A DNA stretch of 64,000 nucleotides. Origin: a virus. Numbering within the stretch: the first letter of the stretch is position 1; each line of letters starts with the position of its first letter. Shown piece after piece: positions 1 through 64,000 of this stretch. The notes below the pieces were generated by a model. That model did no database searches, was not told the DNA's origin, and saw nothing but the letters and a program-made list of their open reading frames with translations. The stretch lies in the IMG/VR virus record IMGVR_UViG_3300023499_000220, positions 113,645-177,644 of that record. One strand, written 5' to 3'. The position numbers and the translations under genes were made by a program.

Positions 1-92
1 ACCTCCGGATACGGTAGACATTATCTGCGCTGATTCCGCTCAGGTCAATAGTATCGTTCATATTCATAAATCTTACCTCACTTCACTTTTTG

Positions 93-437
93 TCAAGTTG
101 TAGATACAACCGTTTGAATTTTCTCGGCAATCATAGTCGCCATACGCTTTGCTTCTTTTTCCGCACATGCGTCCCAGACCTCAAAATACTGGTAACCATA
201 ATAGCGACCATGAATTTCGGAATCACTCCCGCTTTGGTGGAACCAGATAGCTGAACCTTTTTTATCTTGCATTGCCTGCCGCACAGCGACCACAAAGTTC
301 GTTGCATCAGCATCCCAGAAGGGCCGCTCATAATTGAAGTCAATGCCCCAACCGTGGCAAGAATCTGGCTTGTGAATTCTAATAGGAGAAATAGCTGTCA
401 TTTTCAATTCATTCCTTTCGCAAAAAATAGCGGCCAT
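93..437 (-). CDS. hypothetical protein (114 aa)
   Basis: Intact minus-strand ORF lying directly downstream of family-A promoter copy 1. No recognisable motif. Confidence 0.4.
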   Translation of the reverse strand: MAAIFCERNELKMTAISPIRIHKPDSCHGWGIDFNYERPFWDADATNFVVAVRQAMQDKKGSAIWFHQSGSDSEIHGRYYGYQYFEVWDACAEKEAKRMATMIAEKIQTVVSTT

Positions 438-526
438 CTCTGACGAGATGGTCGCAATGTAACTTGATTTTAAATTAAGATAATAGAAGCTAACAAATAG
501 CGCTTTTTATTTATCTTAGTGCTTTT

Positions 527-554
527 ATTGTAGCTACTTTGCAGCAGTTTGCAA
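527..554 (-). promoter_or_regulatory. Family-A promoter copy 1: -35 TTGCAA, 16-nt spacer containing the TTGCTGCAA palindrome, -10 TACAAT (read on the minus strand)
   Basis: Plus-strand text attgta-gctactttgcagcagt-ttgcaa. One of 7 near-identical copies. Drives the ORF at 93..437. Confidence 0.6.
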
Positions 555-570
555 GAACGGTGTCGTCTTC

Positions 571-2034
571 TTAAGCATGTTCAGGCAACCACTGCTGCGG
601 GTAGGCTCGAAGTTTATTCCGTGGCACACAATCGTTCAGGGCAGAGTTTTCAGCGAGCGCCATGTCGATGATGTAATAATCATCACCATTGCGCATCACA
701 TCAATACTCCACTGTCCTACCAGTTCAACAGCGGAAAGAATCTTCTTGATTTCATCCAAAATCATCCTAGCACTGTCATCATATCGAGACTGCAGGATAT
801 CCTCGTGCATCTGATAGATGACATAATCGTGGCGTTCCTGCGGCGTACTTGCGTTTTTGAACTTACCCTTCATCACATCGGCACGCCAATAAGGACTGAT
901 ACCCAGCACCTCATCAGCGTCGAAATCGACGAATACGCGGTACTCAGTATGCAGCGGCAAACCGTTGTAGATGGTCGGGTTATTTTCCTTGTCTTTGATA
1001 TATTCCCTGAGCACCCACTCGTTTGTGGTATTTGCACCATAGAAGCAGGTATTGTTCAACGGCGAAGCCATAGAACAGGTCAGATGATTCAAAAACAGGA
1101 AATACTCGCCCATCTCATTGATTTCCTTTGGGTCATGGATATGAGCGTTGCGAAACTCATACTTGGAAGAATAAGTTCCGGTCTTGATGAAGTAATCCTC
1201 GTGCTCATCCAGCTTGAATATCCGCTTGCAATAACGGTTCACGATTTCCTTGGTTACGGGATTCAGGGTTTCAAAACCAAGGCGAGTGAGCTGCAGCATC
1301 GGCAGCGGAACACGCAAAATCTTGGTATCAGGAATCCTGAAGAATTTGTTCCCGTACAACGCTTTTGCCAGCGGCGGAAGCCAGAATCCCATCGTGTTGG
1401 GATTCATTTCGAGCATCTGGTAGGTGAAGTCGTCGAGGTCAAGAATATCAAGACCCTGACGGAACTGGTTGTAGTAGAACTTTTTCATGCGGTCATCGCG
1501 TGCATCCTTGTACTCGGCGTAATTCTGAAGCAGAATCTTATACGACGGCTCCGAAATATCGACCTTCACGAGATTTCCTGTCAGCTGAGGTCTGAGCTCT
1601 TCCGGGTATTTTTTCAGGTCATTGTTCGTTACCGGCACAGCGTATCGAGATGCTGCATAGTTTACATAATATCCGCCGCGTTTATCATTGTAGATGTACA
1701 GGCGAGTACCATCTGTTAACTCACCTACGATACGGTCAATGAGTGTTTCAAGGTCCCGCGTAAACGGCACCCTCTTGTCAAGCATAGCTTTGACAGTAGC
1801 AGTATCCCACTGTAAAAAGTTCTCGGATAATGCCCCGCTGTCCAGCACCTGTTTCTTGTAGGTGTCCTCGAATGTTTTGAGGGCATCAGGGCTTGTTTTC
1901 AGCATTGCGGCAAGTTCTTCGTAGGAAAACGATTTATCTTCCCTTTTGGTCATCATTTTACCAATTTTGGCAATCATATTTTCGATTTCCTCCTTTTTGG
2001 GAATCAGGTGTTTGCAAAATTCGGATTCTTCCAA
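571..2034 (-). CDS. ATP-grasp-like domain protein (487 aa)
   Basis: Motifs FIKTGTYSSKYEF, EYRVFVDFD and WSIDVMRNGDDYYIIDM resemble the central and C-terminal signatures of ATP-grasp enzymes. Substrate unknown. Confidence 0.4.
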   Translation of the reverse strand: MEESEFCKHLIPKKEEIENMIAKIGKMMTKREDKSFSYEELAAMLKTSPDALKTFEDTYKKQVLDSGALSENFLQWDTATVKAMLDKRVPFTRDLETLIDRIVGELTDGTRLYIYNDKRGGYYVNYAASRYAVPVTNNDLKKYPEELRPQLTGNLVKVDISEPSYKILLQNYAEYKDARDDRMKKFYYNQFRQGLDILDLDDFTYQMLEMNPNTMGFWLPPLAKALYGNKFFRIPDTKILRVPLPMLQLTRLGFETLNPVTKEIVNRYCKRIFKLDEHEDYFIKTGTYSSKYEFRNAHIHDPKEINEMGEYFLFLNHLTCSMASPLNNTCFYGANTTNEWVLREYIKDKENNPTIYNGLPLHTEYRVFVDFDADEVLGISPYWRADVMKGKFKNASTPQERHDYVIYQMHEDILQSRYDDSARMILDEIKKILSAVELVGQWSIDVMRNGDDYYIIDMALAENSALNDCVPRNKLRAYPQQWLPEHA

Positions 2035-3077
2035 ATCAACTTATTCCCGTAATAGACTTCGGGAATGTACTTGATGGAAATTCTGCGATTGTCTTCGAGT
2101 TGCGAATCGTTGTTCACGATAAACTCCTCGATGCGATTTTCTTCACTGCGCGGGGTGATGTTGCAAGTCGAGAAACCTCCACCGTACAGGATATCACTGT
2201 TCATCATACCTTTGACCGGATACTTTACTTCGGTCGTTTTACCGTTGATGTTCAGGACAAGGCGAACGGTTTCGTATTGCTTAGCAAGTTCCACAAGAAG
2301 CCTGAACATGATTTCCTGAGTGTTCGGACTATTGTACTTTCTCATATACTCTTCCGTCAACTCTTCCACCACAGCCAATGTAATCCCGTATAGGCGTCCA
2401 GACCGCCCGGAATTTGCCTTTTTGATTTTCTCCATCGTCCGTTCAGCCCAGCCGGTTGGATTAGCAAGATAATCCACTACCAGTTCATCGGCATTTGTGG
2501 ATGTCAGGCCAAAGCAAGACCCGTTTCCAATCTCATCGACAATGCTGTCAATAGGGCTGCGATAATTCTTATACCCCTTTATTATGCGACAGAAAGCGTT
2601 CTGTCGTGCTATCTTGTCGTAATGACTGCCCTTGAGAATTTTCTTGTCTTCTTCCGTCACATTCTCTCGGAACATATCGAACAGCTTATGTGCCATTTCC
2701 TCTATGACAGAATCCGAGGTAAAAGAAGAACGGCAGAAAATCGTTTTGAAGTCCTGTGTTTCATTGACGGTTTTGGCATTGTCGACAACGAGGCAAAGGA
2801 AGCGTATCTCTTGGTTGAATGTTACGGGTTTCTTTTCCAAGATTCCATAAAACCGCTGCCCGTACAAGGCATCTACCTTGTGCTCGCCATTGGCGAGCGG
2901 CACACGAATGAAACGGTAGTAGCGCCCGGACGGTTTTCCGGTATCGGGAATTGTGTTGCCTTCGAACACGGATGCGCCGGATTTGATAGCCTGCTCAAAA
3001 TCCTCACGAGTTAAATTGATAGTCATAATTTCTTCCTTTCTGTTTTTATTATTTTTTAGCTGTTTTCTTCGATGCAC
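2004..3077 (-). CDS. hypothetical protein (357 aa; alternative start MTINL near 3026)
   Basis: Long intact ORF flanked by the ATP-grasp-like gene and the radical-SAM gene. No motif recognised. Confidence 0.4.
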   Translation of the reverse strand: MHRRKQLKNNKNRKEEIMTINLTREDFEQAIKSGASVFEGNTIPDTGKPSGRYYRFIRVPLANGEHKVDALYGQRFYGILEKKPVTFNQEIRFLCLVVDNAKTVNETQDFKTIFCRSSFTSDSVIEEMAHKLFDMFRENVTEEDKKILKGSHYDKIARQNAFCRIIKGYKNYRSPIDSIVDEIGNGSCFGLTSTNADELVVDYLANPTGWAERTMEKIKKANSGRSGRLYGITLAVVEELTEEYMRKYNSPNTQEIMFRLLVELAKQYETVRLVLNINGKTTEVKYPVKGMMNSDILYGGGFSTCNITPRSEENRIEEFIVNNDSQLEDNRRISIKYIPEVYYGNKLIWKNPNFANT

Positions 3078-3841
3078 AATTTGCTGCTACGAATGTTTTC
3101 CAACCATTTTTCATCCATAACATTGCCAATACGATACTTCCTCTGGGATTCATAGGACCAGTCACAACCGACGACAACATCACCGATGGCATTCAGATAC
3201 AGTTCTCCATCAGTGATATTGATTCCGGCTTCATTTCTCGGTTTACAATCTCTCTCATATTCAATCACAAGTTCCGAAACTATAGGTTCTCTCTTTAGAA
3301 TCTGATTTGCGTTGATAGTTTTGGCACGACCCTCGTTAATGAGATATTGCTTGCGAAAATCCGTTACTTTATCATTACGATTATATCTCAAACCGCTAAG
3401 AATACTCGCACTTTCGCGGGGAATTTCTTCATGAAAATCATCGCTGCTGATACAAAGACCACACGAATAGTCATCCTTGTCATCGCAATAATTCCACCAT
3501 TCGAGGCTCGCCAAAGCGAGTTCTACCATCTTATCGACGGCTTTCCCGTTGGTTACCATATAAAAACTCCCAACGGAAATGTTTCGCTCTCTTACGGCGT
3601 TCAAAGTATAGCGGATAGCAGGAATATTCAAAGAAATTTCTCCACCCGTAAAGGTCAAGGAACTGATGTATCCTGCATTAGCAAAACTGTCAAGAAACGC
3701 ATCGATATATCTTTCCTGAATATCGACCGCCTCCGCATCACCACGCAAACAATGCGCACAGCACATATTACAGCGACGGGTAACCTCAATTACCACATCA
3801 CACGCGCTCGAAATATACATTCTATTTACTCCTTTCATCAA
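3056..3841 (-). CDS. radical SAM domain protein (261 aa)
   Basis: CNMCCAHC gives the Cx3Cx2C 4Fe-4S/SAM cluster motif near the N-terminus. TFTGGE provides the glycine-rich SAM-binding motif. Activase, QueE-like or maturase cannot be distinguished from sequence alone. Confidence 0.65.
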   Translation of the reverse strand: MMKGVNRMYISSACDVVIEVTRRCNMCCAHCLRGDAEAVDIQERYIDAFLDSFANAGYISSLTFTGGEISLNIPAIRYTLNAVRERNISVGSFYMVTNGKAVDKMVELALASLEWWNYCDDKDDYSCGLCISSDDFHEEIPRESASILSGLRYNRNDKVTDFRKQYLINEGRAKTINANQILKREPIVSELVIEYERDCKPRNEAGINITDGELYLNAIGDVVVGCDWSYESQRKYRIGNVMDEKWLENIRSSKLCIEENS

Positions 3842-4218
3842 TTCTCGTCCGCAAAGCTCTCATTGCGGTCAACGATGATATCCACATCCAGTGGTGTAAT
3901 TTTACCCAGACCGTAATTCAAGAAGAACGAGCCGGGAATGTCATCGACATCGCCCCAGTTCCAGCAACCACAGTTAATTTCAAGCTGTCGTTTGCCTTCG
4001 TCCGTCTTGAGATAATCTTTGATTGCGCCGCGCAGGACACTTTCCGGGTCATGGATTTGCTCCGGATTATAGCTAAACTGAATCAGTGTGCATTCCACTG
4101 CACGGTCAACAACCTCATTAGCAACGATTGTAAAAACCTTTGTCATAGTAATCCTCCTCAATAAACAGTCAGGCACAACGAACGCGAATGACATTATCAT
4201 CATTCGACAAGCAAACAA
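3838..4218 (-). CDS. hypothetical protein (126 aa)
   Basis: Intact ORF, probably translationally coupled to its neighbours. Confidence 0.35.
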   Translation of the reverse strand: MFACRMMIMSFAFVVPDCLLRRITMTKVFTIVANEVVDRAVECTLIQFSYNPEQIHDPESVLRGAIKDYLKTDEGKRQLEINCGCWNWGDVDDIPGSFFLNYGLGKITPLDVDIIVDRNESFADEN

Positions 4219-4624
4219 TCACGTCCACATCCGGTCCCTCTTTCTCAAGAGCACCTTCAAGGATTGGCTTGATTTTGTGCCATTGATTTTCTGTGATTTT
4301 ACAGCCGGGGCTCATAAGCAGAATATTTGCTTCGGCCAGCTTTGCTTTCATGACCACTTGTAGGAAACAACCGTATAGGTATCCGTAATTCACCTTGTTA
4401 CTTTCAAGACAAATCATATCTGCTATTACGGTCCTTTTATTACCATAGCAGTTCACAACATGTCCCAAGCGATGCTCAGATTTGTCATACCGTACCTTGG
4501 CATCCGGAAACATGCTTTCAATAGATTCGTTTTTGAAAACACCACTGCTATCACAAAAAACACAAACGATATTTTTGCCGGGAAACTCCTGACTTGATAA
4601 ACAGCTTTTTGTCTTTTTTATCAA
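4169..4624 (-). CDS. hypothetical protein (151 aa)
   Basis: Intact ORF lying immediately downstream of family-A promoter copy 2. Confidence 0.4.
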   Translation of the reverse strand: MIKKTKSCLSSQEFPGKNIVCVFCDSSGVFKNESIESMFPDAKVRYDKSEHRLGHVVNCYGNKRTVIADMICLESNKVNYGYLYGCFLQVVMKAKLAEANILLMSPGCKITENQWHKIKPILEGALEKEGPDVDVIVCLSNDDNVIRVRCA

Positions 4625-4732
4625 TTCTTCTTCATCATCCTTTCGGCGATAACAAAAAATACCGCCACCTCTTACGAGATAGCGGTATGTTGATTTTGAA
4701 TTTTTATTGTTTTTTATCTATCGGATATACTT

Positions 4733-4760
4733 AGTATATCGATTTTGCAGCAATTTGCAA
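4733..4760 (-). promoter_or_regulatory. Family-A promoter copy 2 (TTGCAA-16-TATACT)
   Basis: Plus-strand text agtata-tcgattttgcagcaat-ttgcaa. Conserved downstream element ccgatagataaaaaa. Confidence 0.6.
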
Positions 4761-4812
4761 GCGCAGCTATGGCGCTTCAACTTTTTTCGGGGGTTTTATT
4801 TTTTCGCTTTAC

Positions 4813-5610
4813 TTACAGCAAACTCATCTCTGCACGATATGCATCGGCATCGTAGCCCCAGATATTACAAGCAAAATCGATTGCTGCGTTACCTTCGCTG
4901 GGATAACCGTCGTCAACAAAATCTCCTTTGCAAAGCGCATACCAGCCACAATTACTTCCGATATCCTCATCCGCATATTTTACACGAATATTGGCGTGTG
5001 GGAATTTACGGCTCAGTTCGACAATGGCGCATGCAGGTGTATTCCAAGGGGTTTTAAAATTGATGGCAATTTCCGTATCATTTATTCTACGGATATTCAC
5101 ATCAAAAACATCCCACTTTACGCCCCAGTTTGCGACACGCCAATAATACCATGAAGCATATCCATATTTTACGGCATTTTCCAAAGCACGCTCCGCTACA
5201 GTATCGAACTCTTCGACATTATAGGGGATACGTTTCAGGTTGATGAGTTTGCTATCTTTCACGTGTTCCAGTTTGGAGCGAGCTTCCGCAGCTTCCTTGC
5301 AAACACCAACCATATCTGATGCAGTAAGTTTTTCCTTCCTGTGCAGGAGAAAAGTTTCTCTGCAAATAGCCTTTCTTACGTTTTCCGGATACTTCTCCGG
5401 GTCAATTCCGTATTTATTTACGGCCGCCCATGCGAGCATCCTGTCACATGGCGATACGATTTGCAGTGATTCCGGCATAGGAACAACAGACTGAAGCGAA
5501 AAATCTTTTTCGCCATCATCGTCTTTTCCCTTGACACGATTCAGAAAATCCTCCAACTCTGCCTGAGAATTGAAAGAAACAGACATGATATTCATGATAT
5601 TGTTTGCCAT
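4813..5610 (-). CDS. hypothetical protein (265 aa)
   Basis: Intact ORF with conserved-looking motifs VPMPESL and NWGVKWD. Family not confidently recognised. Confidence 0.45.
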   Translation of the reverse strand: MANNIMNIMSVSFNSQAELEDFLNRVKGKDDDGEKDFSLQSVVPMPESLQIVSPCDRMLAWAAVNKYGIDPEKYPENVRKAICRETFLLHRKEKLTASDMVGVCKEAAEARSKLEHVKDSKLINLKRIPYNVEEFDTVAERALENAVKYGYASWYYWRVANWGVKWDVFDVNIRRINDTEIAINFKTPWNTPACAIVELSRKFPHANIRVKYADEDIGSNCGWYALCKGDFVDDGYPSEGNAAIDFACNIWGYDADAYRAEMSLL

Positions 5611-5627
5611 TTATTTTCTCCTTTGTC

Positions 5628-5816
5628 TTACGCGGGTACGCGTACGCAAGAATAGTGGCAAGCTCCACAATTCAGGAACTTTGCCCGCTTCATCGCCTCA
5701 TCCAAGCTGAACCGCGTCGCTTCGTTAATGTTGGCAGTATCACTCTTACACTCTACGTAAAAACGCACATCTCCAAAAAACGGGTCTTTACGGCTTAGCG
5801 CATACATATTTTCCAA
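5628..5816 (-). CDS. small Cys-containing hypothetical protein (62 aa)
   Basis: Intact ORF. A decayed paralogous copy of its N-terminus lies at about 6365..6400. Confidence 0.35.
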   Translation of the reverse strand: MENMYALSRKDPFFGDVRFYVECKSDTANINEATRFSLDEAMKRAKFLNCGACHYSCVRVPA

Positions 5817-5845
5817 AATAAGTCCTCCTCAAATATATTTCTCTC

Positions 5846-5925
5846 AGAACTTCTCGAATTCCTCGCTCGGCATCTGTGCTTTCGCTTCATCCAGCAGTCT
5901 TTTGTAGGAATCGCTGGAAACATTT
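5846..5925 (-). pseudogene. C-terminal remnant of a paralogue of the 253-aa gene at 6403..7164
   Basis: The minus-frame translation VSSDSYKRLLDEAKAQMPSEEFEKF* matches the C-terminus (SSDSYERLLDETEAQMPSEEFEKFWERYI) of the downstream gene, but no upstream part of that gene remains. Confidence 0.5.
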
Positions 5926-5943
5926 CCTTTCTATTTATTTTCG

Positions 5944-6285
5944 TCAAATGATAACGGCTTCCAATGCTACAGCACCAGACCCGATTTCATCAGCAACTTT
6001 TGATGCTGTTGCAAAATCGTTGTGAGCATACGGTCCTTGCGAATCCATATAAGTGACTCGGTAGGCATAATCTGGCTCAAATGATGGGCTTACAATAATG
6101 TAAATACCAGTGTTTAACTGATATGTGATGGCATCAGCTTTTTCGATTTGAGCGATGATTTCCTTTCGACGCTTAGCTTCCGACTGCAAGTATTCAGATG
6201 CTGCCTCTTTAATAGGGTCACAAAGGAAAATATCGTCTGGATTACCCGTAATCGGGGGTAGGTCACCCGGATAATAGGATATCAT
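5944..6285 (-). CDS. hypothetical protein (113 aa)
   Basis: Intact ORF. Confidence 0.35.
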   Translation of the reverse strand: MISYYPGDLPPITGNPDDIFLCDPIKEAASEYLQSEAKRRKEIIAQIEKADAITYQLNTGIYIIVSPSFEPDYAYRVTYMDSQGPYAHNDFATASKVADEIGSGAVALEAVII

Positions 6286-6402
6286 GCTTTCATCTCCTTC
6301 TTTTTGTCTTCAGCGATGACTTTTTGGAACACGTTAATGTTGGTGGTATCGCTCTTACGCTTTACGGCTCAACACATACATATTTTCCATAATAAGTCCT
6401 CC

Positions 6403-7164
6403 TCAAATGTACCTCTCCCAGAACTTTTCGAATTCCTCGCTCGGCATCTGTGCTTCTGTTTCATCCAACAGTCTTTCGTAAGAATCACTGGAAACATCGG
6501 TGCCAATAAAATCGGCAACGGCATCATGACCGCGCTGCATCAAAGCGTCTTTCAGAATCGCCCAACGGCATTCGTGAATGGCATCATCCAGCGTTTTGTT
6601 GCCATCAGGCTGCCAATACTCGCCTGTCTGCTGAATTCTATAAAACTCATCCAGCGCATCATCAACATTGTTTTCGAGAAGAATATCGTCAATAAAATTG
6701 ACAGGATAATCCTTGCCGTTGATTTTCACTTCTGCATAACTGAAACAGTCGTCGTCACACGGCATTGCTGCGCATGTGACATCGAAAATTTCGTGCGTTT
6801 CCTTGTTTACCTTGCAAGGCAACTGAAATGTTGCTCCGGACTCGAAACAAGAAAAGACAACCGCTTCCTCAACATCGTTGTCGGGGCACTTTGCAGACTG
6901 GATAAATTCCGGCATGGACAGCACATCAATACTCTCCCTTCGGTCACCCATGGCAGGATAAACCTTCATGATTGTATAACCATCATGCTGCAGCTTTCGG
7001 ATAGCACGGCACAGGTCGAGATGCATTTCATGAAGACTGATGCCACTGCCTCGTCCGTCTTTTTTGGTATAGATTTCGACAACTACATCTTCAGAGGTGG
7101 TCTGAACAACATAATAAGTCTTATCATTACAAATCTTAAACATAGCACTTATCTCCCTTCTCAA
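6403..7164 (-). CDS. hypothetical protein (253 aa)
   Basis: Intact ORF. Its 3' end is duplicated at 5846..5925. Confidence 0.4.
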   Translation of the reverse strand: MRREISAMFKICNDKTYYVVQTTSEDVVVEIYTKKDGRGSGISLHEMHLDLCRAIRKLQHDGYTIMKVYPAMGDRRESIDVLSMPEFIQSAKCPDNDVEEAVVFSCFESGATFQLPCKVNKETHEIFDVTCAAMPCDDDCFSYAEVKINGKDYPVNFIDDILLENNVDDALDEFYRIQQTGEYWQPDGNKTLDDAIHECRWAILKDALMQRGHDAVADFIGTDVSSDSYERLLDETEAQMPSEEFEKFWERYI

Positions 7165-7446
7165 TCAAACAAAAGCCAGAAAATCGTTGGCCGGAATCTG
7201 TCGCTGGGCATCGTAAGCGGTGCCGTAGACATCATCACCCCAACTGATTTGCACATCCTTCGTCCACAGAGCAAGCTCAGACATTTTTGCTGCCACGGCT
7301 TTTGCGGAGCTGCAGATATACTTCTTGACGGCGTTGTTTTCTTTTACGTTAATTGTAAACATTTCAATTTCCTCCTTAACACAACAAAAAACAGCCATCT
7401 CGATTGAGATGGCTGCACGAACAGATTTTGAACTAAAACAAGTCAA
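7165..7446 (-). CDS. hypothetical protein (93 aa)
   Basis: Intact ORF directly downstream of family-A promoter copy 3. Confidence 0.35.
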   Translation of the reverse strand: MTCFSSKSVRAAISIEMAVFCCVKEEIEMFTINVKENNAVKKYICSSAKAVAAKMSELALWTKDVQISWGDDVYGTAYDAQRQIPANDFLAFV

Positions 7447-7479
7447 GGAATTGATACTTTGATTTATCTTAGTTCCTTA

Positions 7480-7507
7480 ATTATATCTACTTTGCAGCAA
7501 TTGACAA
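7480..7507 (-). promoter_or_regulatory. Family-A promoter copy 3 (TTGTCA-16-TATAAT)
   Basis: Plus-strand text attata-tctactttgcagcaat-tgacaa. Confidence 0.6.
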
Positions 7508-7537
7508 GATAGCCACAACAGGAATGCAACATCGTAT

Positions 7538-7759
7538 TCACGGTACTTTTTCAACGACATCTTCACCGTAAACCACGAACAGACCAGAGCCGTTATCCCA
7601 GCGAACCATGATACTGCCGGTATCGTCTATACCTGAAACTGTGCCGAGTGTTCCAATAGGTGGAGCCTGAATATCATCCATTTTCAGCAGTTTCACGCGT
7701 GTTCCGGCTGGATATTCGGCACGGAGCGCAGCGACGATTTCTCGATTTGGGAAAGTCAT
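7538..7759 (-). CDS. DUF4314-like small protein (73 aa)
   Basis: The VSGIDDTGSIMVRWDNGSGL motif is typical of DUF4314, which is common on phages and conjugative elements. Confidence 0.45.
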   Translation of the reverse strand: MTFPNREIVAALRAEYPAGTRVKLLKMDDIQAPPIGTLGTVSGIDDTGSIMVRWDNGSGLFVVYGEDVVEKVP

Positions 7760-7775
7760 AAATGTACCTCGCTTC

Positions 7776-8345
7776 TTAATATGTCACGGTGTCAAAGAAC
7801 TCCTGACATTCCTCATCGTTCAACACAACGCCAAAGTACGCAACACGCTCGACGGTGGTTTCCCACACCTTAACGGTACGCGTCATAGGCTGAACGACCC
7901 ACGAATGCTGTCGCCAAAGGCCATCTTCACTTAAAGCGTACCCGGTTGCAATCTGACATCTGCCACGATTTGCATCCCACAGATAAGCAGCGTTCTGATG
8001 GCAACGACAATCCTCGCCCTTCTTCATGTACTTGGAACCATAGAAGAACTGTCCTCGTTCCAGAACTTTTTCCGCATCCTCATCACGGGTATTGAGCAAA
8101 ACCTCATCACCGCCGAAAGTTAAAATTCTATCACGCAGAGCGCGCAAAGTCTTTTTCATTTCGTTTGTGAGCCAAGGCGCGGTGGCGTCCTCGTTGTACA
8201 GCTGCATTGCCTCTACTCGTTTTTTCCATTCCTTATCCATCGGATTCCAGCGGACATGGTTCGCAACCATATCAGGAGAGGTCATGGGCGTTTTGGCATT
8301 CCAACTAAATTTCTTATTTGCCATTATAATACTCCTTTTCAACAA
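7776..8345 (-). CDS. hypothetical protein (189 aa)
   Basis: Intact ORF. Confidence 0.35.
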   Translation of the reverse strand: MLKRSIIMANKKFSWNAKTPMTSPDMVANHVRWNPMDKEWKKRVEAMQLYNEDATAPWLTNEMKKTLRALRDRILTFGGDEVLLNTRDEDAEKVLERGQFFYGSKYMKKGEDCRCHQNAAYLWDANRGRCQIATGYALSEDGLWRQHSWVVQPMTRTVKVWETTVERVAYFGVVLNDEECQEFFDTVTY

Positions 8346-8383
8346 ATCCGCTTACCTGAAAAAGGTAAGCGGTTATATTTTGA

Positions 8384-9094
8384 TTATGCGAGCATGGGAT
8401 ATATTTCTTTCTTTACCGCCCTCATAAGAGCGGCAGCATGTGCGGCGTTTTGTGCATTGCCAACACCTGCGCGAGATATTTTTGGATTCACACGCTCAAT
8501 GAAATTTTTCTTATACGGAGCAGAAATGCTCCTTGCAGCATCGATAATCTGTTTCATGTTTTCAGCGTCGATTTTTTGCTGAACGCATAATTTTTGTAAC
8601 CGTGTGCAAAAAGCGTCTTTGTTGTCCCGTACAGAAGTAGAATGATTTTTTGTTTCTTTATGTGGGATGACTGCCTCACAGGCTATCCGTTTAACGCTTA
8701 ACCCTTTACTGCACATGGTCTGAATAAGCCCGTCATATCCCTTGTCTGCCGACACGATGATATAATTGCTTTTCTTTCCTGTTGTGCAAAGACTACCAAG
8801 TTTAGCAACAACGTGGAAATCCATGCTGTTTTTCCCTGCATTGGAGACGCAGAACTCTACTTGGTTGACTGGGTACTTTGCCAGAAAAACCTGCAATTCT
8901 TTAAGTGACATGTATGTGGCTTCCGGACCGATGAAGATAATCAGCTTGTCCTTTTTGGTTTTAAAATGCACTACATTTAGCCATTTCTTTTGGACATTCT
9001 CGGTATCTATCAGCCAAACGGTTCGAGTGCAGCTCACACATTTCACCCCCACACTTCGGTGACTTTTCTGGGGATTCCGTGCTTGTCGATACAC
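8384..9094 (-). CDS. NYN/PIN-like nuclease domain protein (236 aa)
   Basis: WLIDTENV, LIIFIGP and IIVSADKGYDGLI resemble the acidic-residue motifs of the NYN/LabA fold. Confidence 0.4.
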   Translation of the reverse strand: MYRQARNPQKSHRSVGVKCVSCTRTVWLIDTENVQKKWLNVVHFKTKKDKLIIFIGPEATYMSLKELQVFLAKYPVNQVEFCVSNAGKNSMDFHVVAKLGSLCTTGKKSNYIIVSADKGYDGLIQTMCSKGLSVKRIACEAVIPHKETKNHSTSVRDNKDAFCTRLQKLCVQQKIDAENMKQIIDAARSISAPYKKNFIERVNPKISRAGVGNAQNAAHAAALMRAVKKEIYPMLA

Positions 9095-9339
9095 TGCCGG
9101 TAAATTGTAAACTTACTGTTCGGGTGCGCCTTCATATAGTCAGCGCGTGCCGCGTCCGTGTTCGCAATCAGTAGATTTTTATCGGCAATAAGAACGCTTT
9201 CCCATCCGGAATCGAGAAGCGTACTGGCAACATCTTTGAAAGATACGTCTGCAGGCGTATCGCACTTACAAACACCTCGTGCGATAGGATGCGCAGTGGC
9301 AATGATTTTTGCTGCCGTCATCACAGTCTCGTAACTCAT
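9043..9339 (-). CDS. hypothetical protein (98 aa)
   Basis: Intact ORF. Confidence 0.3.
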   Translation of the reverse strand: MSYETVMTAAKIIATAHPIARGVCKCDTPADVSFKDVASTLLDSGWESVLIADKNLLIANTDAARADYMKAHPNSKFTIYRQCIDKHGIPRKVTEVWG

Positions 9340-9351
9340 AGTGTCCTCCTA

Positions 9352-9609
9352 TCACGCCACCTCGAAATACTTTTCGACATCGCTGTTGATAGAACGCGCA
9401 GGAACACCCTTGGTCTTCTCACTGTAGTAGCCACGCTTTTTCAGCGTGTTCTTAACAATAGAAATGCTCTTGTCGCTGCGCATGGTACGCTTTCTCTTTT
9501 CGATGCGTGCAGAACGAATGCGCTTTTCGTACTTCTGCATACGCACAACATCCATGATGATAGGAGCAGTAGTCTCCGCGATATACTCATTAAAAGTTTT
9601 CATATTCAC
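9352..9609 (-). CDS. hypothetical basic small protein (85 aa)
   Basis: Intact ORF with a GGAGG ribosome-binding site 4-10 nt upstream. It lies downstream of family-A promoter copy 4 and an intrinsic-terminator-like hairpin. Confidence 0.4.
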   Translation of the reverse strand: MNMKTFNEYIAETTAPIIMDVVRMQKYEKRIRSARIEKRKRTMRSDKSISIVKNTLKKRGYYSEKTKGVPARSINSDVEKYFEVA

Positions 9610-9766
9610 ATATCCTCCGTAATATATTATTTTTCTAAATAAAAAAGGCAGCTATTTTTTCAAAAATAGCTACCTTTAGTACATTGTGATTGGCGATAAT
9701 TCAATCATGCACGCCCATAAAACTCTGGTGCGATGCATTGTGTGATTTTATTTATCGGATAACTAT

Positions 9767-9794
9767 ATATTATTAACTTTGCAGCAATTTGCAA
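9767..9794 (-). promoter_or_regulatory. Family-A promoter copy 4 (TTGCAA-16-TAATAT)
   Basis: Plus-strand text atatta-ttaactttgcagcaat-ttgcaa. Confidence 0.6.
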
Positions 9795-9805
9795 GCGCAG
9801 CATAC

Positions 9806-9841
9806 AATAAAAAGCGCCTCCCGTATTACGGGGAAGCGCCT
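9806..9841 (-). terminator. rho-independent terminator downstream of 9851..10450
   Basis: Minus-strand RNA GCGCUUCCC-loop-GGGAGGCGC followed by UUUUUAUU. Confidence 0.5.
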
Positions 9842-9850
9842 TAGTGTTAT

Positions 9851-10450
9851 TTATTCTTTGTTATCCGAAGGAATTTTCGGAGACTTCTTCTTCTCAACGA
9901 AAGCATCAATCGTTCGGCCGAAACGATTAAGAAGCATTGCGCCAAGATAAAGAATGATGCCGCTAATCATGATACCAACATCAAGCGTCTCAAATCCTGC
10001 AAAACTCTTGCAATAAATAGAACTGACTGCGAGAGCGCCAAGCGTTGGCAGCGAAGCAATCGTTACCGTAAGTGCCGCATACACAACACTATTCAGAACA
10101 GTACCAATACTTGCAATGATGCCGCGCTTTTTAAAAGTGCGCTGCTTATCGTAGGACATCTGATAAGCCCCGATAAGACTTGGTTCACGAATAATGTCGC
10201 GCAGATGCAGCAGGCACCACGCCAAAACAGCACACCCGATGCCGCAGCCGACCTTATAGGCACTCATGCGAGAACCCCACAGGTCATTTGCGTTGGCGGG
10301 AACGACGAACGCCAGAATATTGAACAGGACGGCAAACAAGACGAACATTGCCATGTGGGGATTCTTGGCAGTGTTGCGAGCCTCGTTCTTTGCCTTACTG
10401 GCGACTTCCTCGGTCTGATTGTGAATTTTTACATTGAGAATTTTTTCCAT
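9851..10450 (-). CDS. integral membrane protein (199 aa)
   Basis: Several hydrophobic helices. No signal peptidase site. Confidence 0.45.
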   Translation of the reverse strand: MEKILNVKIHNQTEEVASKAKNEARNTAKNPHMAMFVLFAVLFNILAFVVPANANDLWGSRMSAYKVGCGIGCAVLAWCLLHLRDIIREPSLIGAYQMSYDKQRTFKKRGIIASIGTVLNSVVYAALTVTIASLPTLGALAVSSIYCKSFAGFETLDVGIMISGIILYLGAMLLNRFGRTIDAFVEKKKSPKIPSDNKE

Positions 10451-10494
10451 TTTTTACCTTTCCTTTCGTGTGGACGATTTAGTTGTAAATCGTT

Positions 10495-10827
10495 TTAATC
10501 TCTGTGATAGCGCTGCATCATACCGAACATAGCCGCAAGCGCCAATGCAAGGTAGATGTAAGTGTATCCCTTTTCAATCATGTTCAGAATCACGATGGTA
10601 AAGCTCGAAAAAGCACCACAATAAAAAGCGGCACCAAGTTTATCGACCAAAAACATCAACATCTGGGCAACGACTGCCGCAGGAACAAGAAGCTTGAGAC
10701 GCTTGGCCTCAATGATTCCGTCCCAGTCAAGAACAGCAATGAAGCTGGCTCCCATGCAGATGACCCAAACAAAAGCGAAAATAAGGGTTGCTGTGTCAAA
10801 AAAGTTACTCATATCAGTTACCTCCAA
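10495..10827 (-). CDS. small polytopic membrane protein, paralogue 1 (110 aa)
   Basis: Shares about 45% identity with the adjacent ORF 10868..11197, with the same length and hydropathy profile and an identical 3' end (tctgtgatagcgc). Tandem duplication. Confidence 0.5.
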   Translation of the reverse strand: MEVTDMSNFFDTATLIFAFVWVICMGASFIAVLDWDGIIEAKRLKLLVPAAVVAQMLMFLVDKLGAAFYCGAFSSFTIVILNMIEKGYTYIYLALALAAMFGMMQRYHRD

Positions 10828-10867
10828 AATTACTGATGGTTTACGGGTTTATGGACATCGAATCGCA

Positions 10868-11197
10868 TTATCTGTGATAGCGCTTTGTCATGCCAAACAT
10901 AGCTGCAATCATAATCGCCAAATATGCGTACAAATACAAGTTCTCAATCATTCCAAGAACTGAAATTGTAAGACTGGCGAACATACCGCAATACAGAACA
11001 GCACCAATTTTTTTGATGATGAACAGCGTGGCTTGCGCAATGATGGCGACAACGAGAAAAACTTTGATGTATTTAGCCTCAAATAAACCATCCCAATCGA
11101 TGGCAAGGAAGATACAAGCCCCCACAGCGAGAGCCCAAACCAAAGCAGCAACAGATGCAACAGCGTCAAAGAAGCTTAACATAGCGAATACCTCCAT
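10868..11197 (-). CDS. small polytopic membrane protein, paralogue 2 (109 aa)
   Basis: See paralogue 1. Lies directly downstream of family-A promoter copy 5. Confidence 0.5.
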   Translation of the reverse strand: MEVFAMLSFFDAVASVAALVWALAVGACIFLAIDWDGLFEAKYIKVFLVVAIIAQATLFIIKKIGAVLYCGMFASLTISVLGMIENLYLYAYLAIMIAAMFGMTKRYHR

Positions 11198-11324
11198 GTT
11201 TTAAATAGGTTAATGTTCGGACATCTATATAAACAGCAAAAAGCCGCCAATGGGACAATCCACTGGCGGCTCAGTTGCCGATTGCAATAATACAGTTAAA
11301 TCATTTGATTTATGTTATGTCTCA

Positions 11325-11352
11325 ATTATATTAACTTCGCAGCATAATGCAA
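11325..11352 (-). promoter_or_regulatory. Family-A promoter copy 5 (TTGCAT-16-TATAAT)
   Basis: Plus-strand text attata-ttaacttcgcagcata-atgcaa. Confidence 0.55.
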
Positions 11353-11360
11353 GAGCTTTT

Positions 11361-12332
11361 TCAGAAGACTTCGTCAAGTTTTGCACATACAATAAAACGA
11401 GTATCGTAATTATCACTGCCTGAACAGGTGGACAAAATCAAAACCTTATCATTCAATCCAACTTCTGTGGCGTACTGATTGTAAGAGTAAGCTTTCATAC
11501 TTGCAATCTCTGTCAGAAAATACGAATCATCCGGATTCGCAATGGTATAACTTGGGTCAATAGGATAATCGGCAACGGCAAAGATTTTCCATCGTGTCTG
11601 TTGTTCACCCAAAGTAAGATAAATATACCGATGTTCCTTTGCAAAGTTGACATCGCGAAAGTATTTCAAAACACTGAATTTCTTGTGCATACTATTTCCG
11701 TTGCTATGTCCAAAAATAACAGTTACTCTGTACATATCGTCAACATTGCTGACATTCCATTCGGAGGGAACAAAATAAGCGCCCCAGATACTTTCCCTAT
11801 CGAACTCATTGTGAGTCAGGTAATAATCATCGTCTGTGGGATGCTGCAAAATGGGCTCATCTGTAACATCAACGCCGGGAACAGTTAAGTAACCAACGGT
11901 GTTCTTGGAATACGCTGGCTTTGGTGTTGGTTCCGGTTCTGAATCACTCTCACTTGAATTAGAAGACGGGATAAGAATCGAGGGAGTAGAAACGGGTTCT
12001 TCTACATCGTCGGAGATGTTTCCTGTCTCATATGCAGGGATATGATAGTAATCATACGCCTTCCATCCAATATAGCCAATCATGGCAATAAGAACGATGC
12101 AAATTACGACCAACAAAACTGTCCAGATGGAAAATCGCCGTTTCTCTTTGCCCTCTGACACGTCCATCGCATCCATCGATTCATTGTCATCCTCGTCATG
12201 GCTTGCCTTTTGATGAGGGAAGTTTTCACCAGTTCCATCATCCTCATCATTTGGAATGTAATTGTACGCACCAAGTTCCTGTTCGAAATGTTCTTCTTCG
12301 GGCAGTGGTGGAATAATAGGTGTTTTTGCCAT
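11361..12332 (-). CDS. srtB: class B sortase (323 aa)
   Basis: N-terminal membrane anchor. SrtB-type VGYLTVPGVDV motif. Catalytic triad: His in IFGHSNG, Cys in LILSTCS, Arg in YDTRFIV. Confidence 0.75.
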   Translation of the reverse strand: MAKTPIIPPLPEEEHFEQELGAYNYIPNDEDDGTGENFPHQKASHDEDDNESMDAMDVSEGKEKRRFSIWTVLLVVICIVLIAMIGYIGWKAYDYYHIPAYETGNISDDVEEPVSTPSILIPSSNSSESDSEPEPTPKPAYSKNTVGYLTVPGVDVTDEPILQHPTDDDYYLTHNEFDRESIWGAYFVPSEWNVSNVDDMYRVTVIFGHSNGNSMHKKFSVLKYFRDVNFAKEHRYIYLTLGEQQTRWKIFAVADYPIDPSYTIANPDDSYFLTEIASMKAYSYNQYATEVGLNDKVLILSTCSGSDNYDTRFIVCAKLDEVF

Positions 12333-12343
12333 AATACATCACC

Positions 12344-13507
12344 TTACTCAGCTGCGGCAGACCGCTCGTACACATCAATGCAGTAGTTGCCCATAATCTT
12401 GTTGTACATGCACTCCTGTGCCAAAGGACCTGCCCCATAGGTATCAACGGCGTTATCGTAGTTACCGCCAATATAAGCTTTCACTTCATCGACAGACGGT
12501 TTATAGTCCTGTTCCTCTGCCAGATACTGCGCAACAAGGCTCAGTAAAACATTTTCTTCCGTCTGACTACGAAGACTTTCTGAATACTCCTCCGAGGTCT
12601 TATAATTGCTGTATGTCTGAACGAATGTCTCCAAGTCCATATTGTAGGCAGTTGCTTCGTTTTCGACATACTTCAAGTTGGTTTCAAGACTCAGGTTGAC
12701 AAGGTCTGTCGTATCCTTTTTGAGTTTTACATTGTCAATGAAATACTGTTCAATCTCATTCTGAATCTTATTCATACGAAGATTCTCTTCAACATATTCA
12801 CGAAGCAGGTCTACTGTAGTTACAGCAGTGCCGTCTTGCAGCTTGTAGCCACTCATGATACCGGCAACATCAGCATCTGTCATGCTATATTGAGAAATCT
12901 TATTAAGCGTTACATGGAAAACAGCTTCCTTGTTGGCGAGCTCGATAGTCTGCTCGCCTGTAGTTCTATCTGTTGTACTGCTATATCCATCAGGGAATGT
13001 TACCGTAACATCAAACGAATCCCCCGTGTTATGCCCGACGATTTGCTCTTCAAATCCGTCAATAAAGGTATTGGAACCGAGTTCCAAATCGTAGTCTTCT
13101 GTTGTTCCACCGGTAAAAGCAACACCATCAACCGTACCCTCATAGTCAATGTTCACAACATCACCTTCCTGTGCGGCGCGGTCTGTTACCTCTGTCGTCA
13201 GCTTGTAATTGGACTGAAAATAATCCAACTCGCTTTGAATCTCCTCGTCTGTAACGGCGTATACATCTTTGCTGACCGTATACTTCTTATAATCCTTGGG
13301 CATCTTTATGTATTTGGACGCAGTCACATCACGAAAATACCCGTCATCATCAAGACCGAGGTCATACTCAACAGCGGAAGCTGTTTCGGAGGTGGCTGTT
13401 TCCGCAGTCTCAGATGCACTTGTATCGGCCGTATCTTTACTGCACGCGGTCAATGCAATACATGCGGCACTGATGACTGCCAAAATCTCTTTTGCATTTT
13501 TTTTCAT
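12344..13507 (-). CDS. secreted lipoprotein with trigger-factor-like FKBP-type PPIase domain (387 aa)
   Basis: Signal peptide plus lipobox ALTAC. The stretch GDVVNIDYEGTVDGVAFTGGTTEDYDLELGSNTFIDGFEEQIVGH closely follows the trigger-factor PPIase-domain consensus. Confidence 0.65.
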   Translation of the reverse strand: MKKNAKEILAVISAACIALTACSKDTADTSASETAETATSETASAVEYDLGLDDDGYFRDVTASKYIKMPKDYKKYTVSKDVYAVTDEEIQSELDYFQSNYKLTTEVTDRAAQEGDVVNIDYEGTVDGVAFTGGTTEDYDLELGSNTFIDGFEEQIVGHNTGDSFDVTVTFPDGYSSTTDRTTGEQTIELANKEAVFHVTLNKISQYSMTDADVAGIMSGYKLQDGTAVTTVDLLREYVEENLRMNKIQNEIEQYFIDNVKLKKDTTDLVNLSLETNLKYVENEATAYNMDLETFVQTYSNYKTSEEYSESLRSQTEENVLLSLVAQYLAEEQDYKPSVDEVKAYIGGNYDNAVDTYGAGPLAQECMYNKIMGNYCIDVYERSAAAE

Positions 13508-13565
13508 AAAAAAACTCCTTTATAAAAAAGACCCCGGCAGACAGGTTGCCTACCGGGGCAGTATT

Positions 13566-13817
13566 TTAAACGAACAGGAACGGAACGTGAAGCAACAGAG
13601 CGTATGCCGCATCCATAATGCCAATAATAACGGCGGATACAGCACTCACAACAAGAACTGCTCCGGTTCGATGGAGCGTGTTGTGCATACTCGGCCAAGT
13701 CACATTTTTGGGTGCAACCAAATTGTGAAGCTTCTTAGGCGTGCTCTTGACGAAAGAAGGAATTGCCTTCACGAAATTCGCAATAGCCGTTCCTACCTTT
13801 TTCAGTTTATCTTTCAT
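13566..13817 (-). CDS. secE: SecE-like translocon subunit (about 84 aa from MKDKLKK; ORF extends to 13883)
   Basis: KNVTWPSMHNTLHRTGAVLVVSAVSAVIIGIMD matches the SecE consensus (KKVsWPtrkE..t..Vi...i...lD) with a single C-terminal TM segment. Its start overlaps the SecG stop by 4 nt. Confidence 0.65.
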   Translation of the reverse strand: MKDKLKKVGTAIANFVKAIPSFVKSTPKKLHNLVAPKNVTWPSMHNTLHRTGAVLVVSAVSAVIIGIMDAAYALLLHVPFLFV

Positions 13818-14068
13818 GCCGCACCTCCTACTCCGGTTACTACGAACATGATGATTGCAATAACAAGCAGAATAGCTGTACATACAGCAACCAGTTTATT
13901 TGCGGACGTTTTCGTGCTGTCTTTAGCACTCGAGCGCATTGTATCACTGATTCCGGTGATAACACTAAGACTGTTCTTGTCGGCCTTATCCATGGAAAGC
14001 GTAACCGCACAAACCAGAACAGAAACCAACAGAATCAAGATGCACAGAATGATTTCATAAATTGCCAT
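13814..14068 (-). CDS. secG: SecG-like translocon subunit (84 aa)
   Basis: Two TM helices flank a loop LSMDKADKNSLSVITG, comparable to the SecG LQssKsaGLSGAisGG loop. Immediately follows secY. Confidence 0.55.
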   Translation of the reverse strand: MAIYEIILCILILLVSVLVCAVTLSMDKADKNSLSVITGISDTMRSSAKDSTKTSANKLVAVCTAILLVIAIIMFVVTGVGGAA

Positions 14069-14083
14069 TGTGTTGCCCTCCCG

Positions 14084-15424
14084 TCAATTCAAGAAACCCT
14101 TGTGATGGCGAACCACCAAATGGCTGTTAAGAGAATCGATAACTTCAAGCGTAACACCTGTGACAATCAACAGACTGGTACCGCCAAAGTGCATGTTCAG
14201 ACCTGTAACCGCAGTTGCCAAGATAGGCACACATGCAATAACCGAAAGAACAAATGCTCCCGAACCGGCGAGAGAATGGCAAGCATTGCGCAGATAATCA
14301 CTGGTAGCTTTGCCTGCTCGAATACCGGGGATACTGCCGCCGTTCTTGCGCAGGTTGTTTGCCATTTCGATGGGGTCGAATGTGATGTCGATGTAGAATA
14401 AGTTGAATGCGAAAATCAGGGCTACATACGCAACATCATAAATCCAATTCCGCGAATTCCAAGATGCCAGCGCCATATACAGGCTGGGGTGCTTGTTGTA
14501 ATCGAGGAACATCGTCACGAGAGACGGCATACTGCAAATGGTGGACGAGAAAATAATAGGCATAACACCCGACATAATCAGTTTGATGGGGATATAACTG
14601 GACTGACCAGTGGATGCTTTGTTCCCTACATTTTTACCGGCATACTGAACAGGAACGCGGCGCTCTGCATCGCTTGCGAAAACGACATAGAAGGTGGCCG
14701 CCAAAACAAAGAGGATGACGCCGGGAATCATCAGATAATACCACCATCCATTTTCTTTGCCCATTGCAATAGAGTTCTGGAACAACGAGATGACAGCATC
14801 CCATCTGGAAATGATACCGGTAAAGATGATAAGGGAAATACCGTTGCCAATACCTTTTTCGTCAATCAGCCATCCAAGCCAGATGACGATTTGAGAACCA
14901 GCAGTCAGAATGGCAATAACAGTAATGGCTTCCACGACCTGCGAAATGCCGGAAGTGTATTTCATCGCACCGTAGTTCTTCATAATAAAGAAGTACCCGA
15001 TAGCTGTTACGACCGCCAAACTACAACCAACATACTGCGTGATTTTATTGATTTGCTTCTGCCCGCCGATGTCCTTGCTGATTTCTTCCAGTTTCGGAAT
15101 CGCAACAGTCAAAAGCTGGATAATGATGCTTGCGTTGATGTATGCAGATACGCCAATCGCAAATACCGCACACTGAGAAAGTGCGCCACCGGAAACCAGA
15201 TTGTAATAATCCAGTACAGAGGTGCTTCCGAACATAGTCTGAAGCGCAGCGGTGTTTACGAACGGAATCGTAATACCGCAACCCAGACGATAAATCAGAA
15301 GACAAAGGATGGTGAAGAGAATCTTGTTGCGAACATCATCCACCATCAGCTTCTGAAAGATGGTGCTGTTCGAATAAGACTTTTTGAGTTTCGGCTTTTT
15401 CGCCGGATTTTTAATGTTGTCCAA
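14084..15424 (-). CDS. secY: SecY paralogue (accessory preprotein translocase channel, 446 aa, TTG start)
   Basis: Clear SecY signatures: ASIIIQLLTV, GIGNGISLIIF, PGIRAGKAT, FGGTSLLIV. Not part of an rplO-secY-adk operon. Confidence 0.9.
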   Translation of the reverse strand: MDNIKNPAKKPKLKKSYSNSTIFQKLMVDDVRNKILFTILCLLIYRLGCGITIPFVNTAALQTMFGSTSVLDYYNLVSGGALSQCAVFAIGVSAYINASIIIQLLTVAIPKLEEISKDIGGQKQINKITQYVGCSLAVVTAIGYFFIMKNYGAMKYTSGISQVVEAITVIAILTAGSQIVIWLGWLIDEKGIGNGISLIIFTGIISRWDAVISLFQNSIAMGKENGWWYYLMIPGVILFVLAATFYVVFASDAERRVPVQYAGKNVGNKASTGQSSYIPIKLIMSGVMPIIFSSTICSMPSLVTMFLDYNKHPSLYMALASWNSRNWIYDVAYVALIFAFNLFYIDITFDPIEMANNLRKNGGSIPGIRAGKATSDYLRNACHSLAGSGAFVLSVIACVPILATAVTGLNMHFGGTSLLIVTGVTLEVIDSLNSHLVVRHHKGFLN

Positions 15425-15448
15425 TGCTTACTCCTTCCGCGACTGAGA

Positions 15449-15724
15449 TTATCGAGCAAAGAAAGCAACGATGATTCGCATCAGAAAGGCTACAACGGCC
15501 AACTTCGTTGCAAGCCACATGAACCAATCGAGTTTGTCGATACCTTCGTCGAATACATTTGTTGCGGCAGCATCTTTTTTGTTACTGTCGCAATCCCCGT
15601 CAACATGGTTTTTTTTGATTTTGTTGCGATTAAGCACAAACAAAGTTCGAAACAAAGCCCATGTTGCAATACAGAATCCGTATACGATTAGAAGCTCGAT
15701 ACAGAAACTGTGCAAAGACGACAT
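15449..15724 (-). CDS. small two-TM membrane protein (91 aa)
   Basis: Two hydrophobic helices. First gene upstream of secY in the same orientation. Confidence 0.4.
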   Translation of the reverse strand: MSSLHSFCIELLIVYGFCIATWALFRTLFVLNRNKIKKNHVDGDCDSNKKDAAATNVFDEGIDKLDWFMWLATKLAVVAFLMRIIVAFFAR

Positions 15725-16401
15725 TAAGCGGATGCGCCGTTGGCGTCAGGAGTCGTATTGGAGGCGGTCTCGGCAACGGTCTCTACCGGAGTTTCCGTGA
15801 CAGTCTCTGCGGAAGAAGTAATATCCCCAGTGATTGCGGGGACATTGGCATCTTCTGCGACCGACTCATTGATGGGCGCTTCAATAACCGCATCCTTGAC
15901 TCCATCAGCAGTCACTTTCTTTGCTGCGATTTTTGCGAAGTGCTCATTGCGCTTTTCACGGCAAGCCTTGCAGCGGGTGGGGAGCTTGTAGTCATGGACG
16001 ACATACCAGTACAGCTCGCGATTGGTAAACTGCAGCTTCTGACCGCAATCTGCGCAAGTGTCTTCCAGACCGATGTTATCCAGTCCGCGCTTCACGAAGT
16101 CGCGATGAATCTTGCGGCATTCCGGGCAGTGGTTCGGCAGAGAATAACCGTGGCTCTCGAAGAAATCGCGGTCACGATTGGTGATGTCGAATTCATGACC
16201 GCAGTCAACGCACTTGCGGGTCTCAAACACCTCATTGCTCTTTGCATCAGCTTCCTTGCGAGCTTCATCCTCTGCGCGGCGCTTTGCGAAATCGTCACGC
16301 ATACGACACTCGCGGCACAGCACCTCGCTCTCATTGGCGGTGCTGAACGGCTTGTTGCACTTCTCACAGGTCTTGCGGAATTTCTTTGCTGCATCTTTCA
16401 T
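15724..16401 (-). CDS. triple zinc-ribbon repeat protein (225 aa)
   Basis: Three CxxC-(n)-CxxC units: CEKCN...CRECR, CVDCG...CPECR, CADCG...CKACR. Confidence 0.5.
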   Translation of the reverse strand: MKDAAKKFRKTCEKCNKPFSTANESEVLCRECRMRDDFAKRRAEDEARKEADAKSNEVFETRKCVDCGHEFDITNRDRDFFESHGYSLPNHCPECRKIHRDFVKRGLDNIGLEDTCADCGQKLQFTNRELYWYVVHDYKLPTRCKACREKRNEHFAKIAAKKVTADGVKDAVIEAPINESVAEDANVPAITGDITSSAETVTETPVETVAETASNTTPDANGASA

Positions 16402-16445
16402 GGTTTAAGTCTCCTTTATGGTAAAAAAATTAAAATAATGATTGA

Positions 16446-16961
16446 TTAGGCGTTGGGACCAGAAAAAGAATCAATAATTTCATCAACGTGGACGTTCAAG
16501 TCGGACTTGTCATCATCTTTCTTGGCGGGCTGTTTTACAGGAACAACGATATCAGGCTCATTCTTCTTTTTCTCCGCCGCCTTTTCTTCAACAGGCTTCT
16601 CTGCGGATTCATCCTTGGCCTCAGTGACCTCGGACGCACTATCGGAATCCACCTTGCCGGATTCATCCTTACCGGCATCAGGATTCGCCTCGGTTGCCTT
16701 ATCAGTATCCTTTTTCGTCTCATCATGCTTGCGTTCTACGCGGATGACATGAACGGCAGCCACGGGCGCGTGATGAATGTCATCGATGCGCTCATCACAA
16801 CCGCAGCACTCATCACAGTCATCACAATCGTCGTCATCATAAAGATAACCGTCATCCTCCAACTCTTTGATGACCTCGTTCTTCACATACTTGGTCGTGA
16901 GTTTCAGGGCAACGGCTGCAACAGTGGCGGCACCAATAACGGACAGAATGTTCTTCTTCAT
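16446..16961 (-). CDS. membrane-anchored acidic Cys/Asp-cluster protein (171 aa)
   Basis: N-terminal signal anchor. DDDDCDDCDECCGCDE cluster. Lys/Glu-rich tail. Lies downstream of family-B promoter copy 1. Confidence 0.45.
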   Translation of the reverse strand: MKKNILSVIGAATVAAVALKLTTKYVKNEVIKELEDDGYLYDDDDCDDCDECCGCDERIDDIHHAPVAAVHVIRVERKHDETKKDTDKATEANPDAGKDESGKVDSDSASEVTEAKDESAEKPVEEKAAEKKKNEPDIVVPVKQPAKKDDDKSDLNVHVDEIIDSFSGPNA

Positions 16962-17008
16962 AAATTTCTCCTTTGACTAAAAAGCAATGTTTCGCTTGGA
17001 ATATTTAT

Positions 17009-17037
17009 ATTATACCACATAAATATAATGTGGTCAA
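17009..17037 (-). promoter_or_regulatory. Family-B promoter copy 1 (TTGACC-17-TGGTATAAT)
   Basis: Plus-strand text attataccacataaatataatgtggtcaa. Probable promoter of the operon running from 16961 down through secYGE and srtB. Confidence 0.55.
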
Positions 17038-17098
17038 TACAAATTGCGAATAAAAAAATGCCCCGCCGAAGCAGGGCATGTGAAATATCAGAAGTGCC

Positions 17099-17809
17099 TT
17101 ATCGAATGCCGTACCCCATATCTTGTCGTACGAGTTTTATTTCTGAAGTGTTTTTCAGACTATCGGGGAACATTTCTTTAGCGTAATCCTGATAGCGTTT
17201 CGTAACATACTTTACGCCGAGTTCTTCCGGTTTGATATCTGCTACAGTTTTTCTGATACGTTGATTCGATGCGCGAGAAGAACATTTCTTGCATAAGCAA
17301 AGCGCGACATTAGAAATGCCTTCATTCCCGCAGACGGCGCATTTTGCATGCGTCTTATCTCTGTCCCATTCCTTTATTTCTTTTCCGTTTTCCGGGTCTA
17401 TTACAAGGCGGTTGCGCTTACAGCGGCGCACATAGAACACGCTTTGGCAGCAGGCAACGCATAAGCCTAAATCTTTGCGGTAGTGAGAAGAGAGACCATC
17501 TGTGACTTCACCGCACAAAAGGCATTTATTTTGAGAAACAATATTCTTGTACTTATTAGCCTTGTTCTCTAATAGTTTTTTTATGATTTCGCCGGTCTTA
17601 TCGGGTTCAGGAGGATACGCATCCCATCCGTTTACAGGAAAAAAGCTGGAAAAGTCGTTCCATTCATCATCAGAAAACGAACAGCCGACAGGCTTGAGTA
17701 TCTTAGGAAGTTTATTGGACCATACTTTTTCTGCATTAGACTTCTTCGGCATACAGGCTCCTCCTTTGGAAGGAGTGACAGAATCAATATTCTGCCACGA
17801 TGTTATCAT
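17099..17809 (-). CDS. Cys-rich zinc-ribbon protein (236 aa; start possibly MPKKSN at about 17752)
   Basis: Multiple CxxC pairs: CLLCG, CVACC, CAVCG, CKKCS. Confidence 0.45.
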
Positions 17810-19208
17810 CGGGTTTTTTCTTTATTAAAGAGTCCCCGAATCGATTTACATGTTCTTTCGGCGGTTCAATGACCTCGATATCGGTATCCTCCACCTTTTC
17901 GATTTCGTCAGAGGAATCGTCATCTTTTTCGTTCTGAACCTTATCCGATGGATTGGTGATTTGTGCATCCTCTTTTGCAACATTTGAAAGCAAATCAAAT
18001 GTCAACTGAGAATTCGAGGACGCTGGTTTCTTTTCTCTTTTCTTGGTTGTTTGGCGTTTTTTGGAAGTTCTTTTTGACTTTACAGGTTCATTGGAACCAC
18101 CATCGTTTGTTTTTGCACTTGCTGTGTTTGAATCAACAACCGCATCCGCTGAAGCCTTATCCTTGTTTGTTTCTGTGACGGGTTCCTGAACCTTTTTGTT
18201 TTTTGATAAATCATCTTTGTCTGATTGTTTTGATTCCAAAGCAGAAGACTCTTGTGCGTTTGAGCCTTGCTCTTCTTGCACTACAGATTCTTCCTTTACT
18301 GGAACCTTGGCAGTTCCCTTCTGCAAAAGGCCATCGATTGCTACAACGGCCTCAGACTTCTTTTCTTCGGACTCCGCCTTTTGTACTGCACGGCGAATCG
18401 CCTCAGTTTTTTCTTTCTTTTCTTTTTCTGCTGATGCGGTATTTTCGCTTTCCTTTATCTCAGCAGGCACATTCATGGCAGATTTCGAATTCCACCACTT
18501 CTCAATAGTAGTAATCGTTCTTTCTACTAATATTATACCACAAAATTTGTGGTTTGACAACTTGCGGCTCGGCACAAAGCATACAATACCGCACAGAGAA
18601 ACAACCAGTAAAACAATAGCAAGTCCTGCATCAAAAATAAAACAGATAAACGACACCGGAATCAGCAGCTCGCAGATACCGCGCATGATAAATACTGTTT
18701 TATCTCCTTGGTCTTTTCGGTTTTGCATAAAACTGTCTCTCCCCTTCTGCGGGTGATAAGACAAACCACTTGACAAGCCGTTTGTTGCCCAATCACAAGG
18801 TATCTCGTAAGTCTTTTCTCCTAAGCTGTCTGTGTACTGAATTACAGCAATATCAAAATATTCACCATTCTTCTGTGATGCCAAGAATGCACGTAAGAAT
18901 TCATTTCCAACAGACCGCGCAGGAACAATAATCGTTTCGATGCCGTCAGAATCTTTTGCGGCGATATCTACTACATAGGTATCATCTTCACCGCGCCATA
19001 CGTTCTGCACAATACCGCGCACCAATATACCGCGCTTATGAACACGCCTTCCCATAAAAGTAAAGGAGTTTTCAGAATACCACGTGTTTACCATGCAATA
19101 CGCAGCAATAATAAGCAATGTAAGGTACTTAACATTTATGGTGATAATGCTTAAAGAAAAAATATACGGAACGAGCATCAGCAAGACGAATGATACAAAG
19201 CTATTCAC
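17784..19208 (-). CDS. membrane protein with disordered Lys/Glu/Ser-rich C-terminal region (474 aa)
   Basis: Two N-terminal TM segments and internal TM segments. Low-complexity tail. Confidence 0.45.
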
Positions 19209-19888
19209 TTTGAATCACCGCCTTCGCCAAATCCGTCCAAAAAGACAAGATTTTCTTTTGTGTGTTTCTTTTTTTGTTCAATAACTTCTTTTTCAGCTTC
19301 TTGTTTGACTTTATCGTACGCTTCCAACGGACTCATAGAAGGTACTGATTTCTGCGTATCAGCAGGGACGATAGTATCATCGTTTTTGACGGCTGTCGTT
19401 ACACGACTGCAGGTTACGAGATTTCTGTCATTAAACGCAGTTACGCCATCCTCATTTGATTTAAAAATAAAGTCATACATAGCACCAACGAAGAAAGAGT
19501 TTTTAACGTTTTTCTTTGATTCGTTGACGCTGAGGAAAAAATCGTATTTTCCGTTTTTGTCGATAAACTCTCCATCCTCATTGACAGGGATGATTCGATA
19601 GGTTGAAATCTGCTGGCGAATCATATTTTTGCTGGACTCATCGGATACAACAATTCCCTTAACAGTCTTATACCGTTCATTTTTTTCATCATTATGAATC
19701 TCATAAATTTGAAAAATAAAATAAGCGGCGCACATCAAGCCGATGAGAAGAATCTTCCACTCCTGCATTACAACAACACCGAAAATAGAAGCAATCAAGA
19801 ACAGAATAGCGATAAGCCCATTCTTCACATACATAGATGTGATAAGAGATTTGCAATCCGGATGATAAATCTTAGACATTTTATTCAC
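19205..19888 (-). CDS. membrane protein (227 aa)
   Basis: Two TM helices near the N-terminus. Confidence 0.4.
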
Positions 19889-20942
19889 CGCCTTCTACGT
19901 TAGAATCTTTATCTGCGCTGTTTGTCGTACTGGCAGACTGTAAAATGCTTGCACCCTGCTCATTCAGAACATCCTCGATTGTCTTGTCGCGTAGTTTAAT
20001 GCTGGACAAGACGACATCGTAAGACTCCCCAGACGAAGTAGTTACCCGTGCGATATATTGAATGGTCGTATCCCCCGCAAGCAATGCGCCATCTATTGTT
20101 TGCTTCTGACGATTTCCATCTTTATCTTCGGTCTCAACCACATACATATCCTGTGACGCTTTTTGTGCAGATACAGAAGACGTCATAACAATATCTCCGG
20201 CCTTCATATCAGAGGTCGCGAACTTGTTTACGATAGAACCTGTTCTATCCACAAAGAACACGGGAGTATCCTGCTGCATCTTCCCGTCGCCGTCTACGAA
20301 ATGCGAACCGCATAAGGATTCGTATTCGTTGACACTCAAAGTCTTATAGCTGAGTTCTGAATCCTCGATGGTATCCCCGGAAGGAATATCCACATTTACG
20401 ACAGCAACTTTATATTCTCCGGTAAGCTGTCCACTGATTTGGACCCAGTTTGTGTATACGAAGAAGCCAATAGCGATGGCGACAACGGCAACAATGAACA
20501 TTGCGATACCGATATTACGCTTGTTATTGTTTTTAATGATTTGTGCCTGTTCTAGGATTTCCTTACTGGCATGCTTAGTATCTTTAAGCGTCTGGTTTGC
20601 TTCATCCAGTGTATCGCTTGTCTTTGTAAGCACTTCGTAAGCTTTGGTCTCTCTATGGCCGACATTCACATTCAGCCCTTTTGCGCCATTGTTGTTGGCA
20701 GACTTTGCATTGTTATATTCGGCGCGAAGCGTTTCCACAACGGAATCGTCAAGCGTCATCTGTTCCCCGTTGGGCAGAATTACCGTACCATCATCATAGA
20801 CATCGAAAACACGTTCCTTGCCTTCATACATGGCGCGTACCTGACCGATAACGTAATGTTCGTTCATGTTTATCACACCCCTTATCTCTTGTACTTTTCG
20901 AACACCTTGCGCGAAGGAGCTCTCGGGCCGCACATCTTGCAC
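19881..20942 (-). CDS. single-pass membrane protein with possible SAF/CpaB-like domain (353 aa)
   Basis: The TM segment FIVAVVAIAIGFFVY is followed by YKVAVVNVDIPSGDTIEDSEL, which resembles CpaB/SAF. Weak. Confidence 0.35.
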   Translation of the reverse strand: MQDVRPESSFAQGVRKVQEIRGVINMNEHYVIGQVRAMYEGKERVFDVYDDGTVILPNGEQMTLDDSVVETLRAEYNNAKSANNNGAKGLNVNVGHRETKAYEVLTKTSDTLDEANQTLKDTKHASKEILEQAQIIKNNNKRNIGIAMFIVAVVAIAIGFFVYTNWVQISGQLTGEYKVAVVNVDIPSGDTIEDSELSYKTLSVNEYESLCGSHFVDGDGKMQQDTPVFFVDRTGSIVNKFATSDMKAGDIVMTSSVSAQKASQDMYVVETEDKDGNRQKQTIDGALLAGDTTIQYIARVTTSSGESYDVVLSSIKLRDKTIEDVLNEQGASILQSASTTNSADKDSNVEGGE

Positions 20943-21376
20943 TTTTTACTCTGCTCAACATAATCAATGAGCATCTGACGTTCCCATTCAAGGTATTCGT
21001 CCATATTTTTTTCTTTCCATGAATCGAATTTGCCGTATGAAACACCGAGATAACTGGCGAATATGCTGACAGCATTCAGCATATAATCATTCGGGATTAC
21101 AACCCTTTTCCCGTCCAGATTGTAAGCATGTCCCGTAGTGATTTTGTTTCTTGTCTGTCCTATCTTCATTCGCCTCGTTTCTGTGTTCTTCTTTACCTGA
21201 GTTTCTCTTCTTAGGGTACTGCAGGACTTGCAATATTGAGTATTTTTGGCGGTAGAATAAAAAATTCTGCCGCATTCCTTGCATTTGCGTTCGTACGTTA
21301 TGGTTTTAGGAGTTGTACTTTGTTTTTGGGTTTCTGTATGGTTGCTGTTTTCAGAAGTACAATGATTCCGAGCCAT
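20882..21376 (-). CDS. zinc-ribbon protein (164 aa)
   Basis: CKECG...CKSCS and CKMCG motifs. Confidence 0.4.
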   Translation of the reverse strand: MARNHCTSENSNHTETQKQSTTPKTITYERKCKECGRIFYSTAKNTQYCKSCSTLRRETQVKKNTETRRMKIGQTRNKITTGHAYNLDGKRVVIPNDYMLNAVSIFASYLGVSYGKFDSWKEKNMDEYLEWERQMLIDYVEQSKKCKMCGPRAPSRKVFEKYKR

Positions 21377-21392
21377 AATCTGTACCTCTTAT

Positions 21393-22454
21393 TTAAACGC
21401 GAGCGTCAATCAGGCAATTCAGCAGCCCGTTCGCGTCACAGCCAAACAATAAGCATCCGAACACACCAATGGCATGTCCTTTTCTGGTAGAGAATGTTCC
21501 TGCCGTAACACCAAGATGCCCGGCAATCTGCTCATCTGTCCAGTTGTACTTTTTCCCCTCAATCATTGCAAGGATAACGTCATAATAACGTTGACCAAGC
21601 GGAAACTGTTTCATGATTTCGACAGCCCCTCGTATGAGTTTCACATACTCCACAATGAGATAGGCATCGCTTCTGTTTTTATCAGAAACTTTGATTTTAC
21701 TCAAATCTTCGTACGAAGAAGACCCAAGCAGCTTCATGGCGGGGTCCTTTGACCGTGAGGCACGATACAGAATACGCGTGTATTCCGTAAGGAGCAGCGG
21801 AACATTATGATAAAGGCTTGCTTCTTCTACCCCGTCCACATCACTGCTTGTCATCAGGATTTTATAATATTCCTTGATAACACTACCTGCTGTATTGTAA
21901 ACGGATTCAATGCACCGCTCGCAATACTTCATGATTTTGATGCGTCCATTCTTCGGAAGAACGGCGGGATTCAAAAAGCAATCAAACACCTCCCGCATGC
22001 TGGAACAATAATCGACTTCGTACAAGAGTTCTAACCGCGACTCCTCAATGGCGTCAAGAAGCATCTGACAACTTTCGAAGTATTCTTTGCGTTTCCTGAA
22101 ATGCAAAGACTCTTCCTCAATGTTCGGAGCCAGCCAGCTCTGAATACGGCGCAAACGGGAAATGGCTTCGACATCGCACATCTCATCGTCGTGAACGTTT
22201 TCACAGTTCTGCATCATGACATCAAGGTCTTGTGCCTGCATCATCCATTTGAGTGCCGGATACAATATCATCAGAACAGCCGCTTCTTTCAGTTCCGGCC
22301 GCTCTTCCACAACACGGTTTACGCACTTTGTCAGCACATAAGAATTGGGGATGTCTCCGCCAAAACTTCTACGCAGAACAATGTTGTCCTGCATAATAGC
22401 ATCGAGCAATGCGTAAAGCTGCTGTTCTTGGGCTTTATTCAATGCTTCGGACAA
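21393..22454 (-). CDS. divergent sigma-factor-like protein (353 aa)
   Basis: The C-terminal LGQRYYDVILAMIEGKKYNWTDEQIAGHLGVTAGTFSTRKGHA fits the sigma-70 region 4 HTH pattern (RxVfxLrxxeGxsxxEIAxxLGxsxgTVKSRlhRA). Confidence 0.4.
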   Translation of the reverse strand: MSEALNKAQEQQLYALLDAIMQDNIVLRRSFGGDIPNSYVLTKCVNRVVEERPELKEAAVLMILYPALKWMMQAQDLDVMMQNCENVHDDEMCDVEAISRLRRIQSWLAPNIEEESLHFRKRKEYFESCQMLLDAIEESRLELLYEVDYCSSMREVFDCFLNPAVLPKNGRIKIMKYCERCIESVYNTAGSVIKEYYKILMTSSDVDGVEEASLYHNVPLLLTEYTRILYRASRSKDPAMKLLGSSSYEDLSKIKVSDKNRSDAYLIVEYVKLIRGAVEIMKQFPLGQRYYDVILAMIEGKKYNWTDEQIAGHLGVTAGTFSTRKGHAIGVFGCLLFGCDANGLLNCLIDARV

Positions 22455-22894
22455 TTTGCCTTCCCTCCTTTCGCAAGATTCGTTTCAATATGAATATGTG
22501 TGTTATCATGTACGGTTTCGGACAAAAGGCCACTATAATGGAACATGACCTTGTACTTCTTTGCGCTACAGGCATATTTGAGTCGTGCCCAAAGGTCTTT
22601 GTTATGACTGGGCTCAGTATCGCCGTCCTCTACGCCAAAAGAAGCTCCAGTACGCGCAATCGCATTATCGCTGCTGAATACGACAATCTGAGACCCTGTT
22701 GGCAAACCGATGTTCTCGATAATGCGGCAGAGCTCTGCCAATTTCAGCCTTGTATAACCAATTGGAGTAGCCATAAAATAAGTATCCTTCTGTCTATCCG
22801 ACTTGGCGGAAGGATTTACGACAAAACTGTGAACGCACACCTCCCCATTCAGTTCCGGCGTTTTGACGATATCAAGATAAATAATAGCGGCCAT
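22439..22894 (-). CDS. RNase H-like protein (151 aa)
   Basis: The ordered acidic residues (IYLDI, LAELC, VFSSDN, DLWARL...HYSGL) are compatible with RNase HI. Confidence 0.35.
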   Translation of the reverse strand: MAAIIYLDIVKTPELNGEVCVHSFVVNPSAKSDRQKDTYFMATPIGYTRLKLAELCRIIENIGLPTGSQIVVFSSDNAIARTGASFGVEDGDTEPSHNKDLWARLKYACSAKKYKVMFHYSGLLSETVHDNTHIHIETNLAKGGKANCPKH

Positions 22895-22920
22895 AAATCG
22901 CTCCCCCTAATGTACAGTAA

Positions 22921-22949
22921 TTGACTTTTTCGCGTTTTTGTGGTATTAT
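22921..22949 (+). promoter_or_regulatory. Family-B promoter copy on the plus strand (TTGACT-17-TGGTATTAT)
   Basis: ttgact-ttttcgcgtttttgtgg-tattat. Drives the plus-strand gene 23049..23711. Confidence 0.5.
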
Positions 22950-23048
22950 ATAAGTGCAGTAAAGGTATAATTTATATTACCGGTTACAAAGATTGTTGTT
23001 TTCGGTAATTATATAAACTTGTCTGTTAAACCAAGCAGGAGGGAAATT

Positions 23049-23711
23049 ATGAGTAACAATATCAACAACAACCACGAATCGGTAGAGAATATCTTCAATG
23101 CTTTCTTGATGGGAGGTAAAATGAACACTGCTTCCAAGCAAGAACGGGCAAAAATTGTAGATACCTTTATGGAACAGGCAAAATCTTGCTTTGTTGACAC
23201 GGAGAATACCGTGAAATATCTGAATGTTCTGATGGAACGGACGAGACTCCGTTATGGGTTTACCGCTGATGAATTTGCAGCAATGTTGGGATACAGCAGC
23301 ACTGCCGCTTACAACAAGACATTCATGCAACCAAATGCAAATTTTGGAACTGTAGTATTTCCTTATGTGGTTCAGTTTTGCTATCTGTTTGGCTATAATT
23401 TGTCAATTCCTGATTCCGTGTCTGCTCCGCAAACAGTGGCAGACCTATACTCTTTGGAACTGGCTTCTTTTCTGATTTCTCTTGGCCCCGATGCAATGGA
23501 TGATATTTCAAGAACATTGGTCGGTGCCGAATACCTTGACCCGAATTTAAGAAAAACAAGTTCTCAAATACTTTCAAAGGCAAAGAAATACTTCTATGGT
23601 AATGATGGTGAAGCGTTACCCAATGAAGTTCAGTACCGCAACAGATTAGATAACGCTGAGAATAAGATTAAGCGTCTCGATAAAATAGAGAAAGCCAATC
23701 ACGACAAATGA
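23049..23711 (+). CDS. hypothetical protein (about 221 aa from the ATG following AGGAGG)
   Basis: Strong ribosome-binding site aggaggg 7 nt before the ATG. One of only two plus-strand genes. Confidence 0.5.
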   Translation: MSNNINNNHESVENIFNAFLMGGKMNTASKQERAKIVDTFMEQAKSCFVDTENTVKYLNVLMERTRLRYGFTADEFAAMLGYSSTAAYNKTFMQPNANFGTVVFPYVVQFCYLFGYNLSIPDSVSAPQTVADLYSLELASFLISLGPDAMDDISRTLVGAEYLDPNLRKTSSQILSKAKKYFYGNDGEALPNEVQYRNRLDNAENKIKRLDKIEKANHDK

Positions 23712-24176
23712 TTAGCCGCCAAACATATCGGCTAACTGTAATGCAAGCATCGCTTCTTCTGAAATAGGAGGCGGTGCTTCTTCTGTTTTGGGAGTTGTGT
23801 TGATGGTTTGTGTGTCTGTAATGTTTTGGGGGGAGTAATTTGAAGCTGGCGCAGCTACCGCAATCCCGTTTTTCTGAATGCTGCTTGTCACTGCATCTAC
23901 AATCTGAGGAATACAGCTTCTGATTTCTTCTGCTATTGTGTTTTGCAGTTCCTCTTTTAAGATGGACTGCGCTTCTTGCATCTCATGTTGTTTTGTAGCC
24001 TTGTCGATTATAGCATTCACAACCGCATCGGTTTTTCCGCCGCGTTGCAAACTGTTCAGATAATCATATACAAGTACATGATTGTCTTTGCTTAAATCAA
24101 AAACAAGTGTGGTTCGTACCGTCGTGCCAACGGTCTCTTTTTCTGTTTCATTCTTTTTGGGACGTCCACGCGGCAT
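23712..24176 (-). CDS. parR: ParR-like centromere-binding adaptor (154 aa)
   Basis: Immediately downstream of parM. N-terminal AT-hook-like GRPKK and a ribbon-helix-helix-like segment TLVFDLSKDNHVLVYDYLNSL. Confidence 0.45.
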   Translation of the reverse strand: MPRGRPKKNETEKETVGTTVRTTLVFDLSKDNHVLVYDYLNSLQRGGKTDAVVNAIIDKATKQHEMQEAQSILKEELQNTIAEEIRSCIPQIVDAVTSSIQKNGIAVAAPASNYSPQNITDTQTINTTPKTEEAPPPISEEAMLALQLADMFGG

Positions 24177-24209
24177 TCAGTGCTCACCACGCTTTCGAAA
24201 ACGGTGCTC

Positions 24210-25169
24210 TTAAATTTCACCGCTCATGGTCAGCTTTGCACGAGCCATGATTTCATATCCTTTTGCATTTGCGGTTACATCCGTCAAGAAGAAAAGGTTC
24301 TTGGTGTCAATGGCTCGCTCGATGCTTTCGCGCATCATAGCAGAACCACCACCCATAAAGATGAAATAGGATGTTTTGAAATCGTCCTTGATTTTTTCGG
24401 AAATCGTACGAATCAATGCTGTTGCATAATTGTCTGCGGTTTCCTTGGCAATTTTCACGGCGTTTTCATCGACCAGCATGTTGTTGTTCCCTGCAAGGAT
24501 TGCCTCAGCCATGTAGTCATCGACCGACAAGGAACAATGGACACGCAGCTCGCTCTCGACAGTGCTCAGGAGTTCAATGACTCCACGGTCATAGCTTTCG
24601 CAGAAAGAAAGGTCCGGAGCATAAGTGTTGCTGCGACCAGAGAAACGAATCACATCCGTGGTATACCCGCCGATGTCTACAACATAAGAACGGGGATAGC
24701 GCTTGATTTCCTTCTGAATCTCGCCTGCTGCCGTAATAGAAAAGCCCTGAGGATAGACAAAGACGTGCTTGACAGTAATCTCGAACGGGATATCTTTGTA
24801 CATGAAATTGATGAGTTTCCCGTTTTTGCCGAAATACTCATCATACTTCGCTTTCAGGGACATATGCTGCGGGGGCAAGCCCATCGCGAGGCATACATCG
24901 TATTTGTAGAATTTCTGATTGGGATACTTCTTTATAAGGTTCTTTGCTACGGCAATCAGCGTCAGCAAAAAGTAAGTATCATCCTTCGTCTTATCCTGCT
25001 GATAAGGCGTGCGGCTGTCATTGAGAGAATAATACTTCCCCATATAGCACATCGTCTCTCCCTTGATAGCCGGTTCAGTCGTACCGTGACGAACAAGACC
25101 AGTGGGAAACGGCTCACAGCCAGGCGTCTTCATTGCCTTGTTTCCGGTATCTACTCCAATAATCTCCAT
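24210..25169 (-). CDS. parM: ParM/StbA-type actin-like segregation ATPase (320 aa from MEIIGVD; ORF open to 25346)
   Basis: Phosphate-1 motif IGVDTGNKAMK and phosphate-2 motif VVDIGGYTTDV. GGAGG ribosome-binding site 7 nt upstream of the ATG at 25169. Confidence 0.8.
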   Translation of the reverse strand: MEIIGVDTGNKAMKTPGCEPFPTGLVRHGTTEPAIKGETMCYMGKYYSLNDSRTPYQQDKTKDDTYFLLTLIAVAKNLIKKYPNQKFYKYDVCLAMGLPPQHMSLKAKYDEYFGKNGKLINFMYKDIPFEITVKHVFVYPQGFSITAAGEIQKEIKRYPRSYVVDIGGYTTDVIRFSGRSNTYAPDLSFCESYDRGVIELLSTVESELRVHCSLSVDDYMAEAILAGNNNMLVDENAVKIAKETADNYATALIRTISEKIKDDFKTSYFIFMGGGSAMMRESIERAIDTKNLFFLTDVTANAKGYEIMARAKLTMSGEI

Positions 25170-25406
25170 AAAAAATCCTCCGAACGAGTCGCAATATAGT
25201 TGAAAGTACGAATTTTGGGATACTCTGCGTGATAAAATATAAGTGTCTACCAGATAACAATGGGACTCACTGACTGATGCATAGCGGTTGTTAAAATGGA
25301 AAGAACAACTAATATACAACTGTCTGTTGTTATCATGATACCACACATGCAGTTGTCCAGCAACGAACTTTTGTTCGCATAGGCAACAAAAAGAAAGGAG
25401 TTATTT

Positions 25407-25637
25407 ATGCCATCCACCTTTGATACCATGGTAGGAAAGCGAATCAAAAAGCAACGAATGGAAATCAATTACAGCCAAGAACAGTTGGCGGCAAGCACGA
25501 ATTGTTCCTATCGCTGCATCCAAAAATGGGAGTCAGGAAAGACGATGCCGCGAGCACAAATGCTATGCAATTTAGCAAAAGCCTTACATGTTTCGTCTGA
25601 CTGGCTGCTTGGTATTTCCAATGACAGGAACGGTTAA
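25407..25637 (+). CDS. XRE-family HTH transcriptional regulator (76 aa)
   Basis: QEQLAASTNCSYRCIQKWESGKTMP is a typical Cro/C1 HTH. Divergent from parM. Confidence 0.75.
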   Translation: MPSTFDTMVGKRIKKQRMEINYSQEQLAASTNCSYRCIQKWESGKTMPRAQMLCNLAKALHVSSDWLLGISNDRNG

Positions 25638-26983
25638 TTGTTTACCGGAAAAACCAGCGTCTTAGCGATTGTCTCAGCAAGGTCTTGAAACTCGCTCTCA
25701 ACGTGCTCCGGGATAAAACCGATAGCAGCTTCCCTCTTCAAAACGTCGATAGCCTTCGTAAACTGAGAACGGGTGTACGAATACCCCCAACGAAGACCAT
25801 CGGCGTTTTGCTGTAGAATTTCGCAAAGTGGGTCCAGTACAACAAACATGATTTCCTTCACGTTGTTTTCCGTGCAGATACGCATAGCCTCGATAGCTCC
25901 GGCAAAGCCGTACTCCCATTCATCGCTCGTGTGTCCACACATACCGTGGATGATTCGCTTGTCTCCCATATCTACCACGATACCGTAAGCGCCTTCACGC
26001 GTCTCGTCGTTGTAAACGCAAGTGAGGAATACATTCGTACGGAATGCATTCGAAGCCTTCATGGCGGAATCATATTTTGAACCACGGTCGCTCTTCATCG
26101 GAACAATGCCGGTAATAGAAAGCTTGTCTGTCTTAGGCTTCTCCATCTGCATACCGGACTGTCCACGAGCCATGATTGCACTATTCCCTTTCTGAGGAGA
26201 TTCTGTGCGCTGTGCAGGCTGTGAAACAGGCTTCTGAACGGGTTTCGCCTCTGACTTCATTTCCGGTGCAGAAGCCGTCTTATCCGTCACGGGCTTTTTA
26301 TCCTTAGCCGGAATGACAGGAGGCTTGGGCTGTTCCGAAATCTGTTCGGAAACAGGAGGCTTTGCAATCACCGGAGCGACCTTCTTCTGTTCCGGTTCGG
26401 CATCTTTCGGCCCTTGTTCGTTTTCTTCCGTTTTGTTCAGAACCGTTTCAAAAACATGGAGCGCTTCCTTCGTTTTAGACTCGGTAGCCTCATTTTTGGA
26501 TTCGTCCTTTACAGGAAGAGATTCTTCTTTTACGGGTTCATCCTTTGTTGCAGGCTTGACGGCGGGATTTGATTGCGGTTTCGGTTCTTTCTTAGCGGTG
26601 ACACCGAAAAGGTTTGCGAGACGTTCTTCCTCTTTCTTCTTCCTTTCAGCTTCCTGCTTCTTGCGTTCTTCCGCAAGCTTACGTTCCTGCTCTGCCTTTT
26701 CGGCTTCTTCTTTTTCAATTTGCTTGCGCATCTTTGCGCGGCGAGCTTCCTCGATGCGCTTTGCTTCTTCTTCTTCTTTCTTTTTCTTTTCGAGATACTC
26801 AGAGTGAATCGGACGAGATGTCGTGGGAGCTGCCTGCAGAGGCTTCTTTGCTTCCACCTGTTCCCCCTTATTCTCCTCCTTCTTGAGTTTTTCCTTTTCT
26901 GCGGCATCAACTTTGCGCTGTGTCATATTGTTGAACAGCTTATTCAACGCCTCAGACTCGGCGATATAAGACTCCTTACTCAT
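25634..26983 (-). CDS. Lys/Glu-rich low-complexity protein with C-terminal RNase H-like domain (449 aa)
   Basis: Long KE-repeat segment. The C-terminal 150 aa (VFLTCVYND...TSDEWEYGFAGAIEAM...FVVLDP...ESEFQDLAE) has RNase H-like D-E-D-D spacing. Confidence 0.4.
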   Translation of the reverse strand: MSKESYIAESEALNKLFNNMTQRKVDAAEKEKLKKEENKGEQVEAKKPLQAAPTTSRPIHSEYLEKKKKEEEEAKRIEEARRAKMRKQIEKEEAEKAEQERKLAEERKKQEAERKKKEEERLANLFGVTAKKEPKPQSNPAVKPATKDEPVKEESLPVKDESKNEATESKTKEALHVFETVLNKTEENEQGPKDAEPEQKKVAPVIAKPPVSEQISEQPKPPVIPAKDKKPVTDKTASAPEMKSEAKPVQKPVSQPAQRTESPQKGNSAIMARGQSGMQMEKPKTDKLSITGIVPMKSDRGSKYDSAMKASNAFRTNVFLTCVYNDETREGAYGIVVDMGDKRIIHGMCGHTSDEWEYGFAGAIEAMRICTENNVKEIMFVVLDPLCEILQQNADGLRWGYSYTRSQFTKAIDVLKREAAIGFIPEHVESEFQDLAETIAKTLVFPVNN

Positions 26984-28646
26984 TACCGGTTGCCTCCTTT
27001 TTCGTGATGAGTGTATAGATTAACTCCTCTGTAAGAGGAATAGATGTAACATTGGGCAGATGCTCGAATCGAATACCACGAGCCTTACAAATCTGCTTCG
27101 CCTTTCCGTACAAAGAATGACTCATCTGTGTAACACGGAAAATAACAATGTCACTGTTTGCGATAAGCGCATCGCAGGTAGCCAGATTACACTGGTCAAC
27201 ATACGAGATGTCCGGCTGTGCATTACGAAGCATGTTGACAAAGTTCTGCTGTCCACCGCAGAAAACAATTTTCTTGTTCTTTGCCATCTGATTCAGCTCT
27301 TTATGATAGTCTATGACTTCTGTTTCCTGTTCACAGATACCTGCATCGGAATCATCAAAGTCATCAAACTCGGAAGTTTCTGGCCGAAGCTGAATGAGCT
27401 TTCGCTCTGCGTTCGCCAACAGCTTTTCCAGTTCATGGATTCTACTCTCGGCATCATCGTTCTTTTTGCGCAAAGCCGTTTCTCGTTTCATGGATGTGGC
27501 CTTGAAATCGTAAAGTTCTTTCTTGACCTTTTCCAGTTTGGCGTTTGTACTTGCCTCAGCCACTTCCTTTTTGACTTCGGAAGCTTTTTGCTTTAGCTGC
27601 TCCTCGTATTTTTTGTTTTCGAGTTCGCGTTTTCTCAGCTTTCTCTGGTTATAGATTGTAGTGCTCTTTTCGAGAATCGCATTCTTTTGCTGCTTTTCTC
27701 CAAAAGAAGAAACAACATATTGCCAGACAAGAGCAATATAAGCATCACGAATTCCTCTGTCGATAGACGCTCTATGTACCATCTTTCTCGGGTCTACTGT
27801 GCAGCTCATTGCCATAATTGCGCAAATTCGCTCTTTCATTTTCTCCGTGATGGGGAACTTATAAAGCGAATGATGATTGACACCAATACTGGTAGAAATC
27901 CGGAAAGAACTCATACACATATCGATACGCGGACGACTGGACATATTTAACGGAGGCGCTGGAGCGACGCCATTCTTGACGGCTTGCGTAAAGAAATCCG
28001 CCATTTCCGGCATATCCCAGCTGTTACAGTCACTGTCGTATCGCAGCGCATAAATCATATCGCCGAGTGTGGCGACATCCCAGATATCGGACACTGCTTC
28101 TTTCACAAAGGCCATCATCGCTTCCGTGCCGCTGTCAGAGAAGGAGTTATCGAAATCTTTGACGATTTTCCTGATACTGTCTCCGTCCTTCACGGATGCT
28201 GCCTGAAAAATGTCCAATGCAGCCTTAAATCCACGCGTAATGGTTCTCTTACTCAAATCATTCTCGTGGAACATCTTTTCGAATAGCTTATCCGATTCGC
28301 CGTCGATTTTCTTTACAATCTGGTACAGCGTGGGATTCGTCTTATCGGCTTTGATGACCAGATACGAAAGGATATCAAGTGCCGTATCTGTCAATCCATC
28401 ATTCCCTGCAAGAATGATGGTAAGGTCATTTTCGCCTTTAAGGATTTTCCTTTTCATCTTCTGGCAATCGTTGTCTGACTGAGCCAGTTCAATGATTTCC
28501 TTCCTCAAAGGGAAGCACTCGATTAGAAAAGCAATCCGCTGATACACAAAATCAACGGTGCTGATTTTAAATTCTCGCGGGAAATCCCTGATTTCAGCAA
28601 TATCATCAGGAATCACAAAGCCGTTAATCACATTCTGTGTAACCAA
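26976..28646 (-). CDS. hypothetical coiled-coil protein (556 aa)
   Basis: Intact ORF with a central coiled-coil and a C-terminal domain of unknown function. Confidence 0.4.
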   Translation of the reverse strand: MVTQNVINGFVIPDDIAEIRDFPREFKISTVDFVYQRIAFLIECFPLRKEIIELAQSDNDCQKMKRKILKGENDLTIILAGNDGLTDTALDILSYLVIKADKTNPTLYQIVKKIDGESDKLFEKMFHENDLSKRTITRGFKAALDIFQAASVKDGDSIRKIVKDFDNSFSDSGTEAMMAFVKEAVSDIWDVATLGDMIYALRYDSDCNSWDMPEMADFFTQAVKNGVAPAPPLNMSSRPRIDMCMSSFRISTSIGVNHHSLYKFPITEKMKERICAIMAMSCTVDPRKMVHRASIDRGIRDAYIALVWQYVVSSFGEKQQKNAILEKSTTIYNQRKLRKRELENKKYEEQLKQKASEVKKEVAEASTNAKLEKVKKELYDFKATSMKRETALRKKNDDAESRIHELEKLLANAERKLIQLRPETSEFDDFDDSDAGICEQETEVIDYHKELNQMAKNKKIVFCGGQQNFVNMLRNAQPDISYVDQCNLATCDALIANSDIVIFRVTQMSHSLYGKAKQICKARGIRFEHLPNVTSIPLTEELIYTLITKKEATGNE

Positions 28647-28670
28647 GTTATCAACTCCTTCACCGGCAGT

Positions 28671-28952
28671 TTAAGTTCGATGAACTTTGTTTTTCATACA
28701 ACAAGGAAGGCAACAGACACCGTATGTGTTATTGCCCCACTCGCAATGCGCTCGACTGCAAATAACACCGCGTTGGGCTTTGACGGTTTTCTTCTCTTCT
28801 TTCTTCTTTTCGATTTCGCCTTCCCGAAGAATGGTCTTTACTTCCTTTGTTGTGATACCATACTTTCTGGCAATCTGAACGACCGTTTTTCCTCCGTTGA
28901 ATTCCTCTACAGCCTGTTCATGTGTTACGCCACAGCCAAATTTTCCGTACAT
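28671..28952 (-). CDS. HTH plus Cys-rich small protein (93 aa)
   Basis: VVQIARKYGITTKEV is HTH-like. C-terminal CxxxC...CCLPCC cluster. Confidence 0.4.
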   Translation of the reverse strand: MYGKFGCGVTHEQAVEEFNGGKTVVQIARKYGITTKEVKTILREGEIEKKKEEKKTVKAQRGVICSRAHCEWGNNTYGVCCLPCCMKNKVHRT

Positions 28953-29036
28953 GATTTAACCCTCACTCTAAATACGGCAAAAAGGCCATGCGCTCTATTT
29001 CCTATAAGAAATGGCGGTATGGCCTGTTTGCCTCGC

Positions 29037-29555
29037 TTAAATAATCGAGAACTTACGCTTTTTGTTTGTGAACTCAACAATCATAGAAGGACGACGACTG
29101 CCGATAGTCTCTTTCCGATTCTCAGAGTCAATGAACAGATAAGGGTTCGTCATCTTGATTCTGGCAGGCAGAAACTTTACCCTTACTCCCTGCTGTCCAT
29201 AAATGTATCTCTGGAACCAGTCAGAGTCCGTAGAAACGGGTAAAAGCATGACGACCGTGGTATTCTTTTTCCTTGACTCCTCGTACGCCTTGCGCACCCA
29301 CAACTTAAAGGACTTATGCCCTGTCGGGGGATTGCAAAATACTGTTTCACCTTTCCAGTCCTGCAAGAGGCCATCGACACGCTCCGTGTAATATTTCTTG
29401 CATTTATGATTTTTGTCCGATGCAGCCGCATCCAGAGTGAAACCGTATTCCTTGTTCAGGTCATCGAAAAGCCCCTGAGGCGTCTCCCATTCCTGTTTGT
29501 GAGTATTCTTGACTGCATAAGTCTTATCCGTTGTTTTCGTTTCTACGCTGTTCAT
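29037..29555 (-). CDS. dam: phage-type DNA N6-adenine methyltransferase (Dam family, 172 aa)
   Basis: EWETPQGLFDDLNKEYGFTLDAAAS and the catalytic-loop variant NPPTG match the small phage Dam family (PF05869-like). Confidence 0.65.
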   Translation of the reverse strand: MNSVETKTTDKTYAVKNTHKQEWETPQGLFDDLNKEYGFTLDAAASDKNHKCKKYYTERVDGLLQDWKGETVFCNPPTGHKSFKLWVRKAYEESRKKNTTVVMLLPVSTDSDWFQRYIYGQQGVRVKFLPARIKMTNPYLFIDSENRKETIGSRRPSMIVEFTNKKRKFSII

Positions 29556-29584
29556 GGCAATCTTCCCCTTACGATTGATGATGT

Positions 29585-30223
29585 TTATTTCGTGGTCTTT
29601 GGGCCTTTTAAAAGCCCCTTGGTTCTGAGAATGTTCCGCACATATGCAAGGCGTCTTCTGCCAAAGCCATGTGCATTCTGCTTACTTTTGTTTTCGGCAT
29701 AAGCCATATCAGAATACTTGATGCCGTCTTTGTAATGCTTCAAGAGATAATCTGTAACAGTCGTATCTCTGATTGCAAGAATAGCATCGACAATTCTCGC
29801 TTCTTCTTTTTTCGAATAAGGATAATCGTCGATGTTATACCTGACCCCGTCCAGCCCGCAAATGATATTCACGGGCCAACCCTTACGGAAGGCAATGTTT
29901 GCTTCGCGGATATTCCGTTCTGTCATGACATCGCCGGTCTTATCTCTTCTGTGCCTATACAATGTTCGCTGCGCACAGGCTTTGCATATACCCCGCGCAT
30001 ATATGATAGAAAGCCTATTACAAATAGGGCATTCTTCGATTCGGACATGCTTTCCAGACTTAACGGTTTGATAATCCAACCCGTTGATGTAAGTCTTATT
30101 GTTAAAGGTGATTGTTTCCGCACCCTTGTATTCAGGAAACTCATCTCCCGTATAAGTTCCCTTCATCTCTGCGGGAAGGGTATCTGCGTCGCTTTGAAGT
30201 ACGTAGAATTTCTTTTTGCTCAT
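29585..30223 (-). CDS. zinc-ribbon hypothetical protein (212 aa)
   Basis: CPICN...CKACAQ motif. Confidence 0.35.
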   Translation of the reverse strand: MSKKKFYVLQSDADTLPAEMKGTYTGDEFPEYKGAETITFNNKTYINGLDYQTVKSGKHVRIEECPICNRLSIIYARGICKACAQRTLYRHRRDKTGDVMTERNIREANIAFRKGWPVNIICGLDGVRYNIDDYPYSKKEEARIVDAILAIRDTTVTDYLLKHYKDGIKYSDMAYAENKSKQNAHGFGRRRLAYVRNILRTKGLLKGPKTTK

Positions 30224-30242
30224 AGTCTACCACCGTTTCTGC

Positions 30243-30962
30243 TTATCCTGCGATGCTGCTTTCAGCAACCTCGAATGGCTTTACATCAACAAGCCTTACA
30301 GAAACAATGGTAGCAAGCAGGTCTTTGGTGCTATTGAAGATGATGTTCTTCTTCTCGCCAAAGGTATCATAGAACTGAGCAGAGCAGCGATTCGGATTGT
30401 CATCGGTATCCAGCATTTTGAATCCACTCTCTCCTCTGCACAGCATCGTGGTAATATAACTACCCATGTTGCAGAAGAAATCGGTTGTAGTAAACCGGAA
30501 TACCGGAGGCGTTTTCTTACGGATGGTGATGTACCGCTCGTAAAGTTCTCCGTTGATTTCCGTAACCATCAGAAGTTCAAAGGTACAGATGAACTGCCCT
30601 GCTGTCGGTGACGGAATTCCGTGCGTAGGAGTTCTCTTGTGCTGCGCCGCACTCTCCGCCTCGTACATGATTCCGTACTGTGTGACGTTGACGGTGCCGA
30701 GATTGTCAATCTTCTTGACAGTCTGATGTTTGACGAGATAGCCGTCGTACATAAGACGGTCAATAATTCTCTCGCCCTTGGCTTTCAAATTGTCGCCCTC
30801 AATCGTTGAAACGACTTCGTCAGAACCCTCGTACTGATAGCCAACGACACGACCAAAACATGCAGGCGCATCGTTTTCACTTTCTACTTTCAGGGACATA
30901 ACTGACCCGAAAGGGCAATACTCCGGAATTCTTTTCTTTGCTACATAACGTTTTTCTACCAT
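30243..30962 (-). CDS. hypothetical protein (239 aa)
   Basis: Intact ORF downstream of family-B promoter copy 2. Confidence 0.4.
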   Translation of the reverse strand: MVEKRYVAKKRIPEYCPFGSVMSLKVESENDAPACFGRVVGYQYEGSDEVVSTIEGDNLKAKGERIIDRLMYDGYLVKHQTVKKIDNLGTVNVTQYGIMYEAESAAQHKRTPTHGIPSPTAGQFICTFELLMVTEINGELYERYITIRKKTPPVFRFTTTDFFCNMGSYITTMLCRGESGFKMLDTDDNPNRCSAQFYDTFGEKKNIIFNSTKDLLATIVSVRLVDVKPFEVAESSIAG

Positions 30963-31126
30963 TGAATCTGTCCCCCGTGTTTGCTTGTTGATTCGTATGA
31001 TATTGCCTATTTATTCTAATATAGTCAACATCAAAAAACTGCGTAAAAAATCGCACAGATGTTCTTCTGCGCTGTTCCACCATAGAAATATCACCGATAT
31101 TCCCTGTTCATCTTGAACATATCTAT

Positions 31127-31155
31127 ATTATACCACATTAAAACAAGGTAGTCAA
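31127..31155 (-). promoter_or_regulatory. Family-B promoter copy 2 (TTGACT-17-TGGTATAAT)
   Basis: Plus-strand text attataccacattaaaacaaggtagtcaa. Confidence 0.55.
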
Positions 31156-31223
31156 CGACAAAAACCGTCGCAAATGTTAGTTTTCGCATTTACGACGGCT
31201 GAAGTTATATTTTTTTGAGCAAA

Positions 31224-32759
31224 TTATTTTATATCGCTTGCGTTTTCGTCAGGTTCGATGTGTGCATTGTCATCAGCCTTCTCGATTACAGGCAAACCGT
31301 GAATGTTGATATTGCGGTCAGTCTTAGCATTGATACTGTTCGCACGAACGATATCGGCCATATCGATACCGGTAGCTTCCTTGACGGTCTGCATGGTCTG
31401 TGCCATCAGCACGGGAACATTCCCAGACACGCCGGAAACGCCAGATGCATCGCCGCCAATGATAGACACCTTATCGATTGCGGACAAGGGCTGAGCCACA
31501 TTCTTAGCAATATCAGGCAGGACCTTGATAAGCATTTCAGCGACAGCAGCATCGTTGTACTGCTTGTAAGCTTCCGCCTTTTGCTTCATAGCTTCGGCTT
31601 CAGCAATACCCTTCTGACGGATAGCCTCAGCTTCTGCCTTACCTACAAGGGCAATACCTTCGGCTTCCTGCTGCTTTGCAAATTTCTGAGCCTCAGCAGC
31701 GCGTTCGGCTTCGTATTTTTTTGCTTCTGCTTCTTTTTGGCGTTTATACAATTCGGCATCCGCAGCTTTGCGAACCTCTGCATCCAGTTTTCTCTGCTGA
31801 ACCTCGGCTTCCTGTGCAGCAAGGTCGACCATCTTCTTCTGCTTTGCGATTTCCGCATCAGCTTCGGCTTCCTTGATTTCCTTGGCGCGAAGATTTGTCT
31901 GAATCTGTCCTGCAGCGTTGGCATCAGCAGCAGCCTTGTCAGCCTCGGCTTTCAATTTGGCCTTTGCCAGCTGCAATTCATTGTTGCGCTGTGCAATAGC
32001 AGTCTGGGCTTCAACTTCCTTTTCATTGGCTGCCATTTCAGCGTCAGCCTTTGCGCGAGCAATATCACGAGCGGCTTCGGCACGAGCAATCTCTGCACGT
32101 TTCTTGACGGCTTCTTCCTGCTCAATACCAATAGCCTCAATGACGCCGTGATTGTGACCCTGCGCATCAACGGCGTCTTTTACATCCTGCACATTGAATG
32201 TTACAACTTCGAGGCCCATCTTTGCAAGGTCAGGACGGGCATTTTCGATTACTGACAGCGCCATTTGTTTACGATTTGTGAGAATCTGGTCAACCGTCAT
32301 ATCCGAAACGATTTCGCGCAGGTTGCCTTGCAAGACATCATTTACTTTATCATTGATGCCTTTTTCGTCCATGCCAAGGAAGTTCGAAATAGCCGACTGC
32401 TGACGACCCGTAATATATTCCTTGACATCCTTTGCACCAGATGCCTGAACCTCAGAGTCGAGAACAGTAGAATTATCGCTGTATACCTGAATCGTTACAA
32501 CAGAATCAATCCAGAGCGATACGCCTTCTTTTGTCTTGACACCCGTCTCAGGGGTTTTGACATCAATTTTCAGAAGACGCATATTCAGCTTATCTGCACG
32601 CTGCAGCACAGGGATGACAAATGTACCCTTTCCACAAACGACCTTGGGCTTTTTCAAGCCGAATCCAGTCACAACGATGGCTGCTGTGGGAGGCGCTTTT
32701 TTGTAGCATGTGAATGCGAACAAAACAAACAATACGACAATGATGATTCCTAAAAACAT
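31224..32759 (-). CDS. flotillin / SPFH (band-7) domain protein (511 aa)
   Basis: N-terminal TM segment, SPFH domain, and a long Ala/Glu/Lys-rich coiled-coil (EA-repeat) region typical of FloT/YqiK flotillins. Confidence 0.85.
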   Translation of the reverse strand: MFLGIIIVVLFVLFAFTCYKKAPPTAAIVVTGFGLKKPKVVCGKGTFVIPVLQRADKLNMRLLKIDVKTPETGVKTKEGVSLWIDSVVTIQVYSDNSTVLDSEVQASGAKDVKEYITGRQQSAISNFLGMDEKGINDKVNDVLQGNLREIVSDMTVDQILTNRKQMALSVIENARPDLAKMGLEVVTFNVQDVKDAVDAQGHNHGVIEAIGIEQEEAVKKRAEIARAEAARDIARAKADAEMAANEKEVEAQTAIAQRNNELQLAKAKLKAEADKAAADANAAGQIQTNLRAKEIKEAEADAEIAKQKKMVDLAAQEAEVQQRKLDAEVRKAADAELYKRQKEAEAKKYEAERAAEAQKFAKQQEAEGIALVGKAEAEAIRQKGIAEAEAMKQKAEAYKQYNDAAVAEMLIKVLPDIAKNVAQPLSAIDKVSIIGGDASGVSGVSGNVPVLMAQTMQTVKEATGIDMADIVRANSINAKTDRNINIHGLPVIEKADDNAHIEPDENASDIK

Positions 32760-32774
32760 GGTATACTCCTTTTC

Positions 32775-33005
32775 TTATCTGCAATGGGATTTGCAATACT
32801 TTGACACTTTGCTGGCGACCTCTTTCTTGAATGCATATTCATCACATTGTGCCAAACGCATTTTATATATCTCCTGCTGTTTGGCAACACGAGCCGAATA
32901 GCCTTCGCATACGGAATGACATCCAGCTTTGCGATGTGGGCATTGATAACAGGTTCTAAAAATGTCGTGTTCGCTCGCACTTCCAGTATTGCTGTTCGAT
33001 GTCAT
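32775..33005 (-). CDS. Cys-rich small protein (76 aa)
   Basis: CYQCPHRKAGCHSVCEG plus a C-terminal CKSHC motif. Downstream of family-B promoter copy 3. Confidence 0.35.
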   Translation of the reverse strand: MTSNSNTGSASEHDIFRTCYQCPHRKAGCHSVCEGYSARVAKQQEIYKMRLAQCDEYAFKKEVASKVSKYCKSHCR

Positions 33006-33043
33006 AAATGGAATTCCCCCTGTCTTTCCAATTGATATATTAT

Positions 33044-33072
33044 ATTATACCACAAATAGGCGAATGAATCAA
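33044..33072 (-). promoter_or_regulatory. Family-B promoter copy 3 (TTGATT-17-TGGTATAAT)
   Basis: Plus-strand text attataccacaaataggcgaatgaatcaa. Confidence 0.45.
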
Positions 33073-33124
33073 TGAAAAAAGACGAGCAAGATATTTCTCA
33101 CTCGCCTTCTGCTCTTTTGTGTTG

Positions 33125-34213
33125 TTAGGCTTCTTCGCTGCCTTCGCTATCTTCTTCTTTGCGACTATCCTTAGAGAACCCAACAAAACCGCATGCGCCT
33201 GCAGAAATTCCAAAGATTACTGCCATGATGGGCATGATGAGTCTGTTTCGATATACAGCACCTACAATGAAATTAGCGTTAGCTACCTGCTCCAATACAT
33301 AGTGTGCAATCGCGCAAATTGTAAGTTCAGAAGCGTTACCGAACGATTCATCAAGACCGATGCTGAGCAGCGACATGGAATAGGTTGCACTGGCTACATA
33401 CTTGATTTCGATAGGTGCAGCGGTTTCATATACAGCTACATAACTCTTGCCGGTATTCTTTTGACCGTAGATAGACAGTGTGCGGTAGAATCCGCCTTCT
33501 GCCCTTGCTACTGGGTCGCTTGTCCACTTACCGCCTGTGATTTTATAGGAATCACTGTTCAGACCGATGGCAGACATCAAATCGCTCTTATAACCATCCC
33601 AAAGCGGTGTGGCGGGATTGTATGTGTGGACTTTTCCGAGATAGACATATGCGGTGGCACCTTCCGGAATTACGACTTGTCCATCAATCGTGAAATCGAC
33701 CCATGTATCGGTGTCCTCGACTTCATTGACCTCTTTCAGAACGCCTTCAACTTCCGTACCATCATCAAGAGTGAAGGTCTTGTTTTGCGGGGCGTTCGGT
33801 TTCTTGTCTTCGCCCTTGTACTCCACTGTCATTTCTGTGGGAATATCGGCTTGTTCTTCCGTGTACTGAACATCTTCGAGCGGCAATTCATACTGTTCTC
33901 CGCCCAGCGTTACAGTATAGGTCTGAGGAACTTCTTTTACAGTCAAATCCGTATATTCTACGGTTTCTTGATACTTGGTATTGAGTTCCCTTTGCTGATA
34001 ATCTACGCTGTCTTCGTCGAGGACATAGGTATTACCGTTCTCCTCAATCTCCTTCGGAAGAGGATTGGCATCAGCTTCTTCTTGGTCCTTGTAATTGAAC
34101 TCACGAGTGATATCAATATCAATATCACCAAGAGAAGTCAACGCTTGTGTAGAAATGCATCCTACGCAAAGCAGCGCACTTACAAAAGCAAGCACTCTCA
34201 TTATATTCTTCAT
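33125..34213 (-). CDS. secreted, C-terminally membrane-anchored surface protein (about 362 aa from MKNIMRV; ORF open to 34330)
   Basis: Signal peptide MKNIMRVLAFVSALLCVGC. Acidic beta-rich body. C-terminal TM segment plus charged tail. Downstream of family-A promoter copy 6. Confidence 0.5.
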   Translation of the reverse strand: MKNIMRVLAFVSALLCVGCISTQALTSLGDIDIDITREFNYKDQEEADANPLPKEIEENGNTYVLDEDSVDYQQRELNTKYQETVEYTDLTVKEVPQTYTVTLGGEQYELPLEDVQYTEEQADIPTEMTVEYKGEDKKPNAPQNKTFTLDDGTEVEGVLKEVNEVEDTDTWVDFTIDGQVVIPEGATAYVYLGKVHTYNPATPLWDGYKSDLMSAIGLNSDSYKITGGKWTSDPVARAEGGFYRTLSIYGQKNTGKSYVAVYETAAPIEIKYVASATYSMSLLSIGLDESFGNASELTICAIAHYVLEQVANANFIVGAVYRNRLIMPIMAVIFGISAGACGFVGFSKDSRKEEDSEGSEEA

Positions 34214-34277
34214 AGCTTTTTTTGGCGTCTTAGCAGCTTGTCTGCCTGTACGCCGCCTCCTTTCGAATTCTCCTTTT

Positions 34278-34305
34278 ATTGTATCTACTTTGCAGCAAAT
34301 AGCAA
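34278..34305 (-). promoter_or_regulatory. Family-A promoter copy 6 (TTGCTA-16-TACAAT)
   Basis: Plus-strand text attgta-tctactttgcagcaaa-tagcaa. Confidence 0.5.
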
Positions 34306-34352
34306 AGAAAAAAGCCGAGCGGCTTATCACCGCTCGGCATCCCCATCACATA

Positions 34353-34913
34353 TCAATCTTCATCGACGTCTTCGTTGACAGTCGTGTTTACTCGTTCCTC
34401 TTTCGGAATGTACTTAGGTGTGGGCTCACAACGACATTTGAGTACATATTCACTATCGCCAAACGCAAGTTCCTTTAATGCTAACGGGTAGGCAAAAAAC
34501 AGCTTCTTGGCAAATGCTTCATCCTTATCAAACGCTTTTGCCAGTTTCTTGTAGAAGAACCAGCAATAAGCAGACAATGCAAGAGTGTAAGCAATGGAAT
34601 CGAACTGGAACATTGTAAATCCAGTTCCCAACTCGACATGGTTCATAAAATACCACACCCAAAGCCAAGACGGAACACACTGAATGATAGAGCCTACACC
34701 GTATACCAGCGGATACACGCCATAGGTACCATAGGCGAAAATAAGCGGAGAAGCTCCCTTCTTATATGCCTTATAGGACATTTTCATAACACAAACAAAA
34801 ATAAAAAGAAGTGTTACGGTAGTCAGCAGATTAGCAATGAAGTGTAAGAAGCCAAGCCCCTTCGTACAAAGATGTAAAGTCAATCCTAAATAAAGAATAA
34901 TCGGCATTTTCAT
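34353..34913 (-). CDS. polytopic membrane protein (186 aa)
   Basis: Five or six hydrophobic helices. Downstream of family-B promoter copy 4. Confidence 0.45.
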   Translation of the reverse strand: MKMPIILYLGLTLHLCTKGLGFLHFIANLLTTVTLLFIFVCVMKMSYKAYKKGASPLIFAYGTYGVYPLVYGVGSIIQCVPSWLWVWYFMNHVELGTGFTMFQFDSIAYTLALSAYCWFFYKKLAKAFDKDEAFAKKLFFAYPLALKELAFGDSEYVLKCRCEPTPKYIPKEERVNTTVNEDVDED

Positions 34914-34929
34914 TCCTCCTCTTTTCTAT

Positions 34930-34958
34930 ATTATACCACATTTTGCCTTAATGGTCAA
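34930..34958 (-). promoter_or_regulatory. Family-B promoter copy 4 (TTGACC-17-TGGTATAAT)
   Basis: Plus-strand text attataccacattttgccttaatggtcaa. Confidence 0.55.
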
Positions 34959-35155
34959 CTTGTATAATACAAAAAAGATAGCCACCCATTTCTGAGCGGC
35001 TATCTGAAGATTTGAGGTCCACATTCAGCGCCTAAACCCTGTTCTGCTTCCCTGATGACTGGTTTTATCGTTGCTCGCCAACCGCAGGTCTATACATCCT
35101 GCATCGCACTTTGAGAAAATAATCGAGTTTATGTGCCAGCCTCACAAGGCGTCTT

Positions 35156-35860
35156 TTAGCCTACTGCAGTTTCGTCAGCAGGGGCCTCGGACTCAGCAGC
35201 AGAATCAGCCTCGGCAGTATCCTCAGAGGAAGCCTCCTCAGTGGATTCGGCGGCATCGCCATCAGTCTCGGCGCTTTCAGCCTCGCTGTCGGAAGCCTCA
35301 CTGTCAGCAGCTTCAGATTCAGCAGTGCTCTCAGCCTCGGATGCAGCCGCTTCCTCAGCAGGCACGGAGGTAGCCACCAGCAGATTGCCCTCGGCATCAG
35401 CCTGACCACAGTTGTACAGATATGCGAACGCAGCACTCAGATTGTCGAACTTGGACAGGTCAGGAACCTCAACAGTAGAACCGTCATCAGCGGTCTTGGT
35501 ACCGTCGAAATGAACGCTGCCATCCTCGTCATAGCGAACGGTGACGGTATAGCCATCGCTTGCCAGAGCTTCAGTCATATAAGCGGCATAAGCGTTCATG
35601 GTGGTCTTCATCTGGTCCTCACTCAGAGAAACACCATCGGGCATCTCAGTCAGCTTGCTGTTGTCCAGAACCTCAACTGCGGACTCACTGGTCGCGCCGC
35701 TTGCACTGGCAGCATCATCCTTCTTGCCACAACCAACAAATGCAGTGCAGGCCATTGCCATAGCGAGACACAGCGCAGCACCCTTCTTTACAGAACTCTT
35801 GTTAACCTTCTGCATGAGTAACTTCTCCTTTTTCATGTGTGTTTGATGTGCATATTTCAA
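35156..35860 (-). CDS. acidic lipoprotein (234 aa; lipobox FVGC)
   Basis: Signal peptide with lipobox AFVGC. Asp/Glu/Ala/Ser-rich C-terminus. Preceded by a ~330-nt leader containing tandem palindromic repeats. Confidence 0.5.
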   Translation of the reverse strand: MKYAHQTHMKKEKLLMQKVNKSSVKKGAALCLAMAMACTAFVGCGKKDDAASASGATSESAVEVLDNSKLTEMPDGVSLSEDQMKTTMNAYAAYMTEALASDGYTVTVRYDEDGSVHFDGTKTADDGSTVEVPDLSKFDNLSAAFAYLYNCGQADAEGNLLVATSVPAEEAAASEAESTAESEAADSEASDSEAESAETDGDAAESTEEASSEDTAEADSAAESEAPADETAVG

Positions 35861-36040
35861 TCTAACGCAACCCGTGCAGGTTGCAACTGAAAGCAGCGCA
35901 CGATGCTAGTCTATTTCAATCTAACGCAACCCATGCGGGTTGCAACAGCAAACTTACACATTTTCATGTGTGTTTGTTCGATGTGCATATTTCAATCTAA
36001 CGCAACCCGTGCGGGTTGCAACAGCAAACTTGCACAAACG
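35830..36040. repeat. three tandem ~60-75-bp repeats, each with the core ATTTCAATCTAACGCAACCCGTGCGGGTTGCAAC (an 18-bp palindrome)
   Basis: Cores at 35854..35887, 35913..35946 and 35989..36022. The flanking ttttcatgtgtgtttg(ttc)gatgtgcat and agcaaactt(a/g)caca segments are also repeated. Confidence 0.8.
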
Positions 36041-36176
36041 GAGCAATAAGTTGTCATGCATTTTGTACAGTGTTTGTCTGTTTTTTGACCATACAATATG
36101 GTCAGATGCTACTTACTGCAATGGAATCATATCCTTTCATCATATTGTTTGAACAAGCTTCATGCACTATGCTTAT

Positions 36177-36205
36177 ATTATACCACTAAAAGTATAAATA
36201 GTCAA
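36177..36205 (-). promoter_or_regulatory. Family-B promoter copy 5 (TTGACT-17-TGGTATAAT)
   Basis: Plus-strand text attataccactaaaagtataaatagtcaa. The transcript would traverse the tandem palindromic repeats before reaching the lipoprotein gene. Confidence 0.5.
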
Positions 36206-36212
36206 CAAAGAA

Positions 36213-36246
36213 TAGCGCCCCACAGATTTTTCTGCGGAGCGCTATA
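36213..36246 (-). terminator. probable intrinsic terminator of the 2,672-aa adhesin gene
   Basis: Inverted repeat agcgctccgcag / ctgtggggcgct followed by a T-rich tract on the minus strand, directly after the stop at 36285. Confidence 0.45.
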
Positions 36247-36284
36247 TGTTATCTCTTACACGGAGTAGAGATTATTTCAGTTGG

Positions 36285-39200
36285 TTACTGCTTCTTTTCC
36301 TCGGTTTTATCCTCAGGCTTTTCAGCAGCTTTTTCTTCGCTATCGCCATTCTTCTTCTTGACGATGACAAATGCGCCAACACCAATCAGAGCAACAACAA
36401 CGATAACAGGAACGATAACTTCTGCGCCAAAACCAACGCCAGTCTTGTAGTTGACTACAACAGGTGCCGGAGTGGGAGCGGGTTCATTCTTGACTACAGG
36501 AGTCGGAGTCGGTCTGCTTTCTTCCGGAGGATTCTCCAGCTTAACACTTGCTACCCGAACATCACCGTAGTTGCCTGCCTTATCGACTGTACGGGTCACA
36601 ATGTAACCAGTCCAATCGGGGCTCAGCTTAAAGGTGACGTAACCGTTGTCCTTATCAATGTTTGTAACATTGACAGTCTCGAACTTGGTTTCGTCGAAGG
36701 TGTAATCGCCATCAGCACTCTTGGCAATAGCAGAACCATTGACCTTGTAATACTGAATCTTAGCGACACCGGAGTTGTACTCGCCATCCAGAGCGGAGAT
36801 AGCAGGAACGGAATCCTTGACCTTTACAACAGGCACGAAGTCGGGGTCTTCGGTATCATCCTTGCCACCGTTTTCGTCGGGAGTAGCAACGACATCGTTA
36901 CCGTTTTCATCACCGGTCTCGTCGCCGGTTGTGAAGAGAGCGGGCTTACCATGAGCAATACGAAGCGTAGTGGCTTCGGTCTTGTCATTGGTCGTTTCGG
37001 TCTTTTCGGACTCGGCGGGAACCTTCTCATCTGTACCGGATTCGGTTTTATCCTTCTTACCGGAATCTTCCTTCTTGTCGGTATCGTCCTTCTTATCGTC
37101 CTTCTTATCGTCGTCCTTTTCGGGAGCCTTGCCAGTCTCTTCACCAGTAATGAACACATTGATGGTGCTCTCGAACTTGACGAACTTCTCGTTCAGCAAA
37201 TCGGTCTTATTGGTGGAATCAACCTTATCGGCAGCGAAAGCAGAAGCAACGACAGGAGCTTCGGTATCAACAGATGTGGTGATAGTTCCCATCTCGGTAA
37301 TGGCACCGGTCTTCAGGTCAATCAGGTAATAGGTAGAAGTAACCTTCTCACTATTAGCGGAAATGACCATCTTCTCGGCCCACTCAGCATCGGTCAGGGA
37401 ATCGCTGGTTCCGATTGCGTAACCCTTAGGAGCGATAACTTCAACCTTAGAGTTGAAGTACAGGCCACTCAGGTCATCAGTCGTCTTCTTGGTAACCTCA
37501 ACAGGCTTACCGGTCTTTTCGTCAGCCACAGTACCAACGATAGTTGCGGGTTCTACATCGGCAAGATGCAGACGCTGAACTTCGAGGTCTCCGGTGGTAG
37601 GCAGGTAATTGTAGTTGTCGTAAGCGCCGCCAACATACTTGAAAGCGTCCTTCGTCAAACCAACATTACCGAAGATACCATCGATGCTGGAAGCAACAAT
37701 GAGTTCGAAGGAAGGCAGCTTAACGGTTTCAGCAGTCTCGTCGAAAGCGTAACCACTGGTCTTGATTTCGGGAATCTCCGTCTTAGTGCCATACAGCTTG
37801 ACGACGGGGTTCGGGTCGAGAGTAACCGTCAGGTCTTTACGAGCGATAACGAACTGACCATCGGCTTCGTTCTTATCGGCATCGACGACATTGATTGTTA
37901 CTGCGTAATTCTGCTCAACAGCAGCATCGTAATCAGAGGTAACGGTGTAGGTGTAAGTACCAGCGTTCTTGACGTTTTCAGTCTTGAACTGGCTGTCACT
38001 CTCCACGCCGTCATCGCCGCTTGCAATATCAGGAGTCAGAGTAGCCTTTGCATCAGCGGTCAAGGGAGCAGTCTGTGCATTGTCGGTGGTCTTGTCATTC
38101 TCGAAAGGAGTATAAACAAGCGCCATTTTCAGGCCCAGAGAATCAGGCTTGACAGCTGCACCGTGCGTACCATCGCCATTGGTGGCAACAGCATTTACGG
38201 TGAAGTCTGGGTTAGTGGTATCGCCATAGACGATATCCTTGGGCTCGGTGACAGTGACTTCGACCAGACGCTCGCCAATAGTATAAACGCCATTAACAAT
38301 CGTAATCAGGTAATCGTCATTGTCGTAAGAACCGACCATGTCGTATGCACCGTAATTCTTGACAGATTCGGGCACGCTCTCCGCAACCAGAGAAGCAGCA
38401 CCATCAGCAGACTTCATGGAAATCTCTTCGGCAACCGCATTCTCAACATCCTTCTGAGTGATGCTGATAATAGCTTTCAGGTCATCGCCATTTACGATGG
38501 TCTTCTTATCGGCATCGCCAGTATAGGTAAGAGTATTGCTCAGTTCAGCCATTTCATTGCCGTAGACAGAACCAACAGTGCCGATGGTCCAAGTCAGAGG
38601 ACGCTGAGTGACCGTGTAAGTGCCGTTCATAGCAGTTACCAGATAATCCTGATAAGAAGCCTGACCGACGCGGTGAGCCAGACCGGAGAAGGAAGGAACA
38701 ATGTCATAGCCTCCGACATGGCTTGCAGAAGTGACGAGGCACAGGTTCGTGCCTTCCAGAATATCACCATTGACCAGAGCTGCCTTGGCAGTGTCACCAG
38801 TGTATTCCAGAACGTTCACGGTACCGTAATCAGACCAATCTTCAACAGCAACATCGTCGCCATAGATAGAAGTCTGGGGTTTAGCGGTGACAGTGATGGG
38901 ACGCTTGTCGATAACAAAATCAACGGGAGCGTAAACAAAGGTGTAGTTGTTTGCTGCGGCATTCTCAACATTTGCAGGAACGACCTTGCCGGTACCAGCG
39001 TGAGAAGCTACCGTTGCGGGAGCTCCCTCAGCATCGGTGAAGTTGAAGGTCAGGTTTGCAATGCTCAGGACACCAGCATCATCAGGAGTGGTGTTGCCCT
39101 TGACGGGTTTCACAACGAATCCATCGAAAATCAGGTCGTCGCCGGAGAGAACAGGGTTCTCATCGCCGTAAATCTTGCTCTGGGGAGCCAGAGTAACATT

Positions 39201-42200
39201 CAGCGTAGCAGGAGTGATTTCAAAGGTGTTGTTTACGCGGGTGATATTGAAGTTGGCATCATCGCCCTCGATAATCATCGGGTGCTTGCCGACATCTTCA
39301 CCAGCATCGGTGCCAGCGTCAGGACGAACAACCTTCAGATTTGCAAGGTCGCCTGCATCCTCGCTCACATAGTAAGCGCCGTCGCCAGTTGCAGTCCAAG
39401 TCAGTGCGGGGTCAGCCTCACCGTAGACCTTCTTCTGGCCTTCGTCAACAACCACGATTACATCGCGCTTATCGACATGCAGAGAACCATCAACAAAGAC
39501 GATGGGGTCATAGTTCTTTGCGCCCTTGTTTTCCAGACCGCTCATGGTGATGACATAATCGCCAGCAGCAGGACGAGCAGGAATCTCGGACAGAGAACCG
39601 TCAGCATTCTTGATGTTGTAGACAACCGAGCCAGTGAATGCGGAAGCAACGGTGTCATTGTTCTTCAAGCCAGTAACGGTGTAGCTGAACGTGGGAACGG
39701 TGCCGCCATAAATCATGGAGTAACCGCCAGCCACAGTAAAGGTGACCTTAACGGGCTTGATGGTCAGAGTAGCAACTTCCATAGCTTCGGGCTCGGTGGT
39801 GGAAGAACCAACATCGACGGAAGTGCCGGAGCCAGTCACGATGGTGATGGCGTAGTTGCCGTACTTGTTGTACAGAGTGGAGCTGATGGGATATTCACCG
39901 ACATCCTCACCGGCTTTGCGAGTGACAGAGCCGCTCAGAGCACCAGTAGTCAGTTCCAGCGTATTCTTCTTCAGACCATCGTTGGAAATGTTGCCGGAAA
40001 TCTCGGTGTAAGAGAATGCGGGGTCTGCATCGCCGTAATCCTTCTCGTAGTTGGAGAAAGTCAGGGTGATGGGACGAGGAGTGATGGTGATGGTGGAGTC
40101 AATCACCGTCAGGTCGTAGTTGGCAGGCTGTGCGTAGATAGCTTTCAGAGCATAAGTGCCAACGCTTGCGGAAGCAGAAGTTGCACCGGAAGTCAGGGTA
40201 ATGCCCTTAAGAATCTTTTCGGCTTCTGCTGCCTGAACATCAGTAGTAGTCAGCAGACCAGTGCCGCCCTTGATGTAATCCTTCACGTTCATAGAAGTGA
40301 GGGTCTCACCATAGGTCTTTTCGGTTTCGAGCAGGTTGATAACGGCAGTACGCTTATTGATGGTAAAGCGAACATCATTGGTGAAGCTGATACGATAGTT
40401 CTTTGCCATCGTCTGCTCATAGATGTTACCGCTGTAAATCGGATAAGTGCCAGCGTTCTCGCCTGCTTCACGGCTCAGACGAGCCTGTGCGAAGTCGGCC
40501 TTGGGCTCTGCGAAGCTGGTGGTGTTGTAGTCGAAGATGACATAGGTATCGTTGACTGCAAAGCTGGGGTCAGTCTCGCCGTAAGTCTTGGACAGGCCAT
40601 AGCGAGGAGTGATGGTCAGGGGCATCTGATGAACAATCAGCATGTTCTTGCCATCGGGTTCAGACAGCTTAACGCTGTTTGCGGGCTGGTTATCCAGACG
40701 GAAGGTCAGGTTGTAAGAACCTGCATCGTACAGACCAGAAGCGTTCGCAGTAGCCTCAACGGCGATACGAACAACACCCAGAGAAACATCCTTGCCGTCC
40801 ATCTTGATATTGACGGTTTCGCCATCGTGGTAAATCTGAGTGCCATCGGAGGTATTTACGTTGACAGAAACTTCCTTGGCGATGGTGTCGGGCTTCTTCT
40901 CACCGTAAGTAGTCTGCAGTGCGTTGAAGGTGACAGAGACATCAGCCTCTGTGACTTGGAACGTAGCCTGCGGGGCAATCGTTACGATGTAGTTGGGGTT
41001 CTCATCATAAGAGATGGTAGCCTCATAGTTGCCGACAACCGTGGTGGGGTCTTCCCACTTGGTCAGGTCGATGTGGATGTTCAGCGGGCTGCCCTGCGGG
41101 TCAACCACATTGATAGCCTGAGAACCGGTCTCGTCATACAGCGCATAGCTGGGGGTGTTCTTACCGGCAACGCCGTACTTACGGACGCTGTTGGTAGTAC
41201 CCTTGATGGTGACAGGCAGTGCATTGATAGTCAGCGTACCGCTTGTACCATCGCTGTAAGTGCCGGTGTAAACGATGTTGTAGTTGGGGTTGGTGTAACC
41301 GGAAACAACAATAGGATAGGTACCAACACCAGTCAGCTTACCAACGGTATTGTCAACGCCATACTTGATGGTGACAGTGCCGCCCAGAGAAGCGACGGTA
41401 TCATGGATGCCAATTTCATCGTTGCTTGCGAAGTTCTTGTATTCCAGTGCGCCGGTAATGTCGGCATCGCTGGGATTCTCGGAACCATACAGACGCTCAC
41501 GATTCGGAACGGTGATGGTCAGAGTACGCTTGGTGATAGTGTACTTATCGGGAGCATTGAAGGTGATGTCGTAGTTCTTGGCGATTTCAGCAGTCTGGAA
41601 CTGTGCATCGCTGTAAGCGTAAGAGCCAACGGTCTCGCCAACCTCACGAGTCACAACGCAGCCAGCAAAATCGGAACCAACACGGCCACCCTTGCCATTG
41701 ACGGGGTCAAGAGTAAAGGCAACGCCGCCCTTGGCATCACTGTCGCCGTAAACCTTCGTCTGACCGCCCATCACATTGATGGCGATAGGACGCTTGGTGA
41801 CGGTCAGCTTGCTGTTGACAAAACGAACCAGATAGTTGTCGTAACGGTCATAGTTCTTGCCATCGGCATTGGGGTCCCAGTCAGAAGACCAACGCTCCTG
41901 AGAAGCACCCTGCACAGATGCGCTGACAGTGTATTCGCCAACATTGGCAGTTGTAGGAGTGCCGCTGTTGCCAGCCGCATCCACCATGGTAAAGCCAAGC
42001 TTATCCTCGGTCAAACCGATGCTTGCCTGTGTATCGTTCAGCTTGAAACCTTCGATGGATTTAATCTTGCCAGAACGAGCAGCACCATACATTGCGGACA
42101 GGTCATCGAGAGTGACAGTCAGCATTGCAGGATGGATGATGTACTTGCTGTTGATGACCTTGACGTCATAGTAAGCAGTGCATGCAGGGGGAACTTCGAC

Positions 42201-44303
42201 AGTCATCGGATATTCGCCAACATTCTTATTGTCGATATCCTGACGCTGTGTTGTCAGAACCATGCTGACCAGTTTGTTCACACCGTCATCAGCGGTGATG
42301 TCAGAACCAGCGACAATACGCTTATCGGAGGCCACTGCCTGAGCAGCACCGTTATAAGCAACAGCGTCGAAGGTGATGGTGGAAGACTTGCCCTTTTCAG
42401 CCTCACCATAGATGGCATCAATCTGGTCGTTGGTGATGGTTACGTTACGCTTGGTAATTTCAAACGTTGCGGTAGCAAGGTTGATGTTATAGCCATTGAT
42501 AGGCGCATTCGTCTGGATATTGCCGATTGTAACAGTATAGCCACCGGGAGCAGAGGTGATGCTGGGCAGAACAACGGTGGGTTCACCGCTCAGACCAAGC
42601 ATCTCTTTCAGAGCAACTGCGTTGGACTTGTGTTCGTTGTTGGTCTTATACTCGAAATTCGTCTTATCGGTATCAGACCAGCCAGTAATCACGAAGTCAA
42701 CCTGAGGATTCTGCTGACCATACTGACGAGTGGCTTTGCTGCCGGTCGTCTGTACGCCATCATTGCCCTTGAAGACAAATACAGGAGTCAGGGTCAGAGT
42801 TTTTTCGGAAACGACAACATACACATCGCCGGTATTGGGCTGAATGTCGATGTTGTAGTTTGTGTTGCTCTTCGCGGAGGAACCTAAGATGATTTTGTAA
42901 GAACCGGTAGTGTCCTTATCAAAGTTCTCTGTGGTCAGAACATCCGCAGGAAGCAGGTCGCCGTCAACCAGACCACCATTGGTATCCATAACGGTGTAGT
43001 TAATCTGGCTGATGGTATTGCCCTTCGTAACATAGGTGGTATGAGGGACAATGTAAATCTGACGCTTGTTGATAGTCACACCCGTGTCATTGCGGATGTT
43101 TTTGGAAGAATCCAAGTTGGAACCATCAATGATGGTGTAATTCAGACCATTCACAGTAACGCTTGTGGCACCTGTATCAACATAAGTCGGATAAGTACCG
43201 GCATTGCAATGAATGTCTGTGGGATTCTGGCCGTCGCCGTCAGCCGGAGCATACATGATGAAGCTCAGACCGTCGATAGCTGCCTGAATATCCTTTTCGA
43301 CTTCCTGAGAAGTACGGGAATCAGCAGTGCTGTATTCGATGGTCAGACCCTTAGACTTGAAGGAGTCACCGTAGGTGTAGGTAACAGTCTGAGGCAGAAT
43401 GCGAATAACATTCTCCTGACCGCTAATCTTGGTATACTGAATACCAGTTCCTGCGGCAATCTGCTTACCAGTCTCAGCAGCGGTGATTGCCTGATAGTCC
43501 CCGATGACAGTCGTAGAACCGCCGCCATCAAACGCGCTGGCACCGCTGTTGTCTACAGGGTTTTCCTGACGGTCGCAAACCTGCAGATACAGGTCAGACA
43601 TGTCAAGGTATGCGTCCATGACGGGCTCGGCGACCTGCTCATCCTCGCTCAGAGAATAATACATGTCCTCAATGGGTTCCCAGTCATAAACTGCATCCAG
43701 TTCCTCAGTGCGACGCGTGACCATCGCATCAAGAACCGCGTTTTCCTTGTCAGCCTGCCATGCCTTGCTTGCAAGACCGAAGTTGTTTGCAGCAGTCAGA
43801 ATTTCATCTTTACGGCTTACAAGGGCGTTAGCCGCATCGATAAATGCCTGTGCTGCTTCACTGATGCTGCCAGTGGTAGAAGCTTCGCTGGAAGTGCTGG
43901 TGCTTGCACCAGTATCAGAGGCAGCACTGTTTGCGTAGGCAGTGGTCGTTTCAGACCCCGCCTGACTTGTAGCCTCAGAAGAAACATCGCTCGTCACAGA
44001 AGTGTCGCTGGACGCGGAACTTGCTGTGTCGGTAACATCGCTTTTCGGCGCGGGAGTAGTAGCGGAAGAGTCGGAGTTTGTTGTCGTAGTGCTGAGTGCA
44101 TCAGTTTCCTTCGGAGCTTCTTCACTCTGCGTGATTCCACTCGCGCTCTCCACTGCATAAGCAGTGACAGGAGCAAACTGAGACAGGCACATTGCTACGG
44201 CGACAATCGCACTCAAAAACCGCTTACGAGGTTTCTGCATGTTAGTTGCCCTCCTAATAATGTGAGTGTTCTGTGGTTTTACCACAGCCGGATTTATATA
44301 CAC
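36285..44303 (-). CDS. giant cell-surface adhesin with MBG-type repeats (2,672 aa; likely start MQKPRK at about 44240)
   Basis: Signal peptide. About 100 aa Ser/Thr-rich segment. Dozens of repeats of the KxYGxxDPxxTYxV...G...NYxI...GxLTIxKR type. KDD-rich spacer. Pro/Thr linker. C-terminal VVNYKTGVGFG plus TM segment plus KKK tail. Confidence 0.85.
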   Translation of the reverse strand: MYINPAVVKPQNTHIIRRATNMQKPRKRFLSAIVAVAMCLSQFAPVTAYAVESASGITQSEEAPKETDALSTTTTNSDSSATTPAPKSDVTDTASSASSDTSVTSDVSSEATSQAGSETTTAYANSAASDTGASTSTSSEASTTGSISEAAQAFIDAANALVSRKDEILTAANNFGLASKAWQADKENAVLDAMVTRRTEELDAVYDWEPIEDMYYSLSEDEQVAEPVMDAYLDMSDLYLQVCDRQENPVDNSGASAFDGGGSTTVIGDYQAITAAETGKQIAAGTGIQYTKISGQENVIRILPQTVTYTYGDSFKSKGLTIEYSTADSRTSQEVEKDIQAAIDGLSFIMYAPADGDGQNPTDIHCNAGTYPTYVDTGATSVTVNGLNYTIIDGSNLDSSKNIRNDTGVTINKRQIYIVPHTTYVTKGNTISQINYTVMDTNGGLVDGDLLPADVLTTENFDKDTTGSYKIILGSSAKSNTNYNIDIQPNTGDVYVVVSEKTLTLTPVFVFKGNDGVQTTGSKATRQYGQQNPQVDFVITGWSDTDKTNFEYKTNNEHKSNAVALKEMLGLSGEPTVVLPSITSAPGGYTVTIGNIQTNAPINGYNINLATATFEITKRNVTITNDQIDAIYGEAEKGKSSTITFDAVAYNGAAQAVASDKRIVAGSDITADDGVNKLVSMVLTTQRQDIDNKNVGEYPMTVEVPPACTAYYDVKVINSKYIIHPAMLTVTLDDLSAMYGAARSGKIKSIEGFKLNDTQASIGLTEDKLGFTMVDAAGNSGTPTTANVGEYTVSASVQGASQERWSSDWDPNADGKNYDRYDNYLVRFVNSKLTVTKRPIAINVMGGQTKVYGDSDAKGGVAFTLDPVNGKGGRVGSDFAGCVVTREVGETVGSYAYSDAQFQTAEIAKNYDITFNAPDKYTITKRTLTITVPNRERLYGSENPSDADITGALEYKNFASNDEIGIHDTVASLGGTVTIKYGVDNTVGKLTGVGTYPIVVSGYTNPNYNIVYTGTYSDGTSGTLTINALPVTIKGTTNSVRKYGVAGKNTPSYALYDETGSQAINVVDPQGSPLNIHIDLTKWEDPTTVVGNYEATISYDENPNYIVTIAPQATFQVTEADVSVTFNALQTTYGEKKPDTIAKEVSVNVNTSDGTQIYHDGETVNIKMDGKDVSLGVVRIAVEATANASGLYDAGSYNLTFRLDNQPANSVKLSEPDGKNMLIVHQMPLTITPRYGLSKTYGETDPSFAVNDTYVIFDYNTTSFAEPKADFAQARLSREAGENAGTYPIYSGNIYEQTMAKNYRISFTNDVRFTINKRTAVINLLETEKTYGETLTSMNVKDYIKGGTGLLTTTDVQAAEAEKILKGITLTSGATSASASVGTYALKAIYAQPANYDLTVIDSTITITPRPITLTFSNYEKDYGDADPAFSYTEISGNISNDGLKKNTLELTTGALSGSVTRKAGEDVGEYPISSTLYNKYGNYAITIVTGSGTSVDVGSSTTEPEAMEVATLTIKPVKVTFTVAGGYSMIYGGTVPTFSYTVTGLKNNDTVASAFTGSVVYNIKNADGSLSEIPARPAAGDYVITMSGLENKGAKNYDPIVFVDGSLHVDKRDVIVVVDEGQKKVYGEADPALTWTATGDGAYYVSEDAGDLANLKVVRPDAGTDAGEDVGKHPMIIEGDDANFNITRVNNTFEITPATLNVTLAPQSKIYGDENPVLSGDDLIFDGFVVKPVKGNTTPDDAGVLSIANLTFNFTDAEGAPATVASHAGTGKVVPANVENAAANNYTFVYAPVDFVIDKRPITVTAKPQTSIYGDDVAVEDWSDYGTVNVLEYTGDTAKAALVNGDILEGTNLCLVTSASHVGGYDIVPSFSGLAHRVGQASYQDYLVTAMNGTYTVTQRPLTWTIGTVGSVYGNEMAELSNTLTYTGDADKKTIVNGDDLKAIISITQKDVENAVAEEISMKSADGAASLVAESVPESVKNYGAYDMVGSYDNDDYLITIVNGVYTIGERLVEVTVTEPKDIVYGDTTNPDFTVNAVATNGDGTHGAAVKPDSLGLKMALVYTPFENDKTTDNAQTAPLTADAKATLTPDIASGDDGVESDSQFKTENVKNAGTYTYTVTSDYDAAVEQNYAVTINVVDADKNEADGQFVIARKDLTVTLDPNPVVKLYGTKTEIPEIKTSGYAFDETAETVKLPSFELIVASSIDGIFGNVGLTKDAFKYVGGAYDNYNYLPTTGDLEVQRLHLADVEPATIVGTVADEKTGKPVEVTKKTTDDLSGLYFNSKVEVIAPKGYAIGTSDSLTDAEWAEKMVISANSEKVTSTYYLIDLKTGAITEMGTITTSVDTEAPVVASAFAADKVDSTNKTDLLNEKFVKFESTINVFITGEETGKAPEKDDDKKDDKKDDTDKKEDSGKKDKTESGTDEKVPAESEKTETTNDKTEATTLRIAHGKPALFTTGDETGDENGNDVVATPDENGGKDDTEDPDFVPVVKVKDSVPAISALDGEYNSGVAKIQYYKVNGSAIAKSADGDYTFDETKFETVNVTNIDKDNGYVTFKLSPDWTGYIVTRTVDKAGNYGDVRVASVKLENPPEESRPTPTPVVKNEPAPTPAPVVVNYKTGVGFGAEVIVPVIVVVALIGVGAFVIVKKKNGDSEEKAAEKPEDKTEEKKQ

Positions 44304-44557
44304 CCTTACCTACTCCCTAGTGTGCAGCCTCGATTGTAGATAAGAAAGTATATCAAAACACAAGCAATCAAATTGCATATTTACAATATGCCACAAAAAG
44401 ACAGAAAAGTCAATCAAAAATTTTGGCACAAAAATGCCACCCATGAACGCATTCTCATATTTCGTATGGACATGGATGGTTGAAACATTAACGCAAAACC
44501 TGCTTGACTATAGCTATTATTTGTTCTAAGAAATTTGATGCTGTATTTATATCTATT

Positions 44558-44585
44558 ATATTACTTACTTTGCAGCAACGGTCAA
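44558..44585 (-). promoter_or_regulatory. Family-A promoter copy 7 (TTGACC-16-TAATAT) upstream of the 2,672-aa adhesin gene
   Basis: Plus-strand text atatta-cttactttgcagcaac-ggtcaa. Confidence 0.55.
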
Positions 44586-44611
44586 TAATTATTCTGAAAG
44601 TTAGAAGTTTT

Positions 44612-44662
44612 TTACGCAAAAAAAAGAGCGGCAGCTCTTTCGAACCACCGCTCTATTGTTTT
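44612..44662 (-). terminator. rho-independent terminator of the >6,442-aa adhesin gene
   Basis: Minus-strand RNA AGAGCGG...GAGCUGCCGCUC hairpin followed by UUUUUUUU, immediately after the stop at 44668. Confidence 0.6.
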
Positions 44663-44667
44663 ACCGC

Positions 44668-47600
44668 TTATTCAGCGGAATCATCCTTATGGTTATCTTT
44701 GTTGTCGTTTTCGTCCTTCTTGCGCTTGTGGTTTACTACCACCAGAGCAGCGACGCCAATGCCAACCATTGCTACCAGACCAACAATGCTCTGTGCAAAT
44801 CCGATACCCGTCTTCTTGTTGCTCGTGAAGATAGAGAAGAGGGAGAAGGGTTTGCCGTCTACCTTGAAGATATCGAGCCAACCAATCGGCGGGGTCTTGG
44901 GCTTCTCAGTAGGAACAGGGGTCGGAGTAGGCTTCGGGTTGTCGGGAGTCGGAGTCGGTTTAGGCTCGTCAGGCGTTGTGGGAGTAGAGGGCTTCACAAC
45001 AGGGACTTTCACCTCGTTGGAAGGTTTCTCTACATCTTCATCAATCGGCTTGGACGGGTCCTTACCATGACCCGGATTCTCGGGGTCTTCGGGATTCTGA
45101 CCCGGAGCCTTAGCGACAGCCACGTTAATGACATCGTGTCCGGCATCCGCGTCAACGGCAACATAAGAATAGGTCAGAGTGAAGGATTCGCCAACAGGGA
45201 TACGAGCAATAGTGAACGTTGTCGTTGCGCTATTGTAAGTATATCCATCACCGTTCTGGGCTTCAATATGGCTTGCGCCGTCATTGTTGTCCTTTACGGT
45301 TACATTGACAAGGTCTACTTCACCGGTATTGGTTACTACCACACGATAATTGATGGTTTCACCGACATTGACTTTCGTCTTGTCAGCACTCTTCACAATC
45401 GTGAGGCTCTTTTCGAGCGGAATATCAGTTTCCGTACCGGAACCCGGAACTTCCACATCGACCTTGTTGGACGGAATATCCGTATCAGGGTCAATCGGTT
45501 TCGTCGGGTCTTTACCCTGTCCGGGATTCTCCGGGTCTTCGGGGTTCGTACCGGGAACATGAATCGTCGCTACGTTTTCAAGAATGTGCGTAGTCACATC
45601 GGCGATACCGACAGTATAAACGTAGTGGACAACCACATCGCCACCAGCAGGAATCGTGTCGATGGTGAATACACCATTCTCATAGTGATAACCAGCGCCA
45701 TCCACTGCGAAAATGCTTCCGGAGAAGTTATTCTCATCAGTCAGAGCAGCATTCTGAATATCGTGGTCTTTGCCATTGTGTACCGTTACGGTATAGGTGA
45801 CAGTCTCACCCGGCTTTGCGACAGTCTTGTTTGCAGACTTCCAGATGGTGACAACGCCATCATCAGGCTTCTTCACATCGACTGTATTGGACGGGATATT
45901 ATACTGCTCGCCATCGTGCGTGTACTTAATGGTTGCGGTATTTTCCATAACGCTCTCATCGGTCGTCTCTACCGTATAGGTATAAACGATATCAAGAGCC
46001 TCACCGGCATCCAGATAACCGATAGTCCAAGTACCGTCTCCGTTATAGGTATAGCGGTTAGAACTCTCAGCCGTAACATCACCCGCAAAGTTGTTATGGT
46101 CTGCGACAGTGATATCGTTTACGGTTTCGTCTGTCATATTCTTCACCGTAATGGTGTAGGTCACAACATCTGTCACCTTAGCGATATACTTATCGGCATC
46201 CTTTTCAACATCGATAGGCGGTGTCGGGTCTTTCACAACAGCAGCGTTCAGAACCTTAGGAGCATCAGCGGTAACTACCACATAGGTGAAGTTAAGCGTT
46301 ACGCTCTCGCCAGCCTTTACAGTGCTGATGGTATAGGAGTTGTCGCCGTTATCCGCAACGCCATCCATGGGCACAAAGTTGAGCGTTCCGTTGCCATCGA
46401 AGAAGTCTTCGACCACAACATTTTCTGCATCAGCCTTGCCCTTGTTGGCGACAGTAACCGTATAGTTGAGCGTATCGCCAACCTTGGCTTCTGCCTTATC
46501 AACGGACTTGGTGATTTCGATTACAGGAATCTCTGTTTCGGTTTCAGAGCCGGGAACTTCCACATCAACCTTGTTGGACGGAATCTCCGTATCGGGGTCA
46601 ATGGGCTTCTCGGGGTCTTTGCCGTGACCCGGATTATTCGGGTCTTCAGGATTCGTGCCGGGAACATGGATTGTTGCAATGTTTTCGAGAATCTGCGTGG
46701 GCACATCAGCAATTTCAACCGTATAGGTGTAGTGGATAACCACATCACCGCCTGCGGGAATCTTATTGATTGTGAATTCGCCGTTCTCGAAGGTGTAATC
46801 TGCACCGTCAACGCTTACGATTTCACCAGCAAAGTTGTTGGTATCTGTCAGACGAGCGTTTTCGATGTCGTGATTCTTTCCGTTATGAACCGTGACGGTA
46901 TAGGTTACAACCTCACCCGGCTCAGCCTTTGTCTTATCTGCAGCCTTGCGGATGGTAACAACACCATCATCGGGCTTCTCGACATCGACGGGGTTAGAGG
47001 GAATATTGTAATCTGTGCCATCCTTGCTGTAAGTCACATTTGCAATGTTTTCGATGACGGTGGCATCCTCAGCCTGCATCGTATAGGTGTAGGTGATATG
47101 GATGGTCTCGCCAGCGGCAATAGTCGGAATAGTCCATGTCTTATTGCCATTGTAAGTGTACTTGTCAGCGTTTTCGGCCTTGATTTCGCCCTTGAAGTTG
47201 TTAGTATCGGTGACGGTTACATTGTCAACAGGCTCAGAAGTGGTGTTCTTCACGGAAATCGTGTAGGTTACAACCTCATCTACCTTTGCAATGTGCTTGT
47301 CGGCTTCCTTCTCAACGTCAACAGGCGGTGTCGGGTCTTTGATTACTGCGGCGTTCAGTACGAGAGGTTCGTCTCCTTCAACTACAACATAGCTGAAACG
47401 AAGTTTTACGCTCTCCCCTGCCTTGACCGTAGAAATTGTGTAGGTGTTGTCTCCGTTATCTGTCACGCCATCCATGGCCTTGAAGTTCAGCGTTCCGTTT
47501 CCGTCAAAGAAATCCTTAATCAGGATATTCTCAGCATCCGCGTTACCGCCGTTCTTGACAGTGACGGTGTAGTTTAGCGTATCACCAATCTTGGCAGTAG

Positions 47601-50600
47601 GCTTATCTACAGACTTGGTAATAGAGATTTCCGGAATCTCTGTCTCAACTTCGGAACCGGGGACTTCCACTTCGACCTTATTGGACGGAATGTCCGTATC
47701 GGGGTCAATAGGTTTATCCGGGTCATTGCCGTGTCCGGGATTCTCAGGGTCTTCCGGATTCGTGCCGGGCACATGTGCCGTGGCAACATTTTCCAGAATG
47801 TGAGTGGGTACATCTGCAATCTGCACCGTGTAGGTGTAGGTCAGAACAGCGTCTGCACCAGCAGCAATCTTATCGATTACAAAGTGTCCGTCAACGAACT
47901 TGTAGCCGACACCATTTGTGCCGGTAATCGTTCCAGCAAAGTTGTTGGAATCGCTTACGACCACATTGGTGATGTCATGCGCCTTGCCGTTGTGAATCGT
48001 AACTGTGTAGGTCACGACCTCACCGGGTTCTGCAATCTTCTTGTCACCGCTCTTGACAATCGTAACTTCGCCATCCTTCGGGACAACGACTTCAACGGGG
48101 TCTGCCTTGATGACATACTCGCCGTCATCGGTCGTGTAGCGAACATCAGCTTCGTTGACCAGCGTAGAGGGGTCGGTAGTCTTCACCGTATAGGTGTAGA
48201 GAATATCGATGCTTTCACCAGCCTTGATGCTGGGGATAGTCCAAGTATGGTTGCCATTGTAGGTGTACTTGGCGTTGTCTTTAGAGGTGATTGCACCTGT
48301 AAAGTTGTTGGTATCGCTGACCAGCAGGTCGGTAACGGCCTTATCGGTCGTGTTCTTCACCGTGATGGTGTAGTTGACGACTTCGTCGACCATCGCTACA
48401 TGCTTGTCTGCGGTCTTCTCGATGTCAACAGGAGGAGTCGGGTCTTTCACAACAGCAGCGTTCAGGACCATCGGCGCATCTCCGGCAACGACCGTGTAAG
48501 TGAAGCGGAGCGTAATGCTCTGACCCTTCTCCACATTCGCAACCGTATAGGTGTAATCACCGTTATCCGTCACACCGTCCATCGGAACGAAGTTCAGGAC
48601 ACCGTTACCGTCAAAGAAATCCTTGACGACAGCGTTCTTGACTGCCTGTCCGCCAACATTCGTCAGCGTAATCGTGTAGTTCAGCGTATCGCCAACCTTG
48701 GCTTCCGTTTTGTCTACACTCTTAACGATTTCGAGCTTGCCTTCCGGCACATCAACATGCGTGCCGTCACCGGGAACCTCAACATCGACCTTGTTGGAAG
48801 GAATCTCCTCGTCAGGGTCGCCGGGGTTCTTGCCGGGGACATGAGCCGTTGCAACATTTTCAAGAATCTTGGTCGGAACATCGGCAATCTGGACTGTGTA
48901 GGTGTAGTGAACCACTGCGTCACCGCCAGCAGGAATCTTGTCAATGACAAATTCGCCGTTGATGAACTTGTAGCCAGCACCGTCAACGCCCTCAATCTTG
49001 CCTGCGAAGTTGTTCGCGTCAGTCAGACGGACATTCTTGATGTCGTAATCCTTACCGTTATGAATCGTAACCGTATAGGTAACGACCTCGTTCGGTTCAG
49101 CCTTGGTCTTGTCGGCAGTCTTAAAGATGGTAACGACACCATCGTTAGGCTTTTCGACTTCGACGGGGTTGGACGGAATATCGTAGTCAGTACCGTTGTA
49201 GCTATAACGCACATCGGCAGTGTTTTCAATGACAGTTTCATCGCTTGCCTGCATCGTATAGGTGTAGGTAATGTCGATGGACTTGCCGGATTCGAGCGTT
49301 GCGATGGTCCAAGTCTTATCACCGTTGTAGGTGTAGCCCTTGCCATCCTTGCCTTCGATTTCGCCCTTGAAGTTGTTCGTATCGCTTACCAGCAGGTTCG
49401 TCAGCGTGTCCTTGGAATTGTTCTTCACCGTGATGGTGTATGTAACAATCTCATTGACCTTGGCGATATGCTTGTCAGCGCTCTTCACAATATCCGTGGG
49501 CGGTTCGGGAGTTGTGATAACTGCCGCGTTCAGAACCTCAGGTGCGTCACCGTCAACCACCACATAGGTGAAGTTAAGCGTTACGCTCTCGCCAGCCTTG
49601 ACACTTGCAATCGTGTAAGTGTCATCACCGTTATCGGTGACGCCATCCATAGCCACGAAGTTCAGTGTGCCCTTGCCGTCGAAGAAGTCTTTGACTGTGA
49701 CATTCTCAGCATCGCCCTTGCCGTTGTTCTTGACAGTAATCGTGTAGTTCAGAGTATCACCGACAACGGCTTCATTTTTATCCACACTCTTTGTCAGAAC
49801 AAGGTCAGGAATCTTGGTTTCAGTCTCGGAACCCGGAACCTCAACATCGACAGGATTCGAAGGAATCTTCTCATCGTTATCGATAGGCTTGTTCGGGTCT
49901 TTACCGTGACCGGGGTTGTTCGGGTCTTCGGGGTTCGTTCCGGGAACATCAGCCGTAGCGATATTCTCCAGAATCTGAGTAGGCACATCACCAATTTCAA
50001 CCGTGTAGGTATAGGTCAGAGTGACCGAAGCGCCTGCGGCAATCTCAGCAATATGGAACTCACCGTTCTCGAAGGTGTAATCTGCGCCGTCAACGCCAGT
50101 GATTTCACCAGCGAAGTTATTAGCATCGGTTACTACAACATCGTGAACATCGAAGCCCTTGTTGTTGGTAACGGTGACATTGTAGGTGACGACCTCACCC
50201 GGCTTTGCCATCTTCTTGTCAGCTTCCTTGTGGATGGAGACAGTGCCCTTATCGGGTACGACCACATCGACAGTCGGCGTATCAAGTTTCACGGTATCGC
50301 CGTTCTCGGAATACGTCACATCAGCCTTGTTCTCGAGGAGCTTCTCATCATTGCTCTGTACCGTGTAGGTATAGGTAATGTCGATGGTCTCCCCTGCTCC
50401 GATTTCCGGAATCGTCCAAGTATTATCGCCGTTATAGGTGTACTTGTCTGTATTGGCGGCATTGATGCTGCCAACAAAGTTATTGGTATCCTTGACAGTG
50501 ACATTCGTCTTTGCCTTGGTATCGGGGTTATACACGCTGATGGTGTAAGTCACGATTTCATCGACAAATGCGAACTTCTTGTCAGCCGTCTTGGTGGGTT

Positions 50601-53600
50601 CGAGCGGCGGGTCAACGGGCGGTGTCGTGACGACAGCGGCGTTCAGGACCTCAGGCTCATCGCCTTCCACGATAACATAGGTGAAGCGGAGCTCCATGAA
50701 TGTACCGGCAGGCAGTTTGTTGATGGTGTAAGTGCCATCACCGTTCACTACAACACCGACAGCCGGGATGTAGTTGAGTTTACCGTGTCCATCGAAGAAG
50801 TCTTCGACCAGAATATTTTTCAGTTCGCCATCGCCAACATTAGACACCTTAACGGTGTAATGCAGCATATCGCCAACAGAAGCACTCTTCTTGTCTACGA
50901 ATTTCTCGACTTTCAACTTGCCCTCGGGCGGGTTGACAGGAACAGGTACATCACTGCCGGGAACCTTGACGGTGACCTCGTTAGAAGGCTTCGTCTTTTC
51001 ATTCTCAGGAGTCTGGTCTTCGTCAGCGAACCAGTAATGCAGCGTAGCCACATTCTTCAGCTCGTTGTAAGTATCCTGACCCTTACCGGCATCGGTGTTC
51101 AACACAATGTAATCATATTCTACCGTGACAGTCTTGCCAGCCGGAATAGTGCCGACCTTGATGACTGCGGAACCTGCAGATGCAGATTCCAGAGTACCGT
51201 TCTTGACATTCGTGATAACGCCGTTGAAGTTGTTCTTGTCGTGCAGCGCTGCATTCACATAGTCAACAGTGTCATTGTTGTGCATGACGACGGTGTAATG
51301 CACCGTATCGCCGATGTTTGCAATGGCCTTGTCTGCCTGTTTTACAACGGTGGGTCCGACATGTTCCGGCGTGGGAGTTTCGGGGATGACAGGGATATCA
51401 ACCTCATTGGAAGGAATCTTTACCTTGCCAGAATCCGTCACATATGTCATTTCGGCGTTATTGACAAGCATGGTATTGGGAGCATCTTCATTCATTACCG
51501 TGTAGGTGTAGACAATGTCTACGCTCTCACCAGCGCCGATAGAAGAAATATTCCAGACCTTATCGCCAATATAGCTTACAACATCAGTGTTTTCGGCAGG
51601 CGTGATAACGCCCGTGAAGTTGTTTGTATCCTTGACCTCAACATTCGTCTTGGTCTCGTTAGTCGTATTGGTAACGGTAATGGTGTAAGTCACCACTTCG
51701 CCAACCACTACGGTCTGTTTATCTGCCTTCTTCTCGATTTCGGGAACTTCCGGAATCTCAACAGCAGCATTGTTCACGACATCCTTGTCGCCTTCCTGTA
51801 CGGTATAGGTGACAGGAATCTCAACAACCTCACCAGCCGCAATTTCTGCGATGGTGAAGGAATGAGTCGCTGCGTCATAGGTGTACTTGTCAGAACTTGC
51901 AGCATTGATTTCGCCAATGCCGTCATTGAAGTCGCGCACAACTACATTCTGAGCAGTCATTGTGCCGTTGTTCGTAACGGTAATGGTGTAGTGAATGGTA
52001 TCGCCAATCATCACACTGGATTCAAGAGAAGTCTTCACAACGCGAATATCGCGGTCAGGCACTTCGCCTACATGGACAGTCTCAGTATCGGGGTCGCTCG
52101 TAACAGTCTTGTTGTCGGGGTTCTTGCCCTCAGCAACAGCCGTATTCACGATGTTACCGTTATCGAGGTTCATATCCTCTGCCACAGCAGTGTAGATATA
52201 AGTGATTTCAACGGATTCGCCTGCGTTCAACTCAGGAATCATCCACTTGCCGTTTCCGTCATACATCAAATCGCCAGTGTACTCGACAGTGCCGTTGCCG
52301 TTGGACGTATCGGTAACGATAACATTCGTCAGCTTGGTATTGCCGCTGTTCTTAACGGTCAGAGTATAGGTTACGGTCGTGTCATTGCCGTTCATATCAA
52401 CGAAGCTCTTGTCAGCGTTCTTTACGATGGTCAGTTCATCACGGAGCACATCAACCTCAACAGGCTTAGAAGGCTCTTCGATGTCCTTGTCACCCGGAAT
52501 CTCAGTATCGGGATTCTTGGGAGCGTGAGCAGTAGCTACGTTGATAATCGTTTCGGGGTCACCGTTCTGCACAATATACAGGTAATTCAGCGTAACGGAA
52601 TCGCCGACATTCAGAGCAGGAATGGTGAACAATCTGGTTTCGGGGTTATAGGTATATCCGTCGCCAGTAGAGACGATAAACATACCCAGAGCATTGGTGT
52701 TATCGGAGACGGTAACATTCGTCATATCGACAGTGCCGTCGTTCGTGACAGTGACCTGATACTTGACGACTTCGCCGGGATAAGCGTGGTCGCGGTCTGC
52801 AGACTTGACAATCGTCAGGTGCTTGTAGTACAGCGGCACGATTACTTCGTTGGAATCGACAGGTTTCTCAGGAATAGTCGGGTCTTCGCGAGCAGGAATC
52901 GTTGCGGTAGCAATGTTATCCAGCTTGCCGTTTGCGAGGTCATCTGCAACAACCGTGTACTTATAGGTGATGGTTACGGACTTACCAACGCCAAGGCTGG
53001 TGATTGTCCATGTTCCATCATCGTTGACACGATAGCCGAAGTGGAGCTTCGTGTTCTCGACAGGCTCGCCCATGAAGTTGTTCGTATCCTTTACGACAAC
53101 ATTTTCAAGCTTCGTGTTGCCCGTATTGGTGACTTTCAGCGTGTAAGTGACGACATCACCTACGCCAGCCTCAGTCTTATCAGCACTCTTTTCGATGGTC
53201 AGATTCTGACGGATGATTTCCACATCAACATCAGGAGTCTCGACCAACCAATCCTTGTTAGGCTCGGTATAGTTCGGAGTGGTGCTGCCATCAGGGTTCT
53301 CAGTATAGTTCTCGACTACCTTCATATCGGTAATCTTAGCGTTGTTTTCGAGGATATCGTTGTTGTTGGTGCCGTGGTCGGTCGGGTCTACCGTGTAGGT
53401 ATAGGTGAACGTTACGGCATTGGTATGGGTTTCATCGCGCAGATGGGAAATCTCTGCGATAACGAACTCGCCCTTCTCTGCATCATAGGTCACACCGTTT
53501 GCCTGAGACAGGACAGGAACACCAACGAAGTTGTTGGTATCTTTAACGATGACGTTGTGCAGGTCATGACTGGTCGCGTTCGTAACGGTAATCGTGTAGC

Positions 53601-56600
53601 GAATCACATCGTAATCCGTAGCGCGTTCACGGTCAGCAGATTTCTCGATAGAGACAATTTCCTTATCGCGAACGGTCAGAGTACCATCCACATACTTGAT
53701 GATGTAGTTGGCATTGCTGCCGCTGCCATCTTCGGTGTTGATGATAACTGCATCGCTGGAAACGTTCTTGCTGGAACCCACTTCGGTCTGAGAACCGGTT
53801 ACGGTCACAGAATCCATCTTATCGTGAATGCCAAGCAGGTCGTTATCTACGAGTTCCGGAGCGTAGGTATAGCCGGGTTCCGTCAACGGAGTGCCGTCAT
53901 ATACCTTTTCTGCGGAGTTTGCAGTAATGGTTACCTCACGCGGGTCAATGAAGAAATGTCCGGGAGTTACTGTGCCAATCTCAATATTATCCACCTCAGT
54001 ATAGGTAGGAACAATGGAATAGCCGGGGTTCTCGGTACGAACATTCTCACCCGGAACACGAGCTGCATCCAGATTCAGGGCACGGTCGATATAATCGCGC
54101 AGGTCCTTATCCGGAGTGTAAGGCTCATCCTTCTCGTTCGTGAGCGTATAGGAAACATTGAACTTATCGGGGTCGTTATCACCGTAGGTCTTGCGGTCGT
54201 CTTCTGCCTTGATGTTAATAATCAAGGGTTTGACGGTCAGCTTACCATCGATGTAAACGAAATCGTAGTTCGGGTTATGGAAAGTAGAATCCTTGGCAGA
54301 TACAGGGTATTCACCAACAGGGCTCCACTTCTCTGCATCAGTCTTGGTCTTGAGCGCATCTTTACCACCGATATCATCGATGGTGTCACCGCGCTTATAG
54401 CCGGTAATGGTTACGTTGGGTGTCGGGTTATCTTCGCCGAAATACTTTTCGTCGTCAATAACTGTAACAACGATGGTTGCAGGAACAATGGTCAGAGTTC
54501 CGGGAGTGGTAATGATTTCGTAGTTGCCGGACGGGTCAGTGCCATCAATGGTGATGGGATACTTGCCTACCTGCTCACCGTCATCAGTATCAGCGCCGGG
54601 ACGCTTTGTGGTGATATCGAAGAAGTCTTCGTCACCGGGATTGACCAGTTCTTCGGGGTCAGTAATCGTCCAAGTCAGCGGGTCGGGGTCTTTCTCTCCG
54701 TAAACCTTCTGCTGGTCATCTGCCTTCACATGGATAGGTTTCTTACCAATCGTCAGGTCACCGCCAACATAGATAAACTTGTAATTGCTGTTGTCAGCAA
54801 CCAACTGCTGTCTATCGTAGTTGATGGGATAATTACCAACTTTCGTCTTATTCGTTACGGGATTGCCAGCGTTATCGTTGCAGTACATTGTAGCAGTGCC
54901 GGAGACCTTGGATTCATCGTCCTTGATACCGGTACCGGTTTCGTCCTTAACGTCACGACCGACAAAACCTGTGATGGAATAAGTGAATTCGGGAATCTCA
55001 TCGCCGTAGGTGGTCTTGTATCCGCCATCGACCGTAACAGTGAGCGTTGCGGGGATGATTTTCAGAGAACCATCGTATACGGTAACGGCATAGTTCTTGT
55101 TGTTTGTATCGTACTTTGCGGAAATGAGGTAATCACCATCATAGAGGGTAGTTCCCCACTTATTGAGAGAATCTGCTGCAGTGACATCGCCGCGCACAAC
55201 ATTCTCACCCTTGGTGCGGTACAACTCAACATTCAGCGGGCTGTTTTCGGGGTCAATCAGGCCAATCACATTGCCAGCATTGTCTTCGTAATGGAAGGTA
55301 AATGCCGGGTCAGCGGTGCCGTAGGTCTTGACCTTATGGTCAATGCGAACAATCAGTTCCTTCGGGTTGACAGTGATATCGCCATTGACATAGCGGATAA
55401 CATAGTTCTTCTCGAAGTTTGTGTTGCTCTTGACTTCGAAAGTGGAGCCGATATGCTCTTCACCGTCTTCCAGAACAACGCAATCCGGGTTCACCGCATC
55501 CTCATTGTTGTTGCCAGCAGTTACGATGTACTTGCCAGCGTCAGACAGGTCGAAGCACAGAGTAGCGAAGCCAAGTTCACCGTTCAGAACGGTTTCCTTC
55601 GTGTCATCACGCTTGAAGCCGGTAATATCGGCATCAAATGCGGGATTCTCTTCGCCATAGGTCTTGGAATAGCCACCCTTTACGGTAACAACCAGCTCAG
55701 CCGGAGTAATCGTAAAGTTGCCATTCTCCATGGTAATAACGTAGTTGGTGATGCCATCCTTGCTGACAGGGCTGATATCGTTGGCGTTGATGGCGTAAGC
55801 CTTGCCGAACGAATGCTCGCCAGTCCAGACATCTTCACCGGGTTCACGAGTCACGCCAGTACCTTCGAGGTCGCCGGGCTGGACAGGCACATCCGCGCCT
55901 TCCTTCTCGGTGAGAACAGGGCCATTCGCGTACTCAATGTAGTAGTTGCCATCTTCGCCACGGACACCGTCATGGAGCGTGTACTTCAATTCGGGGTCAG
56001 CGTCGCCGTAAACCTTGGTGTTATCCGCAGCAATAACGGAAACGGGGCGAGGAATGATAGTCAGGTTGCCAGCGGTAATCGTGATGTCGTCATCATCATA
56101 GATGGTGCTGTGGACACCGGACAGGCTGATGCAATCCTTGTAAGTGCCGCTGGAACTGGTCTGCGTATCCAGATGGGTAAAGGTAAAGGAATTGGTGTTG
56201 ATACCGGCTTCCTCTGCCGTGATTTCAACAGCCTCGCCGTTTTCTACCTTAAACACATGATAGGTGTAATCGGTAGAACCATCGTAGAAGCGGTTGACAC
56301 GGTCGCCGTAATAGCGAACCTTATCATCAACGGTAATCATCAGACCCTGACGCTTGACAATGAGGTCGTTTGCGTAACGGTACTCAAAGTCGTAGTTCGG
56401 GTTATCCAGCTCAAGCTGTTTCTGGTCGTTTGCTGCGAGGTTTCCAATCTGACGGTCCTGCGGCGTGGAGTAGACGGGATAAGAACCGACTTCTTCACCC
56501 TCTGCACGAACCAGATTGAAGACGATGGGAACCTTATCGGGGTTCACAACAACGCTTGCATCCGTGATACGGCTGCCTGCGCCGAGCTTCTGCTGACCAT

Positions 56601-59600
56601 TTACGGAATTATGGGTAATCATATCGGTCAGGGTGAAATCCTGAACCTTATCAGCATCGCCCAGTTCCTTCTGCCAGCCAGTGACTTCCAGCAGCATCGG
56701 ACGAGGTTTGATAGTCAGAACACCGGGCGTGTAGTTCGCAATCGTATAGTTATAACCGCCATCTGCGTTTTCACGAGGTACGAGAATCGTATGCTCTTCG
56801 CAGTAACTCTTATCGCCATACAGGTAATTGGAACCGACATCGGTGTACTTATTGTAGGTCAGGTTGATGTAATCGCTCAGAGTATTCTTTGCGGTTTCAA
56901 GAACCTTTGCGGTTGCGCCATCGTTATTCTTTAAAGCAACATCAGCGGTATCGCCGTGCTTCAAACCAACAACGGTCAGCGTGTAGTCGTTTTTGTTATC
57001 TTCGCCGTAGTAACGCTCCTGATTACTAAATACGATTGTCAGCGGGACAGGCGTAATAGTCATCTTAGCGTCGTTCGTTTCGACGATATAGTTGCTTGCT
57101 GTGCTCTTTTCGTAAGAGATGCGGATGGTATAGCCTTCGTCACGGACATTCTCGCCGCTGTCACGAACTGCCTTGATGCCGAGCATTTCGCTGGTAGGCT
57201 TAATGATTTCGCCATCAACAGTCCACTTCAATGCGGGTTCCGTGCCGCCGTATGCCTTCGTTGCATCCAGAGCCGCAATGCGAATCAGACGAGGATGTAC
57301 TTTCAGAACATTGGACTCGTAAACGAGTTCGTAGTTGGAAACTACTTGTCCTTCACTGTTCGTGACGGTCTTGATGCCAAGAGTATTGCCGTAACCAGTG
57401 TTTTCGTTCACGGATACAGGATATCCGTTTACAGGAACATGGGTATGCGGATGGTCATCGTCATGATAATGCTCATGACCTTTGTGCATTTCATTGTATT
57501 TCTCCAAGCAGTAAGCGCATTCTTCTTCGGGAACATCCGTCTGATAGATTACATCACTGCTCTGTGTAGCGGTTGTCAGATAAGGCAGATTAGAAGTGCC
57601 GTTCTTGAATGCCAGAGCGGTACGAGAAGCGCCGTTTACGACTTCAACTACATTACCGATGGTATCATTGCCAATCAGATGCATGTTGTTGTAATCAACG
57701 GTAGCGTCATCACCCAGAACGGTCCAGTTGTTCTCGTCCGAAACATCCAGCTCATTGCCTTGGTCATCTGTGCCAAGAACCTTGAATGTGGAGTTGAAGA
57801 ACGGGTTCGTTGTACCGTAAATCTTCTGGCTTTCGTCAACGGAAATCATAATCTTGCGGGGCTTGACCTCGATAGAACCGGGGTCTTCCGTGACAACATA
57901 GTTCTTCAATACATCATAGTTGAACTCGTTCAGACCAATGTAAGATACAGGGTAAGAACCAGCATCCGTTGTTTCACTCGGTACTACATTGTAAACGAAC
58001 TTGCTCTGATAGTTGTTTGTTTTCTTCGCTTTCAGGTCGAGTTTTTCATCGTCCTGTGCAGCAGTCTTATGGTCTTCGACCAGACCTTCCATGGTCAGCC
58101 AGCTATCAGAACCCTTATTCCAGTAGTAGACATCGTCTGCATACGGAAGTTTGATATTCTTGAAGCCATGTCCATAAGTGGTGCTTACGCTCTTGACCTG
58201 CGCACGCAGCGTCGTACGGTAAATACCACCGCTGAAAGTCTTGTCTGCGATATAGTAGTCGTTGTAGTTATTGTTCACAAGGTACATTTCATTGTTCTGT
58301 TCAATGTCACGCACCAGCGCGTTCGTATCATCGATATCCTGTACGGTGTACTCAAATACGATGTTTACGGTGCCGCCAACCGGAATTGTGTCAATGTAGA
58401 ACTCTGTGCCCTGCTGGTTCATACGAATGCCATTTGTGGATTTCAGGGTGATGGGACCATTACCTGCAAATCTGCTCTTCAGACGCAGGTTCTGGATAGC
58501 AACAGGAGCAACATAATTGTTCTGCGCTGCCAGACCATATCCGGTATCCTTGTTCGTTACTGCAATCGTAACAGTCATCTTCTGACCAACCTGCGGGGTG
58601 GTCGTGCTGTAGCTGTACTTTACAGAATACGGCAGATGGCGAATCGTATTCGTCGAAAGACCATTGTAACGGTCTTCCTTGATGACACCATTGTCGCCGT
58701 TTGCATCATACCCGGTCAGCTGTTCGCCAGCATTGCTGTCAGCATAAGAACCAACATAGGTCTGAGCATTCAGTTCAACGGAATCGTAGTTGGTGATATT
58801 ATCAATATAGATATTTCCCTGTCCTTCTTCACCGATATTGGCGTTGTAGTAGGAATCATATACCTTGATGTTGTTCGGATTCACTACCGTGTTCTGGTAG
58901 TTATCCTGTTCGGTCTTGGTATAGCGGGTAATATCGATGTTTTCCTGTTTACCAGCAAGAATCATTTCATATGCCTGCTCGATAGTCACATTCTGATTAT
59001 CGTAGACAGTCGTGTCGGTCAGATACTTGCCGTTTCCGATATCATTGGAGTTACCATCGTAGTTCCACTTGTATTTGTTCACATCATGATACTGACTGTG
59101 GACATACAGAGGACGAGGATTGATGGTACCAGTGAAATCTTCACTTGCAATATAATAGTTGTCGAACGGATTGTTAATCAGTTCAAGAATCGTAACGGTC
59201 TTAATACTGTGCAGACCCGTGTGGATGGACTCTCTGAAACTCGTCTTTGCGAAGTCCTCAGGAGCATAGTTTTCGCAATAATAGCCGTAAGCCAGTGTGC
59301 TGTTCAGCGCGACAGTATCGCCGTGAACAATACCGGAATCAGCAGTTGCTGCTTTGATTTTAATATCAGATACCTTTGCGGTGCTGATATTGTCGTAAAT
59401 CTTATTGTTGTCATAGCTGTAAAGATGCAGCGGGCGCGGATAAATATCGAAGTATACGACATTACCGTTGCCGGATACATATTCATCAGGTGTAGTGCTT
59501 TCGCCACGGACTACATAAGTCTTGCCGGGTTTCGTGTTTTCCCAGCAGAAAGTAACTTCGTACTTGCCCGTGTAGGTTGCCGTAGCAGTGTAGGAGCCGG

Positions 59601-62600
59601 TACGAACGAGAGGCTTCTTCTTGCTATCGGTAGTAGCGTTGGTAGGATATGTGATGTTGGGAGATTCGTTGTTTGAATAGGTGATGTTTACACCGCGCAG
59701 GACTTCCTGTTCGTTGATGCCTGCATCGGTATCGCCGTCCCATACAACGTGTGCGGTAACAGTCAACTGGTTGCCGTCGTACATCTTGTTAGCAACAGTC
59801 AGCATGACCTTGGCACGAGTAGGAGTGCATTCGTTTGCATCCTCGAAGCCAATATCCATTGCGTTCTTGCCAACGCGACGATACAGACGCTTGTTCAGGT
59901 CAACGACCTTGATTTTAGCACGACCAGCCTGACCAATACCGGAACCGGCACCGTCATTCAGCTGGTTTGCACCAGTGACGTTTGCTTTAATGATGATGTT
60001 GCCGTTGTCAAGGTTTTCACCAACAGAAGCGGCATAAGAAGAACCACGCAATGCACCATCGGTAGAAGCAGACTGCCAACCAGAACCGCCGCCGTTTTCG
60101 TGCAGAGTGTTGTTGTAGCCTTCCTCGTCTTCTCGCTGCATTTTGATATCACTGCTGTGGGTGCCACTGTAAGTCCAGCCACAGATATCGCCATGATGGT
60201 ATTCGTAGCCATCGCTGAAGACCTTGTCTTCCTTTAATGCACAGTGATAACGCTGACCACTGTAGTCTGAACCAGAACCGCCGACACCACGCTCGGTGTA
60301 TCCATTGCCGGAGATAATTGCAGCACCGGAACCGCCGCCAGCAACGCCGAACATCGACGAGCCGTCACCGTAGTTCTTCAGCTGTCCGTCACCAATAAGG
60401 CCGAATGCAACCGTGGTAGCGCCACCACCACCGCCAAAGCCTATGGGAGAATTGCTGTGGTAGCTGTGGTCAGGGTCGCCTCCCCCTTTATAGCAGTCAT
60501 AGAACACTGCGCCGACACCACCGGAACCACCGCCGTTATAGCCACCGGAACCACCGGAACCACTGCCGGTAGAACCGCCACCGGAACCACCACCGGAACC
60601 GCCACCGCCTGCACCGCCAGCGACAAAGTAGAGGGTCGTGCCTTCCTTAATGTCTGCTGTGATAATGGTGTGGCTGCCGGAGTTGCCGCTGATACCATCT
60701 GTCATACTTGCATTGCCGCCGCCAGCACCCCACAGGTCAATCTGATAGGTTGCATCGAACGGAGCGGTCCAAGAAGAAGTGGGATTGTTTCCGTCATTGG
60801 CTTTGAACGACTTGTCGGCCGCACGAACATTCTTTTCATCGATGTAGAAGAAAACCTGTTCGTTGGTGCCGTCAAACTCTTCCATGTCGTAGCAATGATA
60901 CTGGATAGCATTGCGCCAGAACCATTGCCAGATTTCCTTCGGGTAAGAATAATCGGACCATAATGCATAGCCGTGGTCCAGATAAGGCGCATAGTCCTCG
61001 TTGTTCTTGTCCAGATATCCGCGTTCATCGAGGGAAATGCCAAGTTCAGCCATCGTCTTGCCCTGAACATCAATCTGAGAAGGATTGCCGTTCATGTCAT
61101 AACGAGTAACGGTTGTCATTTGTCCACGATACTGAGTACCGAGATTGACGCTCAGATGGTCACTCTGGTTAAACACAGTACGAGAAGTGTCTCTGTGCTT
61201 GCCATACGGGAACTCATTCACAATCTGATAGCGGGACATAATGTACCGAAGTCCATTAGGCGCTTCAATTGTCAGTTCGGGATACATGAAAATAGAGTGC
61301 TTATCAACGCCGCAACTAACAAGATTGCGCTCGTTTGCATGGATACTGATATTGTAATCCAGCCACAACTCTGCACCAGTGTCGGTGTTATCTTCATCGA
61401 TACCGCCGTTCACATAGTCAAAGTTATGAGCAAGGGTATTTGTGATGGTCTGACTCTTCAGTTTCGTGCTGTTGTAGCCGCGAATGTATTCCAGATACGG
61501 CTTGCACTGGAAATAGAAGTGCTCAGTACCGAAGTCCATCGGGTTCGTTGCGGATTCAATGTGCAGGCTCGTGGTAATGCTCCACTTAGCATATGCACTG
61601 TTGATGTCAAACGGCTGACCATTCAACATCGTATCCTCAACAGGTTTGATATCATCAATGGTGATGTAGGCGGTGAACTTGCCGAACGGAGAACCGGAAT
61701 GCTCAGTTTCGATTGCGTCCACGACCTGCTTCATCACAGAACTGTCATCTGTATTGATGTCGTATCTGGTTTTGACGATATTTGCCCAGTCTTTGTAGTT
61801 TTCGGTAGTCAAACCGTTACCGTTGTTAGCGTACCCGTTGATATTGATGGGGTTGATGACGGGCTTATAATCGGTAGATTCCGAATTCAAGTCGTCTTGG
61901 AAGCCCCACTGCAATACAGGGATAAGGATACGGTTTCCGGATTCTGTCAATTTGCTGGGAGAGAATGTGATAGTCGTTGTATAAACGGCCACGTTCTTAT
62001 CAGAAATCAACGGGTTATTGGAATCGCCTCTGCTGGCATTCCAGTTATCCACTTGGTCTTGCGTTGTCTCAACAGACCAGTAATTCTGACCAAAATCGCC
62101 AGTCGCATCGCCCTCGCTGTTATGCTCTTGCATCATCAATGCACGAGCTTCCAGCATAGTTGCGGAAACGAAAGGCGCATCGACCTGCAACAGGCCATAA
62201 CGGGAAGTATCGAATCCTGCGTTGTCAGCATCGCCGATTGCGCTGTAGGAGTTCTCGACCTTGGTTCTCTTTTCGTTAAAACGATAGCTTGCAACGATAC
62301 GGAAATAATATCCGGACCAGTTGTAATCTGCCGCGTGCAGGGTAAGGGTGATAGTAGTGTGTTTCTGAGCACACTGCTGGTCAGTGAAACCATCAGGACG
62401 CCAGAAATCAGCAGGCAGCCATTTGTTGTCATGAATCATGCTTGCGGTCTCTTTCCCCTTTGCGAGGGTATCGACCGTATGTGCTTCGATGTCAACCTTG
62501 TTTACCTGACTATTATCTACGGTATTCAGTGTATAAGTACCGCCGAATGTAACGGATGTGGCAAGAGTCTGCCAATCGTCATCATAGGGGTCTTTGTACT

Positions 62601-64000
62601 GAACATCGTAGCTGTAGCCCTTATCATCAAGGCCCTTCCAGTAATCTGTTTCAAATACGAAGGTTGCTTCGTCCTGAGTCATAACACGCTGATTCGGTGC
62701 CTGCGTCATGGACATGGGGCGTTCTTCGATTTGAATGATACCGGAAGCTTCCGGAGTGATTACGCCGGGGTCGATGGTGGAATAAGTCTTACCCTCAACC
62801 TCGTAGTCTGTACGAAGCTGAATAGCGTTTCCTGTATATGCCAGCATTTGCAGCTGTACATCCACGGAACTGTGCGGGTAATTGTATACACCATCATTGC
62901 CGTCGTGGAATACCGGCGTTTTGATGATACCTGTTACGGCACCGTCTTCGGTAGTGAACTGACCGTAATGACCAATCTTGACCCAGTCACTCAGAGCATT
63001 ATTGGTATTACGCAGGTCAACCACGCGGTAATACCATGTTACAGATTCATTGCTGATGGGCTGATTGTAGATGATACCGGAACCTTCGAGAACCTTAGTG
63101 GTCTCGCCTTCCCAGTAACGGTAGTTCTCAATAGGTGTTGCTTCGATTGTCAGCAGTTCCAGAGGAACCGTTTCGCAGTCGTTCCAGAAATGAGGAGGAA
63201 CCTTTGCAACGATAGGACCGTATTTGGTGACCTCATTGCCAGCCTTGTCATATACGCGGGCACGAAGAATCGTTTTACCGCCTACATAGATACAGGGCAG
63301 GTTAGAAATACAATACTGGTCTACGTTGTTGACTACACAGCTGAAATCGTCGCCCGGCTGTAATAGTGCCGTGTTATCCTCGTACCGGATATGAACGGTA
63401 TATCCCTCGTGAACCTGACCATCGTTGAACAACTTTGCGTCGCTCAGCTTGCCGTAGATACGAGCGATACCGGTGGTACGAACAGACGGAGAGCTGTTAC
63501 CGCTGTCCTTAAAGACAGTGTCCCAACCTTTCAGTCTGTCAGTACCAAGGTTCCAGTCGTTGCCGTCTCCGGTACGGTATGCACCCAAATCACCGGTGGT
63601 GTTATCGAACAGAGCACCGTCTTTGGGAACTTTTACATCGAAGTATTTGCTGTTCCAGTGACCTGTGAAGTTCTTGATGGGCTTCCAAGTCGTGGAATCA
63701 AAGCCCAGCTTCGTCAGGTCGAGGTCTTCCATCAGTTCGTAGCAATCGCTCAGAGGATACCAGTAGCTGCCGCCGTTGGCGAGAGCCGTCAGAATCTTCT
63801 TGGCGTTTGCCGCATTGACACGATGGACGAAGTGCGTCATCTGCTGGTCGGCTTGGTCAGCGGCACAGACTTCACACTGCTTGCGCTGAGAAATCCACAT
63901 CAGGGTGTTGACGCAAAGCTGCATCTCTTCGGTTGTTGCAGCATTCAACTTATGGCCACCAATCGTTTCAATCGGCAAGTGACCAATCTGGTTCATAACA
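44668..64000 (-). CDS. giant cell-surface protein, 5'-truncated by the window edge (>6,442 aa)
   Basis: The N-terminal part (57-64 kb) has non-repetitive domains and a Gly-rich low-complexity stretch. MBG-type repeats lie at about 53.7-57 kb. About 32 DUF11-type repeats (VKDTNNF...TYTYTV) lie at about 44.95-53.67 kb, organised in ~1.1-kb triplet super-repeats. Pro/Thr linker. C-terminal SNKKTGIGFA plus TM segment plus HKRKK tail. The frame is open to the end of the window, so the true start lies upstream. Confidence 0.85.
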   Translation of the reverse strand, partial: VMNQIGHLPIETIGGHKLNAATTEEMQLCVNTLMWISQRKQCEVCAADQADQQMTHFVHRVNAANAKKILTALANGGSYWYPLSDCYELMEDLDLTKLGFDSTTWKPIKNFTGHWNSKYFDVKVPKDGALFDNTTGDLGAYRTGDGNDWNLGTDRLKGWDTVFKDSGNSSPSVRTTGIARIYGKLSDAKLFNDGQVHEGYTVHIRYEDNTALLQPGDDFSCVVNNVDQYCISNLPCIYVGGKTILRARVYDKAGNEVTKYGPIVAKVPPHFWNDCETVPLELLTIEATPIENYRYWEGETTKVLEGSGIIYNQPISNESVTWYYRVVDLRNTNNALSDWVKIGHYGQFTTEDGAVTGIIKTPVFHDGNDGVYNYPHSSVDVQLQMLAYTGNAIQLRTDYEVEGKTYSTIDPGVITPEASGIIQIEERPMSMTQAPNQRVMTQDEATFVFETDYWKGLDDKGYSYDVQYKDPYDDDWQTLATSVTFGGTYTLNTVDNSQVNKVDIEAHTVDTLAKGKETASMIHDNKWLPADFWRPDGFTDQQCAQKHTTITLTLHAADYNWSGYYFRIVASYRFNEKRTKVENSYSAIGDADNAGFDTSRYGLLQVDAPFVSATMLEARALMMQEHNSEGDATGDFGQNYWSVETTQDQVDNWNASRGDSNNPLISDKNVAVYTTTITFSPSKLTESGNRILIPVLQWGFQDDLNSESTDYKPVINPININGYANNGNGLTTENYKDWANIVKTRYDINTDDSSVMKQVVDAIETEHSGSPFGKFTAYITIDDIKPVEDTMLNGQPFDINSAYAKWSITTSLHIESATNPMDFGTEHFYFQCKPYLEYIRGYNSTKLKSQTITNTLAHNFDYVNGGIDEDNTDTGAELWLDYNISIHANERNLVSCGVDKHSIFMYPELTIEAPNGLRYIMSRYQIVNEFPYGKHRDTSRTVFNQSDHLSVNLGTQYRGQMTTVTRYDMNGNPSQIDVQGKTMAELGISLDERGYLDKNNEDYAPYLDHGYALWSDYSYPKEIWQWFWRNAIQYHCYDMEEFDGTNEQVFFYIDEKNVRAADKSFKANDGNNPTSSWTAPFDATYQIDLWGAGGGNASMTDGISGNSGSHTIITADIKEGTTLYFVAGGAGGGGSGGGSGGGSTGSGSGGSGGYNGGGSGGVGAVFYDCYKGGGDPDHSYHSNSPIGFGGGGGATTVAFGLIGDGQLKNYGDGSSMFGVAGGGSGAAIISGNGYTERGVGGSGSDYSGQRYHCALKEDKVFSDGYEYHHGDICGWTYSGTHSSDIKMQREDEEGYNNTLHENGGGSGWQSASTDGALRGSSYAASVGENLDNGNIIIKANVTGANQLNDGAGSGIGQAGRAKIKVVDLNKRLYRRVGKNAMDIGFEDANECTPTRAKVMLTVANKMYDGNQLTVTAHVVWDGDTDAGINEQEVLRGVNITYSNNESPNITYPTNATTDSKKKPLVRTGSYTATATYTGKYEVTFCWENTKPGKTYVVRGESTTPDEYVSGNGNVVYFDIYPRPLHLYSYDNNKIYDNISTAKVSDIKIKAATADSGIVHGDTVALNSTLAYGYYCENYAPEDFAKTSFRESIHTGLHSIKTVTILELINNPFDNYYIASEDFTGTINPRPLYVHSQYHDVNKYKWNYDGNSNDIGNGKYLTDTTVYDNQNVTIEQAYEMILAGKQENIDITRYTKTEQDNYQNTVVNPNNIKVYDSYYNANIGEEGQGNIYIDNITNYDSVELNAQTYVGSYADSNAGEQLTGYDANGDNGVIKEDRYNGLSTNTIRHLPYSVKYSYSTTTPQVGQKMTVTIAVTNKDTGYGLAAQNNYVAPVAIQNLRLKSRFAGNGPITLKSTNGIRMNQQGTEFYIDTIPVGGTVNIVFEYTVQDIDDTNALVRDIEQNNEMYLVNNNYNDYYIADKTFSGGIYRTTLRAQVKSVSTTYGHGFKNIKLPYADDVYYWNKGSDSWLTMEGLVEDHKTAAQDDEKLDLKAKKTNNYQSKFVYNVVPSETTDAGSYPVSYIGLNEFNYDVLKNYVVTEDPGSIEVKPRKIMISVDESQKIYGTTNPFFNSTFKVLGTDDQGNELDVSDENNWTVLGDDATVDYNNMHLIGNDTIGNVVEVVNGASRTALAFKNGTSNLPYLTTATQSSDVIYQTDVPEEECAYCLEKYNEMHKGHEHYHDDDHPHTHVPVNGYPVSVNENTGYGNTLGIKTVTNSEGQVVSNYELVYESNVLKVHPRLIRIAALDATKAYGGTEPALKWTVDGEIIKPTSEMLGIKAVRDSGENVRDEGYTIRISYEKSTASNYIVETNDAKMTITPVPLTIVFSNQERYYGEDNKNDYTLTVVGLKHGDTADVALKNNDGATAKVLETAKNTLSDYINLTYNKYTDVGSNYLYGDKSYCEEHTILVPRENADGGYNYTIANYTPGVLTIKPRPMLLEVTGWQKELGDADKVQDFTLTDMITHNSVNGQQKLGAGSRITDASVVVNPDKVPIVFNLVRAEGEEVGSYPVYSTPQDRQIGNLAANDQKQLELDNPNYDFEYRYANDLIVKRQGLMITVDDKVRYYGDRVNRFYDGSTDYTYHVFKVENGEAVEITAEEAGINTNSFTFTHLDTQTSSSGTYKDCISLSGVHSTIYDDDDITITAGNLTIIPRPVSVIAADNTKVYGDADPELKYTLHDGVRGEDGNYYIEYANGPVLTEKEGADVPVQPGDLEGTGVTREPGEDVWTGEHSFGKAYAINANDISPVSKDGITNYVITMENGNFTITPAELVVTVKGGYSKTYGEENPAFDADITGFKRDDTKETVLNGELGFATLCFDLSDAGKYIVTAGNNNEDAVNPDCVVLEDGEEHIGSTFEVKSNTNFEKNYVIRYVNGDITVNPKELIVRIDHKVKTYGTADPAFTFHYEDNAGNVIGLIDPENSPLNVELYRTKGENVVRGDVTAADSLNKWGTTLYDGDYLISAKYDTNNKNYAVTVYDGSLKIIPATLTVTVDGGYKTTYGDEIPEFTYSITGFVGRDVKDETGTGIKDDESKVSGTATMYCNDNAGNPVTNKTKVGNYPINYDRQQLVADNSNYKFIYVGGDLTIGKKPIHVKADDQQKVYGEKDPDPLTWTITDPEELVNPGDEDFFDITTKRPGADTDDGEQVGKYPITIDGTDPSGNYEIITTPGTLTIVPATIVVTVIDDEKYFGEDNPTPNVTITGYKRGDTIDDIGGKDALKTKTDAEKWSPVGEYPVSAKDSTFHNPNYDFVYIDGKLTVKPLIINIKAEDDRKTYGDNDPDKFNVSYTLTNEKDEPYTPDKDLRDYIDRALNLDAARVPGENVRTENPGYSIVPTYTEVDNIEIGTVTPGHFFIDPREVTITANSAEKVYDGTPLTEPGYTYAPELVDNDLLGIHDKMDSVTVTGSQTEVGSSKNVSSDAVIINTEDGSGSNANYIIKYVDGTLTVRDKEIVSIEKSADRERATDYDVIRYTITVTNATSHDLHNVIVKDTNNFVGVPVLSQANGVTYDAEKGEFVIAEISHLRDETHTNAVTFTYTYTVDPTDHGTNNNDILENNAKITDMKVVENYTENPDGSTTPNYTEPNKDWLVETPDVDVEIIRQNLTIEKSADKTEAGVGDVVTYTLKVTNTGNTKLENVVVKDTNNFMGEPVENTKLHFGYRVNDDGTWTITSLGVGKSVTITYKYTVVADDLANGKLDNIATATIPAREDPTIPEKPVDSNEVIVPLYYKHLTIVKSADRDHAYPGEVVKYQVTVTNDGTVDMTNVTVSDNTNALGMFIVSTGDGYTYNPETRLFTIPALNVGDSVTLNYLYIVQNGDPETIINVATAHAPKNPDTEIPGDKDIEEPSKPVEVDVLRDELTIVKNADKSFVDMNGNDTTVTYTLTVKNSGNTKLTNVIVTDTSNGNGTVEYTGDLMYDGNGKWMIPELNAGESVEITYIYTAVAEDMNLDNGNIVNTAVAEGKNPDNKTVTSDPDTETVHVGEVPDRDIRVVKTSLESSVMIGDTIHYTITVTNNGTMTAQNVVVRDFNDGIGEINAASSDKYTYDAATHSFTIAEIAAGEVVEIPVTYTVQEGDKDVVNNAAVEIPEVPEIEKKADKQTVVVGEVVTYTITVTNTTNETKTNVEVKDTNNFTGVITPAENTDVVSYIGDKVWNISSIGAGESVDIVYTYTVMNEDAPNTMLVNNAEMTYVTDSGKVKIPSNEVDIPVIPETPTPEHVGPTVVKQADKAIANIGDTVHYTVVMHNNDTVDYVNAALHDKNNFNGVITNVKNGTLESASAGSAVIKVGTIPAGKTVTVEYDYIVLNTDAGKGQDTYNELKNVATLHYWFADEDQTPENEKTKPSNEVTVKVPGSDVPVPVNPPEGKLKVEKFVDKKSASVGDMLHYTVKVSNVGDGELKNILVEDFFDGHGKLNYIPAVGVVVNGDGTYTINKLPAGTFMELRFTYVIVEGDEPEVLNAAVVTTPPVDPPLEPTKTADKKFAFVDEIVTYTISVYNPDTKAKTNVTVKDTNNFVGSINAANTDKYTYNGDNTWTIPEIGAGETIDITYTYTVQSNDEKLLENKADVTYSENGDTVKLDTPTVDVVVPDKGTVSIHKEADKKMAKPGEVVTYNVTVTNNKGFDVHDVVVTDANNFAGEITGVDGADYTFENGEFHIAEIAAGASVTLTYTYTVEIGDVPTQILENIATADVPGTNPEDPNNPGHGKDPNKPIDNDEKIPSNPVDVEVPGSETETKIPDLVLTKSVDKNEAVVGDTLNYTITVKNNGKGDAENVTVKDFFDGKGTLNFVAMDGVTDNGDDTYTIASVKAGESVTLNFTYVVVDGDAPEVLNAAVITTPEPPTDIVKSADKHIAKVNEIVTYTITVKNNSKDTLTNLLVSDTNNFKGEIEGKDGKGYTYNGDKTWTIATLESGKSIDITYTYTMQASDETVIENTADVRYSYNGTDYDIPSNPVEVEKPNDGVVTIFKTADKTKAEPNEVVTYTVTIHNGKDYDIKNVRLTDANNFAGKIEGVDGAGYKFINGEFVIDKIPAGGDAVVHYTYTVQIADVPTKILENVATAHVPGKNPGDPDEEIPSNKVDVEVPGDGTHVDVPEGKLEIVKSVDKTEAKVGDTLNYTITLTNVGGQAVKNAVVKDFFDGNGVLNFVPMDGVTDNGDYTYTVANVEKGQSITLRFTYTVVAGDAPMVLNAAVVKDPTPPVDIEKTADKHVAMVDEVVNYTITVKNTTDKAVTDLLVSDTNNFTGAITSKDNAKYTYNGNHTWTIPSIKAGESIDILYTYTVKTTDPSTLVNEADVRYTTDDGEYVIKADPVEVVVPKDGEVTIVKSGDKKIAEPGEVVTYTVTIHNGKAHDITNVVVSDSNNFAGTITGTNGVGYKFVDGHFVIDKIAAGADAVLTYTYTVQIADVPTHILENVATAHVPGTNPEDPENPGHGNDPDKPIDPDTDIPSNKVEVEVPGSEVETEIPEISITKSVDKPTAKIGDTLNYTVTVKNGGNADAENILIKDFFDGNGTLNFKAMDGVTDNGDNTYTISTVKAGESVKLRFSYVVVEGDEPLVLNAAVIKDPTPPVDVEKEADKHIAKVDEVVTYTISVKNTTSEPVDNVTVTDTNNFKGEIKAENADKYTYNGNKTWTIPTIAAGETIHITYTYTMQAEDATVIENIANVTYSKDGTDYNIPSNPVDVEKPDDGVVTIRKAADKTKAEPGEVVTYTVTVHNGKNHDIENARLTDTNNFAGEIVSVDGADYTFENGEFTINKIPAGGDVVIHYTYTVEIADVPTQILENIATIHVPGTNPEDPNNPGHGKDPEKPIDPDTEIPSNKVDVEVPGSETETEIPVIEITKSVDKAEAKVGDTLNYTVTVANKGKADAENVVVEDFFDGNGTLNFVPMDGVADNGDNSYTISTVKAGESVTLNFTYVVVTADAPKVLNAAVVKDPTPPIDVEKDADKYIAKVTDVVTYTITVKNMTDETVNDITVADHNNFAGDVTAESSNRYTYNGDGTWTIGYLDAGEALDIVYTYTVETTDESVMENTATIKYTHDGEQYNIPSNTVDVKKPDDGVVTIWKSANKTVAKPGETVTYTVTVHNGKDHDIQNAALTDENNFSGSIFAVDGAGYHYENGVFTIDTIPAGGDVVVHYVYTVGIADVTTHILENVATIHVPGTNPEDPENPGQGKDPTKPIDPDTDIPSNKVDVEVPGSGTETDIPLEKSLTIVKSADKTKVNVGETINYRVVVTNTGEVDLVNVTVKDNNDGASHIEAQNGDGYTYNSATTTFTIARIPVGESFTLTYSYVAVDADAGHDVINVAVAKAPGQNPEDPENPGHGKDPSKPIDEDVEKPSNEVKVPVVKPSTPTTPDEPKPTPTPDNPKPTPTPVPTEKPKTPPIGWLDIFKVDGKPFSLFSIFTSNKKTGIGFAQSIVGLVAMVGIGVAALVVVNHKRKKDENDNKDNHKDDSAE
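44950..53670 (-). repeat. DUF11-type Ig-like repeat array inside the giant gene
   Basis: Recurring encoded motifs: KSADK...VTYTITVxN...VxVxDTNNFxGxI...YTYTV. The junction peptide VPGTNPEDPENPGHGKDPxKPIDPDTDIPSNKVDVEVPGSE recurs at least 5 times. Nucleotide periodicity is about 1.1 kb, with landmarks near 45550, 46660, 47770, 48850 and 49950. Confidence 0.8.

Follow-up and report, generated by a model that had tools for sequence, protein, structure and literature searches.

The window, that is, the whole 64,000-nt stretch of DNA analysed here, contains on its minus strand a single open frame from 44668 to 63996. It encodes 6442 aa, and its N-terminus lies beyond the window edge. The frame and the features of its C-terminal part are listed below.

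44668..63996, minus strand: giant ORF, >6,442 aa, in the order repeat-free N-terminus, MBG_2, CLIPPER/CLIPPER_2, C-terminal anchor (putative)
50917..52047, minus strand: degenerate triplet T0, aa 3984-4360 (weak A/B/C-like subtype scores)
49804..50916, minus strand: triplet T1 (A1-B1-C1), aa 4361-4731 (self-blastn, subtype HMMs)
48736..49803, minus strand: triplet T2 (A2-B2-C2), aa 4732-5087, the short unit of 1068 nt (subtype HMMs)
47629..48735, minus strand: triplet T3 (A3-B3-C3), aa 5088-5456 (self-blastn, subtype HMMs)
46522..47628, minus strand: triplet T4 (A4-B4-C4), aa 5457-5825 (self-blastn, subtype HMMs)
45406..46521, minus strand: triplet T5 (A5-B5-C5), aa 5826-6197 (self-blastn, subtype HMMs)
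44962..45405, minus strand: terminal hybrid domain, aa 6198-6345 (A-like core with a degenerate junction-like insertion)
44671..44961, minus strand: C-terminal tail, putative membrane/envelope anchor (translation read by eye)

No internal repeats were found in the N-terminal ~2200 aa of the giant ORF. Pfam matched MBG_2 as the sole family in its N-terminal 3332 aa, and an adhesive domain was not found there. The stalk comprised at least seven MBG_2 repeats and about 24 CLIPPER/CLIPPER_2-type domains. In the C-terminal half, PF01345 (DUF11, now "CLIPPER" in Pfam) matched 23 stretches with 787 bits (E 7.6e-242; curated cut-off 24.6 bits), PF24346 (DUF7507, CLIPPER_2) 20 stretches with 538 bits, and TIGR01451 23 stretches with 531 bits. 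With Pfam matches far above threshold, the domains belong to CLIPPER and CLIPPER_2.

Two homologues, P0007 and P0009, add about 885 N-terminal residues beyond the window protein; over window aa 1-376, P0009 is 84% identical to it. Both start with MSKGKTWQRVASAFLAAVMTFSTFSTTIAYA, a putative Sec-type signal peptide. The C-terminal tail consists of a Pro/Thr-rich spacer, NKKTGIGF, about 24 hydrophobic residues and the Lys/Arg-rich HKRKKDEN. P0006, P0008 and the neighbouring gene share this layout of KTG(I/V)G, hydrophobic segment and basic residues. LPXTG was absent from the C-terminus as read by eye, and the Pfam scan detected no sortase among the 39 other window ORFs.

K5, D39 and N92 were invariant in 16/16 domains. 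They correspond to a Lys on the first strand, the catalytic Asp and an Asn on a late strand, and this triad was without exception among 11 units taken from four alleles or orthologues. The domain profile matched chain A of the CLIPPER crystal structure 9IFR (E 4.3e-5). This structure is that of Acinetobacter silvestris B9T28_05395, in which an isopeptide forms from Lys-715 and Asn-806 with Asp-748 (PMC12617251). By manual count, the Lys and Asn columns fell on 9IFR_A residues 10 and 101, which are 91 apart, as are Lys-715 and Asn-806, and the Asp column fell on the LND-motif Asp, within one position of Asp-748. Each stalk domain is predicted to carry a self-generated intramolecular Lys-Asn isopeptide lock. 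Generic multi-Ig arrays, integrin legs for example, were all that a Foldseek search with a three-domain model returned.

Per-subtype HMMs and phmmer resolved five consecutive A-B-C triplets at aa 4361-6197 (window 45406-50916, minus strand), with the degenerate triplet T0 upstream (subtype HMM scores: A 66.5, B 114.9, C 46.4 bits) and the terminal hybrid domain downstream. The triplet period was 1107 nt, and T2 was shorter because C2 has a 26-aa junction form. When the region was compared with itself by blastn, in-register diagonals appeared at offsets of 1107, 2214, 3282 and 4389 nt, the longest reaching 4252 nt and 1157 bits. Same-type domains shared a mean identity of 60% (38-77%), and adjacent domains 38% (30-46%); the subtype HMMs separated the types cleanly. 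These results confirmed that the array is built of units of three domain subtypes and not of single domains in tandem, and that at least five repeats follow each other at about 1.1 kb; the nucleotide periodicity, whose absence was to count against the original prediction, was present. The openings proposed as unit hallmarks (VEKFVDK, KTADKK and IHKEADKK) occurred once each, all in unit 1, with variants elsewhere.

Within the C-type domain, the junction peptide forms a Pro-rich insertion of 26-41 aa. Its copies are listed below.

49825..49947, minus strand: junction insertion of C1, aa 4684-4724, VPGTNPEDPNNPGHGKDPNKPIDNDEKIPSNPVDVEVPGSE (peptide search)
48763..48840, minus strand: short junction of C2, aa 5053-5078, VPGKNPGDPDEEIPSNKVDVEVPGDG (15 aa missing)
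47650..47772, minus strand: junction insertion of C3, aa 5409-5449 (peptide search)
46543..46665, minus strand: junction insertion of C4, aa 5778-5818 (peptide search and AF2 model)
45436..45558, minus strand: junction insertion of C5, aa 6147-6187 (peptide search)
44986..45108, minus strand: degenerate junction-like insertion of the terminal domain, aa 6297-6337 (14/41 positions mismatched)

A recurrent, near-identical junction had been described. This held for the four 41-aa copies at aa 4684, 5409, 5778 and 6147, each differing at 2-6 positions from the quoted string, but not for the short C2 form, the degenerate copy at aa 6297 or the unit-1 copy U1 (domain C0 before U1), which had no junction peptide. 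Two distant orthologues, P0006 and P0008, also have the short C2-type junction. Junction peptides had 33-36 of 41 aa in common (80-88%), with only 41-59% identity at third codon positions; the peptide is conserved by selection. In the alignment, B-type domains show a short hairpin at the position of the C-type junction. An AF2 model of C4-A5-B5 (pLDDT 85.4) gave three all-beta sandwiches of 7-9 strands each; in C4 the junction had a pLDDT of 82-85, and the inter-domain linker after it 58. As modelled, this peptide does not serve as a linker; it is a conserved Pro/Asp-rich insertion that follows the Asn-bearing strand and precedes the last one.

The high identity expected among the units was not observed. 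The five full units were 58.6-73.3% identical in DNA by global alignment (66-68% by blastn) and 48-72% identical in protein. All unit pairs had saturated synonymous sites (pS 0.65-0.76) and dN/dS of 0.10-0.25; close to saturation, the Nei-Gojobori dS values are only rough. The gene contained one exact repeat of at least 41 nt, and all other unit pairs shared 29 nt or less.

49559..49599, minus strand: 41-nt exact tract, copy 1, in A2, encoding KAGESVTLNFTYVV (exact-repeat search)
46277..46317, minus strand: 41-nt exact tract, copy 2, in A5 (3282 nt from copy 1)

Repeated k-mers were not found in the gene at k=55, and k=31-41 gave this single tract.

The copy number was surveyed in related gut metagenome contigs and ORFs, which are consensus assemblies, probably from short reads, in which heterogeneity within a population would be invisible. 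Five-unit alleles were found in the window, in L006, L010 and L011 and in six array-spanning ORFs (at least nine sequences besides the window). Six-unit alleles were found in at least 13 sequences (L001, L012-L015 and at least nine ORFs). A four-unit allele was shared by L002 and L017, from two different samples, which were 98.5% identical and had the same junction. One contig, L016, carried a possible three-unit allele. The alleles differed by whole super-repeats in register, as the prediction of length-variable alleles had anticipated, and the variation lay between lineages: those with four, five and six units were 87-97% identical to each other. Within a lineage (contigs 98-99% identical), no copy-number difference was found among the at least nine five-unit and at least 13 six-unit sequences. 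Crossovers lay at or beside the junction-coding sequence, at identity tracts of 6 nt in the four-unit allele and 20 nt in L016. The extra unit of the six-unit allele, V5, was only 73-77% identical to every other unit; it is therefore old and not a recent expansion. Together with the low unit identity, these values argue against the proposed high-identity substrate for RecA. At about 47900-50700, the window contained a tract of 96-98% identity inside a gene otherwise 77-88% identical, and this contrast shows a recent exchange between alleles.

The most probable explanation, which we hold with good confidence, is that old, diverged three-domain blocks form a stalk whose length evolves slowly and in register rather than by fast switching. 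The region would encode the part of the stalk nearest the membrane, in a giant fibrillar surface protein that is exported by Sec and anchored at its C-terminus; the surface display and stalk geometry are presumed. The stalk would consist of CLIPPER-type (DUF11/DUF7507) Ig-like domains strung one after another, each isopeptide-locked via the Lys/Asp/Asn triad. The A-B-C block was probably duplicated long ago, leaving five full copies, and purifying selection on the protein has kept same-type domains alike while the DNA drifted to silent-site saturation. Neighbours are always of different subtype, which should limit misfolding between them, as in titin super-repeats. Sequence divergence of neighbouring domains has been described as the general rule (PMC4660218, PMC8201768). 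The identity of B-C neighbours, 43-46%, is slightly over the ~40% usually quoted for misfolding avoidance. Block number would set stalk length, with about three Ig-like domains and on the order of 10-15 nm per block. Changes in block number would be rare and would arise through in-register recombination, using very short stretches of identity that lie at the sequence encoding the junction or directly beside it, with the result that four-, five- and six-block alleles became fixed in separate lineages. The existence of in-register recombinants shows that the array is not recombinationally inert, and this counts against the explanation.

A Periscope-type contingency locus, in which frequent expansion and contraction by RecA or a phage recombinase gives rapid size or antigenic variation within populations, would account for the exact register of the three-, four-, five- and six-unit alleles, for crossovers at or beside the best-conserved stretch and for the recently exchanged tract. 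It is quite unlikely here, given the low DNA identity and silent-site saturation of the units and the single 41-nt tract. Copy number was moreover constant among the 98-99% identical contigs, the unit separating five- from six-unit alleles is anciently diverged, and the four-unit allele was inherited across strains 1.5% apart. Mis-assembly of the window array or of the variant alleles from a repetitive gene is extremely improbable. N-gaps within the gene in two ENA scaffolds, L006 (inside unit 1) and L001 (upstream), and the mostly fragmentary homologous ORFs would fit it, as would L016, joined at its 20-nt identical tract, where a k=21 graph could mis-join. Large deletions in the singletons L003, L004 and L005 also raise this suspicion, but their junctions had 2-11 nt of microhomology and do not represent collapsed repeats. 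The window order was repeated in L006, L010 and L011 (98.0-98.4% over ~19 kb) and in the six spanning ORFs, and the four-unit junction, with only about 6 nt of identity, was found by two assemblers in two separate samples. More than 25 short-read assemblies gave the same unit order and nothing was repeated at k=55, contrary to the predicted collapse of the gene in short-read data.

The triplet or its Pro/Asp-rich insertion could also be a ligand-binding, processing or docking site, with copy number tuning avidity. The insertion is the most conserved segment, under purifying selection and predicted to be ordered; it is retained in orthologues at 53-57% identity, and a dN/dS of 0.1-0.25 indicates that every unit is maintained. 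Against this, it matches no known binding or cleavage family, one unit has a form 15 aa shorter that is conserved across orthologues, and CLIPPER arrays have been described as stalks (PMC12617251). We regard this reading as unlikely in its own right; it is compatible with the slowly evolving stalk.

The gene is carried by an abundant, virus-classified human-gut element of ~370-390 kb (contigs up to 389 kb) that encodes its own SecY/SecE. It is conceivable, albeit doubtful, that this extrachromosomal element (either a huge phage or a phage-plasmid, with a host among the Clostridia) remodels the host surface by means of two giant surface proteins and its own SecY/SecE/trigger-factor-like export set, and that super-repeat number is a heritable length dial differing between lineages. 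Such very abundant elements with their own SecY/SecE raise the question of what is displayed on their hosts. As a clean natural case, the array shows that an adhesin stalk can be very long and hold many near-equivalent domains without instability of its DNA. This stability would come from duplication of blocks, divergence at silent sites and alternation of subtypes, and Periscope Proteins follow the opposite design. The gene can be assembled from short reads and its copy number read in existing metagenomes, and the series of four-, five- and six-block alleles is a defined system for relating stalk length to function.

Titin A-band super-repeats follow 7- and 11-domain Ig/Fn3 patterns. Titin itself acts as a ruler inside eukaryotic cells, and its domains carry no isopeptide locks. 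As in the titin A-band, domains at equivalent positions were closer than neighbours (60% versus 38% mean) and multi-domain blocks were duplicated; there is no homology with the window protein, and the parallel is one of architecture only.

The concept of Periscope Proteins (Sgo_0707 SHIRT, SasG/Aap, Rib, Esp and CdrA) was set out in PMC8201768; in their arrays the DNA repeats are highly identical, and adjacent domains are nearly so (PMC8201768). The window protein resembles them as a putative surface rod of tandem folded domains with alleles that differ by whole units, changing the projected length. Unlike in Periscope Proteins, identity in the window protein was 30-46% between neighbours and, at the DNA level, 58-73% between units, and variation was found between lineages only, as seen in consensus assemblies. 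The high repeat identity typical of this class was absent both in DNA (58-73%) and in protein (48-72%), with pS of 0.65-0.76.

Among other CLIPPER giants, higher-order periodicity was found in Chitinophaga sp. P0114, where 70-75% identity at 360- and 710-aa offsets versus 46% between neighbours indicates a three-domain super-repeat, and in Clostridium sp. MAG P0012, with a period of ~670 aa. Both were only 24-25% identical to the window protein. No super-repeat was found in the relatives from C. difficile, Romboutsia and C. butyricum (flat at ~40%) or Amycolatopsis (~80% at every offset). Unlike described CLIPPER stalks, the window protein has a strict three-subtype super-repeat, a C subtype with a conserved 26-41-aa Pro-rich insertion and a putative non-canonical anchor (KTGxG, hydrophobic and basic, without LPXTG), and its gene lies on the virus-classified element and on no GTDB bacterial chromosome. 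Like CLIPPER adhesin stalks, it has a triad aligned with the 9IFR crosslink residues, tandem domains in a very long, presumably secreted protein and a putative C-terminal anchor, and the stalk is a further case of this known type.

The giant gene was read as one open frame (44668-63996, minus strand) of 6442 aa in the window. The frame evidently extends past the window edge, the first Met in the window being without a signal peptide. In Pfam searches, seven MBG_2 stretches were found within the N-terminal 3332 aa, and the C-terminal half contained 23 stretches of DUF11 (PF01345; 787 bits) and 20 of DUF7507. NCBIfam gave 23 matches to TIGR01451 and three to TIGR04226, the RrgB isopeptide-domain model. 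Since 2025, DUF11 and DUF7507 have carried the names CLIPPER and CLIPPER_2; the CLIPPER crystal structure, PDB 9IFR, is an Ig-like domain with a Lys-Asn isopeptide lock, and fibrillar adhesin stalks are typically built of CLIPPER domains (PMC12617251). The array of the giant fibre is a fibrillar stalk of CLIPPER domains organised as a super-repeat, and CLIPPER stalks as such are already known.

Domain classes were assigned with a phmmer seed, followed by HMMs built for each subtype. Internal repeats of the giant protein were sought with chopped blastp queries, the whole-protein self-blastp returning the self-match alone. The subtype HMMs resolved aa 4361-6197 as (A-B-C) x5, in agreement with the original observation of three-subtype units repeated at least five times. 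The triplets (T1 to T5, by phmmer and subtype HMMs) and their neighbours were as follows.

50917-52047, minus strand: weaker A-B-C-like triplet ahead of the array
49804-50916, minus strand: triplet T1
48736-49803, minus strand: triplet T2
47629-48735, minus strand: triplet T3
46522-47628, minus strand: triplet T4
45406-46521, minus strand: triplet T5
44962-45405, minus strand: terminal domain after T5, an A-like core with a degenerate junction-like insertion

Units measured 369 aa (1107 nt), apart from a single one of 356 aa. A period of about 1.1 kb had been proposed at the nucleotide level, and self-blastn of 36-64 kb returned diagonals in register at offsets of 1107, 2214, 3282 and 4389 nt, the longest spanning 4252 nt (1157 bits, 66.4% identity), rather than domain-level similarity alone. 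The super-repeat architecture is real, far beyond chance. Tandem Repeats Finder did not report the array because its maximum period was 500; its sole tandem repeat in 40000-64000, the only range scanned and one that includes the giant gene, was a Gly/Ser linker repeat, GGGGSGGGSGGGSTGSGSGGSGG, in the N-terminal region of the protein (60516-60607, minus strand; aa 1130-1161).

The sequence details quoted for the repeat held in part. The three openings (VEKFVDK, KTADKK and IHKEADKK) were present, but each occurred only once and all in unit 1. The Pro-rich junction peptide recurred in four 41-aa copies, each differing from the quoted string at 2-6 positions, but one further copy was degenerate and one was 15 aa shorter. 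Aligning the 16 domains (A2) places the junction within C-type domains, inserted after the strand that bears the Asn (ILENxAT) and before the final strand (IPSNxVxVxVP). At this site B-type domains show a short hairpin, and A-type domains have no final strand. The same alignment has ten invariant columns, K5, D39 and N92 among them, and this Lys/Asp/Asn triad was invariant in 11 three-domain units from the window, the 6-unit allele and two orthologues at 53-57% identity. The best PDB match of the 16-domain profile was 9IFR (E 4.3e-5), which was reached solely by this profile, a single unit giving zero phmmer matches in the PDB. Counting along the alignment as printed, we place the Lys and Asn columns on the isopeptide-forming residues of 9IFR, where the aligned Lys and Asn are 91 residues apart, the spacing of Lys-715 and Asn-806. 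An AlphaFold2 model of C4-junction-A5-B5 gave three beta-sandwiches at a mean pLDDT of 85.4, with the junction at 82-85 and the next ten residues as a low-confidence linker (58). With the three-domain model, Foldseek matched generic Ig arrays.

The high identity expected between the repeats was not found. The five full units shared 58.6-73.3% of their DNA and 48-72% of their protein sequence, and silent sites were saturated, with a synonymous-difference proportion of 0.65-0.76 and dN/dS of 0.10-0.25. The longest exact match between units was one 41-nt tract (49559-49599 and 46277-46317), and the remaining unit pairs shared exact tracts of 29 nt at most. In the k-mer count, 11 different 31-mers were repeated, the number supplied by this one tract, and zero 55-mers. 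Even the junction peptides, with 33-36 of 41 residues in common, were only 41-59% identical at third codon positions; their near-identity therefore reflects selection on the peptide, not recent gene conversion. Domains of the same type were 38-77% identical (mean 60%) and adjacent domains 30-46% (mean 38%). The array goes back to an old block duplication, after which the DNA diverged while the protein stayed under purifying selection.

The close relatives of the giant protein are all unnamed metagenomic proteins; the DNA of several was compared, and the number of units varies among them. Five units were counted in the window, in the homologous locus L006 (98.3% identity over 18.9 kb), in two IMG/VR contigs (L010 and L011; 98.0-98.4% over 19.75 kb) and in six array-spanning ORFs (P0125, P0126, P0132, P0134, P0151 and P0157). 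Six units were present in L001, in four IMG/VR contigs (L012-L015, at 97-99% identity to L001) and in at least nine ORFs. Between the 5- and 6-unit alleles, orthologous units were 95.4%, 96.5%, 98.6%, 84.8%, 82.3% and 86.2% identical. The extra unit of the longer allele reached only 73-77% identity to any other unit and is therefore old. Furthermore, the window and L001 were 96-98% identical over about 50.7-47.9 kb (2.8 kb, units 1-3) and 77-88% elsewhere in the gene, a pattern that suggests recent exchange between the two alleles within the array, bounded on one side close to the C3 junction.

Shorter arrays were also found, and for these an assembly origin was weighed. Four units were present in L002 (Logan, ERR12087270) and L017 (ENA, SAMN11098209), which were 98.5% identical over 13.3 kb and shared the same A3/A4 hybrid junction, where parental identity is only about 6 nt. 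We take this array to be an allele passed on by inheritance; an artefact of the k-mer graph is excluded. Three units were seen in a single JGI contig, L016, in which V4, unit four of the 6-unit allele, is fused to V7, the terminal partial unit of that allele, with loss of 3324 nt, the crossover lying in a 20-nt identical tract within junction-coding sequence. As L016 stands alone, it may be either genuine or a mis-join at k=21. The predicted collapse of the gene in short-read assemblies is not expected, given the k-mer content of the array, and more than 25 assemblies showed no sign of it; where the gene is broken in two ENA scaffolds, the breaks consist of N runs. The giant ORF of L002 is split by a 1-nt insertion in a G run (GGGG to GGGGG, about 9935-9945; window about 49715), which could be a sequencing error or homopolymer slippage. 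The giant gene had lost large in-frame segments in L003 (Logan ERR13985049), L004 (ENA ERZ21883113) and L005 (Logan ERR13991556), singleton contigs that were 97-99% identical to the window or L001. In L003 and L004 the neighbouring gene carried deletions as well, and L003 additionally is without window 24627-40148. Repeat collapse was rejected for all three, with 2-11 nt microhomology at junctions out of repeat register; the three would be genuine deletion variants of a gene that is costly to carry, or else chimeric contigs.

Length-variable alleles had been predicted, and 4-, 5- and 6-block alleles exist, but in a slow, lineage-level form. The RecA-mediated expansion and contraction proposed for them is not supported: each length variant is fixed within its lineages, the identity at the crossovers is very short, and the alleles differ by an ancient unit. 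Length does differ by whole blocks, and the crossovers could have come about by replication slippage or by recombination of a short-homology or relaxed kind.

The viral label of the record is the IMG/VR classification, and no capsid or terminase gene was seen within the window. Six viral contigs in IMG/VR, 89-389 kb long, carried the giant gene. A scan of 185,579 GTDB species genomes returned zero relatives, only DUF11 proteins 30-37% identical in unrelated taxa. Zero matches were obtained by megablast of 25 kb of flanking DNA against plasmids and phages and by tblastn of the array against phage genomes. No tRNAs were found, one of 20 window ORFs matched PHROGs (a family of unknown function), and most other window ORFs had no Pfam or PHROGs match. 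The annotated genes were as follows.

3056-3841, minus strand: radical-SAM protein
12344-13507, minus strand: trigger-factor-like FKBP prolyl isomerase, 387 aa
13566-13883, minus strand: SecE, 105 aa, PF00584
14084-15424, minus strand: SecY, 446 aa, PF00344, 291 bits
24210-25346, minus strand: ParM/Alp7A-type actin-like protein, PF21522, PF17989, PF22128
31224-32759, minus strand: flotillin/SPFH protein
36285-44303, minus strand: second giant MBG protein, about 2651-2672 aa, directly downstream of the giant fibre gene

The flotillin and radical-SAM genes sit amid otherwise unannotatable ORFs. ParM/Alp7A-type actins serve the segregation of plasmids and some phages. The lack of GTDB relatives, the viral contigs that carry the giant gene, the SecY-bearing contigs of up to about 355-382 kb, the near-absence of PHROGs matches and the absence of tRNAs point to a huge phage or other large human-gut extrachromosomal element.

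The second giant protein carries five MBG_2 repeats as well as a signal peptide and an N-terminus rich in Ser and Thr; its C-terminus (NYKTGVGF, a hydrophobic segment and KKK) is of the same kind as that of the giant fibre. A KTG(I/V)G motif, hydrophobic segment and Lys/Arg-rich tail were common to 44671-44800, 36288-36400 and the C-termini of the homologous proteins P0006 and P0008, in a sortase-signal-like layout without LPXTG. The window ORFs that were scanned included no sortase, and the motif may be a new sorting signal or a plain membrane anchor. About 21 kb downstream of the two giant-protein genes lies the cluster of SecY, a small ORF, SecE and the trigger-factor-like isomerase (12344-15424, minus strand), which may serve as an export set private to the giant proteins. 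The SecY sequence cluster has 1455 metagenomic members, the longest contigs being about 355-382 kb, and its nearest named homologue, Gemmiger SecY, is only 49% identical. By tblastn, SecY matches in phage records were only 35-41% identical, mostly unannotated and some on 2-10 kb fragments; they are suspected to be host DNA. A literature search on phage-encoded SecY or giant phage adhesins returned nothing relevant.

Divergence between neighbours is the usual rule in multidomain proteins (PMC4660218), a rule broken by Periscope Proteins (PMC8201768); the A-B-C order ensures unlike neighbours. Higher-order periodicity is not unique to the giant-fibre protein. In the offset analysis, a Chitinophaga protein had a period of 360 aa, its neighbouring domains being 46% identical and those one period apart 70-75%, and a Clostridium MAG protein had a period of about 670 aa. 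The C. difficile, Romboutsia and C. butyricum proteins were flat at about 40%, whereas an Amycolatopsis protein was Periscope-like, with about 80% identity at every offset.
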